Shown: piece by piece, positions 1 through 32,280 of the stretch
Position numbering within the stretch: position 1 is the stretch's first letter
How the letters are laid out: the number at the start of each line of letters is the position of its first letter
Assembly: GCA_046483455.1 (NCBI GenBank)
Contig: JAWODE010000147.1
Location: 1-32,280, forward strand
DNA: 32,280 nucleotides
DNA from: Candidatus Hydrogenedentota bacterium
GTDB taxonomy: Bacteria > Hydrogenedentota > Hydrogenedentia > Hydrogenedentales > SLHB01
Direction: 5' to 3'
Made by a program: the position numbers and the translations under genes
The notes under the pieces: model-generated
Databases searched by the model: none
Seen by the model: the letters and a program-made list of their open reading frames with translations, nothing else
Told to the model about the DNA's origin: nothing

Positions 1-63
1 CCTTGCACGCCTACCGCGAAGCAAAAATACACCTGGCAAATAACACCCAACGCGCCGCCCCGG

Positions 64-1194
64 TTGCCGCACCCGCAACCGATGAACGGTAAGTGGCAGG
101 ACATGAAACTCAATATGGCGACGACATCTACGAACACCACCGGTGTTCCACTCACGGAAGCCGCGATTCTGGATTGGCTCCGCGAGGAGGACCCCGCGCG
201 CTTGGAAGAATTGTGGACTCGGGCTGATGCCGTGCGCAAAGAACACGTTGGGGACGAGGTGCATCTCAGAGGATTGCTTGAAATCTCGAACTACTGCATC
301 CGCCGCTGTGGTTATTGTGGTTTGCGCACCGACAACCGCCGTCTCGAACGCTATCGGATGACCGAGTCCGAAATTATGGCCTGCGCAGCCAAGGCGGTCG
401 GCTACGGGTACGGCACCGTGGTCATGCAATCGGGCGAAGATTACGGCATTGAAATGGACTGGCTCGCCAAGATCATCCGGCGCATCAAGACGGAAACCCC
501 GCTTGCCGTCACATTAAGCATGGGCGAAAGGCCCGCCGAAGATCTCGAAGCATGGCGTGAAGCAGGGGCCAATCGCTATCTCCTCCGTTTCGAAACCTCG
601 AACCGCAACCTGTACCGCATGATCCACCCCGACGCCCGGGGCAAGATATCCGACCGCATGGCAATCCTCGAACGGCTGCGCAAACTCGGTTACGAAACCG
701 GCAGCGGCGTAATGATAGGCCTTCCCGGCCAAGATTACTCGAGCCTCGCCCATGATATCCACACCTTTCGGACCCTCGATCTGGACATGGTCGGCGTCGG
801 ACCGTATATTGGACATCCGGAAACACCCTTGGGCAAAGGGGAATGGAGCGCACGCCTCCCGGAAGGCGCCCAAGTCCCGAATACGGAGCTAATGACGTAC
901 AAGGTGGTAGCATTAACGCGCATCGTTTGTCCGGAAGCGAATATTCCAAGCACAACAGCGCTGGCTACCCTGAACCGTACGGACGGCCGCGAATTGGGTT
1001 TGGCGCGGGGAGCAAATGTTATCATGCCAAACATCACCCCCCTCCATTACCGCAGCCGCTATGAAATCTATCCCGCCAAAGTCTGCGTCGAAGAAAGTTC
1101 CCCGGCATTTTACGAAGGGATACAGGACCGCATTCGGTCTGTAGGACGTAGACCGGGAGAAGGGCAGGGAGACCGTATCCGCCGCAATACATAA
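64..1194 (+). CDS. hydE: HydE-family radical SAM enzyme ([FeFe]-hydrogenase maturase HydE-like; BioB/PylB-related)
   Basis: CX3CX2C motif in SNYCIRRCGYCGLR. HydE-like blocks VVMQSGED, VTLSMGE, GANRYLLRFETSN and MIGLPGQ. The track start is TTG at 64; in-frame ATGs at 82, 103 and 115 are alternative starts. Confidence 0.75.
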   Translation: MPHPQPMNGKWQDMKLNMATTSTNTTGVPLTEAAILDWLREEDPARLEELWTRADAVRKEHVGDEVHLRGLLEISNYCIRRCGYCGLRTDNRRLERYRMTESEIMACAAKAVGYGYGTVVMQSGEDYGIEMDWLAKIIRRIKTETPLAVTLSMGERPAEDLEAWREAGANRYLLRFETSNRNLYRMIHPDARGKISDRMAILERLRKLGYETGSGVMIGLPGQDYSSLAHDIHTFRTLDLDMVGVGPYIGHPETPLGKGEWSARLPEGAQVPNTELMTYKVVALTRIVCPEANIPSTTALATLNRTDGRELGLARGANVIMPNITPLHYRSRYEIYPAKVCVEESSPAFYEGIQDRIRSVGRRPGEGQGDRIRRNT

Positions 1195-1213
1195 CGCACG
1201 TTGATTCTGCCGG

Positions 1214-1915
1214 ATGCAGGAGGAGTACGCACTACGTATGGGCCGGTCTAGGGCGAAATACGAACTCGGGCATTCACACCTCGAACGACTGGTTCATTAC
1301 TATCATTTTCTGGGCGAGCGCGCCGACATGGATAAAGAAGCTACGGTGTCCAGCCGGCAACTCGCCGAACTTCTCACCATGGATGATACGCAGGTGCGTA
1401 AGGACTTGGCCGCGATCGGAGTCCGGGGAGTTCCCCGCATCGGATACAACACCGTCGAAGTCATGGAAGCCATTCGCGAGGTTCTGGGATTCGACAAGAT
1501 TTACAAGGCGATCCTGGTTGGCGCCGGGCACCTTGGCGGAGCGCTTGCCGCATACCGGGGTTTTATGAAATATGGCCTGCGCATCGTAGGGGTATTCGAC
1601 AACGACCCCGCGCGGATTGGCACCACCATCGGCGGCCACTTCGTCTACGATACAAAAGAACTCGAGACCGTCATTATGCGGAATGAGGCGCGCCTCGCCA
1701 TTCTGGCCGTTCCCGCGGAAGCCTGCCAGGCCCTCGCCGATCGTCTCGTACGCGCGGGCATCTCGGGCATCTGGAACTTCGGACCAACGACCCTCACCGT
1801 ACCTCCCCACGTAGTCGTTCGCCACGAACACATTGTTGTAGGTCTCGCCGAGCTGGCCTATCACCTTCAACACAACCGCAGCGAAAACACAATCGCCGCT
1901 CAAGAAAAGGAATAG
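1214..1915 (+). CDS. rex: Redox-sensing transcriptional repressor Rex
   Basis: N-terminal winged-helix block (RLVHYYHFL...SSRQLAELL...QVRKDLA) followed by a Rossmann fold (ILVGAGHLGGALA..GFMKYGLRIVGVFDNDP). An alternative ATG at 1238 lies downstream of an AGGAGG. Confidence 0.85.
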   Translation: MQEEYALRMGRSRAKYELGHSHLERLVHYYHFLGERADMDKEATVSSRQLAELLTMDDTQVRKDLAAIGVRGVPRIGYNTVEVMEAIREVLGFDKIYKAILVGAGHLGGALAAYRGFMKYGLRIVGVFDNDPARIGTTIGGHFVYDTKELETVIMRNEARLAILAVPAEACQALADRLVRAGISGIWNFGPTTLTVPPHVVVRHEHIVVGLAELAYHLQHNRSENTIAAQEKE

Positions 1916-1939
1916 CGGCCATTGACTCTCGACTTGACC

Positions 1940-2278
1940 TCAATGATCACATAGATTGTCGCCGGTTTCGAGGGACCCGTCAAGATAGGCTGAAACGGTT
2001 TCCTCGGGCGATACAGGGGGCGCCCCGACAATAACTTGGATTCCCTGTTGAGAGAATAGTCCTTGCGCGCGTCGGCCCATGCCGCCCGCGATAATGACGT
2101 CCGCTCCTTGTTCATGCAACCATCGCGGAAGCACCCCCGGCTCGTGATCCGGCGCTTCAAGATACTGCGTGTCCAAAATCTTCTTACTCGACGGATCAAC
2201 CTCGACTATCGCAAATTGTTTACAGTGCCCAAAATGAGCCGCAAGCTTTCCATTAACCGTTGGGATGGCAAATTTCAT
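1940..2278 (-). CDS. NifX/NifB-C-terminal-like (dinitrogenase Fe-Mo cofactor domain, PF02579-type) small protein
   Basis: MKFAIPTVNGKLAAHFGHCKQFAIVEV...PGVLPRWL..GADVIIAGGMGRRAQGLF..GIQV is the typical architecture of this family. AAGGAA RBS before the ATG. Confidence 0.8.
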   Translation of the reverse strand: MKFAIPTVNGKLAAHFGHCKQFAIVEVDPSSKKILDTQYLEAPDHEPGVLPRWLHEQGADVIIAGGMGRRAQGLFSQQGIQVIVGAPPVSPEETVSAYLDGSLETGDNLCDH

Positions 2279-2495
2279 GTTCAGGTTCCTTTGTCATTTA
2301 GGGTATTCTTCTTAAAGACGTTCAGCGTCCTTCTTCAAACAAGGCACGGAAGTAGCAAATGAGACTTTCACGGAAGAGAGCGTCCCTCCTTTCAAGAGGC
2401 GTTATCCCTCAAGAAAGTAGCCAAATTCGCGGGGATTCGCCAATAAAAAGGTTACTCACTTGTGCACGGTTGCCGCCGCAACAAACAAAAACGCT

Positions 2496-2912
2496 TCAGT
2501 CTATTTGCACCAACTCAACGCTCTTTCCCGCGAGTTTAGCATGTTTTATCTCCCAAAACGCACTGAAGTTCTCTACGAAATACCCCTGTAACTCCGTAAT
2601 ATTCTCAATGCCCGACACAATGGGGCAGATGCGCGTCTGCCGGTTTATGTGCTCAAAATTGGGGCTCATTCGCTTCGCAACTAGGAAGTCTACATCAGGC
2701 CCCAGAAGCGCCACCACCGACTGCCTCTTTTTGCGTGAGCCGTGTACATTCCCTTCGTCGATTTCTTTAGATGGATTCGCGATTTCCCTTTCCAGACGTG
2801 CTTCACCCCCTTCGGATATCTTGTACACTTGAAACTTGTCTGAGTCGCCAAAATGGGTCGGACTTACTGCGACGCCGTCATTTGTTCCAATAGCATAAAT
2901 CAAATCAGACAT
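2496..2912 (-). CDS. NifX/NifB-like Fe-Mo cofactor-domain protein (divergent paralog)
   Basis: IGTNDGVAVSPTHFGDSDKFQVYKI... matches the HFG...F.iY core of the family. It starts 20 nt downstream of the Mrp gene on the same strand. Confidence 0.6.
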   Translation of the reverse strand: MSDLIYAIGTNDGVAVSPTHFGDSDKFQVYKISEGGEARLEREIANPSKEIDEGNVHGSRKKRQSVVALLGPDVDFLVAKRMSPNFEHINRQTRICPIVSGIENITELQGYFVENFSAFWEIKHAKLAGKSVELVQID

Positions 2913-2932
2913 GCCTTTCTCCCAACTGGATA

Positions 2933-3769
2933 CTAAGTCAATAGCGGTTGAATCACGGCAAAAAATGCTTTGGCCGTCTCGCTCTCCGCAAAAGATTTGA
3001 CGAAAGGCTTCCCACTGTCACCCGATGCGACAATCTCCGGGTCAAGTGGAATACGTCCCAGAAATGGCACCCCCATTTCCGAGGCAAGGTTTTCCGCACC
3101 GCCCGTCTTGAACAAGTCAATTTCTTTTCCACAATGCGGGCAAATCAACCCGCTCATGTTCTCGATAATGCCCGCAACAGGAAGGTTGAGATTGCCACAA
3201 AACGAAATGCTCCGGCGCACATCCGCCACGGCAACCTCTTGTGGTGTGCTCACCACAAGAGCGGAAGCCCCTTCGCCCGCCATTTGCGCAACGGACAACG
3301 GTTCATCACCGGTTCCCGGCGGGCAATCGATAACCAGGTAGTCTAAGGGACCCCAGGCAACATCCTTAAGAAACTGTTGAATAACCTTGTACTTCAAAGG
3401 ACCGCGCCAGATGACCGCATCCTTCGCGCTGTTCAGCAACAGTCCGATAGACACCACCGCCAGATTCTCCATCACTTGAATTGGCGCAATGGCCCCGGAG
3501 CTGTCCGGCCCCAGGCGTTTCCCTTCCAAAGCAAGGATTTTGGGAATGCTTGGCCCATGCAGGTCTACATCCAACAGCCCAACTCTTTTTCCCGCCAACG
3601 CCAAAGCCATAGCCAAATTGGCCGCCACCGTACTCTTTCCCACACCGCCCTTGCCGGAAAGCACGAGCAGTTTCTTCGTTATCTGTCCCATGCGCGTCAG
3701 CAGCTCTGTTTCTTCTTGTTGTCGCCGCGAAGCCGCGGCTGCAGGGGTATCTGAGTTCTCTTCCTTCAT
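2933..3769 (-). CDS. Mrp/NBP35/ApbC-family P-loop ATPase (Fe-S cluster carrier)
   Basis: Deviant Walker A LSGKGGVGKSTVAANLA, LVIDCPPGTGDE, the CPHCG cluster-binding CxxC and PFLGRIPLD. Confidence 0.9.
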   Translation of the reverse strand: MKEENSDTPAAAASRRQQEETELLTRMGQITKKLLVLSGKGGVGKSTVAANLAMALALAGKRVGLLDVDLHGPSIPKILALEGKRLGPDSSGAIAPIQVMENLAVVSIGLLLNSAKDAVIWRGPLKYKVIQQFLKDVAWGPLDYLVIDCPPGTGDEPLSVAQMAGEGASALVVSTPQEVAVADVRRSISFCGNLNLPVAGIIENMSGLICPHCGKEIDLFKTGGAENLASEMGVPFLGRIPLDPEIVASGDSGKPFVKSFAESETAKAFFAVIQPLLT

Positions 3770-3798
3770 GGTGAAACGCCTTCCTTTGAATATTCCCG

Positions 3799-4161
3799 TT
3801 ATAAGACAGAGGCGCGATGTTGTTTTGCCAATAATTTGAGACGCCGGACATGCCGCTCGAAAATCGTGAGGGCGGTCTCGAGGTAATGGAGCTGTGTCTT
3901 CAATCCGCTTATCTCGGCTTGTGGTTCAGACGCGGGAGACCTCACCGGCCAACCATTCGCTCCCGCAAATCCGTTGGCGGGATCGTCGGGATTCGCCGGG
4001 AGCTTCAGGGCACAGAACCCCCTCCCCCGCCACTCATAGGGCCGCGGCCACGCGGCCCCGCACCATCAAAGCCAGGCGTGACAAAATCCTCCGTCTATGT
4101 TGCCTATCCAGTCTTTCCATTGAACACAAATCTTGTCTTCATCGTTTTTTTCTTCTCGCAT
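3799..4161 (-). CDS. Candidate DUF5320-like coiled-coil protein interrupted by an in-frame TGA (possible selenoprotein, pseudogene, or a shorter 48-aa ORF 3799-3945)
   Basis: Not in the ORF track. ATG 4161, TGA 4068-4066, TAA 3801-3799, all in one frame. The tail EISGLKTQLHYLETALTIFERHVRRL resembles the tail of the 7273-7677 protein. A GC hairpin at 4058-4039 starts 7 nt after the TGA. The ORF ends 29 nt before the Mrp start. Confidence 0.3.
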
Positions 4162-4211
4162 TTGTAAGGACTTCTCGAAAGAAATTATGAGGCGCCCCTG
4201 ATTCATCCCTC

Positions 4212-4862
4212 TCATGGGGAAAAACCAAACTCGGCGGCAAGTTTACCCGTCGCCTCGATTAACCGTGCGAGATAGTCGTCGCCGAGGTCAATCACATTTC
4301 CACCGCGCACAAAGAGCAAGTTGTTTGTGGCAACAATCACCTGATACTGCTCCGCCATCGTGAGCAAACCCTGGTGAATGTACTCGCAATTTTCCAGATC
4401 TTGGCCCGTCTCCGGACTATCTAGGAGCATTACAGTCTCACTACGGTGCGATTGGCGCCTCAAACTGTCGAGAACGCCCTTGCCATGAGACAGAAACATA
4501 GACCGAACACCTTGAATCATCTCTTCGCGCGTGGAAAACCCCTCTCCCACGAGCGGATTAAGGGTTTCCGTGGTGATGTATTTTGTTTCGTCGTCGCTGG
4601 TTTTCGAGATTTCACAAAAAGAACACGACGCAAGAGCTTTCAGTACCGTCGACTTCCCCGAGCCGTTTGGGCCAATCAATACATTGTACCCAGGCTCAAA
4701 ACGAAGGCGGGCATCGTCAGCTTCCAATTTGCGGATTCTCGATACGTGGTTTACACAGAATTTGACGCTTTGGATCATCTGAAACGGTTTTTGATGGTAT
4801 TCCCCGGACTTAAACAGGGCTCCTAGGGGACCTCTTTTCCAAAAGGAGGACGCAAGGGGCAT
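4212..4862 (-). CDS. Small soluble ABC-type/AAA P-loop ATPase of unknown role
   Basis: Walker A NVLIGPNGSGKST, signature-like LSHGKG, Walker B VMLLDSPETGQD. No transmembrane partner nearby. An alternative ATG at 4778 (MIQSVKF) is possible. Confidence 0.6.
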   Translation of the reverse strand: MPLASSFWKRGPLGALFKSGEYHQKPFQMIQSVKFCVNHVSRIRKLEADDARLRFEPGYNVLIGPNGSGKSTVLKALASCSFCEISKTSDDETKYITTETLNPLVGEGFSTREEMIQGVRSMFLSHGKGVLDSLRRQSHRSETVMLLDSPETGQDLENCEYIHQGLLTMAEQYQVIVATNNLLFVRGGNVIDLGDDYLARLIEATGKLAAEFGFSP

Positions 4863-4981
4863 GCCAAAACGGGAAAACCTTTGCGTTTGCCCTTTATCTG
4901 GCGGTTATACGCCCTTTTCGGAAAGAATCGCACGCGCAAATCGGCCCCCGGCACGATACAGCTCGCCCACCCAATCATGCG

Positions 4982-6358
4982 TTATGCAATATTGTTTCGC
5001 CGGCCGCGGCCGTCCGTGTCTGGCGCACTAATCCCGAGAGCCCGGATTTTGCGGTACAGCGTGCTTACATTAATTCCAAGATCTTGGGCAACTTGCTTGC
5101 GGTTTCCATTACGTCGGCGCAAGGCTTCCTCGATAAGAAAGCGTTCCATGGCCTCGAGGCTCATAGGACGGGCCTCCTCATGCTCAACGTGGGAGGCGGA
5201 TGCCCGCAATTCCGGCGGAAGGTGATTCAGCTCTATCAACCCGCCCCGGCACAGCACGAAGGCCTGCTCGATGATATTCTCGAGTTCTCGCACATTGCCG
5301 GGATAATCGTATTCCATAAGACGGGCCATAACGTTATCGGAAACGCCGGCAATACCCTTCCCCTGCAACTGGTTATATTTGGCGATGAGCCTGTTCACCA
5401 GCAGAGGGATGTCTTCGCGCCGCTGCTTCAGCTCGGGCAGCTTCAAATAAACAACCCGAATGCGGTAATACAAGTCATCACGAAATTTCCCTGCCCGAAC
5501 AAGCGCTTTAAGGTCCTGATTGGTGGCCGCAACGACGCGCACGTCCACAGGAGTACTTTTGACGCCCCCTAGAGGCTCGATGCGGCGTTCCTGCAGAACT
5601 CGCAACAAGCGTACCTGCATGGCGGGCGATATATCGCCGACTTCATCGAGAAAGATGGTGCCGCCATTGGCCAGCTCGAAACGCCCCGGTTTGTCGCGCT
5701 TTGCGTCCGTAAAAGCTCCGGCTTTATGACCGAACAGCTCGCTTTCCAGCAACGTGTCAGGCAAAGCAGCACAATTGACCGCCACAAAAGGCTTCTCTTT
5801 GCGGGGCGAAAGATTATGGATGGCGCGTGCAAATAATTCCTTGCCGGTCCCACTCGCTCCCTCGATAAGCACCGTGCTGCTACTGGCGGAAATTTGCGGC
5901 AAAATCTCGAAAAGCCGCAACATCACGGGACTGCGCCCAACGATGTCCTCGAACGTGTAGCGATTCTCCAATTTTTTCTGAAGCTGTTCAATCTGCCGCA
6001 GGTCCTGAAATGTTTCAACTCCCCCTATGATCGCCCCCGTTTCATTTTGAAGCAAAGCGGTAGAGATGCGTATTGGAATACGTTCTCCTTCGTAATTTAC
6101 GATGTGGGCCATCGCATTCACCACGGGTCTTCCTTCGGCCATGGTTCGCCTGAGGGCACAATTCGACTCACAGATACTGGCATGAAACACATCGCAACAC
6201 GGATTTCCGATAGCTTGCTCCCGCGATACTCCAGTAATATGCTCGGCCGCGCTGTTAAACGACGTAATCCGCCATTCTCGATCAACCGTAAACACACCTT
6301 CGTTGATCGAATCGAGAATGGTGCATTCGCGTTCTGTTGCCTGATTCGATATAGTCAT
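4982..6358 (-). CDS. Sigma-54-dependent transcriptional activator (PAS sensor + AAA+ + Fis-type HTH; no receiver domain)
   Basis: PAS block (ILDSINEGVFTVDREWRITSFNSAAEHITG), Walker A GASGTGKE, ESELFGH, the GAFTDA sigma-54 contact motif, and the C-terminal HTH NVSTLYRKIRALGI. The ATG at 6358 (MTISNQ) is preferred over the track TTG at 6397. Confidence 0.9.
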   Translation of the reverse strand: MTISNQATERECTILDSINEGVFTVDREWRITSFNSAAEHITGVSREQAIGNPCCDVFHASICESNCALRRTMAEGRPVVNAMAHIVNYEGERIPIRISTALLQNETGAIIGGVETFQDLRQIEQLQKKLENRYTFEDIVGRSPVMLRLFEILPQISASSSTVLIEGASGTGKELFARAIHNLSPRKEKPFVAVNCAALPDTLLESELFGHKAGAFTDAKRDKPGRFELANGGTIFLDEVGDISPAMQVRLLRVLQERRIEPLGGVKSTPVDVRVVAATNQDLKALVRAGKFRDDLYYRIRVVYLKLPELKQRREDIPLLVNRLIAKYNQLQGKGIAGVSDNVMARLMEYDYPGNVRELENIIEQAFVLCRGGLIELNHLPPELRASASHVEHEEARPMSLEAMERFLIEEALRRRNGNRKQVAQDLGINVSTLYRKIRALGISAPDTDGRGRRNNIA

Positions 6359-6513
6359 ATCCGCCTCTTCAAAGAAAGCTAGCACATATTCACGCAAAAT
6401 GCAATCTTATCAGCAGGCAAAAACATTAATTTTGCACGATTATTGAACGAATTCGCTCCCCCTTGCCCCTCAGAACTCGTTGGAATTACAGAAGTTAGTA
6501 CAAAATGCCGGCT

Positions 6514-6529
6514 TGGCACAGTTTTTGAT
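6514..6529 (+). promoter_or_regulatory. Sigma-54-like -24/-12 promoter element (TGGCACAGTTTTTGAT)
   Basis: TGGCAC with correct spacing to TTGA (consensus TTGC, so one mismatch at the -12 C). It sits in the divergent intergenic region next to a sigma-54 activator gene. Caveat: the predicted start site would leave only about 5 nt of leader before ATG 6544. Confidence 0.4.
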
Positions 6530-6543
6530 ACATTCTTAATGGA

Positions 6544-6927
6544 ATGAAAGTCGCAATACCAGAGTGGCAAGGCCGGGTTTCTCCCGTTTTCGACGTGGCG
6601 GCTCAACTACTGATAGCCCAAGTTGAAAACGGCCAAGTGAACGAACAGTACACAATTGGGTTAAACACGAGAGACCTTCACGCGCGAGCGCGGCAAGTGG
6701 CCGAGTTGGGGATCGACGTGCTGATATGCGGCGCAATATCGTGGCCCCTCGAACTTGCGCTTGTCAACGCCGGCGTGGAGGTTGTCCCCCAGACCTGCGG
6801 GGATGTCCAGCACGTCCTCGCAACGTTTCTGGCGGGCCAGCTCGGCCAGAATGCGTTTCTCATGCCCGGCTGCTGCGGTCGGCGCCGCCGTTTTCGCGCA
6901 CAGCGCCGTCGTGGTCGGCCGGTATGA
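6544..6927 (+). CDS. NifX/NifB-like Fe-Mo cofactor-domain protein with Cys/Arg-rich tail
   Basis: MKVAIPEWQGRVSPVFDVA...GIDVLICGAIS...GVEVV follows the family layout. The C-terminal tail is PGCCGRRRRFRAQRRRGR. Confidence 0.65.
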   Translation: MKVAIPEWQGRVSPVFDVAAQLLIAQVENGQVNEQYTIGLNTRDLHARARQVAELGIDVLICGAISWPLELALVNAGVEVVPQTCGDVQHVLATFLAGQLGQNAFLMPGCCGRRRRFRAQRRRGRPV

Positions 6928-6992
6928 GAGGTGCCCGGTATCTTGACATGCATAGTGCTAACTAACACAAGCCCATGAAAAAGGAGGTTGTT

Positions 6993-7214
6993 ATGCCCCG
7001 AGGAGATGGAACAGGACCGCCGAGAGGCGGGCGTGGGCAAGGCCGGGGGCAGGGACGCGGACAAGGGCGCGGTAGAATGGGCGGCCCTTTTGCGGCCGGA
7101 CCCGGCGGACAGTGTGTGTGTCCGAAATGTGGCCAGACAGCGCCACACAGCGTTAGCCAGCCCTGCAACCAACAAACTTGTCCTAACTGCGGCACACCAA
7201 TGACACGTGCTTAG
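6993..7214 (+). CDS. DUF5320-type N-terminus (MPRGDGTGP) + RGQG repeats + C-terminal zinc ribbon
   Basis: AGGAGG lies 5 nt before ATG 6993. The protein starts MPRGDGTGPPRGGRGQGRGQGRGQGRGR, followed by CPKCG...CPNCG. Confidence 0.7.
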   Translation: MPRGDGTGPPRGGRGQGRGQGRGQGRGRMGGPFAAGPGGQCVCPKCGQTAPHSVSQPCNQQTCPNCGTPMTRA

Positions 7215-7272
7215 ATACAAGTGAAAACATGCAAACAAGCGGCTTAAACCGCTAGAAGAAAGGAGATTGATT

Positions 7273-7677
7273 ATGCCAGGTGGAGATGGAACAGGCCCGG
7301 CTGGAATGGGCCCAATGACGGGCCGCGCAGCAGGATATTGCGCGGGATATGCAGCGCCAGGCTTTGCAAACCCGGTTCCCGGACGTGGCTTCTGGGGTTG
7401 GGGCCGCGGTGGCGGCTGGGGCCGTGGTGGCGGCGGCTGGGGCCGGCGTAACTGGTTCTACGCAACCGGCCTGACGGGCTGGCAACGCGCCGGCTATGGG
7501 TACCCGATGGGAGGCACCACACCGTACGCAGCCCCCTACGCAACGCCATACGCCCCCCCTGTTTCTCAGGAGCAGGAAGTGGACATGCTCAAAGGCCAAG
7601 CCGAATACTTCGAGGACGCCCTGGCCGGGATAAAAAAGCGTCTCGAAGAACTCGAAAGCAAAGCCAAAGAAACCTGA
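7273..7677 (+). CDS. DUF5320 family protein (Gly/Arg/Trp-rich centre, C-terminal coiled coil)
   Basis: AAAGGAG RBS. N-terminus MPGGDGTGPAGMGPMTGRAAGYCAGY, a GRGFWGWGRGGGWGRGGGGWGRRNW centre, and the tail QEQEVDMLKGQAEYFEDALAGIKKRLEELE. Confidence 0.8.
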   Translation: MPGGDGTGPAGMGPMTGRAAGYCAGYAAPGFANPVPGRGFWGWGRGGGWGRGGGGWGRRNWFYATGLTGWQRAGYGYPMGGTTPYAAPYATPYAPPVSQEQEVDMLKGQAEYFEDALAGIKKRLEELESKAKET

Positions 7678-7691
7678 TCCTCACCCGAAAC

Positions 7692-7723
7692 GGAGGGCCG
7701 AAGCGTTTTGCGCTCGGCCCTCC
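7692..7723 (+). promoter_or_regulatory. Very stable intra-operon stem-loop without a U-tract
   Basis: GGAGGGCCGA(A)GCG-UUUUG-CGC-UCGGCCCUCC gives 13 bp with one bulge. It starts 15 nt after the DUF5320 stop codon and is followed by CTACACGGG, with no T run. Confidence 0.6.
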
Positions 7724-7748
7724 CTACACGGGAAGAAAGGATGGTACG

Positions 7749-7949
7749 ATGCCCCTCTTCAAGTATCGGTGTACCAAATGCGGAAATATCATTGAGGTCC
7801 TCGAAAAAGTTAACGCCCAAGGTCGGCACACGTGCGAGAAGTGCGGCAACCGTCGCATGGAGAAAATGATGTCGGCATTCAGCGTTGGTGCCGGGAATCA
7901 AGGCGGTACAGGAAGTTCCTGTCCGACGGGGACCTGTCCGCTATCGTAA
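7749..7949 (+). CDS. FmdB-family zinc-ribbon protein (CxxC-CxxC-SSSS type)
   Basis: MPLFKYRCTKCGNIIEV....HTCEKCG... and the tail GSSCPTGTCP. GAAAGGA RBS. Confidence 0.8.
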   Translation: MPLFKYRCTKCGNIIEVLEKVNAQGRHTCEKCGNRRMEKMMSAFSVGAGNQGGTGSSCPTGTCPLS

Positions 7950-8128
7950 CACGACGTTCCGCGGGTATTAACTCGGGCCTGCACTTTATAAAGCCTGCAG
8001 TAGCTCACATGTCTGAAATCAGGGGTAGGTAGTAGCGGTTTTTTGTGCAAGCTCTAAACGCATCTCAGAATTTTCAAAGAAAAACATTGGGAAAGCACAA
8101 ACCTTACTTACTTGAGGAGAGATCGTTT

Positions 8129-8563
8129 ATGGGACGAGGAATGGGCCGCGGTCGCGGTATGGGCCGGGGCAGAAAACGCCGAATGGGCATGGGAAGCGGA
8201 CGGTCGAGGTGGACAGCTCCACCGTCTGGCTTCGTGGGCGCAAATCGACCACCCCTGCAACCGGATAATAGTTTCTCAACACACGCTCCAAACAAAACGA
8301 GCGCTTTTCCAGCTGAAAAGAGTGAACAAACGGAAGGAACAAGAGAAGAAATGGGAGAAGTTAAGGAAGGTACGCAACGGTCGGGCTGGGTTGCAAATTT
8401 GAATGCGCGTCATTGTATTCTATGTGGCATATGCCAGACCGTTTGCCCCGTCGAGGCAATATCCATAGGTAGAAGTGTAATGATTAATCAGGACATTTGC
8501 ACCGGGTGCGGCGAGTGCGTGGCAGCGTGTCCTCAAGACGCGTTATCGTTAAAGAAACGCTAG
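8129..8563 (+). CDS. RG-rich N-terminus fused to a 2x[4Fe-4S] ferredoxin domain
   Basis: GAGGAG RBS before ATG 8129. N-terminus MGRGMGRGRGMGRGRKRRMGMGSGR, a low-complexity linker, then CILCGICQTVCP and CTGCGECVAACP. Confidence 0.7.
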   Translation: MGRGMGRGRGMGRGRKRRMGMGSGRSRWTAPPSGFVGANRPPLQPDNSFSTHAPNKTSAFPAEKSEQTEGTREEMGEVKEGTQRSGWVANLNARHCILCGICQTVCPVEAISIGRSVMINQDICTGCGECVAACPQDALSLKKR

Positions 8564-8615
8564 TCCCCGGCGACTTCAGCCTGGGGATAAATCCAACCAG
8601 AAAGGGCCGGTATCT

Positions 8616-9968
8616 ATGAAACATGTCGATATCCTTGTTATCGGGGGCAGTGCGGCAGGTCTAACCGCCGCGATTACCGCGAGACGACACTATCCGGAGA
8701 AACAGACGTTTATCCTCCGCAAAGAGGAGCAAGTGCTGATTCCTTGTGGCATTCCATATATCTTCGGCACGGTGGGAAGCCCCGAGAAAAACTTAATACC
8801 TGACAAGGTACTGGCCCAAAACCAGGTAGACCTTCTTGTTGATGAAGCTACCGAGATCGACCGTGACAAAAACTGCGTTATTACCGCAAACGGGGAATCC
8901 GTCGGCTACGACCGCTTGGTTCTGGCCACGGGATCATTGCCGGCCATGCCGCCTATACCCGGCTTCGAACTCGAGAATGTGTTTCCAATATATAAAGATG
9001 TCGCCCATCTCCACCAAATGCAAGAAGCACTACAAGGCATATCTGATCTCGTCATCGTCGGCGGCGGGTTCATCGGCGTCGAATTCGCGGATGAATGCAA
9101 GAAAAGCCTCGGAGCAAACGTATCTATCGTTGAAATGCTTCCCCACTGCTTGATGCTGGCGTACGACGAAGAATTTTGTGTCCACGCCGAAAATCTGCTC
9201 CGCGAAAGAGATATTGAGCCTGTTACAAACACACGGGTTAAACGGATTGTTGGCACGGATTCCGTGGAAGGCGTCGAACTCGAAGACGGCAACACCATCC
9301 CGGCCCAAGCGGTGATTTTGGGCATCGGCGCCGCGGCAAACGTCACGCTTGCTGAACAGGCCGGACTCCAAATCGGCCCCACGGGCGGCATCGGTGTAGA
9401 CCGCACTATGCGGACATCTGACGAACATATCTACGCCTGCGGGGATTGCGCGGAAAAAGTCTCTTTCTTTGGCGGCCGGCCATCGGGTCTCAAGCTGGCT
9501 TCCATAGCAACCGCCGAGGCGCGCATCGCCGCCGCCAACCTCTTCGGCACACGGCGAGAAAGCATTGGTACGGTAGGCGTCTGGTCAACGGCCATCGGCG
9601 AAACGGCCTTCGCCACCGCCGGCCTTACCGAGAGGCTTGCCAAACGGCACGGCTACTACCACGTGGTCGGTACCGCGGAAGCCCCCAATCGCCATCCGGG
9701 CGGAATGCCGGGCGCGCATAATATGAAAGTAAAACTCGTATTCGAGAAACGCACGGGGATAATCCTTGGCGGCCAGGTCATGGGCGATAGTGCCGCGGGC
9801 GAGGTCATTAACGCTATCAGTGCGTGCATTCAGCAACGTATGACCGCGGAAGATGTTGCGATGTTTCAAACGGGAACACATCCCGCACTCACGGCCTCTC
9901 CGGTTTCCTACCAATTCGTAAATGCCGCCGAGGCTGCAATTGCGGCCCTGCGCGAAACCAGCAGCTAA
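8616..9968 (+). CDS. FAD-dependent pyridine nucleotide-disulfide oxidoreductase (NADH oxidase/CoA-disulfide reductase-like)
   Basis: FAD fingerprint DILVIGGSAAGLTAA, putative redox Cys in LIPCGIPY, second dinucleotide fold LVIVGGGFIGVEFA, and ACGDCA. Confidence 0.8.
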   Translation: MKHVDILVIGGSAAGLTAAITARRHYPEKQTFILRKEEQVLIPCGIPYIFGTVGSPEKNLIPDKVLAQNQVDLLVDEATEIDRDKNCVITANGESVGYDRLVLATGSLPAMPPIPGFELENVFPIYKDVAHLHQMQEALQGISDLVIVGGGFIGVEFADECKKSLGANVSIVEMLPHCLMLAYDEEFCVHAENLLRERDIEPVTNTRVKRIVGTDSVEGVELEDGNTIPAQAVILGIGAAANVTLAEQAGLQIGPTGGIGVDRTMRTSDEHIYACGDCAEKVSFFGGRPSGLKLASIATAEARIAAANLFGTRRESIGTVGVWSTAIGETAFATAGLTERLAKRHGYYHVVGTAEAPNRHPGGMPGAHNMKVKLVFEKRTGIILGGQVMGDSAAGEVINAISACIQQRMTAEDVAMFQTGTHPALTASPVSYQFVNAAEAAIAALRETSS

Positions 9969-9983
9969 GACGGGGAGAAGACA

Positions 9984-10394
9984 ATGTGCACGATATTGAT
10001 CATAGATGACGACGCCGATTTTCGCGATGCCTGCAAGTTGATCCTTGAATCGGCCGGGTTCGCCGTTGCCGAAGCTGACGACCCCGAAGAAGGCTTAAAG
10101 AAGGTCGAGGCCGAAAATCCCGACCTTGTGATTCTCGATGTGCTCATGCCGCGCGAATATGAGGGTTTCGAGGTGGCCCGCCGCATTCGCGAAGAACTCG
10201 GGATGCACGACGTGCCGATCCTTATGCTGAGCGCGGTCCATGATGTGAAAAAAACACCCTATCGCTTTGAACCCAGTCAACCCTATTTGCCCGTTCAAGC
10301 ATTTCTGGATAAGCCTGTTGCGCCGGAAACGCTGCTGCGGAAAGTCCAGGATATGCTGGGCACACACCGGCACGAACCGGAAGAGCCGCTGTAA
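9984..10394 (+). CDS. Stand-alone CheY-like response regulator receiver
   Basis: ILIIDDD...PDLVILDVLMP (phospho-acceptor Asp context)...ILMLSA...K. No output domain. Confidence 0.85.
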   Translation: MCTILIIDDDADFRDACKLILESAGFAVAEADDPEEGLKKVEAENPDLVILDVLMPREYEGFEVARRIREELGMHDVPILMLSAVHDVKKTPYRFEPSQPYLPVQAFLDKPVAPETLLRKVQDMLGTHRHEPEEPL

Positions 10395-10435
10395 AGACCA
10401 CCCAAAAACAGTTTTGGCGTCACAAAGACAATGTC

Positions 10436-11128
10436 ATGATTTCACATGGACAAACCGACACCGGCCGTGCATTCGACTTCGGCAAACGCGCCCAGGATTA
10501 CGACCGGTGGTACACAACCCCCGAGGGGCAGGCGCACGACCGCGTACAGAAAGCGGACGTGCGCCACTTTCTCGGCCCGGCAACTTCGGGAATGCGCCTG
10601 CTCGACATAGGCTGCGGGACGGGGCATTGGAGCGGTTTCTTCGCCTCACTCGGGTATAACGTCGCAGGGGTAGATGTCGCCCCGGAAATGATTCAGGTGG
10701 CGCACAATCGCACTATGCCCGGCGTCGCTACTCAGGTAGCCGATGCACGTTTCTTGCCGTTTCAAGATGCATCGTTCGATGTGGCAGCCACCATGACGGT
10801 TCTCGAATTTCTTCCCGAACCCGCCACGGCGCTTCGAGAAATGGCGCGTTGTATAAAAATGCGGGGCCGTATGCTGATAGGGTGCCTGAACCGCTTTGCT
10901 TCTATCAATCAACAGCGTTTGGCCGAAGGCCGCGAACCCTATATATCAGGGCAACTCTTTTCGCCGGACGAACTTGCCGCATTGCTTCGGCCTTTCGGAA
11001 AGGTCCGAATGATAGCCTCAGAACCCGGAAACGGAAGAAATGAGACCGCTTCCAAGGCATTTAGGAAGGCCGGACCGTCTCGAACAGAATTGACTGGCCC
11101 CCTTATTATCGCGGAGGTGCAACGGTGA
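10436..11128 (+). CDS. Class I SAM-dependent methyltransferase
   Basis: Motif I LLDIGCGTGHWSGFFA and post-I VAGVDVAPEMI; Methyltransf_11-like. Confidence 0.8.
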   Translation: MISHGQTDTGRAFDFGKRAQDYDRWYTTPEGQAHDRVQKADVRHFLGPATSGMRLLDIGCGTGHWSGFFASLGYNVAGVDVAPEMIQVAHNRTMPGVATQVADARFLPFQDASFDVAATMTVLEFLPEPATALREMARCIKMRGRMLIGCLNRFASINQQRLAEGREPYISGQLFSPDELAALLRPFGKVRMIASEPGNGRNETASKAFRKAGPSRTELTGPLIIAEVQR

Positions 11129-11379
11129 TCATCCAGGCAGAGATCAGTCTTTATCCCTTGCGCGCGCAAAAAATCAGTCCGGTACTCGACGACTTTCTGA
11201 GCCATTTGCGAGCCCATGAACTCACTATTGAACCCGGCGCCATGAGCACCCATATTACAGGCGAGACCGATGAAGTGTTTTCGGCGCTGAATACAGCATT
11301 TGCGGCGGTGCTCAACGAGAATCAGGCGGTGCTGATCGTCAAAGTTTCGAACGCATGTCCGACGGAGCATCAACAATGA
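11125..11379 (+). CDS. MTH1187/YkoF-like (thiamine/HMP-binding fold) small protein
   Basis: IQAEISLYPL...HELTIEPGAMSTHITGE..EVF resembles the ferredoxin-like DUF77/YkoF repeat. The GTG start overlaps the upstream stop (GTGA). Confidence 0.5.
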   Translation: MIIQAEISLYPLRAQKISPVLDDFLSHLRAHELTIEPGAMSTHITGETDEVFSALNTAFAAVLNENQAVLIVKVSNACPTEHQQ

Positions 11380-12914
11380 TGAAATCTACACAGAAAGCCA
11401 CCTACTCGCCAACAAACACATTGACCCCGGAAGCCCTTGCATGGCGAGACAAGCGTCTCGCTCGAATCCGGCGTTGGGAAACCACCAACAAATACAAACC
11501 GTTTATTGACGAAGGGACCATCCAGGCAACGCTGGACCACAATAAGAGCCCTTCCAAAGAAGCGGTCTACGATATCATCGCCAAAGCACGCGCAAACGCG
11601 ACTACAGGAGCCATGCTTAGTCCCGACGAAGTGGCCTCCCTCACGGCAGTCACGGACCCGGAAATCTGGGAGGCCATTTTTGAGACGGCCTATTGGATAA
11701 AGAAAACGGTTTATGGCAACCGCATTGTGCTTTTCGCGCCGCTATATGTATCAAGCCCCTGTGTGAACAACTGCCTGTACTGCGGGTTCCGGGACAGCAA
11801 CCGCGCCGTCACCAAACGCACCCTCAGTTCTGAGGAACTGGATGAAGAACTCCGTGCCCTCGTTAATGCAGGCCACAAACGCCTTATCATGGTCTACGGC
11901 GAAAGCCCGGAAAACGATTATACGTACATTTGCGATACGATCGCCGCCGCGTACCGGTTCAAAGATGGGCCGGGAGAAATCCGCCGTGCCAATATCAACG
12001 CCGCTCCATTGTTCGTGAACGAATACCGCGACGTACGCTCTGTCGGCATTGGGACCTACCAGGTATTTCAGGAAACTTATCACCGGCCAACCTATGCATA
12101 CGTTCACCCGAAAGGGACACTGAAAGCAGAATACGATTGGCGCGCTTTTGCACTGCACCGCGCCCAGGAAGCCGAAATTGACGACGTGGCCATCGGGGTC
12201 CTTTTCGGTTTGTACGACTGGCGCTTTGAACTCCTGGGGCTTCTGGAACATGCCATGTCGCTCGAGCGGGAATTTGGAGTCGGCCCGCACACAATCTCGT
12301 ATCCCCGCCTGGAACCGGCGGAAGGCACGCCCTTCGCCAGCCATTCTCCGTGGCTCGTCAGCGACGAAGATTTCAAAAAGATCGTAGCCATTATCCGTTT
12401 GATGTGTCCATACACAGGGTCCATATTAACCGCACGCGAAGGCCCTGATCTTCGGCGAGAAGTAATGCGGAAAGGCGGCGTATCGCAAATGGACGCCGGG
12501 TCGCGAATCGCCGTCGGAGGATATGCTCAAATGAACCGGGACCATCAACCCGGCCGCCAACAATTCTTTTTGGCGGACAGACGCAGTCTGGATGCTTTCA
12601 TTCTGGACCTTTGTCGCGAAGGTTACCTCCCCTCTTTCTGCACGGCGGGCTACCGGGAAGGGCGAACCGGCGCCAATTTCATGCCCCTCGCCAAACATGC
12701 AACCGTCAACAACTTCTGCATCGCCAACGGCATACTCACGTTTCAAGAATATCTCACGGATTATGCTTCCGAAGCAGTCAAGCAATTGGGTCGCGAAACC
12801 ATCATTCCGGAATTTCTGGCATGGTTGGACGAACACGCCCCCGCGCTTGCACCGAAGGTCCGGACAAACCTCGAGCGTATGGAGCGCGAAGAAATCCGCG
12901 ATTTGCATTTTTGA
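11376..12914 (+). CDS. HydG/ThiH-family radical SAM aromatic-amino-acid lyase-like enzyme, with a variant C-terminal motif CX2GX22C
   Basis: APLYVSSPCVNNCLYCGF radical SAM motif. HydG-like C-terminal domain PSFCTAGYREGRTGANFM...NNFCIANGILTFQEYL. The ATG at 11376 overlaps the upstream stop (ATGA); the track ATG at 11355 is an alternative. Confidence 0.8.
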   Translation: MMKSTQKATYSPTNTLTPEALAWRDKRLARIRRWETTNKYKPFIDEGTIQATLDHNKSPSKEAVYDIIAKARANATTGAMLSPDEVASLTAVTDPEIWEAIFETAYWIKKTVYGNRIVLFAPLYVSSPCVNNCLYCGFRDSNRAVTKRTLSSEELDEELRALVNAGHKRLIMVYGESPENDYTYICDTIAAAYRFKDGPGEIRRANINAAPLFVNEYRDVRSVGIGTYQVFQETYHRPTYAYVHPKGTLKAEYDWRAFALHRAQEAEIDDVAIGVLFGLYDWRFELLGLLEHAMSLEREFGVGPHTISYPRLEPAEGTPFASHSPWLVSDEDFKKIVAIIRLMCPYTGSILTAREGPDLRREVMRKGGVSQMDAGSRIAVGGYAQMNRDHQPGRQQFFLADRRSLDAFILDLCREGYLPSFCTAGYREGRTGANFMPLAKHATVNNFCIANGILTFQEYLTDYASEAVKQLGRETIIPEFLAWLDEHAPALAPKVRTNLERMEREEIRDLHF

Positions 12915-12916
12915 CC

Positions 12917-14395
12917 ATGATCAAACCATCGACAAAAGAAGCCATCATTTCCGAGTGTCGGCGTCTATGCGACACCTTTGGACTCGCGCAGGTCTACCTG
13001 GCCGAAGCCATCGGCCCGCGCCGCCACTATCTGGCCGGTTACGGGCAACCTTCCCTCGACAAACCGGAACAGCTTCGGCTGTCAGACAGAATAGCGGTCC
13101 TTTGGCATGGTACTATATCGCCTGAAATACGCGGTATCATTAGGCGGAAGTTCCGCTCGCTCACAGACCTTGTCGAGCATGAACTATCGCTACGTGAACC
13201 AAGTCACTCGGGTATGCGTCATGCATCACAACCAAAAGGAAACAGGAATATGCACGCCGACCCCCTTACCCCTTACGGCAACCGTCCTATGGTCACGCCC
13301 ATTGTCAACGCGGTGAATTATGAATATGCTTCATTTGAAGTCTTGCGGCAGATCACCGATGGCGAGATTGACGGATACACGTATCACCGGGACGATAACC
13401 CGACGGTCCGGGAGGTCGAACACAAAATCGCGGCGCTGGAAGAGGCGGAAGACTGCATCGTGTGTACTTCGGGCATGGCCGCGTGCACGATGACCTTTTT
13501 GACCTATTTGCACACCGGCGACCATATGATCATCTTTCATGATACCTATGGCGCAAATTACAAAGTCTGCCTTATTCTGGAACAACTTGGTGTCGACATA
13601 ACGTGGGTGGATGCCAGCGATGCCGGTCAAATCGAGGACCATCTCAAACCCAACACCCGCATGATCTTTCTCGAAACCCCCAGCAATCCGCTCTGCAAAA
13701 TCATCGATTTAGAGCACATACGGCGCGCCGCCGACACGGTAGGCGCCATGATGGTCGTCGATAACACCTTTGCGACGCCTTACCACCAGCACCCGCTCAA
13801 ATACGGCGCGGACTTGGTTATCCATAGCGCCACAAAAGGACTCGGCGGACATAACGACATCATGGCCGGTGCGATTGCCGGTTCCAAGGAACATTACAAT
13901 GAATTGTGGTTCACGCGCCAAGCTATTGGAACAACGCTCGATGCTTATAGCGCATTTCTCCTGAGCCGCGGCCTGAAAACATTTGAATTGCGGGCCGCCA
14001 CCGTAGCCGAAACCGCTCAGAAAGTCGCCGAGGCTCTTGCACCGCATGCCAAAATATCCCGACTGTCCTATCCGGGACTCCCCAGTCATCCCGGCCACGA
14101 AATCGCCCAAAAACAGATGTTTCGCGGCTTCGGCGGCCTCATGGCCTTCGATATAGGCGATTGCCAGGACGATGCCAAGGAATTCATTAAGCACCTCAAG
14201 GTCATTTATCACGCCGTTAGTTTGGGCGCTACCGAATCCCTTATCTGCATCCCTTATCTGACGACGATGCTATATCTCCCGCCGGAAAGACGGACCACAT
14301 TCGGTGTGAAGGAAAACACCGTCCGCCTCAGCATCGGGATCGAGCCAGCAGAGCGGATTCTGGAAGATATCGACCAGGCATTGGCTGCCGTTTAA
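12917..14395 (+). CDS. Cys/Met-metabolism PLP-dependent enzyme (cystathionine gamma-synthase/lyase, methionine gamma-lyase family) with a possible 111-aa N-terminal extension
   Basis: PLP-lysine block HSATKGLGGHND plus ETPSNPL, VVDNTFATP and SLGATESL. An ATG at 13250 with an AAAGGAAACAGGA RBS would give a canonical 381-aa enzyme. The ATG at 12917 lies 2 nt after the upstream stop, and the frame is open throughout. Confidence 0.85.
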   Translation: MIKPSTKEAIISECRRLCDTFGLAQVYLAEAIGPRRHYLAGYGQPSLDKPEQLRLSDRIAVLWHGTISPEIRGIIRRKFRSLTDLVEHELSLREPSHSGMRHASQPKGNRNMHADPLTPYGNRPMVTPIVNAVNYEYASFEVLRQITDGEIDGYTYHRDDNPTVREVEHKIAALEEAEDCIVCTSGMAACTMTFLTYLHTGDHMIIFHDTYGANYKVCLILEQLGVDITWVDASDAGQIEDHLKPNTRMIFLETPSNPLCKIIDLEHIRRAADTVGAMMVVDNTFATPYHQHPLKYGADLVIHSATKGLGGHNDIMAGAIAGSKEHYNELWFTRQAIGTTLDAYSAFLLSRGLKTFELRAATVAETAQKVAEALAPHAKISRLSYPGLPSHPGHEIAQKQMFRGFGGLMAFDIGDCQDDAKEFIKHLKVIYHAVSLGATESLICIPYLTTMLYLPPERRTTFGVKENTVRLSIGIEPAERILEDIDQALAAV

Positions 14396-14412
14396 ATACC
14401 AAGGAGGCAATA

Positions 14413-15285
14413 ATGTCCCGAATCGTAGTTCTCGTAGAGAATACAGCTTCCGGACAAGGATTCGTGGCAGAACATGGACTCGCATTCTGGCTCGAGCATA
14501 ATGGACACCGGATTCTATTCGATACCGGTCAAGGATGTGCCCTGCAGAACAACGCCCGCCTTCTCGACATCGGTCTCGAGACAGCGGACGCCATCGTGCT
14601 AAGCCACGGGCATTACGATCACACCGGCGGCCTCGCGGATGCACTCGACGTTGCCAACCCTCCGGCGGTTTTTCTGCACCCCGCGGCTCTCGCGCCAAAA
14701 TATACGAAACGAGCCGACGGCTCCGCTCGATATATCGGCATACCCAACCTCGACGAAGCGGCCCTACGTGAGAAAACTCAGTTGGTTTGGACCAAGGCGC
14801 CTACCGAAGTATCTCCAGGCATTCATATAACGGGCCCCGTTCCCCGCCAAACGGATTTTGAAGACGTGGGCGGCTCGTTCTTCGCGGATTCAGAATGCCG
14901 CGAACCCGACACGATGCCCGACGATCAAGCCTTGTATCTCGATACCGCGGAAGGAACGACGGTCATCCTGGGCTGCGCCCACGCGGGCGTTATCAACACA
15001 CTGCGCTACGTTCAGCAATTAACCCAAAACAGACCTGTTCACACGGTAATAGGCGGCACGCACCTTGTTTCGGCAAGCCCCGAACGCATGGATAAAACCG
15101 TTGAAGAGCTCACCGGCCTCGGCATCCAGCGCCTGATGCCTTGTCACTGCACAGGCTTTCCTGCAATGGCGCGTTTATGGCACGAATTCCCACAGGAATA
15201 TGTACCTTGTACTGTGGGGACAACAATAAACTTGGACATGCACCCCGCGGAATCCACGGCACAAAACACGGAGCAACAGCAATGA
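14413..15285 (+). CDS. MBL-fold metallo-hydrolase family protein (MJ0301-like subgroup)
   Basis: AEHGLAFWLEHNGHRILFDTG and LSHGHYDHTGGL. AAGGAGG RBS. Confidence 0.75.
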   Translation: MSRIVVLVENTASGQGFVAEHGLAFWLEHNGHRILFDTGQGCALQNNARLLDIGLETADAIVLSHGHYDHTGGLADALDVANPPAVFLHPAALAPKYTKRADGSARYIGIPNLDEAALREKTQLVWTKAPTEVSPGIHITGPVPRQTDFEDVGGSFFADSECREPDTMPDDQALYLDTAEGTTVILGCAHAGVINTLRYVQQLTQNRPVHTVIGGTHLVSASPERMDKTVEELTGLGIQRLMPCHCTGFPAMARLWHEFPQEYVPCTVGTTINLDMHPAESTAQNTEQQQ

Positions 15286-16112
15286 ATCACCCAAACGAAT
15301 CGGCCACCACCAGCCCAACGCCTTTTCTGAACGCGTTTTCAGAAAGCGCCGTTTCCAAAGCAATTCTTGAAGGCTACCACGAAAAATTCGGGAAAGCCCT
15401 GATTAGCGATGTCATAATTGTCGGAGCAGGTCCCGCGGGATTGGTAGCGGCATGGCATCTTGCGCGTGCCGGTTACCAGGTAGTCCTCCTCGAAAAGCGA
15501 CTCAGCCCCGGCGGCGGAATTTGGGGCGGCAGCATGGGAATGAACGAAATCGTTGTGGAAGAAGCGGCTTGCGAAATCCTCGAGGAAATCGGCGTTAGAT
15601 ATTCTCGACGCGAAGACCTCTTTTCGGCCGACGCCGCTGAATTGGCCTGCGCCTTATGTCTAAAGGCGCTGAACGCAGGCGCCATATACCTCAACCTTAT
15701 AACCGCCGAAGACATTTGCGCGCATGAAGGACAGGTCACCGGTATCGCCGCGAACCGCTCCCTTCTTGTGAACCAACTCCCCATCGACCCCATCGTTTTC
15801 AAATCGCGCGCCGTCATTGACGCGACCGGCCACGAAGCCGTTCTGGTGAACTGCCTCTACCGCCGGGGCCTTGTCGAAAACGCCACCGGCGGTCTTCCGG
15901 GCGAAAACGTCATGGACGCTCCCCAGGGAGAGGAATTCGTCATAAACCATGTCGCGGAAGTATACCCAAATCTGTGGATCACGGGAATGAGTGTCTGCAC
16001 AACGTTGGGGGGACCCCGAATGGGCCCCATTTTCGGGGGAATGTTGCTCTCGGGGGCACAGGTGGCTTCCCAAGTGGACGAGGCGCTAAAAACCCGCAAA
16101 AAAGAACCATGA
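15282..16112 (+). CDS. Thi4-family thiazole synthase-like flavoprotein-fold enzyme (archaeal/sulfide-dependent type)
   Basis: DVIIVGAGPAGLVAA, LSPGGGIWGGSM, IDATGHEA, GGPRMGPIFGGMLLSG. ATGA start/stop overlap with the upstream gene. Confidence 0.85.
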   Translation: MNHPNESATTSPTPFLNAFSESAVSKAILEGYHEKFGKALISDVIIVGAGPAGLVAAWHLARAGYQVVLLEKRLSPGGGIWGGSMGMNEIVVEEAACEILEEIGVRYSRREDLFSADAAELACALCLKALNAGAIYLNLITAEDICAHEGQVTGIAANRSLLVNQLPIDPIVFKSRAVIDATGHEAVLVNCLYRRGLVENATGGLPGENVMDAPQGEEFVINHVAEVYPNLWITGMSVCTTLGGPRMGPIFGGMLLSGAQVASQVDEALKTRKKEP

Positions 16113-17455
16113 CTGAACTGAACGATGCAGATAGCTGGTTGTCTTCCGAAGCAACATCGTGCCTGACCGAAATAGGTTTGCGACCGGGGCAGACCGTGCT
16201 CGATTTCGGATGCGGTAAAGGCCGTTACAGTATCCCCGCGGCGCAGGTGATAGGTGAACACGGTAAACTCTACGCCGCGGACAAGAACCCCGCTACGCTG
16301 GAGACAATACATCTCTGGGCTTCAACCATGGGAATCGGCCACATTGACACGCTAGACACCCATGGCAAAGTTTATACGCCCTTAAAAAAGAACTCCGTTG
16401 ACGCAGCGTTGCTCCACGATGTCCTGCACTTGATTGGATGGAAGGAAAAAGCGGGACGAACCATTCGAAAAAGCACCTATCGAGACCGTGAATCGCTTCT
16501 CCAGGAAATGTATCGAATCTTAAAATGCAACGGCATTCTGTCTGTTTTTTGCCCCCACCTTGCAACACACACGGACGTTACTTCGGAATACGCCATCATC
16601 CGAGAAATCATGAATGCAGGCTTCCGCCTTGAAAGAGAAATGTACCGGGAGATTATCCACGATGATCGCCTGCAGCAGAGTCATCTCTGCCGCTTTTCGA
16701 AGAAATGCTCCAGCGCCGAAAATGAAGAACCTTTTGCTTTCTCCTATGACGCCCCCTTGTTCCAAAAAGCGCTGAGAAACGACGGACACCATTTCGGCGA
16801 GGTACTTGTGCTCGCAAACCTCGTAGAACCTGGAATGACAGTTCTCGAACTTGGCGCCAACCGCGGCGTTACGACCGTTGCGCTTGCCAGGGCCACCGGT
16901 TTAGAAGGACAAGTCCACGCCTTTGAACCCGTTCCCGAATACTATGCGGCGCTCGTACAAAATCTACAACGAAACAGAATAGAGAACACCCAAGTTCATC
17001 AATTCGCCGTTACCGACAAAGAAAGTGTCTCTTCCTACTATAAGCACGGGGAAGGCAGTGGAATCGTACACGCGCATGAGGCTGAGACTATCCTCGTCGG
17101 AACCACTTCTCTCGACCACTTTGTAAAGACAGAAGATGTCGGCCAAGTTGACGTTATCAACATGGATTGCGAAGGAGCCGAATTGCTTGCGCTTCAAGGG
17201 GCAACGAACACGTTGCAAAAGCATGCCCCGCGAATATTTTGTGAGATTCATCATGAGTATCTTTCACGCATAGGTCAATCGGTCGGCGATATCGTGACCT
17301 TCCTGCATGCGCTCGATTTTCGCGCCATGCCGATCCGTGTCGAAGCACTCGGCGAACACGTTGGGTTCGAGGACTGCACCCACATCTACGCAGCAAAAGA
17401 CGAGCCCCTCCCGGACATCAAGTCCTTATTTCGTTGGCGCCGAGAAGGAATTTGA
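16109..17455 (+). CDS. Fusion of a class I SAM methyltransferase and an FkbM-family methyltransferase
   Basis: N-terminal domain: VLDFGCGKGRYSIPAA...LYAADKNP. C-terminal domain: VLELGANRGVTTVALA...HAFEPVPEYY...VDVINMDCEGAELLAL. ATGA overlap with the upstream gene. Confidence 0.75.
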   Translation: MTELNDADSWLSSEATSCLTEIGLRPGQTVLDFGCGKGRYSIPAAQVIGEHGKLYAADKNPATLETIHLWASTMGIGHIDTLDTHGKVYTPLKKNSVDAALLHDVLHLIGWKEKAGRTIRKSTYRDRESLLQEMYRILKCNGILSVFCPHLATHTDVTSEYAIIREIMNAGFRLEREMYREIIHDDRLQQSHLCRFSKKCSSAENEEPFAFSYDAPLFQKALRNDGHHFGEVLVLANLVEPGMTVLELGANRGVTTVALARATGLEGQVHAFEPVPEYYAALVQNLQRNRIENTQVHQFAVTDKESVSSYYKHGEGSGIVHAHEAETILVGTTSLDHFVKTEDVGQVDVINMDCEGAELLALQGATNTLQKHAPRIFCEIHHEYLSRIGQSVGDIVTFLHALDFRAMPIRVEALGEHVGFEDCTHIYAAKDEPLPDIKSLFRWRREGI

Positions 17456-17461
17456 AAAACT

Positions 17462-17626
17462 ATGGTCTATATAGACGAACAACGCTGTATCGGATGTGGC
17501 ACCTGTGTTTCAGTGTGCCCGTCAGGTTTCGAGTTGATAGAAGGAAAAGCCAAGGTAAAAGACGAGACGGCGGATTGCATACAAGACGCGGTGATAGCAT
17601 GCCCGCGAGGCGCTATCACGACATGA
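17462..17626 (+). CDS. Small single-cluster ferredoxin (54 aa)
   Basis: Below the ORF-track length cutoff. MVYIDEQRCIGCGTCVSVCPSGFELIEGKAKVKDETADCIQDAVIACPRGAITT contains CxxCxxCxxxCP and a distal CP. It starts 6 nt after the upstream stop. Confidence 0.8.
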   Translation: MVYIDEQRCIGCGTCVSVCPSGFELIEGKAKVKDETADCIQDAVIACPRGAITT

Positions 17627-17676
17627 GTTCGAGTCTCATGCTATCCGATTCGCTTGCGAAATAAGGAGGATAAAAA

Positions 17677-18045
17677 ATGGAAAAGCCTCTGCTTCGGAGT
17701 TGTGAAGCCTGCGGCAAAGAAATAAGCCGCCATAGCGCTTTTTGCCGCCATTGCGGCCACCCTCAGAAACTGCCTCTTATTATGTGGCTATTGGTGCTTT
17801 TTCTGCTTATGATGGTGGCGTTCTATCTCGCGTTTTGCATCTATTGCATGCTAAACGTGCAAGGATTACGGGTCATGCAACAAGCACTTGCGGACTCGGC
17901 CTATGGCACTCAACACAGCATGTCTCATGCCACGGTTCATGTTTTCCCCCTTCCCTGTGTCGGACCAATCGTTGCGGTGTGTCGAAACCGGCTTTCAGGA
18001 AACGCTTCAATTGCTCCACCGTCGCTCGACAGGCCAAAGGATTAA
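17677..18045 (+). CDS. Zinc-ribbon membrane protein, function unknown
   Basis: AAGGAGGA RBS. CEACG...CRHCG zinc ribbon followed by one hydrophobic helix (LPLIMWLLVLFLLMMVAFYLAFCIYCML). Confidence 0.6.
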   Translation: MEKPLLRSCEACGKEISRHSAFCRHCGHPQKLPLIMWLLVLFLLMMVAFYLAFCIYCMLNVQGLRVMQQALADSAYGTQHSMSHATVHVFPLPCVGPIVAVCRNRLSGNASIAPPSLDRPKD

Positions 18046-18054
18046 GGTGATGTT

Positions 18055-19005
18055 ATGAAATACGTGTTTGGACCTGTTCCCTCCCGGCGGCTTGGCCGGT
18101 CACTGGGCGTAGACCTCGTCCCCTTTAAGACGTGCAGCTACGACTGCATCTACTGCCAATTGGGACGAACAACCAACAAGACCACGGAAAGGCGTGAATG
18201 GGTTCCCATTGACGATGTCCTCGAGGAGATCAAGGACAAAATCGCTTCGAAACCCGACTACATAACGCTAAGCGGGTCCGGCGAACCCACGCTATCCACA
18301 CGTCTGGGAGACCTTATCGAAGGAATACACACTATCACCAACACCCCGGTAGCCGTGCTTACCAATGGCTCTCTCCTCTGGCAAAAAACCCTTCGTGAAG
18401 AACTGGCGGGCGCACAACTTATCGTGCCTTCCCTGGACGCGGGCGATGGACACATGTTCGACTCCGTAAACCGGCCCCATCCCGACATATCGTTCGAGCA
18501 CCTGATCGAGGGGCTGGTTGCCGTAGGCGGCGAGTTCTCAGGAACCATTTGGCTCGAAGTCTTTATTCTGGGAGGCTACACAGCCGGCGCGGCCGAAATC
18601 GAAAAGATTAACAGGTGGGTAAAACAGATCAAACCGGACCGTGTGCAAATCAACACGGTAACCCGCCCTCCTGCTGAAGACTTCGCGGTCGCGGTAGAGC
18701 GGCCAAAGCTCGAATTTCTCGCGTCATTATTCGAGCCGAAAGCGGAGGTCATCGCGGATTTCCTCAGTGTTCATGCACAAGCGGATTTTTCCGCCACGCG
18801 TGAAACCGTTCTTCAATTACTGGAACGTCGCCCCTGCTCGTTGGACGATATTGCCGAAGGACTCGGGATTCACCGAAACGAAGCCGTCAAGTATGTCGAG
18901 GAACTGCTTGCTATGCAACAAATAGAAACCGTCAAATCCGGAGAGCGGATCTACTATCGCATATCACAAGCCCGTCCCCCGACGGCCGACATTTTGGATC
19001 AGTGA
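18055..19005 (+). CDS. Radical SAM protein (COG0731-like) with a C-terminal winged-helix-like domain
   Basis: FGPVPSRRLGRSLGVDLVPFKTCSYDCIYCQLG (CX3CX2C), SGSGEPTL and VPSLDA. The C-terminus RRPCSLDDIAEGLGIHRNEAVKYVEELL looks HTH-like. Confidence 0.8.
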   Translation: MKYVFGPVPSRRLGRSLGVDLVPFKTCSYDCIYCQLGRTTNKTTERREWVPIDDVLEEIKDKIASKPDYITLSGSGEPTLSTRLGDLIEGIHTITNTPVAVLTNGSLLWQKTLREELAGAQLIVPSLDAGDGHMFDSVNRPHPDISFEHLIEGLVAVGGEFSGTIWLEVFILGGYTAGAAEIEKINRWVKQIKPDRVQINTVTRPPAEDFAVAVERPKLEFLASLFEPKAEVIADFLSVHAQADFSATRETVLQLLERRPCSLDDIAEGLGIHRNEAVKYVEELLAMQQIETVKSGERIYYRISQARPPTADILDQ

Positions 19006-19024
19006 TCGATGAAGGGGAACGATC

Positions 19025-19957
19025 ATGACAGAAAATAAACCGCCGATTATTGAAATCAAAGATCTCCATGTTGCGTTCAAAACGCCGCTTGGGCGGTCCG
19101 TGACCGCCGTCGACGGGCTCGATCTGTCCGTCAAACAGGGCGAAGTCGTTGGTTTCATCGGGCCCAACGGCGCGGGCAAAACGACCACCATCAAGGTGCT
19201 CATGGGATTCATCAAGCCTGACGAGGGAGACGTGCGTGTTTTCGGCGAAGCCGCGGGCTCTACCGAAGCACGGCGCCGCATCGGCTACCTCCCTGAAGTG
19301 GCCGTCTACTATCCCTTCCTGACCGCCCGCGAAGCACTCCGCCTCTACGCAAAACTTGCCGGCATACCACGAGACGGCCGCGAACAGGTCATCACCGAAT
19401 TGATCCAGAAAGTCGGTTTAGCCGGCCGGGACCGTGAACGGCTCAGCGGCTACTCGAAAGGCATGCTGCAACGAGTAGGGATTGCGCAAGCCATCATGGG
19501 CGATCCGGAAGCCCTTATCCTCGATGAAGTGACATCCGGTCTCGATCCCGTGGCCCGGCACGATGTCCGCGCAATCCTTATGGATTTCAAAACGCAAGGC
19601 AAAACGGTCTTTTTCTCCTCCCACGAACTGACTGAAGTGACCTTGTTATGTGACCGTATCATCCTGCTCGATGAAGGTAACGTTATCGAAGAAAACGAAC
19701 TCGCCCATCTCTTGGCCTCGTCGAAATCCGTAGTTATACGAGTGCAACAAGACGGTTCCCCGGCCACAGTGCCCGATAGCATTATCGTGCGCACCGCCGG
19801 AGCAACCGAGCAGGCCTATGCCGCGGATAGTTGGGAAAGCGCGGAGGCTTTCCGCAATCAGTTGGAAGCCGAAGGCGCGAACATTCTCGATGTGAAAGAG
19901 GAACCGCCCTCGCTGGAAGACTATTTCGTTCGAAAACTCGGCCACAAAACAACCTGA
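19025..19957 (+). CDS. ABC transporter ATP-binding protein
   Basis: Walker A GPNGAGKTT, signature LSGYSKGMLQRVGIA, Walker B ALILDEVTSGLD, and an extra C-terminal domain of about 70 aa. Confidence 0.9.
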   Translation: MTENKPPIIEIKDLHVAFKTPLGRSVTAVDGLDLSVKQGEVVGFIGPNGAGKTTTIKVLMGFIKPDEGDVRVFGEAAGSTEARRRIGYLPEVAVYYPFLTAREALRLYAKLAGIPRDGREQVITELIQKVGLAGRDRERLSGYSKGMLQRVGIAQAIMGDPEALILDEVTSGLDPVARHDVRAILMDFKTQGKTVFFSSHELTEVTLLCDRIILLDEGNVIEENELAHLLASSKSVVIRVQQDGSPATVPDSIIVRTAGATEQAYAADSWESAEAFRNQLEAEGANILDVKEEPPSLEDYFVRKLGHKTT

Positions 19958-19998
19958 TTGGTTTAGCAAGGCAAAGCACTGGTTTAGGGAGAACGACA

Positions 19999-20766
19999 AT
20001 GGAAAGATTGCTCGGCATCGCGCAGGTAACTATCCTCGAATCGGTCCGGCGAAAAGACCCCTACGTTGTGCTCATCCTCGGTTTCGCCATTGTACTCGGG
20101 GCTGGTTTGTTCAACCAGTTCGGCATCGAAGGACTCGAGAAATTCGTCAAAGACGTCGCCTTAACCGTCACCAACGTCCTCTGTATCGTCATCTGCGTCG
20201 TAGCGGCAGCGCGCCAGCTTCCGGTTGAAATCGCCAACCGCACCCTTTACCCGCTACTGGCTAAACCGGTCGGCCGAACAACCATCTTCCTGGGCAAATA
20301 TGTGGGCGTCGGACTGATGAGTTCCGCTGTCGTGGTGCTTTTCTGGGTGGAATTGCAAATTCTTTTCATGATGTTCGGAGTTTCGTCGGGAGCCATTTTT
20401 TTCCAGGCCATGTACCTACGGATACTCTCGATGTGGCTGATCGCCGCGGTGGTGGTGACGCTATCCCTGTTCCTTACGCATGGTGCGAACGTGACGGTTT
20501 CCTTATTGCTTTGCCTGGCCATGAGCACCTTTGCAAATACCATCCTGGCAATACACAGCGAACTGCAGGGAGCCGCACGCTGGCTTGCCGAAGGACTCTA
20601 CTGGGTCGTTCCCCATTTGGAACTTTTCGATCTTTCAAAAAAAGTCATTCATGAATGGCCGTCCATTCCTGCCTGGGCCCTCGTCGCGTTAACGGCCTAT
20701 GCGGTCCTCTACGCGGCCTTGTTTATCGCCCTTGGGTCCTGGCGTTTTCGGCGCACCGCCTTATAG
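19999..20766 (+). CDS. ABC-2-type transporter permease
   Basis: About six hydrophobic segments. The E..NRTLYPLLAKPVGRTTIFLGKY block is typical of ABC-2/NosY-like permeases. ATG 19999 is chosen; the track start at 19831 overlaps the ATPase gene. Confidence 0.7.
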   Translation: MERLLGIAQVTILESVRRKDPYVVLILGFAIVLGAGLFNQFGIEGLEKFVKDVALTVTNVLCIVICVVAAARQLPVEIANRTLYPLLAKPVGRTTIFLGKYVGVGLMSSAVVVLFWVELQILFMMFGVSSGAIFFQAMYLRILSMWLIAAVVVTLSLFLTHGANVTVSLLLCLAMSTFANTILAIHSELQGAARWLAEGLYWVVPHLELFDLSKKVIHEWPSIPAWALVALTAYAVLYAALFIALGSWRFRRTAL

Positions 20767-20794
20767 GGCGCCAAAAAAATGCAGGAGGCTGATT

Positions 20795-21727
20795 ATGTGG
20801 TCAAAATTGTTTCCTTTGGTATTGATTCCCGGCTTTGCCCTCTGCGGGCTTCTTGTTCGATTCCACGATGCCCGGATTGAAGAAGTGCGCGCCCAATTCA
20901 CCACCGAGGAAATGCAAGCCGCAAAGGAATCCATCGCCCTCAGCTTGATGGGCCAAATCCAGTTTACCGCACACAGTCTTATTTGGATGAAAACCCTTGA
21001 ATACCTTCACTACGGCGTCGCGTTGCGCATGCCCACCGCCGCTGAAGAAAGACAGGGCCTCCACGCCCATGAAGCAACCGACGTCGCCACGGGTTTATCC
21101 CATAAATGCGGGGTTCCGGTGGCTTTAGCCGAGAAAGTGGACTGGCGTGGACCGGTAGGCAAACTTCACCGGACGATTACCCCTCACATGGAAATCCATC
21201 GCCACAGCGCCCCTACCGAACTCATTCCCTGGTACCAACTTACCCTCAAACTGAACCCCAACATCGAACGTCTTTACTCCCTCGAAGCATTTTTCCTGGC
21301 GGACTTCGCCAACGAACCGCAGCAAGCTTACGAATTGCTCGAAGCCGGCGTCGAGGCAAATCCCTGGACATTCGAGATTCGCGCCGCCCTCGGGCGGCAT
21401 ATCTTCGACTATCACGAACAACTCGGCATTCCGCCCGAAAAAGCATATGAACAAGCGGCACAAATACTGCAAGAAGCCGTGGACCATGGAAAAGAAGAAA
21501 AGGCACGTCTTGAAAATACCGACAGTCAATTCGATGAATATCAGGAGCAATTGTTCGCGGAGTCTTACCTCTTTCTGGCCAAAAGTCTGACGGAACTGGG
21601 GCAGTATGAAGACGCCCTGGCCCTATGTGAGGAAGGATTTAAAGCGACCGGCCATAACCTTCTCAAGGTGCAGAAACGCGTCACCAAAAAACGTATGAAT
21701 AAGGAGAACGCGACTGCTTGGAACTAA
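20795..21727 (+). CDS. Membrane-anchored helical-repeat (TPR-like) protein, function unknown
   Basis: AGGAGG RBS before ATG 20795. N-terminal hydrophobic anchor MWSKLFPLVLIPGFALCGLL, then alpha-helical repeat-like sequence (LAKSLTELGQYEDALALCEEG). Confidence 0.55.
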   Translation: MWSKLFPLVLIPGFALCGLLVRFHDARIEEVRAQFTTEEMQAAKESIALSLMGQIQFTAHSLIWMKTLEYLHYGVALRMPTAAEERQGLHAHEATDVATGLSHKCGVPVALAEKVDWRGPVGKLHRTITPHMEIHRHSAPTELIPWYQLTLKLNPNIERLYSLEAFFLADFANEPQQAYELLEAGVEANPWTFEIRAALGRHIFDYHEQLGIPPEKAYEQAAQILQEAVDHGKEEKARLENTDSQFDEYQEQLFAESYLFLAKSLTELGQYEDALALCEEGFKATGHNLLKVQKRVTKKRMNKENATAWN

Positions 21728-22863
21728 CCAACAAGCGCCAAGCCGATCTCGTTGTTAAGTTCAAACCCAAGGTCTGTGGGCCGCAATCTTTCATTGCATT
21801 CTTCAAGAAGCCCCCGGGCCACCAACCCCTTCAAAACCGGCCCAAAATCCTCTTCGAGAGGACTCCCGAAACGCGCCAAATACGCGCCGCGCGTCAAGCC
21901 CTCGCGCAGCCGGAAATGTTGTATCAGCGTCTCCACACGCACGTCATGCTCCGACAAAGGCTCCACGTCCGCCTTCATGCCCGGCCCTTTCATGTAGGCA
22001 TCAGGAGAGATTTCGTTCATCGAGCGGATACCGGCGATAAATGAATAGGCGCCAGGCCCAAAGCCCGCATACTCCAGATTCCGCCAGTAATAGAGGTTGT
22101 GCCGGCACACATACCCCGGACGGGCAAAATTAGACACCTCATACCGTTCATAGTCGCGCAGTACCTCACGGATCAAGCGGTAACACTCGAGTGCCACATC
22201 GTCGTCGATGGCCTCACCGGCCCGTGCGCCAAAAGGCGTTCCCTTTTCATAAGTCAACCCGTAACACGAGACGTGCGGAGGCGCAAACACCGCACATTCA
22301 GCCAGGGTCGCTTCCCAGGAAAGCACCGGCGGGGCTCCATAGATCAGGTCCATGCTCCAGTTGCCAAACCGTTCCGCAACGGTCTCACATGCGTCCCGCG
22401 CTACCGCCGCGTTATGCCGCCGGCCAAGATAGCGCAACACGGCATCGTCAAAGCTTTGAACACCGAGACTCACGCGGTTTACGCCGAGGCCGCTCCACCC
22501 TTCCGCGAGGGCAGGCGTGACATCATCCGGATTCGCCTCAATCGTGATCTCGGGCTCGGGAAGCACAAAACGTTTCCGTACCGCCTGCAAAATGCGGTCG
22601 AGCTGGTGCAGTCTCAACAGAGATGGCGTGCCCCCTCCAATAAACACCGTTTCCGCCGTATCCCGCGCGCTGAACGTTTCAATCTCGGTCACCAGCGCAT
22701 CCACGTACGCCTCCGGCGGTGCTTCATCTATCCGCACACGGTTGAAATCGCAGTACGGACACAGCGTACGACAATACGGCACGTGAAGGTAAACGCCGAT
22801 CACAAAGAGGCGGCTCCCCCTTTCCGCGCTTCCTCGAAGAAGCCCGGCGGTGGTATCAACCAA
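21724..22863 (-). CDS. hemW: Radical SAM heme chaperone HemW (coproporphyrinogen III oxidase-like)
   Basis: VYLHVPYCRTLCPYCDFN, IGGGTPS, VNRVSLGVQSF. The exact start is uncertain (TTG at 22863 in the track). Confidence 0.85.
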   Translation of the reverse strand: MVDTTAGLLRGSAERGSRLFVIGVYLHVPYCRTLCPYCDFNRVRIDEAPPEAYVDALVTEIETFSARDTAETVFIGGGTPSLLRLHQLDRILQAVRKRFVLPEPEITIEANPDDVTPALAEGWSGLGVNRVSLGVQSFDDAVLRYLGRRHNAAVARDACETVAERFGNWSMDLIYGAPPVLSWEATLAECAVFAPPHVSCYGLTYEKGTPFGARAGEAIDDDVALECYRLIREVLRDYERYEVSNFARPGYVCRHNLYYWRNLEYAGFGPGAYSFIAGIRSMNEISPDAYMKGPGMKADVEPLSEHDVRVETLIQHFRLREGLTRGAYLARFGSPLEEDFGPVLKGLVARGLLEECNERLRPTDLGFELNNEIGLALVG

Positions 22864-23148
22864 TTAATTTTCTGCCATAAGCTTATCGAAATGTTCCACC
22901 GTCATGGCCGGGCAGCTTGTGAACGTGATCCCCGTTGCTTTCGAGAGCTTAACAGAAGCCTTCATGGCCTCCTGCGTCCCTGGGAGATCCACGATGAATA
23001 CCAAATCGTACGGTCCGAGAAGGGCATACATCTCCTTGACCTTCCCGCCAAAACTTTCAAACAAGGCCACCGCTTCTTGGGTGCGTTCCGCGGTGATTTT
23101 CCGTACCGACTCAGCACTGTATTCACCAAACATGAAAAACATGGACAT
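22864..23148 (-). CDS. GYD-domain protein
   Basis: About 94 aa with FMFGEYSAES...LLGPYDLVFIVDLP, typical of the GYD family. Confidence 0.7.
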   Translation of the reverse strand: MSMFFMFGEYSAESVRKITAERTQEAVALFESFGGKVKEMYALLGPYDLVFIVDLPGTQEAMKASVKLSKATGITFTSCPAMTVEHFDKLMAEN

Positions 23149-23486
23149 CTCGCCCTCCTTTCACGGACATACCGGCAACCCGCCGGAAAGACACCGTAAC
23201 CCTTTATCGACAGCCATTATACTCCTTGTAGGAAAAATCACCGCATCAGAATCGGCGCTCGGACAATACGGCCCCTTCGCATTCTGGCAGCAGAAACCCT
23301 TGTCAAGAAATAATTTAGTACGCTTCCTCCTACTCAGACCAATGGTACCGTGGTCCTTGAGGCCGAGTTGGGGATGTTATCCCCCGCCGACGCAATGGAG
23401 GTGGGCGCAGATGCCGCGCTCATAGACATGGCACCTGAGTATACGGCCCGCCAACCTCACATTATCTTGGCGTCAGGCCAGGCTAA

Positions 23487-24500
23487 CTACTCCCGCAGCA
23501 ATACGTTACAAGTGAGCCGGAGTTTCTCGAGCATCTTGCGAAAAAGCCCGCCTTTGCGCGCCCAACCGCGTAATCCTACGATCAGCTTTCGCTGAATCCG
23601 GTAACGCGTCAGCTTAGGACTCTTAGGCGGCCGCACCCCCTCCCCCGCTTCCTCGAGAGGTTTCCACAGCTTCTCAAGAGGGTATCCGAACACGGCAAGG
23701 TCCTCAGGGTCTATCGACGCGATCACATCCCGCATCAGGTCGGTCTTTTCCGTATCGTGGGCCAATTCCGATACCCATTTCTTGATAGACCCGGTTTGAG
23801 GCCGTCCATGTTGTGCGACCCCAATGGGATCGCCGAGGCCCCCGCGCTTGTCCCCATTGTCTTTGGCACCATAGTCGATGGTCTCTCGCTCAAAGGGGAC
23901 CCCGATATACGCATACGTCTTTTCCATCCAGGTTTCCGGCTCCTTCACCAGATCTTCATACCGCACATGGAAGTGGCTGACGGACTCCTGGCGCAAAAAC
24001 GCCGCAATGGCGGGTACATAACGGTTCAAAATCGGATTGTATTGATGGGCTTTCCTGTAGTCTCCGTCGAAAAACGAGTTGGCGTACGAAGAGAATGTGG
24101 CCAAGGGATGCCGGGTCAAAACCACGTATTTTGCATCCGGAAACACCTTCATCAAAAACGGAAGAATCAACGCATAGGCAGGTGTCTTATCAAGACAGAT
24201 TTCCTTTTCGCTCGACTCCAGAAAACGTCCGTACAGCACATTGCAATAGGCCCGGCAAGCGTCCCAGTAGTCCTGCTCGCCCCCGGGAAGCTCTTGGATA
24301 AAGAGTTTCTGGGCCTCCCCGGCCAGTATATGGTCGTAGGGCGCCTTGTCCACATTGGCCCATATCCCGAGGTGGGCCAGAGGCGTGAGCAGATGGGGCT
24401 CGGGGCCTCCCAGGATCTTGGAGTGGGACTCGAGCATGCGCTCGAGCATTGTGCTGCCGGAACGTGGTGCACTAATGACAAAAAGAAGCGGCACATTCAT
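23487..24500 (-). CDS. Sulfotransferase-family protein
   Basis: N-terminal PAPS 5'-phosphosulfate-binding loop FVISAPRSGSTMLERML and a later VVLTRHPL..FSS block. Confidence 0.7.
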   Translation of the reverse strand: MNVPLLFVISAPRSGSTMLERMLESHSKILGGPEPHLLTPLAHLGIWANVDKAPYDHILAGEAQKLFIQELPGGEQDYWDACRAYCNVLYGRFLESSEKEICLDKTPAYALILPFLMKVFPDAKYVVLTRHPLATFSSYANSFFDGDYRKAHQYNPILNRYVPAIAAFLRQESVSHFHVRYEDLVKEPETWMEKTYAYIGVPFERETIDYGAKDNGDKRGGLGDPIGVAQHGRPQTGSIKKWVSELAHDTEKTDLMRDVIASIDPEDLAVFGYPLEKLWKPLEEAGEGVRPPKSPKLTRYRIQRKLIVGLRGWARKGGLFRKMLEKLRLTCNVLLRE

Positions 24501-24715
24501 TGGATGAGAAATCTCCCTCGGCCTACGCCTATATTTGTCAAGACTTTAGCGGTCAAATTGCCCTTTGTCAACCTATGCAGGCACACACTCTCTTTTCTGG
24601 AATAAGATGGGCAGATGTCTGTGTTATCTCGACGCAGGTGTGCTGTAGTCGCCTGTATAGAGGTAAAGGAGTGAAGGAAAACGCGGAAGGAAAGTCGCGA
24701 CTGAAAGGAAGAACC

Positions 24716-24862
24716 ATGAAGCATCTGAATTACGTTTCGAAACAGACCCCCGTCCATGCAAACATTCTTGAGTCTCTCAAGGACCACCCAAACATTGTGC
24801 AGAGTATTCTCGGACTTGTGACGGCCCCGCTGGAAACAGTCCGCCTGCACCTCAACAAGTAA
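24716..24862 (+). CDS. Small hypothetical protein (48 aa)
   Basis: AAAGGAAG RBS 5 nt before the ATG. A strong terminator lies 28 nt after the stop. No recognisable family. Confidence 0.4.
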   Translation: MKHLNYVSKQTPVHANILESLKDHPNIVQSILGLVTAPLETVRLHLNK

Positions 24863-24890
24863 AACCCCAACCAGACCAGATAACAACACC

Positions 24891-24938
24891 AAAACAAAGC
24901 CTTTTTCGCGGGAAGGGAAAGGCTTTGTTTTGTTTTTT
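24891..24938 (+). terminator. Rho-independent terminator
   Basis: Perfect 14-bp stem AAAACAAAGCCTTT / AAAGGCTTTGTTTT with a 13-nt loop, followed by GTTTTTT. Confidence 0.8.
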
Positions 24939-25342
24939 CGCCCCCTGACGCTTCCCTAAGTTGATTCCCCGCACCCCTTTTGGTAGGCTTGCCGCCTAGC
25001 GCAGGAGTGCTCGCGACAGCTAGCGCGCATTTCTCGCAACGCAGGTTCACCTGCATTGTGAGAAAACGCGCCAACTTGAGTTTACGGAGAACGCATCGGA
25101 CATTTTGCGCGATCACATAGTCGGGGATATTCACAGCCTCGTCAAGCGTTGAAGCAAGCGCAACGCGTTCATGCAACTTGTGCCACCCAAGGCAGCACAG
25201 GCTCGCCGGCCCAAGGCTGTGAAATATCCGGGCCACTGTTGTCCAGGTTTTTCAGCGGCACGCTCGTCTGATGTGTCCCATGAACTCCGCGCTAGCTGCA
25301 TAAAATGCAGCATATTCAAGAATAACTCACGGAGATTGTCTC

Positions 25343-26953
25343 ATGTCAGATTCTATGGAGCGTTTGCTCCTGAGCGGGAACGGGGCCGTCGCTCGCGCAG
25401 CCCTAGATTGCGGGGTGCATTTCGGTGTCGGTTATCCGGGAACCCCCTCAACCGAAATACTCGAAAACTTCTCGGAATTGGGCGGCAATGCCGAGTGGGC
25501 ACCCAACGAGAAAGTTGCCCTGGAAGTCGGCATCGGGGCCGCCTTCGGAGGAGTGGCCGCCCTCGTTACCATGAAACACGTCGGGCTCAATGTGGCCGCC
25601 GACCCTTTCTTTACCGCTGCCTACACGGGCATCCCCGGCGCCCTCGTTATCGTCTCCGCCGACGACCCCGGCATGCATAGCAGCCAGAACGAGCAAGACA
25701 ACCGACACTACGCCAAAGCGGCGGGCATTCCAATGCTCGAACCTTCGGATTCTCAGGAAGCGTACAACCTGACGCGCGAGGCCTTACTGCTCTCGCACCG
25801 GCAGCAGCTCCCTGTCCTCTTGCGCATGACGACACGGACCTGCCACTCCCAAACGGTGGTGCGCCCTTCCGCCCCGATAAGCATTACGGAGCCTAAAGCC
25901 TATGAACGGGACATCAAGGGCCGTGTGATGATTCCCGGCTACGCGCGCCCCGCTCACCGCAGACTCCGCGCCAAATTGGCCGCAATCGAACAGGAAAACA
26001 ATGCATCTCCCCTGAATTTCATGGTGGAAGGAAGCTCATCATTGGGCATTATTGCCTCCGGGGTCTCGTATGTGCACGCTCGCGAGGCCGCACCCGAAGC
26101 CTCGTTCTTAAAGCTTACCACGACCTATCCATTGCCTTTCACCCTCATCCGCAAATTCGCCGCCAGCGTAGACCGCTGTGTCGTGATTGAAGAAGGCGAC
26201 TCTTACCTCGTGGACCATCTGCGCGCCAACGGCATCCCCGTGGAAGGTAAGGATGATGGATACCGCTTCGGAGAATTGAACGTCGGCCTTGTACGCGGCA
26301 TCCTCGCCCAAGAACCAGCCCCCGAGCCCGTGCCCCCCAAGGGCAAACCGCCCCAACTCTGCCCGGGCTGCCCCCATCGCACCGTTTTCGCAACCCTTGC
26401 GCGGCAAAACTGCATTGTCACAGGCGACATTGGCTGCTACACCCTGGGCGTGCTCCCGCCCTTCGAAGCCATGGATTCCTGTGTCTGCATGGGGGCCAGC
26501 ATTGGGGTCGGACTCGGTCTTCGCCACGTGCTCCCCCCCGAAGAAGCCAAACGGGTGGTCAGTGTCATTGGCGACAGCACCTTCGTGCACAGCGGCATTA
26601 CGGGGCTGGTCGAAATGGCCTACAATCCGCCCCCGACGGGCCACGTCGTGCTTATTGTAGACAACGGCACCACGGCCATGACCGGTCTCCAGGAACATCC
26701 GGGCACCGGCCGGGCACTTGATCATTCCCCTTCCTCAAAGTTATCGTTCGAAGACTTGGCCAAGGCAATCGGAATCCATCGGGTGCACGTAATTGACCCC
26801 ACAGCAAATATTCAGGCCTTCTCGGGCATACTCAGCGAGTGTCTCGAAAGCGGCGAATTGGCAGTAATCATCGCGCGTCGGCCCTGCCTTCTCGCCCAAA
26901 AAAAACTGACCGCCATCGAGCGCGCAACGGCTTCTGAAACATGCACGACATAA
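25343..26953 (+). CDS. iorA: Indolepyruvate:ferredoxin oxidoreductase alpha subunit (TPP enzyme, short form without a ferredoxin domain)
   Basis: LLSGNGAVARAALDCGV..GYPGTPSTEI, CPGCPHR and GDIGCYTLG. Followed by an IorB-like gene. Confidence 0.85.
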   Translation: MSDSMERLLLSGNGAVARAALDCGVHFGVGYPGTPSTEILENFSELGGNAEWAPNEKVALEVGIGAAFGGVAALVTMKHVGLNVAADPFFTAAYTGIPGALVIVSADDPGMHSSQNEQDNRHYAKAAGIPMLEPSDSQEAYNLTREALLLSHRQQLPVLLRMTTRTCHSQTVVRPSAPISITEPKAYERDIKGRVMIPGYARPAHRRLRAKLAAIEQENNASPLNFMVEGSSSLGIIASGVSYVHAREAAPEASFLKLTTTYPLPFTLIRKFAASVDRCVVIEEGDSYLVDHLRANGIPVEGKDDGYRFGELNVGLVRGILAQEPAPEPVPPKGKPPQLCPGCPHRTVFATLARQNCIVTGDIGCYTLGVLPPFEAMDSCVCMGASIGVGLGLRHVLPPEEAKRVVSVIGDSTFVHSGITGLVEMAYNPPPTGHVVLIVDNGTTAMTGLQEHPGTGRALDHSPSSKLSFEDLAKAIGIHRVHVIDPTANIQAFSGILSECLESGELAVIIARRPCLLAQKKLTAIERATASETCTT

Positions 26954-27465
26954 AACCGGTCACAAACGTAGTTATCGCCGGGCTTGGCGGCCAAGGGGTG
27001 GTAAAGGCCTCCGACATCCTCACCGACGCCGTATTCCGCGCCGGCAACGACGTCAAGAAAAGTGAAATCCACGGCATGAGCCAACGCGGCGGTTCCGTGG
27101 CCAGCGACATCCGGTTCGGCGAAAAAGTTCTTAGCCCCATGGTACCGCCCGGCGAAGCCGACTATATTGTCGTTTTGGCGGAAGACGAAGCGGAGGCCGT
27201 CCGGGACCAGCTCAAAAAAGACGGCATTCTGCTCACGCCCGAGAATCTGCCCGGTTACATCGACGAAGACGCCGATGAAGACGAAGACGAGGAAACGCGG
27301 CTCCGGCTCCGCAGCATGAATGTGGCGTTGCTAGGGGCACTGAGCACCTATCTCGACATCCCTGACAACATCTGGCGCGAAGCCATGCAAGCGAACCTTC
27401 CCAAGAAAAGTTGGGAATTTAACGACAAGGTATTTCTGGTCGGGCGCGAACGGGTGGAAGTCTAG
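26941..27465 (+). CDS. iorB: Indolepyruvate oxidoreductase beta subunit
   Basis: VVIAGLGGQGVVKASDIL, HGMSQRGGSV. It overlaps the iorA end by 13 nt and contains an acidic insert, DEDADEDEDEE. Confidence 0.8.
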   Translation: MHDIKPVTNVVIAGLGGQGVVKASDILTDAVFRAGNDVKKSEIHGMSQRGGSVASDIRFGEKVLSPMVPPGEADYIVVLAEDEAEAVRDQLKKDGILLTPENLPGYIDEDADEDEDEETRLRLRSMNVALLGALSTYLDIPDNIWREAMQANLPKKSWEFNDKVFLVGRERVEV

Positions 27466-27573
27466 CGGACCGGCTCGGCCCGGCGCTTTGCCGGAGGAAA
27501 AAGTGGAAAGATGGCGGTCGCAAAAGCGGCACGCTCAGAAAACCATGCGGCAGCAAGAATAGGGGGGAAATAT

Positions 27574-28905
27574 ATGAAGACCGAAAAACATGAAAGCGGA
27601 GGCGGGTTTCATCCGGTGAGTGCACCGGACTACCTGCCGGAACCCCAATTACGGGAACTTCAGTTAGCACGACTCAAATTCATCGTCAAACGCGCGTACG
27701 AGCATGTCCCACTGCACCGAAAACGCATGGACGAAAAAAGCGTCACGCCGGACGACATCAAATCCCTCGCCGATATTACCAAACTCCATTTCACCATGAA
27801 GGACGACTTGCGCGAGGCCTATCCCTTCGGTTTGTTCGCAAGTCCCATGGATGAAGTGGTCCGGGTTCATGCGTCGAGCGGCACAACGGGCAAACCCACC
27901 GTCGTGGCCTACACGCAGGAAGACGTCGACGTGTGGGCCAGCGTCATGGTGCGAACTTTCGCCAGTTGCGGGTGCCACCGAGGCGATATCATTCAAAACG
28001 CTTACGGTTACGGTCTGTTCACCGGCGGTCTCGGGGCGCATTACGGCGCCGAAGCCCTGGGCGCCACGGTCATCCCCATGTCCGGCGGAAATACAGACCG
28101 TCAAATCATGATTATGAAGGACTTCGGCTCGAACGCCATTTCGTGCACGCCCAGCTATTTTATCCATTTGGCGGAACGGGCCCTCGAAATGGGAATCGAC
28201 CTGCGCGAACTGCCCCTGCGCGTTGGCGTTTTCGGCGCTGAACCCTGGAGCGATGGGCTCCGCAAGCATGCCGAGGAGCTCGGCGGTATCAAGGCGTACG
28301 ATATTTACGGGCTGTCCGAAATTATCGGCCCCGGCATCGCCACCGAATGCGCTATGCAGGAAGGCCTGCACATTTTCGAAGACCACTTCTATCCGGAAAT
28401 CATCGACCCGGAGACCGGCGAACCGGTACCCGCCGGGGAAGAAGGCGAACTTGTGTTGACCACGCTCAGCAAGAGCGCGATGCCCATGCTCCGCTACCGC
28501 ACACGCGACATCACACGCATGATCCCGGAACGGTGTGGGTGTGGACGTACCATCTGCCGCATTGCACGCATCGGCCGCCGTAGCGACGATATGTTCATCA
28601 TTCGCGGTATCAACGTGTATCCTTCGCAAGTAGAAGAGGCGATTCTCAAAGTCGAGGGTACCGCGCCCCATTATCAGATTCTTCTCACGCGCGAAAAAGG
28701 CCTCGATCAAATGGAGGTCCAGTTCGAGGTTACCCCCGAGATGTTCGACGATACCGTGGGCTCCGTCGAGACACTGCAACGCCGGCTTCAACAGTCCATC
28801 GAAAGCACCGTCGGGGCTCGGGCAAAAGTCACCCTGGTCGAGCCGCATTCCATCGCGCGAAGCCAAGGCAAGGCCAAACGGGTCATTGATAAACGGGAAG
28901 GCTGA
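27574..28905 (+). CDS. paaK: Phenylacetate-CoA ligase family adenylating enzyme
   Basis: [10 protein letters not shown]...[43 protein letters not shown] 27574 (MKTEK) is preferred over the track start at 27511. Confidence 0.85.
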
Positions 28906-28949
28906 AAACAAGCGCCGGACACGTTCCGGCGCATGAGGAGAACGCCGTT

Positions 28950-29387
28950 ATGAAGATTACGCAACTGTCCCTGTTCCTCGAAAACAAGCCGGCCCACCTC
29001 AAGGCGCCGTGCCGGGCGCTTGCCGATGCCGGCATCAGCATCCTCACCCTCTCTCTGGCCGACACCGAACAGTTCGGTATCCTGCGCCTCATCGTGCGCG
29101 ACCCCGACAAGGCCAAAGAGGTGCTCGAAGCCGCCGGATGCGTTGTCAACACGACCGAAGTCGTTGCTGTCGAGATCGAAGACCGCCCCGGCGGACTCGC
29201 CGACCTCCTCGATATCATCGACAAAGCCGACATCAATATCGAATACATGTACGCGTTCACTTTTGGACGCGAAGACAAGGCCATCATGGTCTTCCGTTTC
29301 GAAGCCCCCGACGAGGCCATCGAAAAACTGCAAGCCGCCGGCGTAGGCGTCGTCGGCAGCGTGGACCTCTACTCCCACGACTCTTGA
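28950..29387 (+). CDS. ACT-domain protein (tandem ACT, commonly found with IorAB/PaaK)
   Basis: LSLFLENKPAHL...GISILTLSLADT and a second repeat, VAVEIEDRPGGLADLL. Confidence 0.7.
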   Translation: MKITQLSLFLENKPAHLKAPCRALADAGISILTLSLADTEQFGILRLIVRDPDKAKEVLEAAGCVVNTTEVVAVEIEDRPGGLADLLDIIDKADINIEYMYAFTFGREDKAIMVFRFEAPDEAIEKLQAAGVGVVGSVDLYSHDS

Positions 29388-29412
29388 GAACCCGCTGGAA
29401 AGGCAAACAAGC

Positions 29413-29447
29413 GCCTCCGCAGGTGCCATCACCGCGGGGGCTTTTTT
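29413..29447 (+). terminator. Rho-independent terminator
   Basis: GCCTCCGC / GCGGGGGC stem of 8 bp with one G-U pair, a 13-nt loop, then TTTTTT. Confidence 0.65.
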
Positions 29448-29589
29448 GCTGGAATGAGGTGCACGTCAGACCATGCTGTGTCATGGTCTCCCGACCATGA
29501 CACTCTCACGACCGCGGGTCTCCAATCACCGCAATTACAACGCGGGCCCGCGTAATCCCACAATAAAGGCCGCCCACTGCCATCCCCCC

Positions 29590-31038
29590 TCACCCCTCCG
29601 GCTCATACTCCGGATTCAACTCCGTAGGTACAGGCGCCCCCAGCTCTTCGCGCCAGTGCTTCAGCATGGCATGCAATTCGTCGCGCTTCTCGGGTCGTTC
29701 CTCCGCAAGATTGTGTTTCTCTCCGACGTCCTCCCGAAGGTTGTATAGTTCCAGGCCGCCGTCCTCAAAATACTCGTGAAGTTTCCAGTCGCCGTACCGG
29801 ACGACGGAGCCGGGGCGGGTTCGGAACTTAGGATCCCGTGTCTCGACCGGCCCCTCTTTCACGTAGGCTTGCAGGTAGATCGGGAAATGCCAGTACAGCG
29901 CGCGGTCGGGAAGGGTTCCGCGCCCCGTTAGCACGGCCACCAGGCTCTCCCCATCGAGGATCTTTTCTCTGGGCTTCTCCACTCCAGCCGCCTCGATAAA
30001 GGTCGGGAAGAAATCGATATTGCTTACGGGCGTGTCGCACGTCGTGCCCGGCTCGACCACGACCGGCCACCGCACAATCATCGGCTCGCGAATACCGCCC
30101 TCGTAATACGACCCTTTCCCCGCGCGCAACGGCCACTGTTTGCTCGTCTTCCACACCGCGCCATTGTCGGACGAAAACAGCACAAGCGTATCGTCCGCGA
30201 TATCATACTTCTCCAATGCCGCCATCAACCGGCCCACGTTTTCGTCCAAGCTGGCAATCATGGCGGCATACGTCGGGTTTTTGTGCGCTTTTGTTCTGTC
30301 TTTCTCGGCAAACTCAGCTTTTAGAGACGCTTTCGCCTGAAGCGGTCTGTGAACCGTGTAGAACGGCAGGTACAGGAAGAACGGCCGGTCTTTGTTTTCC
30401 TCAACAAACGCAATGGCCTCGGTAGTCAACCGGTCGGTCAGGTACTCGCCCTTTTCATTCCGCGTACAGTTAGGATAATTGTACGGGCTGTGATATCCGC
30501 CTTTCGAAGGACTTCCCCACGGCCCGCCCGCGACATTCACGTCGAACCCGTTCTTCAACGGGTCCTCGCTCAAATGCCATTTGCCGACCGTGCACGTCCG
30601 GTACCCGGCATTGTGCAGAACATGCGCGATCGTCAAATTATCCTCGCGGATGTGCAACGTGTTCTCGATAGGGATGAGTTTCCGGTCTTTAGACTTACCC
30701 CGCGCCGAGTCGCCCACCGTATACACGCCGTGGCGCGGCGTGTACTGACCGGTCATGGCGCAGGCCCGGCTGGGCGCGCAATTCGCCGCGGTTGCGTAGG
30801 CATTCGTAAAAACCATCCCCTGCGACGCCAGTGCATCGATGTTCCGCGTCTCGTAATATTCACTACCCTGGCACGAGAGATCCGTCCAACCCAGGTCGTC
30901 GACGTTGATGTAAACGATGTTCAGTTTAGGGCGGGCCTGAACCCCCCGCCGCATCTTCCACCCCGTGCAGGCCGCCGCCGTACCCAGGAACGATGCCTGC
31001 AAAAACCGCCTCCGCGTGCATCGAAATCCATTTTGCAT
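29590..31038 (-). CDS. Tat-exported formylglycine-dependent sulfatase
   Basis: Twin-arginine signal TRRRFLQASFLGTAAA. Sulfatase signature CAPSRACAMTG (C-x-P-x-R), NVDDLGW and GKWH. Confidence 0.9.
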   Translation of the reverse strand: MQNGFRCTRRRFLQASFLGTAAACTGWKMRRGVQARPKLNIVYINVDDLGWTDLSCQGSEYYETRNIDALASQGMVFTNAYATAANCAPSRACAMTGQYTPRHGVYTVGDSARGKSKDRKLIPIENTLHIREDNLTIAHVLHNAGYRTCTVGKWHLSEDPLKNGFDVNVAGGPWGSPSKGGYHSPYNYPNCTRNEKGEYLTDRLTTEAIAFVEENKDRPFFLYLPFYTVHRPLQAKASLKAEFAEKDRTKAHKNPTYAAMIASLDENVGRLMAALEKYDIADDTLVLFSSDNGAVWKTSKQWPLRAGKGSYYEGGIREPMIVRWPVVVEPGTTCDTPVSNIDFFPTFIEAAGVEKPREKILDGESLVAVLTGRGTLPDRALYWHFPIYLQAYVKEGPVETRDPKFRTRPGSVVRYGDWKLHEYFEDGGLELYNLREDVGEKHNLAEERPEKRDELHAMLKHWREELGAPVPTELNPEYEPEG

Positions 31039-31054
31039 ATGTCGAAATTCTCCC

Positions 31055-32254
31055 TCAGTTTTCCCCGTAAAAAAGCTGTGTCGCTCCCTTAATGCCTACC
31101 TGCACGCCCTCTGCGGTGCTGCCCGTCGAGCCCAGAATCACGATCCCGTCGCCAAAATTCTCCTTGGTGCTTGTCACATTGTTGACCCGTGCGCCTTCCT
31201 TCTTAATCAGTGTCTTGCGAGGACCGAAGGCAATCACGTCCAAGGACGATCCCCTATACACAATTTCGTTGCCGAGATTATAGGCGACGAGAATAATTCC
31301 GTTTCTTTCGTTCAAAAGTGCGATCGGCCGTGTACCTTTATCGTCGACATGGTAGAGGTCATCCCATTGGCCCGACGGCCTCCGGACCAGCAAGCCGATC
31401 TTTGTGTATCCCTCCGTGTCGTAGCTCGTCTTGACCGCAGCATAAAGCGTCCCGTCCGAGGCAATGGCGCAGTTCAGATGGTCGTCCGCGATTCCATCGC
31501 CAATGGGCAACGCCGACGCCGAAGCGGGCGTTTCATCGTCCGACCAAGCCGTGGGAGGAGCGTCCTGGGCATGCATCCGAAAACCGAACTGTCGTGTATT
31601 CTGGTTTGACCAGAGAACGCCGACATCCCCGTTCGGAAACGCGGCCACAACACAAATGTCGTCTTCATCCACGCCGGATGCGAGCGTCAACGGCGCACTC
31701 CAGTCCGTGTACGGCGGGTCACTCCACCGCACGTTGATATCGACCTCAGCATCCGACGCCAGCCACATCCGCCCGGAGTTATCCACATCAATGGTGGCCA
31801 TTTCCACGCCGGGGTCCAGAACAATGGAACTCGGTGACGGCCGTTTCGACCAGCTCCGGTACATATTTTCATCCGAGTCGTACTCAAGCGAAACCAATTC
31901 GCATTGGATACCGGCAAATAACAGCACATGCGTGAGATCACCCAGCCTCTTGGCGTCCGCATAGGTATTGATAGCATCCGACAGAGGCAGCGCGTCGGTC
32001 CATTGCGTGTCATCCAGGCGCCATAACTTCGTGCCCGTCGCGTCAGGAAGCACGGACCACCAATGCTCCGCATGAAACCATACCTTTGACTGGGGCTTCT
32101 CCCCCGTGCTCGCCGTGACTTCAATGGCCTGCAAAGGGATGACAGTGAACTGCGAGGCCTCCTGGACCGCACCAGTCTCACCGGCAGCTCCAGCAGCAAC
32201 GCTTATTAGAACGCCTATTAAAAGGACGCCCAACAACTGCTTGTTCAATTGCAT
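31055..32254 (-). CDS. Secreted hypothetical protein, beta-propeller-like
   Basis: N-terminal signal peptide MQLNKQLLGVLLIGVLISVAAGAAG. Repeated W/D-rich strands. It ends 16 nt before the sulfatase start, so the two are probably co-transcribed. Confidence 0.5.
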   Translation of the reverse strand: MQLNKQLLGVLLIGVLISVAAGAAGETGAVQEASQFTVIPLQAIEVTASTGEKPQSKVWFHAEHWWSVLPDATGTKLWRLDDTQWTDALPLSDAINTYADAKRLGDLTHVLLFAGIQCELVSLEYDSDENMYRSWSKRPSPSSIVLDPGVEMATIDVDNSGRMWLASDAEVDINVRWSDPPYTDWSAPLTLASGVDEDDICVVAAFPNGDVGVLWSNQNTRQFGFRMHAQDAPPTAWSDDETPASASALPIGDGIADDHLNCAIASDGTLYAAVKTSYDTEGYTKIGLLVRRPSGQWDDLYHVDDKGTRPIALLNERNGIILVAYNLGNEIVYRGSSLDVIAFGPRKTLIKKEGARVNNVTSTKENFGDGIVILGSTGSTAEGVQVGIKGATQLFYGEN

Positions 32255-32280
32255 CTATTCACCTGCTTAGCCACATTCGA

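Follow-up and report, generated by a model that had tools for sequence, protein, structure and literature searches.

Gene content of the locus

The window is the whole stretch of DNA analysed, 32,280 nucleotides in length. Its region 1940-9968 and the flanking plus-arm genes contain the following features:

1940-2278, minus: NifX-like protein, 112 aa (NifX-112; PF02579, 83 bits)
2496-2912, minus: divergent NifX-like protein, 138 aa (NifX-138; PF02579, marginal at 25.2 bits against a cutoff of 26.3, E 2e-5)
2933-3769, minus: Mrp/NBP35 Fe-S carrier ATPase, predicted P-loop half of MrpORP (PF10609, 322 bits)
3799-4079, minus: decayed DUF5320 (type 2) gene with start-codon and frameshift lesions
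4212-4778, minus: small ABC-like P-loop ATPase, 188 aa (weak AAA_23/SMC_N/ABC_tran matches)
4866-4851, minus: sigma-54 promoter P2, TGGCATgccccTTGCG
4973-4993: UAS2, candidate activator binding site, a 21-bp imperfect palindrome overlapping the activator stop codon
4982-6358, minus: OrpR-type sigma-54 activator (PAS, Sigma54_activat and HTH_8 in Pfam; Fis-type HTH)
6389-6440: UAS1, candidate enhancer with paired elements CGCAAAATGC (6393-6402) and ATCGTGCAAAAT (6429-6440, minus-strand reading)
6514-6529, plus: sigma-54 promoter P1 of the divergent arm, TGGCACagtttTTGAT
6544-6927, plus: NifX-127, basic NifX-fold protein, 127 aa (PF02579, 31 bits)
6975-7214, plus: 79-aa protein with an MPRGDGTGP/RG-repeat N-terminus, Arg/Gly repeats and a Cys4 zinc ribbon
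7267-7677, plus: DUF5320 protein, 136 aa (PF17253, 78 bits)
7749-7949, plus: FmdB-type Cys4 zinc ribbon, 66 aa (PF09723, 41.6 bits)
8129-8563, plus: 2x[4Fe-4S] ferredoxin (Fer4 families) with an Arg/Gly-rich N-terminus, MGRGMGRGRGMGRGRKRR...
8616-9968, plus: FAD flavoprotein of the single-Cys CoA-disulfide/CoA-persulfide reductase/NADH oxidase group (Pfam Pyr_redox; PCGIPY)
9984-10394, plus: stand-alone receiver-domain protein (PF00072, 79 bits)
10436-12914, plus: methyltransferase, YkoF/thiamine-binding-like protein and HydG-like radical SAM enzyme (spacings 41, -4 and -25 nt)

Pfam and NCBIfam profile matches recovered nearly all of the gene families listed in an earlier sequence-only reading, with corrections. 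The two arms, described there as mirrored modules, resemble each other only approximately, differing in NifX subfamilies and partners. The reported absence of nitrogenase genes was borne out: the window contains no nitrogenase-type gene, and no NifH-type gene was found there or in about 170 related loci.

The minus arm begins with the gene of the small ATPase. It had been read as an ABC-type protein; the gene is real, but the product is 188 aa long rather than 216 aa, as is its orthologue in the nearest relative (L002), and the ABC similarity is weak, as are matches in the PDB to the P-loops of ABC and Rad50 proteins. The 28 codons by which the ORF exceeds this length overlap the sigma-54 promoter of this arm. 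Cys8, His11, Cys52 and Cys55 are invariant in the alignment of this rare family (41 representatives at E<=1e-10 among 1.84 billion). An interrupted DUF5320-like ORF was also confirmed. ACG stands in place of the homologues' ATG start, 7 nt after GGAGGA, and the loss of one nucleotide from the G-run at 4015-4031 leads to a premature TGA at about 4007; the product repaired in silico matches PF17253 with 24 bits (E 9e-5). Both lesions recur in an independent assembly (L001, 99.35% identical). Intact type-2 homologues (MPxFDGTGPRGxGPMTGRGRGFCxLK...) occupy the corresponding position, between NifX and Mrp, in L092, L101, L108 and L146.

On the plus arm, NifX-127 (pI 9.29, 4 Cys, 12% Gly in the last 40 residues) ends in a conserved C-terminal PGCC and a poly-Arg tail, and has orthologues in L002 (82%), L004 (65%) and L006 (51%). 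The 79-aa protein, whose start is probably at 6993 (MPRGDGTGP...), has orthologues in the same loci (85%, 71% and 60%, respectively). Two DUF5320 proteins had been assigned to this arm. The 136-aa protein is one: its N-terminal sequence is MPGGDGTGPxGMGPMTGRAAGYCAGY, its middle is rich in Trp, Gly and Arg, and its C-terminal helix is amphipathic. The 79-aa protein was rejected as a true DUF5320 (PF17253 E = 4), having only the N-terminus in common. Homologues of the 79-aa protein are found upstream of ORP in L007 and L008, the family taking an Orp7-like position in Desulfobacterota loci. The FmdB ribbon is absent from the L002 locus, while the ferredoxin has an orthologue of 143 aa there; with Shine-Dalgarno sequences considered, the true start of the ferredoxin is probably 8129 (MGRGMGRG...), in an ORF that opens at 8045.

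The flavoprotein scored 241 bits against the NCBIfam CoADR model, below its cutoff. Its best PDB matches (6PFZ, 8A56 and 4FX9/3KD9) include CoA-persulfide and CoA-disulfide reductases, and its PCGIPY aligns with the same motif of the P. horikoshii CoADR. Orp-type loci of Omnitrophota, among others, also encode it. The receiver gene follows after 15 nt, and this pair was also found in L110, L112, L118 and L129. The genes at 10436-12914 probably belong to the plus-arm transcription unit as well; the same gene order, with HydG at the end, is found in L110 and L112.

The activator and its predicted sites

The activator PAS domain carries C54, C55, D56, C63 and C67, with the triad C-x-D-x6-C-x3-C. 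The spacing of 0, 2, 9 and 13 equals that of C52/D-E54/C61/C65 in OrpR (PMC8359166). Moreover, the AAA+ domain carries GAFTDA, as listed for DVU2106 in a sigma-54 regulome paper (PMC4641369). The assignment to the OrpR type is based on this Cys triad, on GAFTDA and on the OrpR box core discussed below. An activator adjoining an orange-protein gene in Desulfovibrio sp. X2 is 55% identical to that of the locus, and the L002 activator is 91% identical.

Where one sigma-54-like promoter had been proposed, two are present. P1 has a non-canonical -12 element (no GC at -12) and lies 14 nt ahead of the ATG, giving a leader of only about 4 nt. The motif TGGCAC-N5-TTG(A/C)(A/T) also precedes the NifX-127 orthologue in L002, L004 and 13 of 15 further loci; in those for which the start codon was placed, it follows 12-13 nt downstream. 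The counterparts of P2 are TGGCATgtcccTTGCG in L002 and TGGCACatagcTTGCT in L004, and GG and TTGC are retained in L001.

Within UAS1, positions 6393-6402 equal the central 10 nt of the D. vulgaris Hildenborough (DvH) OrpR box GGGCGYRTTTTGCGCCC (mean of 0.26 matches in a shuffled window). No site with <=4 mismatches to the full 17-nt box was found in either spacer, the site at 6393 having 6 mismatches by hand count. The second element, ATCGTGCAAAAT, is identical in L002 and L004, and many related loci have paired YGCA-N3-5-TGCR elements ahead of their promoter. UAS2 lies ~110 nt upstream of P2; its equivalent is at the same position in L002 and is a perfect palindrome, AATCGTGCACAATGCATGATT, in L004.

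Relation to the orp clusters of Desulfovibrio

The gene association had been taken as undescribed, which was wrong. Clusters of the orp type are a previously described, anaerobe-specific kind of locus, published for D. vulgaris as DVU2103-DVU2109 (Fievet 2011/2014/2021, Pardoux 2019), and the named NCBIfam MrpORP model (NF041136) matches two proteins of the window. In DvH, divergent operons with genes for an Mrp/NBP35 protein and for NifX-fold ('Di-Nase') proteins flank the gene of a PAS sigma-54 activator. The Mrp protein, with a deviant Walker A (GKGGVGKST) and CPHC, matches positions 2-248 of the 365 in the model (382 bits); its closest relatives are from Planctomycetaceae (70%) and Phycisphaerae (67%). 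NifX-112 matches positions 265-365 (133 bits), and its HFGHC, P-D-H-E-PG and terminal CDH are Di-Nase motifs as in PMC6345978. Judged by sequence, NifX-112 corresponds to the C-terminal Di-Nase domain as a protein of its own, and Mrp and NifX-112 are the two halves of MrpORP. Their counterparts are fused in a single ORF in 9/51 related genomes, and Mrp-NifX linkage was observed in 26/51 versus 2/29 (Fisher p = 6e-5). NifX-138, which sits between the halves, had no PDB sequence match, gave a structure model too poor to be of use (pLDDT 43), and has a homologue in one related locus only (L044, 31%). No Mrp was found in L002, so Mrp is dispensable in this lineage.

We therefore consider it likely that region 1940-9968, with the flanking plus-arm genes, is a variant form of an orp-type ('orange protein system') gene cluster, located in a Planctomycetota/Hydrogenedentota-like genome, and constitutes a redox-gated Fe-S module. 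The present analysis of the locus and its relatives shows the gene families and their fusions, the signatures of OrpR, the synteny, and the conservation of promoters and enhancer elements. The literature on Desulfovibrio alone provides the redox sensing by OrpR, a PAS sensor with a [4Fe-4S] cluster (PMC8359166), the sigma-54 dependence, the IHF dependence (PMC3897727), the Fe-S binding and transfer by the carrier MrpORP (PMC6345978) and the physical Orp complex; by analogy, these properties may carry over to the host organism.

Several differences from the DvH cluster were observed. The orange protein has no clear orthologue in the window (best match to D. gigas ORP, 2WFB, E = 0.004), and MrpORP, fused in many genomes, is split here with an extra gene between its halves. 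The window also contains no Orp3/Orp4 MinD-like Fe-S ATPases, which are demonstrated MrpORP targets in Desulfovibrio; what forms the core of the DvH complex is thus absent. What the locus has instead of the orange protein and these ATPases is a ferredoxin rich in Arg and Gly, a flavoprotein resembling CoA-disulfide/persulfide reductases and the rare small ATPase. In L011 (Planctomycetaceae), by comparison, the DvH-like arrangement is complete and Orp3/4-type ATPases are present. For the Desulfovibrio Orp system, a connection with cell division has been suggested. For the present locus, a redox-gated module for Fe-S cluster holding and transfer is the most likely reading.

Proposed function and the place of DUF5320

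The activator PAS domain would hold a redox-sensitive [4Fe-4S] cluster, ligated by C54, C63 and C67 together with D56 or the extra C55, and a low redox potential would render the protein active. It may then bind UAS1 (6389-6440), which lies between the divergent arms, and UAS2 (4973-4993), at the 3' end of its own gene, and open both promoters. P2 would drive the Cys/His-bearing ABC-like ATPase, the dead DUF5320 gene, Mrp, the divergent NifX-like protein and the split-off Di-Nase domain; P1 would drive NifX-127, the RG/zinc-ribbon protein, DUF5320, the FmdB ribbon, the RG-tailed ferredoxin, the flavoprotein and the receiver, and probably also the methyltransferase, the YkoF-like protein and the HydG-like enzyme. 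Made only under reducing conditions, the predicted module would assemble, hold and hand over Fe-S (metal-sulfide) clusters. A bridging [4Fe-4S] cluster may be assembled on the CxxC of Mrp and then passed to partner proteins, with the NifX-fold proteins as non-covalent holders of labile clusters. The polycationic Arg/Gly/Trp segments could bind anionic iron-sulfide species, and the flavoprotein and ferredoxin could supply sulfide and electrons; what DUF5320, the RG proteins, the small ATPase and the flavoprotein contribute is our inference. The sequence-only reading had proposed a dedicated metallocluster-handling system under a redox-sensing PAS activator. Such a system, with no relation to nitrogenase, is consistent with the evidence and agrees closely with the experimental findings on the homologous Desulfovibrio system, but the claim of novelty does not stand.

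The gene association being already known, what is new is the adjacency of DUF5320 and NifX, a DUF5320 fusion in one genome and the IssA-like composition of DUF5320. The searchable literature holds nothing on DUF5320 beyond two incidental mentions. The suggested co-occurrence of DUF5320 with NifX-like and Mrp genes was found: among 33 DUF5320 loci, NifX-like genes are beside DUF5320 in all 33 (NifX-127 in 25), and Mrp is present in 17. Orp3/4-type ATPases were found in 27 of these loci, an OrpR-like activator in 18, the 79-aa protein type in 16, the FmdB ribbon in 10 (usually after DUF5320), the methyltransferase in 9 and the thiamine-binding-like protein in 7. The composition of DUF5320 resembles that of the thioferrate-binding tail of IssA. 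Finally, one genome (L006) encodes a fusion of NifX, DUF5320 and Fer4, and the ferredoxin of the locus is homologous to its C-terminal part.

Gene content and relation to a known system

Gene calls in the window were based on an ORF listing combined with Pfam and NCBIfam scans, and this HMM check bore out almost all of the genes and families listed in the sequence-only reading. The activator gene lies between a downstream arm on the minus strand and a divergent arm on the plus strand. The three NifX-fold proteins are named here by their lengths in amino acids (NifX-112, NifX-138, and NifX-127).

Table. Predicted genes of the locus (coordinates, strand, description).
1940-2278, minus: NifX-112, solid NifX-like protein (83 bits)
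2496-2912, minus: NifX-138, marginal NifX-like protein (25.2 bits; cutoff, 26.3)
2933-3769, minus: Mrp/NBP35 (PF10609, 322 bits)
3799-4079, minus: broken DUF5320-like gene
4212-4778, minus: small P-loop ATPase, 188 aa
4982-6358, minus: activator with PAS, sigma-54 AAA+, and HTH domains (Pfam)
6544-6927, plus: NifX-127, basic NifX-like protein (PF02579, 31.2 bits)
6975-7214, plus: 79-aa Arg/Gly-repeat protein with a Cys4 ribbon (RG/zinc-ribbon protein)
7267-7677, plus: DUF5320 protein, 136 aa (PF17253, 78.3 bits)
7749-7949, plus: FmdB ribbon
start probably 8129, plus: 2x[4Fe-4S] ferredoxin
8616-9968, plus: Pyr_redox flavoprotein
9984-10394, plus: receiver-domain protein

With the probable start at 8129, the N-terminus of the ferredoxin opens with MGRGMGRGRGMGRGRKRR. 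Two DUF5320-type proteins had been proposed for the plus arm; the 136-aa protein stands, but the 79-aa protein reached only 9 bits (E = 4) against PF17253, for which the Pfam gathering threshold is 27 bits. The size first given for the small ATPase was corrected to 188 aa because the first 28 codons of the ORF overlap a promoter. The reported absence of nitrogenase genes holds, with no nitrogenase-type gene anywhere in the 32-kb window. An Rfam scan of positions 1-18000 gave no riboswitch and no other RNA family, and a terminator scan returned fewer matches than shuffled sequence and yielded no operon boundaries.

Matches of Mrp and NifX-112 to the NCBIfam family MrpORP led us to the literature on the orange protein (orp) gene clusters, which have been under study since 2011 and are spread over many anaerobic lineages. 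In Desulfovibrio vulgaris Hildenborough (DvH), two sigma-54-dependent operons, orp5-orp4-orp3 and orp7-orp8-orp9 (DVU2103-DVU2109), flank orpR (DVU2106), which encodes a PAS sigma-54 activator that senses redox potential via a [4Fe-4S] cluster (PMC8359166) and recognizes the box GGGCGYRTTTTGCGCCC ahead of both operons. MrpORP, the product of orp9, combines Mrp/NBP35 with a NifX-type "Di-Nase" domain, binds Fe-S clusters, and passes them to Orp3 and Orp4 (PMC6345978). Orp8 is the orange protein, and Orp5 is a further Di-Nase protein. A physical Orp complex, redox-dependent expression, and a morphology phenotype are known from D. vulgaris alone (PMC8359166, PMC6345978).

The locus shares many features with the DvH cluster. 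In both, an activator of the PAS sigma-54 type that has this Cys triad and the GAFTDA motif is placed between two sigma-54-driven arms, each with an enhancer (putative in the window), and these arms hold several NifX-fold Di-Nase proteins, an MrpORP-type Mrp/NBP35 carrier, and a small RG-rich protein heading one arm; both systems are confined to anaerobes and occur without nitrogenase. The identification of the locus as an orp-type cluster is well supported. There are also clear differences. Unlike DvH, the window has no Orp8 orthologue and no MinD-like 2x[4Fe-4S] Orp3/Orp4, its MrpORP exists as two genes, Mrp and NifX-112, separated by an additional NifX-like gene, and one arm lies downstream of the activator gene, whereas both diverge in DvH. 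Additional genes encode DUF5320 proteins (one intact, one decayed), the FmdB ribbon, the RG-ferredoxin, a CoADR-like flavoprotein, the receiver protein, and the small ABC-like ATPase. Of the DvH box, only the core is found in the putative enhancer, and the host appears Planctomycetota/Hydrogenedentota-like, while DvH belongs to the Desulfobacterota. The gene association had been thought to be undescribed; this is refuted by the D. vulgaris cluster, and with the locus recognized as a variant of orp it can no longer be called a new system. The other part of that interpretation, metallocluster handling under a redox-sensing PAS activator, agrees with the evidence.

In the explanation that we favor, the OrpR orthologue would redox-gate both arms through two sigma-54 promoters, and under reducing conditions the arm products would build Fe-S or other metal-sulfide clusters, keep them bound, and pass them on. 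We infer this biochemical role by carrying over the Desulfovibrio experiments, and the roles of the lineage-specific parts are proposals.

The NF041136 model ("iron-sulfur cluster carrier protein MrpORP"; cutoff, 450 bits) matched Mrp with 382 bits (positions 2-248 of 365) and NifX-112 with 133 bits (positions 265-365), each below the cutoff; the two halves of the fused protein are on separate genes here, with NifX-138 in between. A single Mrp-NifX-112 ORF is found in 9/51 related genomes. A NifX gene is adjacent or fused in 26/51 loci having an Mrp at least 48% identical, versus 2/29 with a more distant Mrp (Fisher p = 6e-5). Mrp has the deviant Walker A motif GKGGVGKST and CPHC (CxxC), and NifX-112 carries HFGHC, P-H-x-PG, and a terminal CDH, all motifs of the MrpORP Di-Nase domain (PMC6345978).

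Among PDB entries, NifX-112 matched 1T3V/1O13 of T. maritima (E ~1e-13) and 2YX6 of P. horikoshii (PH0822; 3e-11). No orange protein orthologue was identified in the window: the best match of the D. gigas ORP (2WFB) was NifX-112 (E = 0.004, 20.7 bits), and NifX-127 and NifX-138 gave no match to 2WFB. ORP-like genes are found in the sister loci L004 and L006. The stand-alone NifX-fold proteins of non-diazotrophs (1T3V, 1O13, 2YX6, and 2WFB) are, like NifX-112, small and single-domain, with a cluster-binding function or none assigned; they differ in being deposited as hypothetical proteins, and a defined Mo-Cu-S cluster is known for ORP alone among them, from which the window proteins are distant. 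Single-sequence structure prediction of NifX-138 gave an unusable model (pLDDT 43). As judged from their sequences, the NifX-fold proteins of the window fall in ORP/MrpORP/TM1816-like groups.

This placement argues against a NifX/NafY-type function in handling the FeMo-cofactor of nitrogenase or precursors of it, which would be suggested by PF02579 being common to NifX, NafY, and the NifB C-terminus. The window has no nifHDK, nifEN, or nifB (including the NifB radical SAM domain), and no NifH-like ORF was detected in the window, in the related loci L002-L008, or in 160 loci from two scans (~170 related loci), nor was a NifH-like gene present in any of the 33 loci with DUF5320. Since nif genes are absent from the window and related loci, we reject a nitrogenase-related role, the probability of which is negligible.

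The activator and its regulatory DNA

The activator has the Pfam domains PF13426/PF00989, PF00158, PF25601, and PF02954. Its PAS segment, CCDVFHASICESNC, contains C54, D56, C63, and C67, as well as an extra C55 (counted from the ATG at 6358). The spacing of the Cys and acidic residues is exactly that of OrpR, in which ligation of the [4Fe-4S] sensor needs C52, C61, and C65, with D/E54 nearby (PMC8359166), and it is the same in 7/7 aligned activators, including that of Desulfovibrio sp. X2. GAFTDA, the variant of the GAFTGA loop given for DVU2106 (PMC4641369), is found at residue 227 of the activator ORF and in all orthologues aligned. The activator is 55% identical to the regulator beside the orange protein gene of Desulfovibrio sp. 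X2, a locus that was reached from the D. gigas ORP sequence recovered from PDB entry 2WFB.

OrpR-like activators with 76-91% identity were found in more than 120 protein clusters (P0001-P0120), with Hydrogenedentes and several Planctomycetota families among the named sources. This identity is unusually high across phyla for a transcription factor and suggests that the cluster has spread horizontally or is under very strong constraint. One activator orthologue (locus L005) has no orp genes within 10 kb.

A single sigma-54 promoter had been recognized between the arms, but two are present. The plus-arm promoter P1 is TGGCACagtttTTGAT (TGGCAC-N5-TTGAT; 6514-6529, plus strand), with an unusual, non-canonical -12 element. 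The same pattern, TGGCAC-N5-TTG(A/C)(A/T), precedes the orthologous NifX-127 gene in L002, in L004, and in 13/15 further loci. The distance from the P1-type promoter to the NifX-127 start codon is 12-14 nt at every locus where the start was located, so the predicted transcript would be nearly leaderless, with a leader of a few nt and without a Shine-Dalgarno sequence. The minus-arm promoter P2 is TGGCATgccccTTGCG (TGGCAT-N5-TTGCG; 4866-4851, minus strand) and is kept in L002 and L004. A 21-bp palindrome, perfect in L004, lies ~110 nt upstream of P2 and overlaps the activator stop codon, and paired YGCA-N3-5-TGCR elements are found upstream of P1.

The full 17-nt OrpR box GGGCGYRTTTTGCGCCC has no site with up to four mismatches in either regulatory spacer; such matches fall inside genes or in the DUF5320-FmdB spacer. 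The sequence CGCAAAATGC at 6393-6402, in the divergent spacer, is the exact central 10 nt (CGCAAAAYRC) of the DvH box, for which a shuffled window averages 0.26 matches, and related palindromes are kept in sister loci. A second exact copy of this core, GCGTTTTGCG, is present at 7703-7712 in the DUF5320-FmdB spacer, inside a four-mismatch 17-mer (7699-7715). No sigma-54 promoter was found 3' of this copy, and L002 has no FmdB gene at that point.

Composition of orp-type clusters and decay of a DUF5320 gene

The closest relative, L002/L003, has the same layout without the block 2279-4221 (broken DUF5320, Mrp, and NifX-138) and without FmdB. Mrp is found in the same arm of the more distant relatives L011, L092, and L146, so a deletion in L002 is as possible as an insertion of the Mrp block here. 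The Planctomycetaceae locus L011 has the full DvH-like plan: reading outward from the activator, one arm holds NifX-127, DUF5320, and two Orp3/4-type genes, and the other holds NifX, Mrp, and NifX-112. The plus-arm order of L110 and L112 is nearly that of the window, and two Omnitrophota loci, L055 and L022, combine the ferredoxin, flavoprotein, DUF5320, RG ribbon, NifX, and Mrp.

Co-occurrence of DUF5320 with NifX and Mrp, a check proposed in the sequence-only reading, was examined in 33 DUF5320 loci, each with at least 6 kb of sequence. A NifX-fold gene is present in 33/33 and Mrp in 17/33; the NifX-127 subfamily is found in 25, Orp3/4-type ATPases in 27, an OrpR-like activator in 18, the RG/zinc-ribbon protein in 16, FmdB in 10, and the flavoprotein in six. 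DUF5320 is a near-obligate partner of NifX-fold proteins. The orp system reaches well beyond the Desulfobacterota, to the Planctomycetota, Hydrogenedentota, Verrucomicrobiota, Omnitrophota, Spirochaetota, and several archaeal groups, and it is modular: the activator and the trio of NifX-127, RG ribbon, and DUF5320 are retained, whereas some clusters have lost the orange protein, Orp3/4, or even Mrp.

Pfam scans detected no Orp3/Orp4 (CbiA plus Fer4) among the candidate ORFs of the window, and L002 likewise has none; Orp3/Orp4-type ATPases are present in L004, L006, L007, L008, and L011. This bears on the role originally suggested for the ORP complex of Desulfovibrio, in positioning the septum or cell division, because the idea was based on the MinD-like Orp3/Orp4. 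Planctomycetota-like organisms and Desulfovibrio also divide differently, which is a further argument against it. The DvH orpR mutant is morphologically defective, Orp3 and Orp4 resemble MinD and have amphipathic helices, and MrpORP is polar (PMC6345978, PMC8359166), but the original authors call the Orp role "still unclear" (PMC8359166). We regard a division role for the present locus as very improbable, and the comparison points away from it and toward iron-sulfide handling or storage.

The flanking genes suggested another possibility, namely that the NifX-like, Mrp, and DUF5320 proteins serve HydE, HydF, and HydG, for example by supplying Fe-S clusters to these maturases of the [FeFe]-hydrogenase H-cluster. 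HydE (64-1194; TIGR03956, 304 bits, equivalog cutoff 255) flanks the cluster on one side and a HydG-like gene (11355-12914; TIGR03955, 428 bits, cutoff 312) on the other, the L002/L003 cluster is flanked by HydF-HydE-Rex, the plus arm of L110/L112 ends in a HydG-like gene, and another Desulfovibrio Mrp, DVU2330, is in a hydrogenase-biogenesis operon (PMC6345978). Against this, HydE is found in 0/33 and HydG in 2/33 DUF5320 loci, L004, L006, and L011 are also Hyd-free, HydE and Rex of the window are encoded on the opposite strand and belong to neither sigma-54 unit, and the DvH OrpR regulon consists of the two orp operons only (PMC8359166). The HydG-like protein also lacks the middle Cys of C-terminal CX2CX22C; it reads C-T-A-G-Y-R...C, with Gly for this Cys, in both the window and L002 (L002:3680-5218). 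We take CX2CX22C to be the C-terminal motif of HydG. The HydG-like protein may be an orp-associated paralogue and not an H-cluster maturase, and service to hydrogenase maturation appears quite improbable.

The HydG-like gene is co-oriented with the plus arm and directly follows a methyltransferase gene and a YkoF/thiamine-binding-like gene, overlapping the latter. The plus arm of L110/L112, loci without a detected HydE, closes with these three genes in the same order. HydE and the Rex redox repressor (64-1915) abut the minus arm on the opposite strand, and HydF adjoins HydE in L002 (13986-17105) and L003. No HydA hydrogenase gene was found in the window.

The broken DUF5320 gene has two lesions. 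An ACG, 7 nt after GGAGGA, replaces the ATG of its homologues, and a 1-nt deletion in the G-run 4015-4031 causes a frameshift leading to a TGA. Both are found in L001, a near-identical contig from another sample (99.35% identical over 5.7 kb), and since they recur in this independent assembly the decay is real. A sequencing error was rejected, the two lesions being identical in an independent and slightly divergent assembly, and programmed frameshifting is unlikely, the start codon being lost too. Repaired in silico, the gene scores 24 bits over positions 2-89 of 99 of PF17253, below the 27-bit threshold. An intact homologue (MPxFDGTGPRGxGPMTGRGRGFCxLK...) occupies the same slot, between a NifX gene and Mrp, in four metagenome loci.

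The DUF5320 homologues P0206 and P0212 have two N-terminal MPxxDGTGP units in tandem, so two DUF5320 subtypes can be fused; the first unit is of type 2 (MPGFDGTGP...GFC..KL), the type that is decayed in the window. Over 5.7 kb, 38 differences separate the window from L001. The 3.2-kb stretch 1029-4215 has none of these, although ~45 would be expected there at the flank rate. This stretch holds the end of HydE, Rex, NifX-112, NifX-138, Mrp, and the broken DUF5320, and the lack of differences suggests a recent sweep or recombination of the block between strains. It is also largely the block (2279-4221) that L002 lacks.

DUF5320, possible iron-sulfide storage, and sulfur-related neighbors

The comparison ties DUF5320 firmly to NifX-fold proteins and suggests a storage or buffering role. 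IssA of Pyrococcus furiosus (PF2025), which is cited in the MrpORP paper, is a NifX-domain protein with a 70-aa cationic, aromatic, Gly-rich tail proposed to bind or wrap anionic thioferrate (PMC5524996). This tail has 15 Gly, 7 cationic, 14 aromatic, and 11 Pro residues, a pI of 10.7, and the sole Cys of the protein (PMC5524996). The 72-aa middle of DUF5320 has 20 Gly, 6 cationic (all Arg), 15 aromatic, and 9 Pro residues and a pI of 10.6, and the whole protein has one near-invariant Cys. The resemblance to the IssA tail is one of composition and architecture, judged from the published composition figures, and not demonstrated homology.

NifX-127 carries the PF02579 domain (IPR003731) that the definition of IssA/IssX requires. 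It has a pI of 9.29, four Cys, and 12% Gly in the last 40 residues, with a conserved PGCC and a poly-Arg end. These values fall within all three limits of the IssX clade (pI at least 8, fewer than 10 Cys, at least 10% Gly in the last 40 residues; Vaccaro et al. 2017), a placement by numbers and not by tree. The IssA clade (pI at least 9, fewer than 5 Cys, at least 20% Gly; Vaccaro et al. 2017) does not include NifX-127, the Gly content being too low.

Both systems associate a NifX-fold domain with a cationic, Gly- and aromatic-rich, low-Cys segment, and both are anaerobe-specific with an Fe/S theme. A CoADR-type enzyme (NSR) is part of the same sulfur response in Pyrococcus. Here, unlike in IssA, DUF5320 carries the long W/G/R-rich segment as a protein of its own, and NifX-127 has a short poly-Arg tail only; an OrpR-type sigma-54 activator takes the place of SurR. 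The exception is L006, an Anammoximicrobium-like contig, which alone has a fused form: in a single 349-aa protein (L006:14290-15339), an ORP-like NifX domain and a stretch of ~70 residues with GRGMG repeats are combined with the C-terminal helix of DUF5320 and with a 2x[4Fe-4S] ferredoxin (Pfam scores of 84, 33, and 55 bits). This provides a gene-fusion link between three plus-arm families.

A tentative and on balance doubtful proposal is that DUF5320, the RG/zinc-ribbon protein in the "Orp7 position", the RG-tailed ferredoxin, and the poly-Arg tail of NifX-127 might be trans-acting equivalents of the IssA tail, forming with NifX-fold proteins a redox-gated store or buffer of anionic iron-sulfide (thioferrate- or cluster-like) across many kinds of anaerobic bacteria and archaea. 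If true, the ORP system would correspond in bacteria to the Fe-S storage of archaea, and a function could be assigned to DUF5320.

As a full alternative to cluster transfer, NifX-127 would nucleate an anionic, thioferrate-like iron-sulfide polymer, and the polycationic DUF5320, RG/zinc-ribbon protein, and ferredoxin RG tail would wrap and neutralize it, yielding a redox-gated Fe/S reserve and not a carrier. The match of the DUF5320 middle to the IssA tail in composition, pI, and low Cys argues for this, as do the IssX-like values of NifX-127, the L006 fusion, the NifX neighbor at all 33 DUF5320 loci, and the recurrence nearby of DsrE, a rhodanese-lactamase_B protein, and a persulfide-reductase-like flavoprotein. 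On the other side, the likeness is of composition only, and NifX-127 is below 20% Gly with a tail of only ~20 residues. Binding of nucleic acids and formation of condensates are further activities of Arg/Gly-rich segments, and thioferrate particles are not known from Planctomycetota-like organisms. We consider such a reserve possible but rather unlikely. It overlaps with the orp-type cluster handling that we favor, of which it is the main rival, and could be its plus-arm half; roles in hydrogenase maturation, sulfur stress, cell division, or nitrogenase are less likely than either.

A sulfur or persulfide stress unit, in which the flavoprotein would reduce CoA-persulfide or polysulfide and the Cys-rich small proteins would buffer sulfide or metals with no cluster delivery, was considered in view of the flavoprotein's nearest solved relatives. 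These are A. fulgidus NoxA-3 (6PFZ), a CoA-persulfide reductase (8A56), and the P. horikoshii CoA-disulfide reductase, with which its PCGIPY motif aligns. DsrE, rhodanese, lactamase_B, a Cys/Met PLP enzyme, and Thi4 in or near the loci fit the same idea. The flavoprotein is present at only 6/33 DUF5320 loci versus 33/33 for NifX and is therefore accessory and not core. Moreover, rising redox potential turns the DvH OrpR system off, not on (PMC8359166), and Fe-S binding has been demonstrated for homologous Mrp and NifX-fold proteins (PMC6345978). A dedicated stress unit is improbable on this evidence.

The small ATPase belongs to a rare family: of 1.84 billion proteins, 41 representatives reach E <= 1e-10. 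Its sequence shows a Walker A motif, an FSSHG signature-like motif, and a Walker B motif, and Cys8, His11, Cys52, and Cys55 are invariant in 18 aligned members, which suggests a putative metal or Fe-S/cluster site. A single-sequence structure prediction was unusable (pLDDT 34). This stand-alone ABC-like protein (a family of ~185 aa) is encoded by the first gene of the downstream arm and sits, in this lineage, in the slot taken by an ORP-like NifX gene at other loci.

Finally, sulfur-handling genes repeatedly adjoin orp-type clusters. Positions 13205-16112 of the window encode a Cys/Met PLP enzyme, a metallo-beta-lactamase-fold protein, and Thi4, DsrE genes lie beside the clusters of L004 (7230-7583) and L055 (5065-5439), and a lactamase_B-rhodanese fusion is found in Desulfovibrio sp. 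X2 (L007:12106-13491).

Follow-up and report, generated by a model that had tools for sequence, protein, structure and literature searches.

The gene block at 10436-21727 of the window (the whole stretch of 32,280 nucleotides analysed here) very probably belongs, judged by its gene content and regulator signature, to an orp-type sigma-54 operon. We tentatively assign its conserved core to a HydG paralogue with a CxxG auxiliary-cluster motif, a small HydG partner, a TM1679-type metallo-beta-lactamase-fold protein and a COG0731-type radical SAM protein with a winged helix-turn-helix, and not to a thiazole pathway. An ABC-2 exporter and a membrane-anchored TPR protein usually follow this core. 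The features of the window are:

64-1194: HydE-model gene (304.5 bits, cutoff 254.6)
2933-3769, - strand: Mrp/NBP35-type P-loop Fe-S carrier, MrpORP-like (Pfam ParA/NUBPL, 322 bits)
4212-4862, - strand: AAA_23-type P-loop protein (Pfam AAA_23)
4982-6397, - strand: OrpR-like sigma-54 enhancer-binding protein (Pfam PAS, AAA+ and HTH_8)
6514-6529, + strand: candidate sigma-54 promoter TGGCACAGTTTTTGAT (-24 GG, -12 TTGA)
6544-6927, + strand: single-domain Nitro_FeMo-Co protein, orange protein/Orp8-like (PF02579, 31.2 bits, cutoff 26.3)
6993-7214, + strand: small Arg/Gly-rich protein with C-terminal zinc ribbon (sequence; weak zinc-ribbon Pfam matches)
7273-7677, + strand: Arg/Gly-rich DUF5320 protein (PF17253, 78.4 bits)
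7692-7723, + strand: strong hairpin between genes, no U tract (minimum free energy -33.7 kcal/mol)
7749-7949, + strand: FmdB-family zinc ribbon protein (Pfam Zn_ribbon_8; TIGR02605, 51.5 bits, cutoff 31.3)
8045-8563, + strand: Arg/Gly-rich N-terminus, then a 2x[4Fe-4S] ferredoxin domain (Pfam Fer4 families)
8616-9968, + strand: CoA-disulfide reductase/NADH oxidase family flavoprotein (Pyr_redox_2, 209 bits)
9984-10394, + strand: stand-alone response-regulator receiver domain (Pfam Response_reg, 78.8 bits)
10436-11128, + strand: G1, class I SAM methyltransferase (Pfam Methyltransf_11)
11125-11379, + strand: G2, MTH1187/YkoF-fold small protein (Thiamine_BP 35.9 bits, Ykof 31.1 bits)
11376-12914, + strand: G3, HydG paralogue, radical SAM tyrosine-lyase family (Pfam Radical_SAM and BATS)
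12917-14395, + strand: G4, small HydG-partner domain (12917-13249) and Cys/Met gamma-family PLP enzyme (13250-14395; PF01053 Cys_Met_Meta_PP, 392.9 bits, residues 121-489)
14413-15285, + strand: G5, TM1679-type metallo-beta-lactamase-fold protein (Pfam Lactamase_B)
15282-16112, + strand: G6, sulfide-dependent-type Thi4 (TIGR00292, 240.7 bits, cutoff 148)
16109-17455, + strand: G7, class I methyltransferase fused to an FkbM methyltransferase (Pfam, NCBIfam)
17462-17626, + strand: G8, 54-aa single-cluster ferredoxin (Pfam)
17677-18045, + strand: G9, zinc ribbon and transmembrane segment (Pfam)
18055-19005, + strand: G10, COG0731-type radical SAM protein with C-terminal winged helix-turn-helix (Pfam, NCBIfam)
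19025-19957, + strand: G11, ABC ATPase, DrrA/NodI-like exporter type (Pfam, NCBIfam)
19999-20766, + strand: G12, ABC-2 permease, start codon uncertain (PF12730 27.4 bits, PF12679 24.2 bits)
20795-21727, + strand: G13, N-terminal transmembrane helix and TPR protein (Pfam)
21724-22863, convergent to the operon: HemW, directly after G13

The sequence-only reading had described G1-G13 as a 13-gene operon of packed same-strand genes. All 13 ORFs do lie on the + strand, with 4-nt overlaps at GTGA (11125) and ATGA (11376, 15282 and 16109), spacings of 2-50 nt at the remaining junctions and GGAG/AGGAGG-like sites 5' of most start codons, and Pfam and NCBIfam profile searches bore out the domain assignments. 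This dense packing fits co-transcription, and inside the operon neither sigma-70-like promoters (8 found, 9.2 expected) nor terminator-like sites (16 found, 21.5 expected) exceed chance. The block stands but its extent does not: the co-directional run begins at 6544 with seven extra genes 5' of G1 (gaps of at most 95 nt), giving ~20 same-strand genes in 6544-21727. G1-G13 thus probably form the distal part of a ~20-gene operon; its end is set at G13 because the next gene is convergent.

The 5' genes and their regulator resemble the Desulfovibrio orp system. The Orp8-like protein (81% identity with its homologue in the close relative L039) aligns with the Di-Nase portion at the C-terminal end of the MrpORP model, while the MrpORP-like carrier, which is without the C-terminal Di-Nase domain, scores 382 bits against NCBIfam NF041136, under the cutoff of 450. 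Compared with the published ORP composition (PMC6345978), the window shares with the orp locus the Orp8-like Nitro_FeMo-Co, DUF5320 and MrpORP-like P-loop proteins and the OrpR-like activator; unlike that locus it has no ATPases of the Orp3/Orp4 type, and the MrpORP-like protein it encodes is both truncated and sub-cutoff. Full MrpORP and/or Orp3/4-like MinD-ferredoxin pairs are found in sister loci L016, L040, L046, L047 and L049. The window locus is probably related to the Desulfovibrio orp (orange protein) locus, in an expanded form.

The activator gene is transcribed divergently from the operon, and its product is 75-76% identical to the activators of L039 and L044. Its PAS domain carries C66-C67-D68...C75...C79, the same CX8CX3C spacing and acidic +2 residue as the C52/D54/C61/C65 signature of DvH OrpR (PMC8359166). 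The candidate promoter, which lies 15 nt 5' of the first operon gene, has one mismatch to TGGCAC-N5-TTGCW and recurs at the orthologous site in L039 (640) and L049 (5690), with a related motif in L046 (2577). Against the orp-type reading, however, its -12 element is TTGA where TTGC is expected; a search for the DvH OrpR palindrome found none. The sequence-only reading had mentioned neither the upstream orp-type genes nor the OrpR-like activator and its promoter.

Several other 5' genes recur in related loci. The flavoprotein contains an active-site-type motif (PCGIPY), finds NoxA-3 (6PFZ) as its best PDB match followed by CoA-persulfide and CoA-disulfide reductases, and is 79-85% identical to its counterparts in L039, L040 and L044, where a receiver-domain gene likewise lies directly 3'. 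Homologues of the 2x[4Fe-4S] ferredoxin-domain protein occur in L039, L040 and L016, and those of the AAA_23-type protein (62-65% identity) in L044 and, between the radical SAM and ABC genes, in L043. The hairpin (z-score -6.15 relative to shuffles) is possibly an attenuator or RNA-stabilising element.

G3 scores 428.6 bits against the NCBIfam HydG model TIGR03955 (cutoff 312) and 225.6 bits against the ThiH model, under its cutoff of 380. It is 66% identical to genuine HydG, aligns full length with the HydG structure 4WCX (residues 42-511, 428 bits) and has a complete C-terminal domain. In place of the CxxC (CTACY) of HydG, its auxiliary-cluster motif reads CxxG (CTAGY), as in 101 of the 108 motif-bearing sequences among the 120 closest sequence clusters, and the 79 CxxG clusters form one clade in a neighbour-joining tree. 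The CTAGYREGRTGANFMPLAKHATVKNFC stretch is nearly invariant within the G3 clade, and the altered motif is therefore under selection. By its sequence, G3 retains a radical-SAM core of the tyrosine-lyase type, but of the Cys ligands to the auxiliary cluster one has been lost.

G3 could simply be the host's HydG for [FeFe]-hydrogenase maturation. The HydE-model gene 10 kb 5' of G3 means that the window does hold one hyd gene, and [FeFe]-hydrogenase maturation is probable in this organism; moreover, the genuine HydG of Ammonifex (L048), adjoining HydE and HydF, has a compensating Cys after GRTG, so that the second Cys is relocatable in a functional HydG and an unrecognised ligand might compensate in G3. 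Genuine HydG of Thermodesulfatator (L045) has CxxC and adjoins HydE, HydF and HydA. Such a HydE/HydF/HydA neighbourhood was found at none of the eight CxxG loci, with HydF and HydA absent near the CxxG HydG in all eight. We consider it likely that the HydG paralogue has a role beyond H-cluster maturation, whether instead of it or alongside it.

The sequence-only reading had also proposed a thiazole natural product, with sulfide from the PLP enzyme and an imine from the HydG-like enzyme joined by Thi4 and the thiazole then methylated and exported. As it had stated, thiG, thiS, thiF, thiC, thiE, hydA and hydF are missing from the window, and a search for a TPP riboswitch found none; the gene set is therefore explained neither by canonical thiamine synthesis nor by a hyd operon of canonical type. 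G6 itself looks like an ordinary catalytic Thi4, scoring 206 bits against 7RK0 of Thermovibrio and carrying the motif DATGHEA, as in 4Y4M (DATGHDA in 7RK0 and 4Y4N). The expected co-occurrence of the gene set in other genomes nevertheless failed, since among 50 related loci, 8 of them with the CxxG HydG type, the complete 13-gene set recurs only in L039, and Thi4 is missing from six of the eight CxxG loci and the methyltransferase-FkbM fusion from five. The thiazole proposal is left as a weak candidate.

What the CxxG loci share points instead to the core named above. The TM1679-type protein is present in 8/8, as is the G10-type radical SAM protein if L039 is counted on a C-terminal tblastn fragment of 34 aa lying 10.9 kb upstream, its contig ending before the G10 position. 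The small HydG partner and the Nitro_FeMo-Co protein each occur in 7/8, the sigma-54 activator in 6/8 and the ABC-2/TPR exporter in 5/8. The metallo-beta-lactamase-fold and G10-type proteins also occur in orp-like loci L015, L022 and L013 with no HydG-type gene within 10 kb; the HydG paralogue itself is therefore facultative. On this distribution Thi4, the FkbM fusion and the methyltransferase-YkoF pair (G1-G2) are lineage-specific add-ons.

In other loci the partner is encoded by a small gene of its own, and the 111-aa N-terminal domain of G4 aligns with small ORFs 3' of HydG-type genes, among them the genuine HydG genes of L045 and L048. Its fusion to the PLP enzyme (lysine motif SATKGLGGH) is seen in the window, L039 and L049, the last with the same 492-aa gene call. 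This fusion, the HydE gene and the CxxG change are further features absent from the sequence-only reading. The PDB matches of G5 (3H3E and 2P4Z) are both uncharacterised, as is the very large G10 family (at least 8000 candidates, all E<=1e-20); an AlphaFold2 model of G10 (pLDDT 77) retrieved only generic radical SAM cores by Foldseek (TYW1, PFL-AE, NifB and viperin). G12 is 59-84% identical to homologues in L020, L021, L040, L043 and L044, and G13 homologues (L021, L040, L043, L044 and L049) always have the ABC pair upstream. Among the remaining genes, G1 reached no NCBIfam equivalog and G2 is under the TIGR00106 cutoff; a YkoF-like gene lies directly 3' of the G1 homologue in L002, L015, L022, L040/L041 and L049, and was not detected there in L050, L023 and the contig-end locus L001. 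Homologues of G7 comprise ~38 full-length fusions and ~45 FkbM-only proteins, with a G8-type ferredoxin 3' in L018, L020, L025, L028 and L043. G9 homologues occur in L039, L040, L043 and L013.

From these genes we infer the following chemistry. The activator, as an Fe-S/PAS redox sensor, would turn the operon on at low redox potential, with ORP-type small Fe-S/metal-sulfide binding proteins and ferredoxins serving as scaffold and electron supply. The HydG paralogue would cleave tyrosine to p-cresol and dehydroglycine, and its altered, more open auxiliary site may produce a C1/N fragment or pass it on (CO/CN-type ligands or the imine). Sulfur drawn from cysteine or homocysteine would reach the HydG paralogue directly from the fused PLP enzyme. 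The metallo-beta-lactamase-fold protein and the second radical SAM enzyme would process the intermediate, SAM methyltransferases and Thi4 being lineage-specific additions to the scheme, and the ABC-2/TPR module would carry the product to the envelope. That product is conceivably metal-sulfur or organometallic and not purely organic, a suggestion we make cautiously. Our best guess is that this uncharacterised system, which occurs in several groups of anaerobes, would serve to assemble a metal-sulfur or organometallic species under redox control and to export it.

All 13 co-directional ORFs that the sequence-only reading had grouped into one translationally coupled operon (G1-G13, 10436-21727) are present on the + strand, with junction strings GTGA at 11125 and ATGA at 11376, 15282 and 16109, and the other intergenic gaps measure 2-50 nt as it claimed, most of them holding Shine-Dalgarno-like sequences. 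Each of its domain calls is matched by Pfam and NCBIfam, and G7 (a methyltransferase-FkbM fusion) and G3 (a HydG paralogue) correspond at 100% identity to NCBI proteins MFO7973863.1 and MFO7973859.1, respectively. While the tight packing of the 13 genes stands, they are not the whole unit: seven more + strand genes, with gaps of ≤95 nt between them, lie 5' of the methyltransferase gene G1.

Genes encoded between the regulator and G1
4982-6397, - strand, PAS/AAA+/HTH_8 sigma-54 activator, divergent from the operon
6544-6927, + strand, single-domain Nitro_FeMo-Co protein of the Orp8 type (PF02579, 31.2 bits against a cutoff of 26.3)
6993-7214, + strand, Arg/Gly-rich zinc-ribbon protein
7273-7677, + strand, DUF5320 protein
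7749-7949, + strand, FmdB zinc ribbon protein
8045-8563, + strand, Arg/Gly-rich 2x[4Fe-4S] protein
8616-9968, + strand, flavoprotein of the CoA-disulfide-reductase (CoADR)/NADH-oxidase family
9984-10394, + strand, stand-alone receiver domain

Neither sigma-70-like promoters nor terminator-like sites inside the region exceed shuffled expectation, and its GC content (0.51-0.57) does not differ from that of the flanks. A near-perfect, GC-rich 13-bp hairpin without a U tract occupies 7692-7723, between the DUF5320 and FmdB genes (-33.7 kcal/mol, z-score -6.2), and may cause the small orp-type proteins to be expressed at another level than the enzymes encoded downstream. Three consecutive Arg/Gly-rich small proteins are encoded at 6993-8563, and homologues of the G8 ferredoxin in three related loci (L043, L018 and L025, between the G7 and G10 homologues) carry long Arg/Gly-rich, DUF5320-like tails, so that cationic low-complexity stretches recur in the system. 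The neighbours on the 3' side (21724-32254) are unrelated: a HemW-type radical SAM gene, convergent with the operon, shares 4 nt with the end of the TPR-protein gene G13, and the - strand also encodes a GYD protein, a sulfotransferase and a sulfatase. At 25343-28905 the + strand has genes for an IorA/IorB-like 2-oxoacid:ferredoxin oxidoreductase and a PaaK-like ligase, which suggest aromatic amino-acid fermentation.

The 5' part of the locus resembles the orange-protein (orp) cluster of Desulfovibrio vulgaris (orp3-4-5 and orp7-8-9 operons plus the sigma-54 activator OrpR), which combines sigma-54/OrpR control with the Nitro_FeMo-Co protein Orp8, MrpORP and the MinD-ferredoxin proteins Orp3/4 (PMC6345978, PMC8359166, PMC3897727). 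The PAS domain of the divergent activator contains Cys66, Asp68, Cys75 and Cys79, a CX8CX3C arrangement (plus Asp) with spacing identical to that of the [4Fe-4S]-binding residues of OrpR (C52, D/E54, C61, C65; PMC8359166). A candidate sigma-54 promoter (TGGCACAGTTTTTGAT at 6514) with one mismatch to consensus is positioned 15 nt 5' of the first gene (6544); the window holds 18 such matches, which is within chance, and the related loci L039 and L049 have the motif at the orthologous position, L046 a related version of it. The D. vulgaris OrpR palindrome (GGGCGYRTTTTGCGCCC) has no match in the window allowing up to 3 mismatches. Conserved 5' of the sigma-54-like motif are the boxes TTGCAAT and TTTTGCACGATTAnTGAACG (window 6398-6513; L039 500-640; L049 5560-5690, in variant form), candidate activator-binding sites unlike the D. 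vulgaris palindrome. Further upstream of the activator the - strand encodes an AAA_23 protein and an Mrp/NBP35 protein that consists of the P-loop portion only, has no Di-Nase domain and scores under the MrpORP cutoff (382 bits against 450). The window has no Orp3/Orp4-type CbiA-Fer4 homologue, though both MinD-ferredoxin (Orp3/4-like) genes and full two-domain MrpORP genes are found in sister loci (L016, L040, L046, L047, L049). The activator signature, candidate promoter, Orp8-like protein and Mrp protein are together hallmarks of an orp cluster, and restriction to anaerobes is a further shared trait. The D. vulgaris system has six structural genes as opposed to ~20 here, the additions being the HydG paralogue, a TM1679-type metallo-β-lactamase-fold (MBL) protein, a second radical SAM enzyme, methyltransferases, Thi4, a PLP enzyme and an ABC-2 exporter, which are not described in the orp literature found (PMC8359166, PMC6345978, PMC3897727).

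The most distinctive of these additions is G3. Its radical SAM CX3CX2C motif reads CVNNCLYC (residues 129-136), and it is, like ThiH, a member of the tyrosine-lyase clade. The choice between HydG and ThiH that the sequence-only reading had left to profile searches falls on HydG: G3 scores above the cutoff of the HydG model TIGR03955 (428.6 bits against 312.15), and is therefore annotated as HydG, and well under that of the ThiH model TIGR02351 (225.6 bits against 380). HydG has a C-terminal domain that is missing from ThiH. G3 aligns over its full length (residues 42-511, 428 bits) with Thermoanaerobacter italicus HydG (4WCX), this domain included, and shares with the HydG enzymes of H-cluster maturation by HydE, HydF and HydG (4WCX, 4RTB) the BATS/TIM-barrel core, the His aligned with that of 'LYHANH' in 4WCX and a small partner gene downstream. 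It differs at the auxiliary cluster, where the HydG motif CTACY...C (CX2CX22C) reads CTAGY...C so that the second Cys is replaced by Gly, while the position after GRTG that supplies a compensating Cys in Ammonifex (GRTGC) is Ala in G3-type proteins. The motif could be located in 108 of the 120 closest 90%-identity clusters, as CTAGY in 101, CTACY in 6 and CTASY in 1. Of the 114 nearest full-length sequence clusters, 79 are of the CxxG type and fall into a single group in a neighbour-joining tree; CTAGYREGRTGANFMPLAKHATVKNFC is near-invariant in this clade at an overall identity of 60-86%. Beyond the Cys motif Y309/F was the sole clade-specific substitution found, because the comparison group is heterogeneous.

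The genomic surroundings of the two cluster variants also differ. A Thermodesulfatator protein 66% identical to G3 retains CxxC and adjoins HydE, HydF and two [FeFe]-hydrogenase genes (L045), and the Ammonifex degensii protein (L048), CxxG with the compensating Cys after GRTG, adjoins TM1266, aspartase, HydF and HydE. Domain and profile searches bear out the reported absence of hydA and hydF from the window, and neither occurs within 10 kb in the seven other CxxG loci; seven of the eight also have no HydE in that range, the window alone having one, 10 kb upstream. This HydE-model gene (64-1194, 304.5 bits against a cutoff of 254.6) is followed by one for a Rex redox repressor (the pair spanning 64-1915), and its product is 44% identical to the HydE proteins beside genuine HydG in L045 and L048. 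Because the contig has its edge at this gene, a hydF or hydA gene could be located immediately outside. Judged from sequence and gene context, the G3 type appears to be a recently derived paralogue whose altered auxiliary site is maintained by selection in a different conserved setting.

In HydG the dangler iron, the acceptor of CO and CN-, is linked to the auxiliary cluster through free cysteine. G4, encoded next to G3, joins an N-terminal partner domain to a γ-family PLP enzyme. Its first 111 residues have no Pfam match and align with separate ORFs of 81-112 aa located directly 3' of both CxxG-type and genuine HydG genes, which share the motif GL..VY.AE..G.RRH.LAGYG. This small HydG-partner domain (HgX) is fused in frame to the PLP enzyme in the window, L039 and L049. 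The PLP domain (PF01053, 392.9 bits) keeps the PLP lysine, with SATKGLGGH aligning to the Lys motif of 4L0O, and G4 reaches no NCBIfam equivalog cutoff. Through the fusion, a PLP enzyme of the Cys/Hcy type is physically linked to the HydG paralogue. Identity of the small partner with Shewanella HydX is unlikely given the size mismatch (a reported 23.9 kDa as against 81-112 aa).

For comparison, 38 loci were collected from genome and metagenome collections by alignment of G7 homologues and 12 more by exact-protein look-ups, and all window proteins were mapped onto them. The idea that the 13 genes are conserved as a block does not survive this comparison: the order from the activator to G7 is repeated only in L039, with proteins 51-93% identical (64-93% for G1-G7), and the L039 contig ends there. 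In L040 and L041 a RACo-type reductive activator precedes the HydG-type gene, PLP enzyme and Thi4 are missing, and downstream of G7 come a PEP-utilising enzyme and an ArsP_2 permease; L044 is without methyltransferases, PLP enzyme and Thi4; L049 has the pair of Methyltransf_11 (MT11) and YkoF-fold genes and a 492-aa HgX-PLP fusion but neither Thi4 nor G7; and L046, L047 (Kiritimatiellia) and L050 diverge further.

Occurrence of components in the eight CxxG loci, window included
TM1679-type MBL protein, 8 of 8
G10-type radical SAM enzyme, 8 of 8 (in L039 a 34-aa C-terminal tblastn fragment 10.9 kb upstream, the contig ending before the G10 position)
Small HydG partner, 7 of 8
Nitro_FeMo-Co proteins, 7 of 8
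PAS sigma-54 activator, 6 of 8
ABC-2 exporter, 5 of 8
PLP enzyme, 3 of 8
G7 fusion, 3 of 8
Thi4, 2 of 8

A second set of loci, centred on FkbM and found in Planctomycetota, Lentisphaerota/Victivallales, Chlamydiota, Nitrospiraceae and Desulfobacterota MAGs, shares the MBL, G10-type radical SAM, MT11-YkoF, RACo, CoADR-like and orp-type genes with no HydG-type gene in range, and the neighbourhood is therefore modular. The gene set singled out by the sequence-only reading represents one lineage's combination of modules. A Planctomycetales MAG (L016, 11550-15654) encodes full MrpORP, a thioesterase, Thi4, a MetY-like PLP enzyme (the last two separated by a 1-nt gap) and ZnuA/ABC-3 metal-uptake proteins, a second, independent pairing of Thi4 with a γ-family PLP enzyme within an orp-type locus. 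G7 homologues in L002, L003, L040 (11356-14172) and L043 are flanked by an ArsP_2-type permease together with a PEP-utilising enzyme of the PtsI-like kind, and in L018 by the permease alone; the window has neither. On the 4.27-Mb contig of L046, IS66-family and rve transposase genes (7751-10041, 17752-21605) flank the segment with the HydG paralogue, whose gene is called as 534 aa with a start overlapping the transposase end; this arrangement hints that the module is mobile.

The Thi4 protein G6 scores 240.7 bits against TIGR00292 (cutoff 148.3) and 206 bits against 7RK0, its DATGHEA motif corresponds to DATGHDA in both 7RK0 and 4Y4N and is identical to that of 4Y4M, and GGGIWGG and RMGPIFGGM are also conserved, which makes it a probable typical catalytic Thi4 like the characterised sulfide-dependent enzymes. 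Such enzymes use glycine, NAD and sulfide, not dehydroglycine. Besides Thi4, domain searches of the window found none of thiG, thiS, thiF, thiE or thiC, as had been noted, and the whole window gave no hit at gathering score to the TPP riboswitch or any other Rfam family. G2 is assigned to the MTH1187/YkoF fold by PF01910 (35.9 bits, cutoff 24.9) and PF07615 (31.1, cutoff 21), with TIGR00106 below cutoff (20.5 against 54.7). The G1-G2 pair is followed by RACo in L015, L022 and L040, a slot that G3 holds in the window; G2 thus keeps company with a methyltransferase (elsewhere also with RACo) and not with Thi4. Residues 244-381 of G7 match FkbM (TIGR01444, 112.7 bits against 37.7), while among the better NCBIfam matches of its N-terminal domain and of G1 some are arsenite/tellurite methyltransferase models (51.6 and 33-34 bits). 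No NCBIfam equivalog is found at cutoff for G1, the MBL protein G5, G10 or G13, and G5 resembles structural-genomics proteins without assigned function.

G10 is a member of an uncharacterised, very large family labelled COG0731 by JGI (at least 8000 candidates, all with E≤1e-20). Its AlphaFold2 model (pLDDT 77) retrieves generic radical SAM cores only from the PDB with Foldseek, NifB being among the top matches; at TM ~0.5 these allow no assignment. A zinc-ribbon gene is found directly 5' of the G10-type gene in the window, L040, L044, L022, L027 and L016, and a ferredoxin, DUF169 or PNPOx gene elsewhere. The FmdB-type zinc ribbons among them (L040 15325-15582, L044 12718-12960, L022, L027, L016) end in a conserved five-Cys tail, CGRDxPCCGRxxPCDTxPC, which might bind a metal or serve as the substrate of a radical SAM enzyme; G9 in the window is a membrane protein without a Cys-rich tail. 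NifB/NifX metallocluster assembly offers an analogy of logic rather than of membership: a minimal-core radical SAM enzyme is combined with Nitro_FeMo-Co proteins, ferredoxins and Mrp/MinD-type ATPases, but other radical SAM cores match G10 as well as NifB does and there is no nitrogenase-like target. Haft's SAO organometallic locus, also considered, is unrelated.

The reading with the best support is that of an expanded orp-type locus which a low redox potential would switch on and where Fe-S scaffold-type proteins would be co-expressed with the HydG paralogue, the partner/PLP fusion, the MBL protein, the second radical SAM enzyme, methyltransferases, Thi4 and the exporter. Such a locus would assemble, and probably export, a metal-sulfur or organometallic species using a tyrosine-derived fragment. 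We propose tentatively, as a possibility well short of an expectation, that CxxG HydG, its partner, the MBL protein and the COG0731-type radical SAM enzyme form an unrecognised machine on the ORP Fe-S scaffold that builds a new organometallic or metal-sulfur cofactor or an exported metallophore, for example an Fe or Mo/W centre with tyrosine-derived CO/CN-type ligands. The main rival, unlikely in our estimate, is that G3 is the organism's functional HydG for [FeFe]-hydrogenase maturation and its neighbourhood a mosaic of anaerobe housekeeping genes with no common product. The model score, the NCBI name, the closeness to the Thermodesulfatator enzyme of a hydE-hydF-hydA cluster, the HydE gene in the same window, the small partner 3' of genuine HydG and the Ammonifex protein, whose Cys motif varies naturally within a genuine hyd operon, all favour it, but G3 has neither the second Cys of CxxC nor the alternative one, and CxxG-type genes are never found beside HydF or HydA (none in the eight loci) and have HydE nearby in one. 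Moreover, MBL, G10-type radical SAM and orp-type genes accompany them without exception in Hydrogenedentota, in Kiritimatiellia and on unassigned metagenome contigs, and the translational coupling of G3 to G2 together with the HgX-PLP fusion argues for a dedicated role.

Three further models each have some support, and each is at odds with the conservation pattern. In the small-molecule pathway suggested by the sequence-only reading, sulfide from the PLP enzyme and an imino-acid fragment from the HydG-like enzyme would feed the Thi4-like enzyme, and its thiazole-type product, once methylated, would be altered further by the second radical SAM enzyme before export. The required domains are all present and tightly coupled in the window and L039, Thi4 and the PLP enzyme are neighbours in L016, and the window offers no thi genes or TPP riboswitch that would point to ordinary ThiH/ThiG or archaeal-type Thi4 thiazole synthesis; yet Thi4 is missing from six and the PLP enzyme from five of the CxxG loci, L016 has the pair with no HydG-type gene in range, the expected Thi4 substrates do not include dehydroglycine, and the methyltransferases vary independently of HydG type, leaving this pathway quite doubtful. 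Methylation of a thiol-bound metalloid (As/Sb/Se/Te) by the SAM methyltransferases and its removal by transporters would fit the partial arsenite/tellurite matches, the ArsP_2-type permease and PEP-utilising enzyme around G7 homologues, the CoADR-type thiol reductase (rhodanese-fused in L043) and the ABC exporter. It is nevertheless improbable, as all methyltransferase scores fall far under the ArsM and TehB cutoffs, ArsP_2, ArsR, ArsC and ArsB are absent from the window, and L044 and L046 carry the HydG/MBL/radical SAM core without any methyltransferase. Least probable is a RiPP-like module in which the wHTH of the G10-type enzyme recognises a Cys-rich zinc-ribbon protein for modification and ABC-2/TPR proteins export it: the zinc-ribbon genes before G10-type genes, the conserved tail of the FmdB-type versions and the exporter downstream speak for it, while the missing SPASM/twitch domain, leader-peptide and protease features, the other kinds of upstream gene, the tail-less membrane protein G9 and the generic structural matches speak against it.

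The orp system and HydG were already known; the CxxG HydG subclass and orp loci with such extra enzymes appear to be new, no description of either having been found in the searchable literature, where the combinations of HydG with Thi4 and of FkbM with radical SAM and arsenic also gave nothing relevant. The CxxG clade is large, comprising 79 of the 114 nearest full-length clusters, and is automatically annotated as HydG although it is without one cluster ligand and has a different conserved context. HydG serves as a marker of hydrogenase capacity in metagenomes, and the CxxG clade could therefore inflate such inferences for Hydrogenedentota, Kiritimatiellia, Planctomycetota and Desulfobacterota. 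As a natural HydG variant it also offers a probe of how the auxiliary site controls CO/CN chemistry. For the orange-protein system only a link to cell division had been suggested (PMC8359166, PMC6345978, PMC3897727). In several phyla, orp-type regulators and scaffolds share operons with an MBL protein, two radical SAM enzymes, methyltransferases, sulfur-mobilising enzymes and an exporter. Such company speaks for a role in biosynthesis or assembly and supplies concrete candidate partners of the orange-protein complex, to which the new-cofactor reading, if true, would give a biochemical function.

What the first reader, a model, noticed from the sequence alone, without database searches (positions are those of the whole stretch)
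12639..12719. HydG-like enzyme keeps the exact CX2CX22C spacing but has Gly in place of the middle cysteine
Seen: the C-terminal domain reads SFC-TA-G-YREGRTGANFMPLAKHATVNNF-C. Cys codons are at 12639-12641 and 12717-12719, with GGC at 12648-12650 where HydG has the second Cys. Established: in HydG the CX2CX22C motif ligates the auxiliary [4Fe-4S] cluster. That cluster carries the dangler Fe on which Fe(CO)2(CN)(Cys) is assembled, and ThiH lacks this domain altogether. Inference: this is a HydG-length protein of about 512 aa with one cluster ligand missing. It is likely neither a canonical HydG nor a ThiH, and it may have an altered auxiliary site or a different product. GGC versus TGC is a single substitution, so a sequencing error must be excluded.
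Basis: partly seen in the sequence, partly recalled or inferred. Interest (0 to 1): 0.65.

Follow-up and report, generated by a model that had tools for sequence, protein, structure and literature searches.

The report
HydG paralogue lacking one cluster cysteine
The glycine is real and conserved: it marks a widespread subfamily of the hydrogenase-maturation enzyme HydG that lies not with hydrogenase genes but inside "orange protein" (ORP) metal-cluster operons, so tyrosine-derived ligand chemistry may serve a second, unknown cofactor.

Summary
ORF 11376-12914 (+) is a 512-aa HydG-family radical SAM protein whose C-terminal motif reads C422-TA-G425-...-C448 (TGC 12639, GGC 12648, TGC 12717).

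It is not a sequencing error:
- Independent assemblies from two studies show the same bases.
- 107 of 194 collected relatives carry Gly with no substitute Cys in the loop.
- 31 loci use all four Gly codons at this position.

These pure-Gly sequences group together in a tree. Their nearest relatives are canonical CX2C HydGs (about 66% identity) that sit in hydA-hydG-hydE-hydF clusters. Only two substitutions define the group against that sister, C425G and D433A, and both lie in the auxiliary-cluster loop.

Genomic context separates the two types cleanly. ORP-type genes (NifX-like, CbiA-ferredoxin ATPases, DUF5320) flank 26 of 32 pure-Gly loci and 0 of 57 others. hydA/E/F flank 1 of 32 versus 35 of 57. 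A Hydrogenedentes relative carries a canonical CX2C HydG next to hydF-hydE.

Best reading: a neofunctionalised HydG paralogue with a remodelled auxiliary Fe-S site that feeds an ORP-linked metallocofactor pathway. Its product is unknown. A normal HydG role with an alternative ligand (Cys344) is not excluded.

The parts
11376..12914 (+). HydG-family radical SAM tyrosine-lyase-like gene, pure-Gly (CX2G) type, 512 aa. Its ATG overlaps the stop of the upstream gene by 4 nt.
   Evidence: TIGR03955 HydG scores 428.5 bits against a cut-off of 312. Pfam finds Radical_SAM and BATS. The AF2 model has pLDDT 92.3 and pTM 0.92. The best fold match is 4wcx_A, with TM (target-normalised) 0.97 and rmsd 1.5 A.
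11760..11783 (+). Radical SAM CX3CX2C motif (Cys129, Cys133, Cys136).
   Evidence: These three Cys are invariant in all 194 aligned family members.
12288..12290 (+). His305 in GVGPHT, equivalent to TiHydG His265, the ligand of the dangler Fe.
   Evidence: The 4wcx sequence index equals native numbering plus 14. This was calibrated on F81 and E133 from PMC9046217. His305 is invariant and lies just before strand 306-308 of the model.
12405..12407 (+). Cys344 (RLMCPYTG), a candidate substitute ligand. Most HydGs have Val here.
   Evidence: Cys in 104 of 107 pure-Gly sequences, but also in the nearest canonical relatives. It lies in the loop between helix 330-343 and strand 348-351, on the bottom face of the barrel next to the His305 strand. 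No distance was measured.
12639..12719 (+). Auxiliary-cluster motif C422-X2-G425-X22-C448, with Ala433 (12672-12674) 8 residues after the Gly.
   Evidence: for the sequence. C425G and D433A are the only clade-wide changes against the sister canonical group. The Gly codon varies synonymously among loci.
12917..14395 (+). In-frame fusion of a small hydG-downstream protein (about 98 aa, motif G.RRH[FY]LAG.G) with a Cys/Met-metabolism PLP enzyme (cystathionine gamma-synthase / methionine gamma-lyase family).
   Evidence: One ORF frame runs through 12611-14395. PF01053 matches at E = 7e-118. The same fusion was called as a 492-aa gene in L088. The small protein is homologous to the gene just downstream of canonical hydG in L084 and L085.
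11125..11379 (+). YkoF/Thiamine_BP-like small protein (84 aa) immediately upstream, translationally coupled.
   Evidence: PF01910 and PF07615 match. A YkoF-like gene is found at 7 pure-Gly loci only. Other classes have a TM1266-like protein in this position instead (31 loci).
10436..11128 (+). Class I SAM methyltransferase, with a weak match to the DVU_1556 family.
   Evidence: Conserved at 10 of 32 pure-Gly loci.
9984..10394 (+). Stand-alone response-regulator receiver domain (136 aa).
   Evidence: ORF. A gene in the same position was called with PF00072 in L087 and L089.
8616..9968 (+). Pyridine nucleotide-disulfide oxidoreductase (CoA-disulfide-reductase-like).
   Evidence: Present at 6 of 32 pure-Gly loci.
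8045..8563 (+). 2x[4Fe-4S] ferredoxin-domain protein with an Arg/Gly-rich N-terminus.
6544..7949 (+). Start of the + strand gene array: NifX-like (Nitro_FeMo-Co) 6544-6927, DUF5320-like RG-rich proteins 6975-7214 and 7267-7677, and a zinc-ribbon protein 7749-7949.
   Evidence: ORFs. 6544-6927 matches the C-terminal NifX-like part of MrpORP. Homologues at other loci were called with PF02579, PF17253 and PF09723. tblastn presence matrix.
6514..6528 (+). Candidate sigma54 -24/-12 element, TGGCACAGTTTTTGA, 16 nt upstream of the 6544 start codon.
   Evidence: It has one mismatch to TGGCAC-N5-TTGC. The count over the whole window is not above chance (4 found, 2.5 expected), so only the position is suggestive.
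4982..6397 (-). OrpR-like sigma54 enhancer-binding protein (PAS, AAA+, HTH) with a CX8CX3C motif in the PAS domain.
   Evidence: Pfam domains. The sequence PCCDVFHASICESNC has the same spacing as the conserved C52/C61/C65 of D. vulgaris OrpR (PMC8359166).
1940..4862 (-). Divergent ORP arm: AAA/ABC-like ATPase 4212-4862, Mrp/NBP35 Fe-S carrier 2933-3769, NifX-like 2496-2912 and NifX-like 1940-2278. Together the Mrp and the last NifX-like gene form a split MrpORP.
   Evidence: NF041136 MrpORP: residues 2-248 of the model match 2933-3769 (382 bits) and residues 265-365 match 1940-2278 (133 bits). Pfam domains.
14413..15285 (+). Metallo-beta-lactamase-fold protein (TM1679-like).
   Evidence: Present at 16 of 32 pure-Gly loci and 0 of 57 others.
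15282..17455 (+). Thi4-type sulfide-dependent ADP-thiazole synthase homologue (15282-16112) and a two-domain methyltransferase, class I plus FkbM (16109-17455). Both have 4-nt overlaps with their neighbours.
   Evidence: TIGR00292 scores 241 bits against a cut-off of 148. Pfam domains. Start codons. Thi4 occurs at only 2 of 32 loci, so it is not a core member.
17462..19005 (+). Small ferredoxin (17462-17626), membrane/zinc-ribbon protein (17677-18045), and a second radical SAM enzyme of about 316 aa with CX3CX2C and a C-terminal winged-helix region (18055-19005).
   Evidence: The second radical SAM gene is at 20 of 32 pure-Gly loci and 0 of 57 others.
19025..21727 (+). ABC ATPase, ABC-2 permease and TPR protein that close the array.
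   Evidence: The same trio follows the radical SAM gene in L087 and L088.

Best explanation
The gene encodes a functional, selectively maintained member of a distinct paralogous HydG subfamily ("CX2G", ORP-associated).

What is retained. The radical SAM cluster, the TIM barrel, the C-terminal domain, the dangler-Fe histidine and the first and third auxiliary-cluster cysteines are all kept. It therefore most likely still cleaves tyrosine with SAM to p-cresol plus 2-iminoacetate and passes the latter down the barrel to a C-terminal Fe-S site.

What is changed. That site has been remodelled by two clade-defining substitutions to the smallest side chains. The second Cys ligand became Gly. The residue 8 positions on became Ala; in other HydGs this position is Asp, Glu or Cys.

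Consequence (inferred). One iron of the cluster is left without its loop ligand. It may be held instead by Cys344 from the barrel floor, or be open to an exogenous thiol or partner.

Pathway (inferred). The enzyme is co-operonic with OrpR/sigma54-controlled ORP proteins: NifX-like cofactor binders, an Mrp/NBP35 carrier, DUF5320 proteins and ferredoxins. A second radical SAM enzyme, an MBL-fold protein, methyltransferases, a PLP Cys/Met enzyme fused to the small hydG-partner protein, and an ABC exporter are in the same array. I infer that it supplies a tyrosine-derived ligand (CN-, CO, or an Fe(CO)x(CN) synthon) to an ORP-linked metallocofactor pathway rather than to the H-cluster.

Shown here: sequence features, conservation, fold and genomic association. 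Inferred: catalysis, the state of the cluster, the product and its recipient.
For: 1. The Gly is real and conserved.
2. The protein scores above the HydG trusted cut-off, and its model superposes on TiHydG including the C-terminal domain.
3. The radical SAM Cys, His305, Cys422 and Cys448 are invariant.
4. Against the sister canonical group, the only clade-wide changes are C425G and D433A.
5. In an NJ tree, 91 of 93 pure-Gly sequences form one group with no other class inside it. The sister group is the Thermodesulfatator/Desulfonauticus CX2C HydGs, which lie in hydA / TM1266-like / hydG / small-protein / aspartase-like / hydE / hydF clusters (Wolinella).
6. Context: ORP core genes flank 26 of 32 pure-Gly loci and 0 of 57 others (p = 4e-17). 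hydA/E/F flank 1 of 32 versus 35 of 57 (p = 1.5e-8). Called genes with Pfam annotation confirm this on independent contigs.
7. The window's EBP has OrpR's CX8CX3C spacing, and the Mrp plus NifX-like pair matches MrpORP.
8. The window's HydE is of Hydrogenedentes type. A Hydrogenedentes species with 73% identical HydE has a canonical CX2C HydG 5.6 kb from hydF-hydE-rex. That HydG is only 52% identical to the window protein but 66-68% identical to the HydGs that accompany the most similar HydEs. The phylum's hydFE partner is therefore a different HydG.
9. [quoted passage not shown] Changes at this site are therefore expected to alter the product.
Against: - No biochemical data exist.
- No genome-wide census could be run, so I could not show that a single genome carries both HydG types, nor that any pure-Gly genome lacks hydA/hydF.
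- In the window and in its closest relative (L089), hydF-hydE-rex lies only about 10 kb from the Gly-type gene, and no canonical hydG is visible on either contig.
- Bona fide hyd-operon HydGs tolerate relocation of the middle Cys to +3 or +8. Cys344 might therefore restore normal ligation.
- Bootstrap support for exact monophyly of the pure-Gly group is low (0.22-0.24). In about half of the replicates the sister CX2C group falls inside it.
- The physiological role and native cofactor of ORP proteins are themselves unknown, according to the literature read here (PMC6345978, PMC8359166).
Confidence: 0.55

Rival explanations
1. It is an ordinary HydG that matures the [FeFe]-hydrogenase H-cluster. 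The middle cluster ligand has simply moved, for example to Cys344 on the barrel floor or to Glu428. Its position in ORP operons reflects shared redox regulation or Fe-S supply, not a new function.
For: - It exceeds the HydG equivalog cut-off.
- All other catalytic and ligand residues are conserved.
- The middle Cys is demonstrably mobile in HydGs that sit in hyd operons: the Cys+3 class at L036, L039, L049 and L052, and the Cys+8 class at L029.
- Cys344 is present in 104 of 107 pure-Gly sequences and lies near the His305 strand.
- hydE, and in L089 also hydF, lies about 10 kb away with no other hydG in view.
Against: - 0 of 31 other pure-Gly loci have hydA, hydE or hydF within 10 kb, against 35 of 57 for other classes.
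- A related Hydrogenedentes species keeps a canonical CX2C HydG beside hydFE.
- Cys344 and Glu428 are already present in the CX2C sister group, so they did not arise to compensate for the loss.
- The second clade-defining change removes another potential ligand position (D433A) rather than adding one.
Confidence: 0.27
2. The auxiliary site no longer holds a full [4Fe-4S]-plus-dangler unit. The enzyme then works like C-terminally impaired HydG or like ThiH: a tyrosine lyase that releases 2-iminoacetate, or cyanide plus formate, for downstream enzymes of the cluster, without making Fe-CO species.
For: Published truncation and dangler-less HydG variants give p-cresol, 2-iminoacetate, some cyanide and formate, but no CO (PMC10114646). 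Two potential ligand positions are replaced by Gly and Ala. The cluster encodes further tailoring enzymes: a second radical SAM, methyltransferases, a PLP enzyme and an MBL-fold protein.
Against: The C-terminal domain is under strong purifying selection. The loop LPSFCTAGYREGRTGANFMPLAKHATVKNFC is nearly invariant across phyla. Cys422, Cys448 and His305 are invariant. This pattern is not expected for a vestigial metal site.
Confidence: 0.1
3. It is a ThiH-type enzyme for thiamine thiazole synthesis, as suggested by the adjacent Thi4-like and YkoF/Thiamine_BP-like genes.
For: A Thi4 homologue (TIGR00292, 241 bits) and a Thiamine_BP/YkoF-like protein are in the same array.
Against: - ThiH TIGR02351 scores 225.6 against a cut-off of 380.
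- The full HydG C-terminal domain is present.
- No thiG, thiS or thiF was seen among the annotated genes of the window.
- From general knowledge, the Thi4 route does not use 2-iminoacetate.
- Thi4 occurs at only 2 of 32 pure-Gly loci.
Confidence: 0.03
4. It is an artefact: a sequencing or assembly error, or a decaying pseudogene.
For: GGC differs from TGC by one base.
Against: Independent assemblies agree. 107 relatives share the Gly with no substitute Cys. All four Gly codons are used at this position. The ORF is intact and translationally coupled to its neighbours. The model is confident.
Confidence: 0.01

Closest known systems
[quoted passage not shown]
   Same: The length, the radical SAM CX3CX2C motif, the ThiH-like TIM barrel and the about 90-aa C-terminal domain at the barrel bottom all match. 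So do the first and third Cys of CX2CX22C at the exact spacing and the dangler-Fe His. The window protein is 45% identical to TiHydG, with TM 0.97 and rmsd 1.5 A. A homologous small gene lies immediately downstream.
   Different: The middle Cys is Gly, with no relocated Cys in the loop. Asp/Glu/Cys at +8 is Ala. The gene is embedded in OrpR/ORP operons, not with hydA/hydE/hydF. The upstream partner is YkoF-like instead of TM1266-like.
HydG lineages with a relocated middle cysteine (CTAGYRCGRTG in Riflebacteria/Omnitrophota/Cloacimonadota MAGs; CTAGYRxGRTGC in Ammonifex/Desulfotomaculales), seen here and not found in the literature searched
   Same: They have Gly at the same position and the same overall motif spacing.
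   Different: They keep a third Cys 3 or 8 residues on. They have Val at position 344. They sit with TM1266-like, hydE, hydF and hydA genes, and none has ORP genes nearby.
ThiH, 2-iminoacetate synthase (TIGR02351; PDB 7pd1)
   Same: The radical SAM tyrosine-lyase core is shared (E = 4e-40 to 7pd1; TM, target-normalised, 0.89).
   Different: ThiH lacks the C-terminal cluster domain (PMC10114646). The window protein scores below the ThiH cut-off and has no thiG/thiS context.
ORP (orange protein) complex and its regulator OrpR of Desulfovibrio vulgaris Hildenborough (orp3-5, orp7-9; MrpORP NF041136)
   Same: A divergent pair of gene arrays flanks a sigma54 EBP whose PAS domain carries CX8CX3C. 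NifX-like (Nitro_FeMo-Co) proteins and an Mrp/NBP35 carrier matching MrpORP are present. CbiA-ferredoxin ATPases and DUF5320 are present at related loci.
   Different: As described in the papers read, the D. vulgaris orp operons contain no radical SAM gene. Here the array is extended by the HydG paralogue, a second radical SAM enzyme, an MBL-fold protein, methyltransferases, a PLP enzyme and an ABC exporter. In the window MrpORP is split into two genes, and no CbiA-ferredoxin ATPase was detected.
NifB / NifX-NafY pairing in nitrogenase cofactor assembly (analogy only)
   Same: A radical SAM enzyme that builds an unusual metallocluster is encoded beside small Nitro_FeMo-Co-family carrier proteins (general knowledge; PF02579 hits).
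   Different: The radical SAM enzyme here is HydG-like, not NifB-like. No nitrogenase genes are nearby. The analogy is not tested.

Membership tests
HydG (TIGR03955) | Profile score above the curated equivalog cut-off | tested here: met
   428.5 bits against a cut-off of 312.15.
HydG (TIGR03955) | Radical SAM CX3CX2C cluster motif | tested here: met
   Cys129, Cys133 and Cys136 are invariant.
HydG (TIGR03955) | C-terminal domain folded at the bottom of the TIM barrel | tested here: met
   The AF2 model has pLDDT 92.3. It superposes on 4wcx_A over 471 columns with TM 0.97 and rmsd 1.5 A.
HydG (TIGR03955) | Three conserved Cys (CX2CX22C) ligating the auxiliary [4Fe-4S] cluster | tested here: not met
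   The motif reads C422-X2-G425-X22-C448, with no Cys at +3 or +8.
HydG (TIGR03955) | Conserved His ligand of the dangler Fe (TiHydG His265) | tested here: met
   His305 in GPHT is invariant. The numbering was calibrated through F81 and E133.
HydG (TIGR03955) | Genomic or phyletic association with hydA, hydE and hydF | tested here: not met
   hydA/E/F lie within 10 kb at 1 of 32 pure-Gly loci, against 35 of 57 for other classes. The single case is the window itself, where hydE belongs to a hydF-hydE-rex unit. Whole-genome co-occurrence was not testable.
HydG (TIGR03955) | Produces CO, CN- and an Fe(Cys)(CO)2(CN) synthon from tyrosine | not testable with these tools
   Needs biochemistry.
ThiH (TIGR02351) | Profile score above cut-off and absence of a C-terminal cluster domain | tested here: not met
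   225.6 bits against a cut-off of 380. The C-terminal domain is present.
ThiH (TIGR02351) | Context with thiG, thiS or thiF | tested here: not met
   None was found among the annotated window genes. Only a Thi4-type gene is present.
ORP/OrpR gene cluster (D. vulgaris type) | sigma54 EBP with a PAS domain carrying three conserved Cys (C52/C61/C65 spacing), placed between divergent operons | tested here: met
   The EBP at 4982-6397 (-) contains C-X8-C-X3-C within PCCDVFHASICESNC, and gene arrays lie on both sides.
ORP/OrpR gene cluster (D. vulgaris type) | MrpORP-type Mrp/NBP35 carrier with a NifX-like domain, and further Nitro_FeMo-Co-family proteins | tested here: met
   NF041136 matches are split over 2933-3769 and 1940-2278. 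Further NifX-like genes lie at 2496-2912 and 6544-6927.
ORP/OrpR gene cluster (D. vulgaris type) | Orp3/Orp4-type ATPases (CbiA/MinD-like with a ferredoxin domain) | tested here: inconclusive
   Not detected in the window, which has only a ferredoxin-domain protein at 8045-8563. Present at 18 of 32 related pure-Gly loci.
ORP/OrpR gene cluster (D. vulgaris type) | sigma54-dependent transcription of the array that contains the HydG-like gene | tested here: inconclusive
   A one-mismatch -24/-12 element lies at 6514-6528. Genes are tightly packed or overlapping from 10436 to 17455. Sparse metatranscriptome contigs match. No transcript mapping was done.

The most novel reading that the evidence does not exclude
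ORP ("orange protein") systems of many uncultured anaerobes assemble or traffic a metallocofactor that carries tyrosine-derived diatomic ligands (CN-/CO) or an organometallic Fe unit. The unit is made by a dedicated HydG paralogue whose auxiliary cluster has been opened at two positions so that it can be handed to NifX-like carriers. This would be a third biological use of such chemistry besides hydrogenases, and it would give the long-enigmatic ORP complex a biochemical function.
Probability: 0.25. Interest if true: 0.9.

Novelty: new variant of a known kind. Interest (0 to 1): 0.62.

Why it matters
HydG is the only enzyme known to build an Fe(CO)2(CN) organometallic unit from an amino acid. 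Its three-Cys auxiliary site is treated as a family hallmark.

This work shows three things:
- The middle ligand is evolutionarily mobile even in bona fide HydGs.
- A large, conserved subfamily has dropped it altogether.
- That subfamily has moved from hydrogenase clusters into OrpR-controlled ORP operons in Hydrogenedentota, Planctomycetota, Kiritimatiellia, Lentisphaerae, Acidobacteriota and other MAG lineages.

Three consequences follow:
1. Databases currently annotate these proteins as hydrogenase maturases, so counts of 'HydG' overestimate hydrogenase maturation capacity in these phyla.
2. The subfamily is a natural mutant series for testing how the auxiliary cluster controls CO versus CN- formation and product release.
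3. It gives a concrete, testable lead to the unknown cofactor and function of ORP complexes.

Tried and rejected
1. Sequencing error. Rejected by independent contigs, 107 homologues and synonymous Gly codons.

2. Cys344 as a compensatory substitution proved by covariation. Cys344 tracks the pure-Gly clade (104 of 107), but it is also present in the CX2C sister groups. The correlation is therefore phylogenetic, and Cys344 stays a candidate only. I could not measure its distance to the cluster site, because model coordinates are not exposed.

3. A trans ligand from the small downstream protein. Its Cys residues are not conserved across pure-Gly loci.

4. Equating that small protein with Shewanella HydX. 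HydX is reported as 23.9 kDa, much larger than this protein, and homology was not tested.

5. Strict monophyly of the pure-Gly clade. The NJ topology supports it (91 of 93), but the exact-clade bootstrap is only 0.22-0.24. No maximum-likelihood program was available.

6. My first mapping of the dangler His to His292 was wrong. Calibration with F81 and E133 places it at His305. Both residues are invariant.

8. Literature searches found no paper that links HydG-like genes to ORP clusters or describes a CX2G subclade. The library covers open-access papers only.

9. The window-wide sigma54 motif count is not above chance.
Full report
**1. The observation**

The ORF at 11355/11376-12914 (+) translates to a HydG-length protein. 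The database copy, P0001, is 512 aa and starts at the ATG at 11376, which overlaps the stop of the upstream gene by 4 nt. I use the 512-aa numbering throughout.

The C-terminal motif reads LPSF-C422-TA-G425-YREGRTG-A433-NFMPLAKHATVNNF-C448. The codons are TGC 12639-12641, GGC 12648-12650 and TGC 12717-12719, exactly as reported. In the phmmer alignment to TiHydG (4wcx), Gly425 lies opposite the middle Cys of CX2CX22C.

**2. Not an error**

- A Logan contig of run X1 (depth 9.6) and a contig from a different study (X3) cover the codon without a difference.
- A sediment metatranscriptome contig (X11) also spans the motif, with no change listed there. DNA carry-over in that library cannot be excluded.
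- 85 of the 120 best database hits (57-86% identity) read CTAG at the motif.
- In 31 related loci the Gly codon is GGC 13, GGA 9, GGT 7, GGG 2. This is the signature of a long-maintained glycine.

**3. Family assignment**

- The protein scores 428.5 bits on TIGR03955 (HydG, cut-off 312) and only 225.6 on ThiH (cut-off 380).
- An AlphaFold2 model built on a 64-sequence alignment has pLDDT 92.3 and pTM 0.92.
- The model superposes on TiHydG 4wcx_A with TM (target-normalised) 0.97 and rmsd 1.5 A over 471 columns, including the C-terminal domain. ThiH and NosL follow at a distance.
- The radical SAM CX3CX2C motif, Cys422 and Cys448 are invariant.
- The dangler-Fe ligand, TiHydG His265, maps to His305 (GVGPHT). 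I calibrated the offset of the 4wcx sequence index (native + 14) with F81 and E133 as given in PMC9046217. His305 is invariant.

**4. Variation of the motif across the family**

Among 194 HydG-family sequences (120 database proteins plus loci from 80 genomes) I find five states:

| State | Count |
|---|---|
| Canonical CX2C | 36 |
| CX2C plus an extra Cys at +8 | 14 |
| Gly with a Cys at +3 (CTAGYRCGRTG) | 21 |
| Gly with a Cys at +8 (RTGC) | 15 |
| Gly with no substitute Cys in the loop ("pure-Gly", the window's type) | 107 |

One further sequence has Ser with a Cys at +8.

The Cys+3 and Cys+8 classes sit with TM1266-like, hydE, hydF and hydA genes. The middle ligand is therefore mobile in genuine HydGs, and Gly at position 425 alone is not diagnostic.

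**5. What defines the pure-Gly group**

- In an NJ tree, 91 of 93 dereplicated pure-Gly sequences form one group that contains no other class.
- The next group out is a set of CX2C HydGs from Thermodesulfatator, Desulfonauticus and Desulfohalobiaceae, about 66% identical to the window protein.
- Exact-clade bootstrap is low (0.22-0.24). In about half of the replicates the sister group moves inside. The direction and number of changes are therefore not settled.
- Only two positions are at least 90% conserved in the pure-Gly group and different in that sister group while also departing from the family majority: C425G and D433A.
- Position 433 is exactly where the Cys+8 lineages carry their Cys. 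Elsewhere it is usually Asp or Glu.

Both clade-defining changes therefore replace potential metal-facing side chains of the cluster loop with the smallest residues. The rest of the enzyme, including residues around the tyrosine site, is unchanged relative to canonical relatives.

**6. A possible substitute ligand**

Cys344 (RLMCPYTG; Val in most HydGs) is present in 104 of 107 pure-Gly sequences. In the model it lies in the loop between helix 330-343 and strand 348-351. That is the bottom face of the barrel, next to the strand that follows His305. [quoted passage not shown]

However, Cys344 is also present in the CX2C sister groups, so it did not arise as compensation. I could not measure distances.

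**7. Genomic context**

I took reference proteins from Pfam-annotated contigs and searched them with tblastn against 88 loci plus the window:

| Gene set within 10 kb | Pure-Gly loci | Other classes | Fisher p |
|---|---|---|---|
| ORP core (NifX-like / CbiA-ferredoxin ATPase / DUF5320) | 26 of 32 | 0 of 57 | 4e-17 |
| Second radical SAM gene (about 310 aa) | 20 of 32 | 0 of 57 | 6e-12 |
| MBL-fold gene | 16 of 32 | 0 of 57 | 3e-9 |
| hydA / hydE / hydF | 1 of 32 | 35 of 57 | 1.5e-8 |

The loci are phylogenetically related, so these p-values overstate independence. The split is nevertheless complete.

The nearest CX2C relatives lie in textbook clusters: hydA large and small subunits, TM1266-like, hydG, a small protein, an aspartase-like lyase, hydE and hydF. 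This holds for T. indicus, D. submarinus and W. succinogenes.

**8. The window as an extended ORP locus**

- A sigma54 enhancer-binding protein (4982-6397, -) carries C-X8-C-X3-C in its PAS domain. This is the spacing of the three conserved Cys that bind the redox-sensing [4Fe-4S] cluster of D. vulgaris OrpR.
- On the minus side lie an ATPase, an Mrp/NBP35 carrier and two NifX-like genes. The Mrp and the last NifX-like gene match the two halves of MrpORP (NF041136).
- On the plus side a tightly packed array runs from 6544 to about 21727. In order it holds:
  - a NifX-like gene, two RG-rich DUF5320-like proteins, a zinc ribbon, a ferredoxin and a CoA-disulfide-reductase-like flavoprotein;
  - a receiver domain, a methyltransferase and a YkoF-like protein;
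  - the HydG paralogue;
  - the small hydG-partner protein fused in frame to a Cys/Met PLP enzyme;
  - an MBL-fold protein, a Thi4 homologue and a double methyltransferase;
  - a small ferredoxin, a membrane protein and the second radical SAM enzyme;
  - an ABC exporter and a TPR protein.
- A one-mismatch -24/-12 element lies 16 nt upstream of the first gene. Only its position is suggestive.

**9. What is retained from the hyd module**

The 81-104-aa protein encoded immediately downstream of hydG (motif G.RRH[FY]LAG.G; no Pfam or NCBIfam family) is clearly homologous between canonical clusters and pure-Gly loci. In the window and in L088 it is fused to the PLP enzyme.

The upstream small protein differs. 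It is TM1266-like in 31 loci of other classes and YkoF-like in 7 pure-Gly loci.

**10. Is this the organism's only HydG?**

The window also carries a HydE (64-1194; TIGR03956 304.5 bits against a cut-off of 254.6) followed by Rex. Its best matches are Hydrogenedentes HydEs.

On the closest related contig (L089, HydE 84% identical) the order is hydF-hydE-rex, then the ORP cluster, then the Gly-type hydG. No other hydG is in view. This is the main support for the rival reading.

In another Hydrogenedentes species (HydE 73% identical), hydF-hydE-rex is followed 5.6 kb away by a TM1266-like gene and a canonical 466-aa HydG with CTACYRLGRTGEDFMDLAKPGKIKDHC. That HydG is 52% identical to the window protein. 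It is 66-68% identical to the CX2C HydGs of Desulfovibrionaceae and Syntrophaceae; one of these loci, the Syntrophaceae locus L057, carries a HydE 69% identical to the window's.

So the HydE lineage of this phylum has a canonical HydG partner, and the Gly-type gene has a different ancestry. I could not test co-occurrence within one genome.

**11. Mechanism**

Established from the literature:
- HydG cleaves tyrosine at the radical SAM site.
- 2-iminoacetate then travels down the barrel to the auxiliary [4Fe-4S] cluster. The fourth Fe of that cluster is bridged by free cysteine to a dangler Fe(II) held by His265.
- Fe(Cys)(CO)2(CN) is assembled on the dangler Fe.

Inferred for the window protein:
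- The same tyrosine lyase chemistry takes place.
- The C-terminal Fe-S site is still functional, given the near-invariant loop, Cys422, Cys448 and His305.
- Ligation at one Fe is altered: either Cys344 or an open or exogenous ligand.
- The consequence is an altered product or altered release, directed to the NifX-like/Mrp proteins of the operon rather than to HydE/HydF.
- The PLP Cys/Met enzyme fused to the HydG-partner protein could supply the thiol amino acid or sulfide used at this site. This is speculation.

**12. Known or new**

NCBI names several of these proteins "HydG", and JGI names them "2-iminoacetate synthase". I found no open-access paper that describes a CX2G subclade, a relocated middle Cys, or a HydG-like gene in ORP clusters.

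The papers read here describe the D. vulgaris ORP operons as orp3-5 and orp7-9 without a radical SAM gene, and describe the function of the complex as only putative.

I class the finding as a new variant of a known kind. The enzyme family and the ORP system are both known. Their association and the two-substitution remodelling of the auxiliary site appear not to have been described.

Noticed in passing
window 64-1194 (+) and 1214-1915 (+); L089 8701-11820: A HydE above the curated cut-off (TIGR03956, 304.5 against 254.6) sits at the contig edge and is followed by a Rex repressor. On the closest related contig the unit is hydF-hydE-rex, so hydF probably lies just off the window's 5' end. Its best matches are Hydrogenedentes, which suggests the source phylum.
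   Followed up: yes
L029, L035-L059 (several), P0090-P0120 (several): Many HydGs have Gly at the middle-Cys position but a Cys 3 residues on (CTAGYRCGRTG; Riflebacteria, Omnitrophota, Cloacimonadota, Marinifilaceae MAGs) or 8 residues on (RTGC; Ammonifex, Desulfotomaculales). Campylobacter and Wolinella have both CX2C and the +8 Cys. Where hyd-type genes (TM1266-like, hydE, hydF, hydA) are in range, these lineages sit with them. CX2CX22C is therefore not universal in genuine HydG.
   Followed up: partly
window 12917-14395 (+); L088 11530-13008: The small protein that follows hydG in both canonical and Gly-type loci is fused in frame to a cystathionine-gamma-synthase/methionine-gamma-lyase-family PLP enzyme. 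In other loci (L081, L083, L087) it is a separate gene of 90-104 aa. It matches no Pfam or NCBIfam model.
   Followed up: partly
window 1940-2278 (-) and 2933-3769 (-): The two domains of MrpORP (NF041136) are encoded by separate genes, with another NifX-like gene (2496-2912) between them.
   Followed up: partly
window 6975-7214, 7267-7677, 8045-8200 (+): Three consecutive proteins carry long Arg/Gly-rich low-complexity N-terminal stretches, for example GRGQGRGQGRGQGRG and MGRGMGRGRGMGRGRKRRMG. Two are DUF5320-like and one is a ferredoxin-domain protein.
   Followed up: no
window 15282-16112 (+): A Thi4-type sulfide-dependent ADP-thiazole synthase homologue (TIGR00292, 241 bits against a cut-off of 148) is translationally coupled within the array. 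It occurs at only 2 of 32 related loci.
   Followed up: partly
window 25343-28905 (+): A TPP-dependent 2-oxoacid:ferredoxin oxidoreductase alpha-like gene (POR_N plus TPP_enzyme_C) is followed by a POR gamma-like gene and a phenylacetate-CoA-ligase-like gene (AMP-binding_C_2). This arrangement is typical of aromatic amino-acid fermentation. It may be unrelated to the HydG paralogue, although tyrosine is HydG's substrate.
   Followed up: no
L083 8084-10041: In a 4.27-Mb contig an IS66 element (TnpB plus transposase) is inserted directly upstream of the Gly-type hydG and overlaps its annotated start. It separates the gene from the NifX-like/CbiA-ferredoxin genes.
   Followed up: no
L003 / P0015: The closest homologues carry conflicting taxon labels. 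P0015 is labelled Hydrogenedentota by NCBI, and its longest contig has the same length (12,598 nt) and the same 76% identity as locus L003, which is labelled 'uncultured Nitrospirales' and is probably the same contig. Taxon labels of these MAG contigs should be treated with caution.
   Followed up: no
L025 / P0091 and L031 (Clostridium acetireducens DSM 10703): Three Gly-type sequences lack Cys344. P0091 and L025 instead have Cys263 and Cys367. L031 has an extra Cys 5 residues before Cys422 (VCAQGCIPSFC). Neither locus (L025, L031) shows ORP or hyd genes within range. L031 comes from a cultured isolate and could serve for experiments.
   Followed up: partly
window 5142-5490, 11064-11363, 12393-12821, 19479-19846: Short contigs of a sediment metatranscriptome (X11, oligo-dT library) match the OrpR-like gene, the methyltransferase/YkoF-like genes, the HydG paralogue and the ABC ATPase at 95-99% identity. 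This hints at in situ expression. DNA carry-over cannot be excluded.
   Followed up: partly
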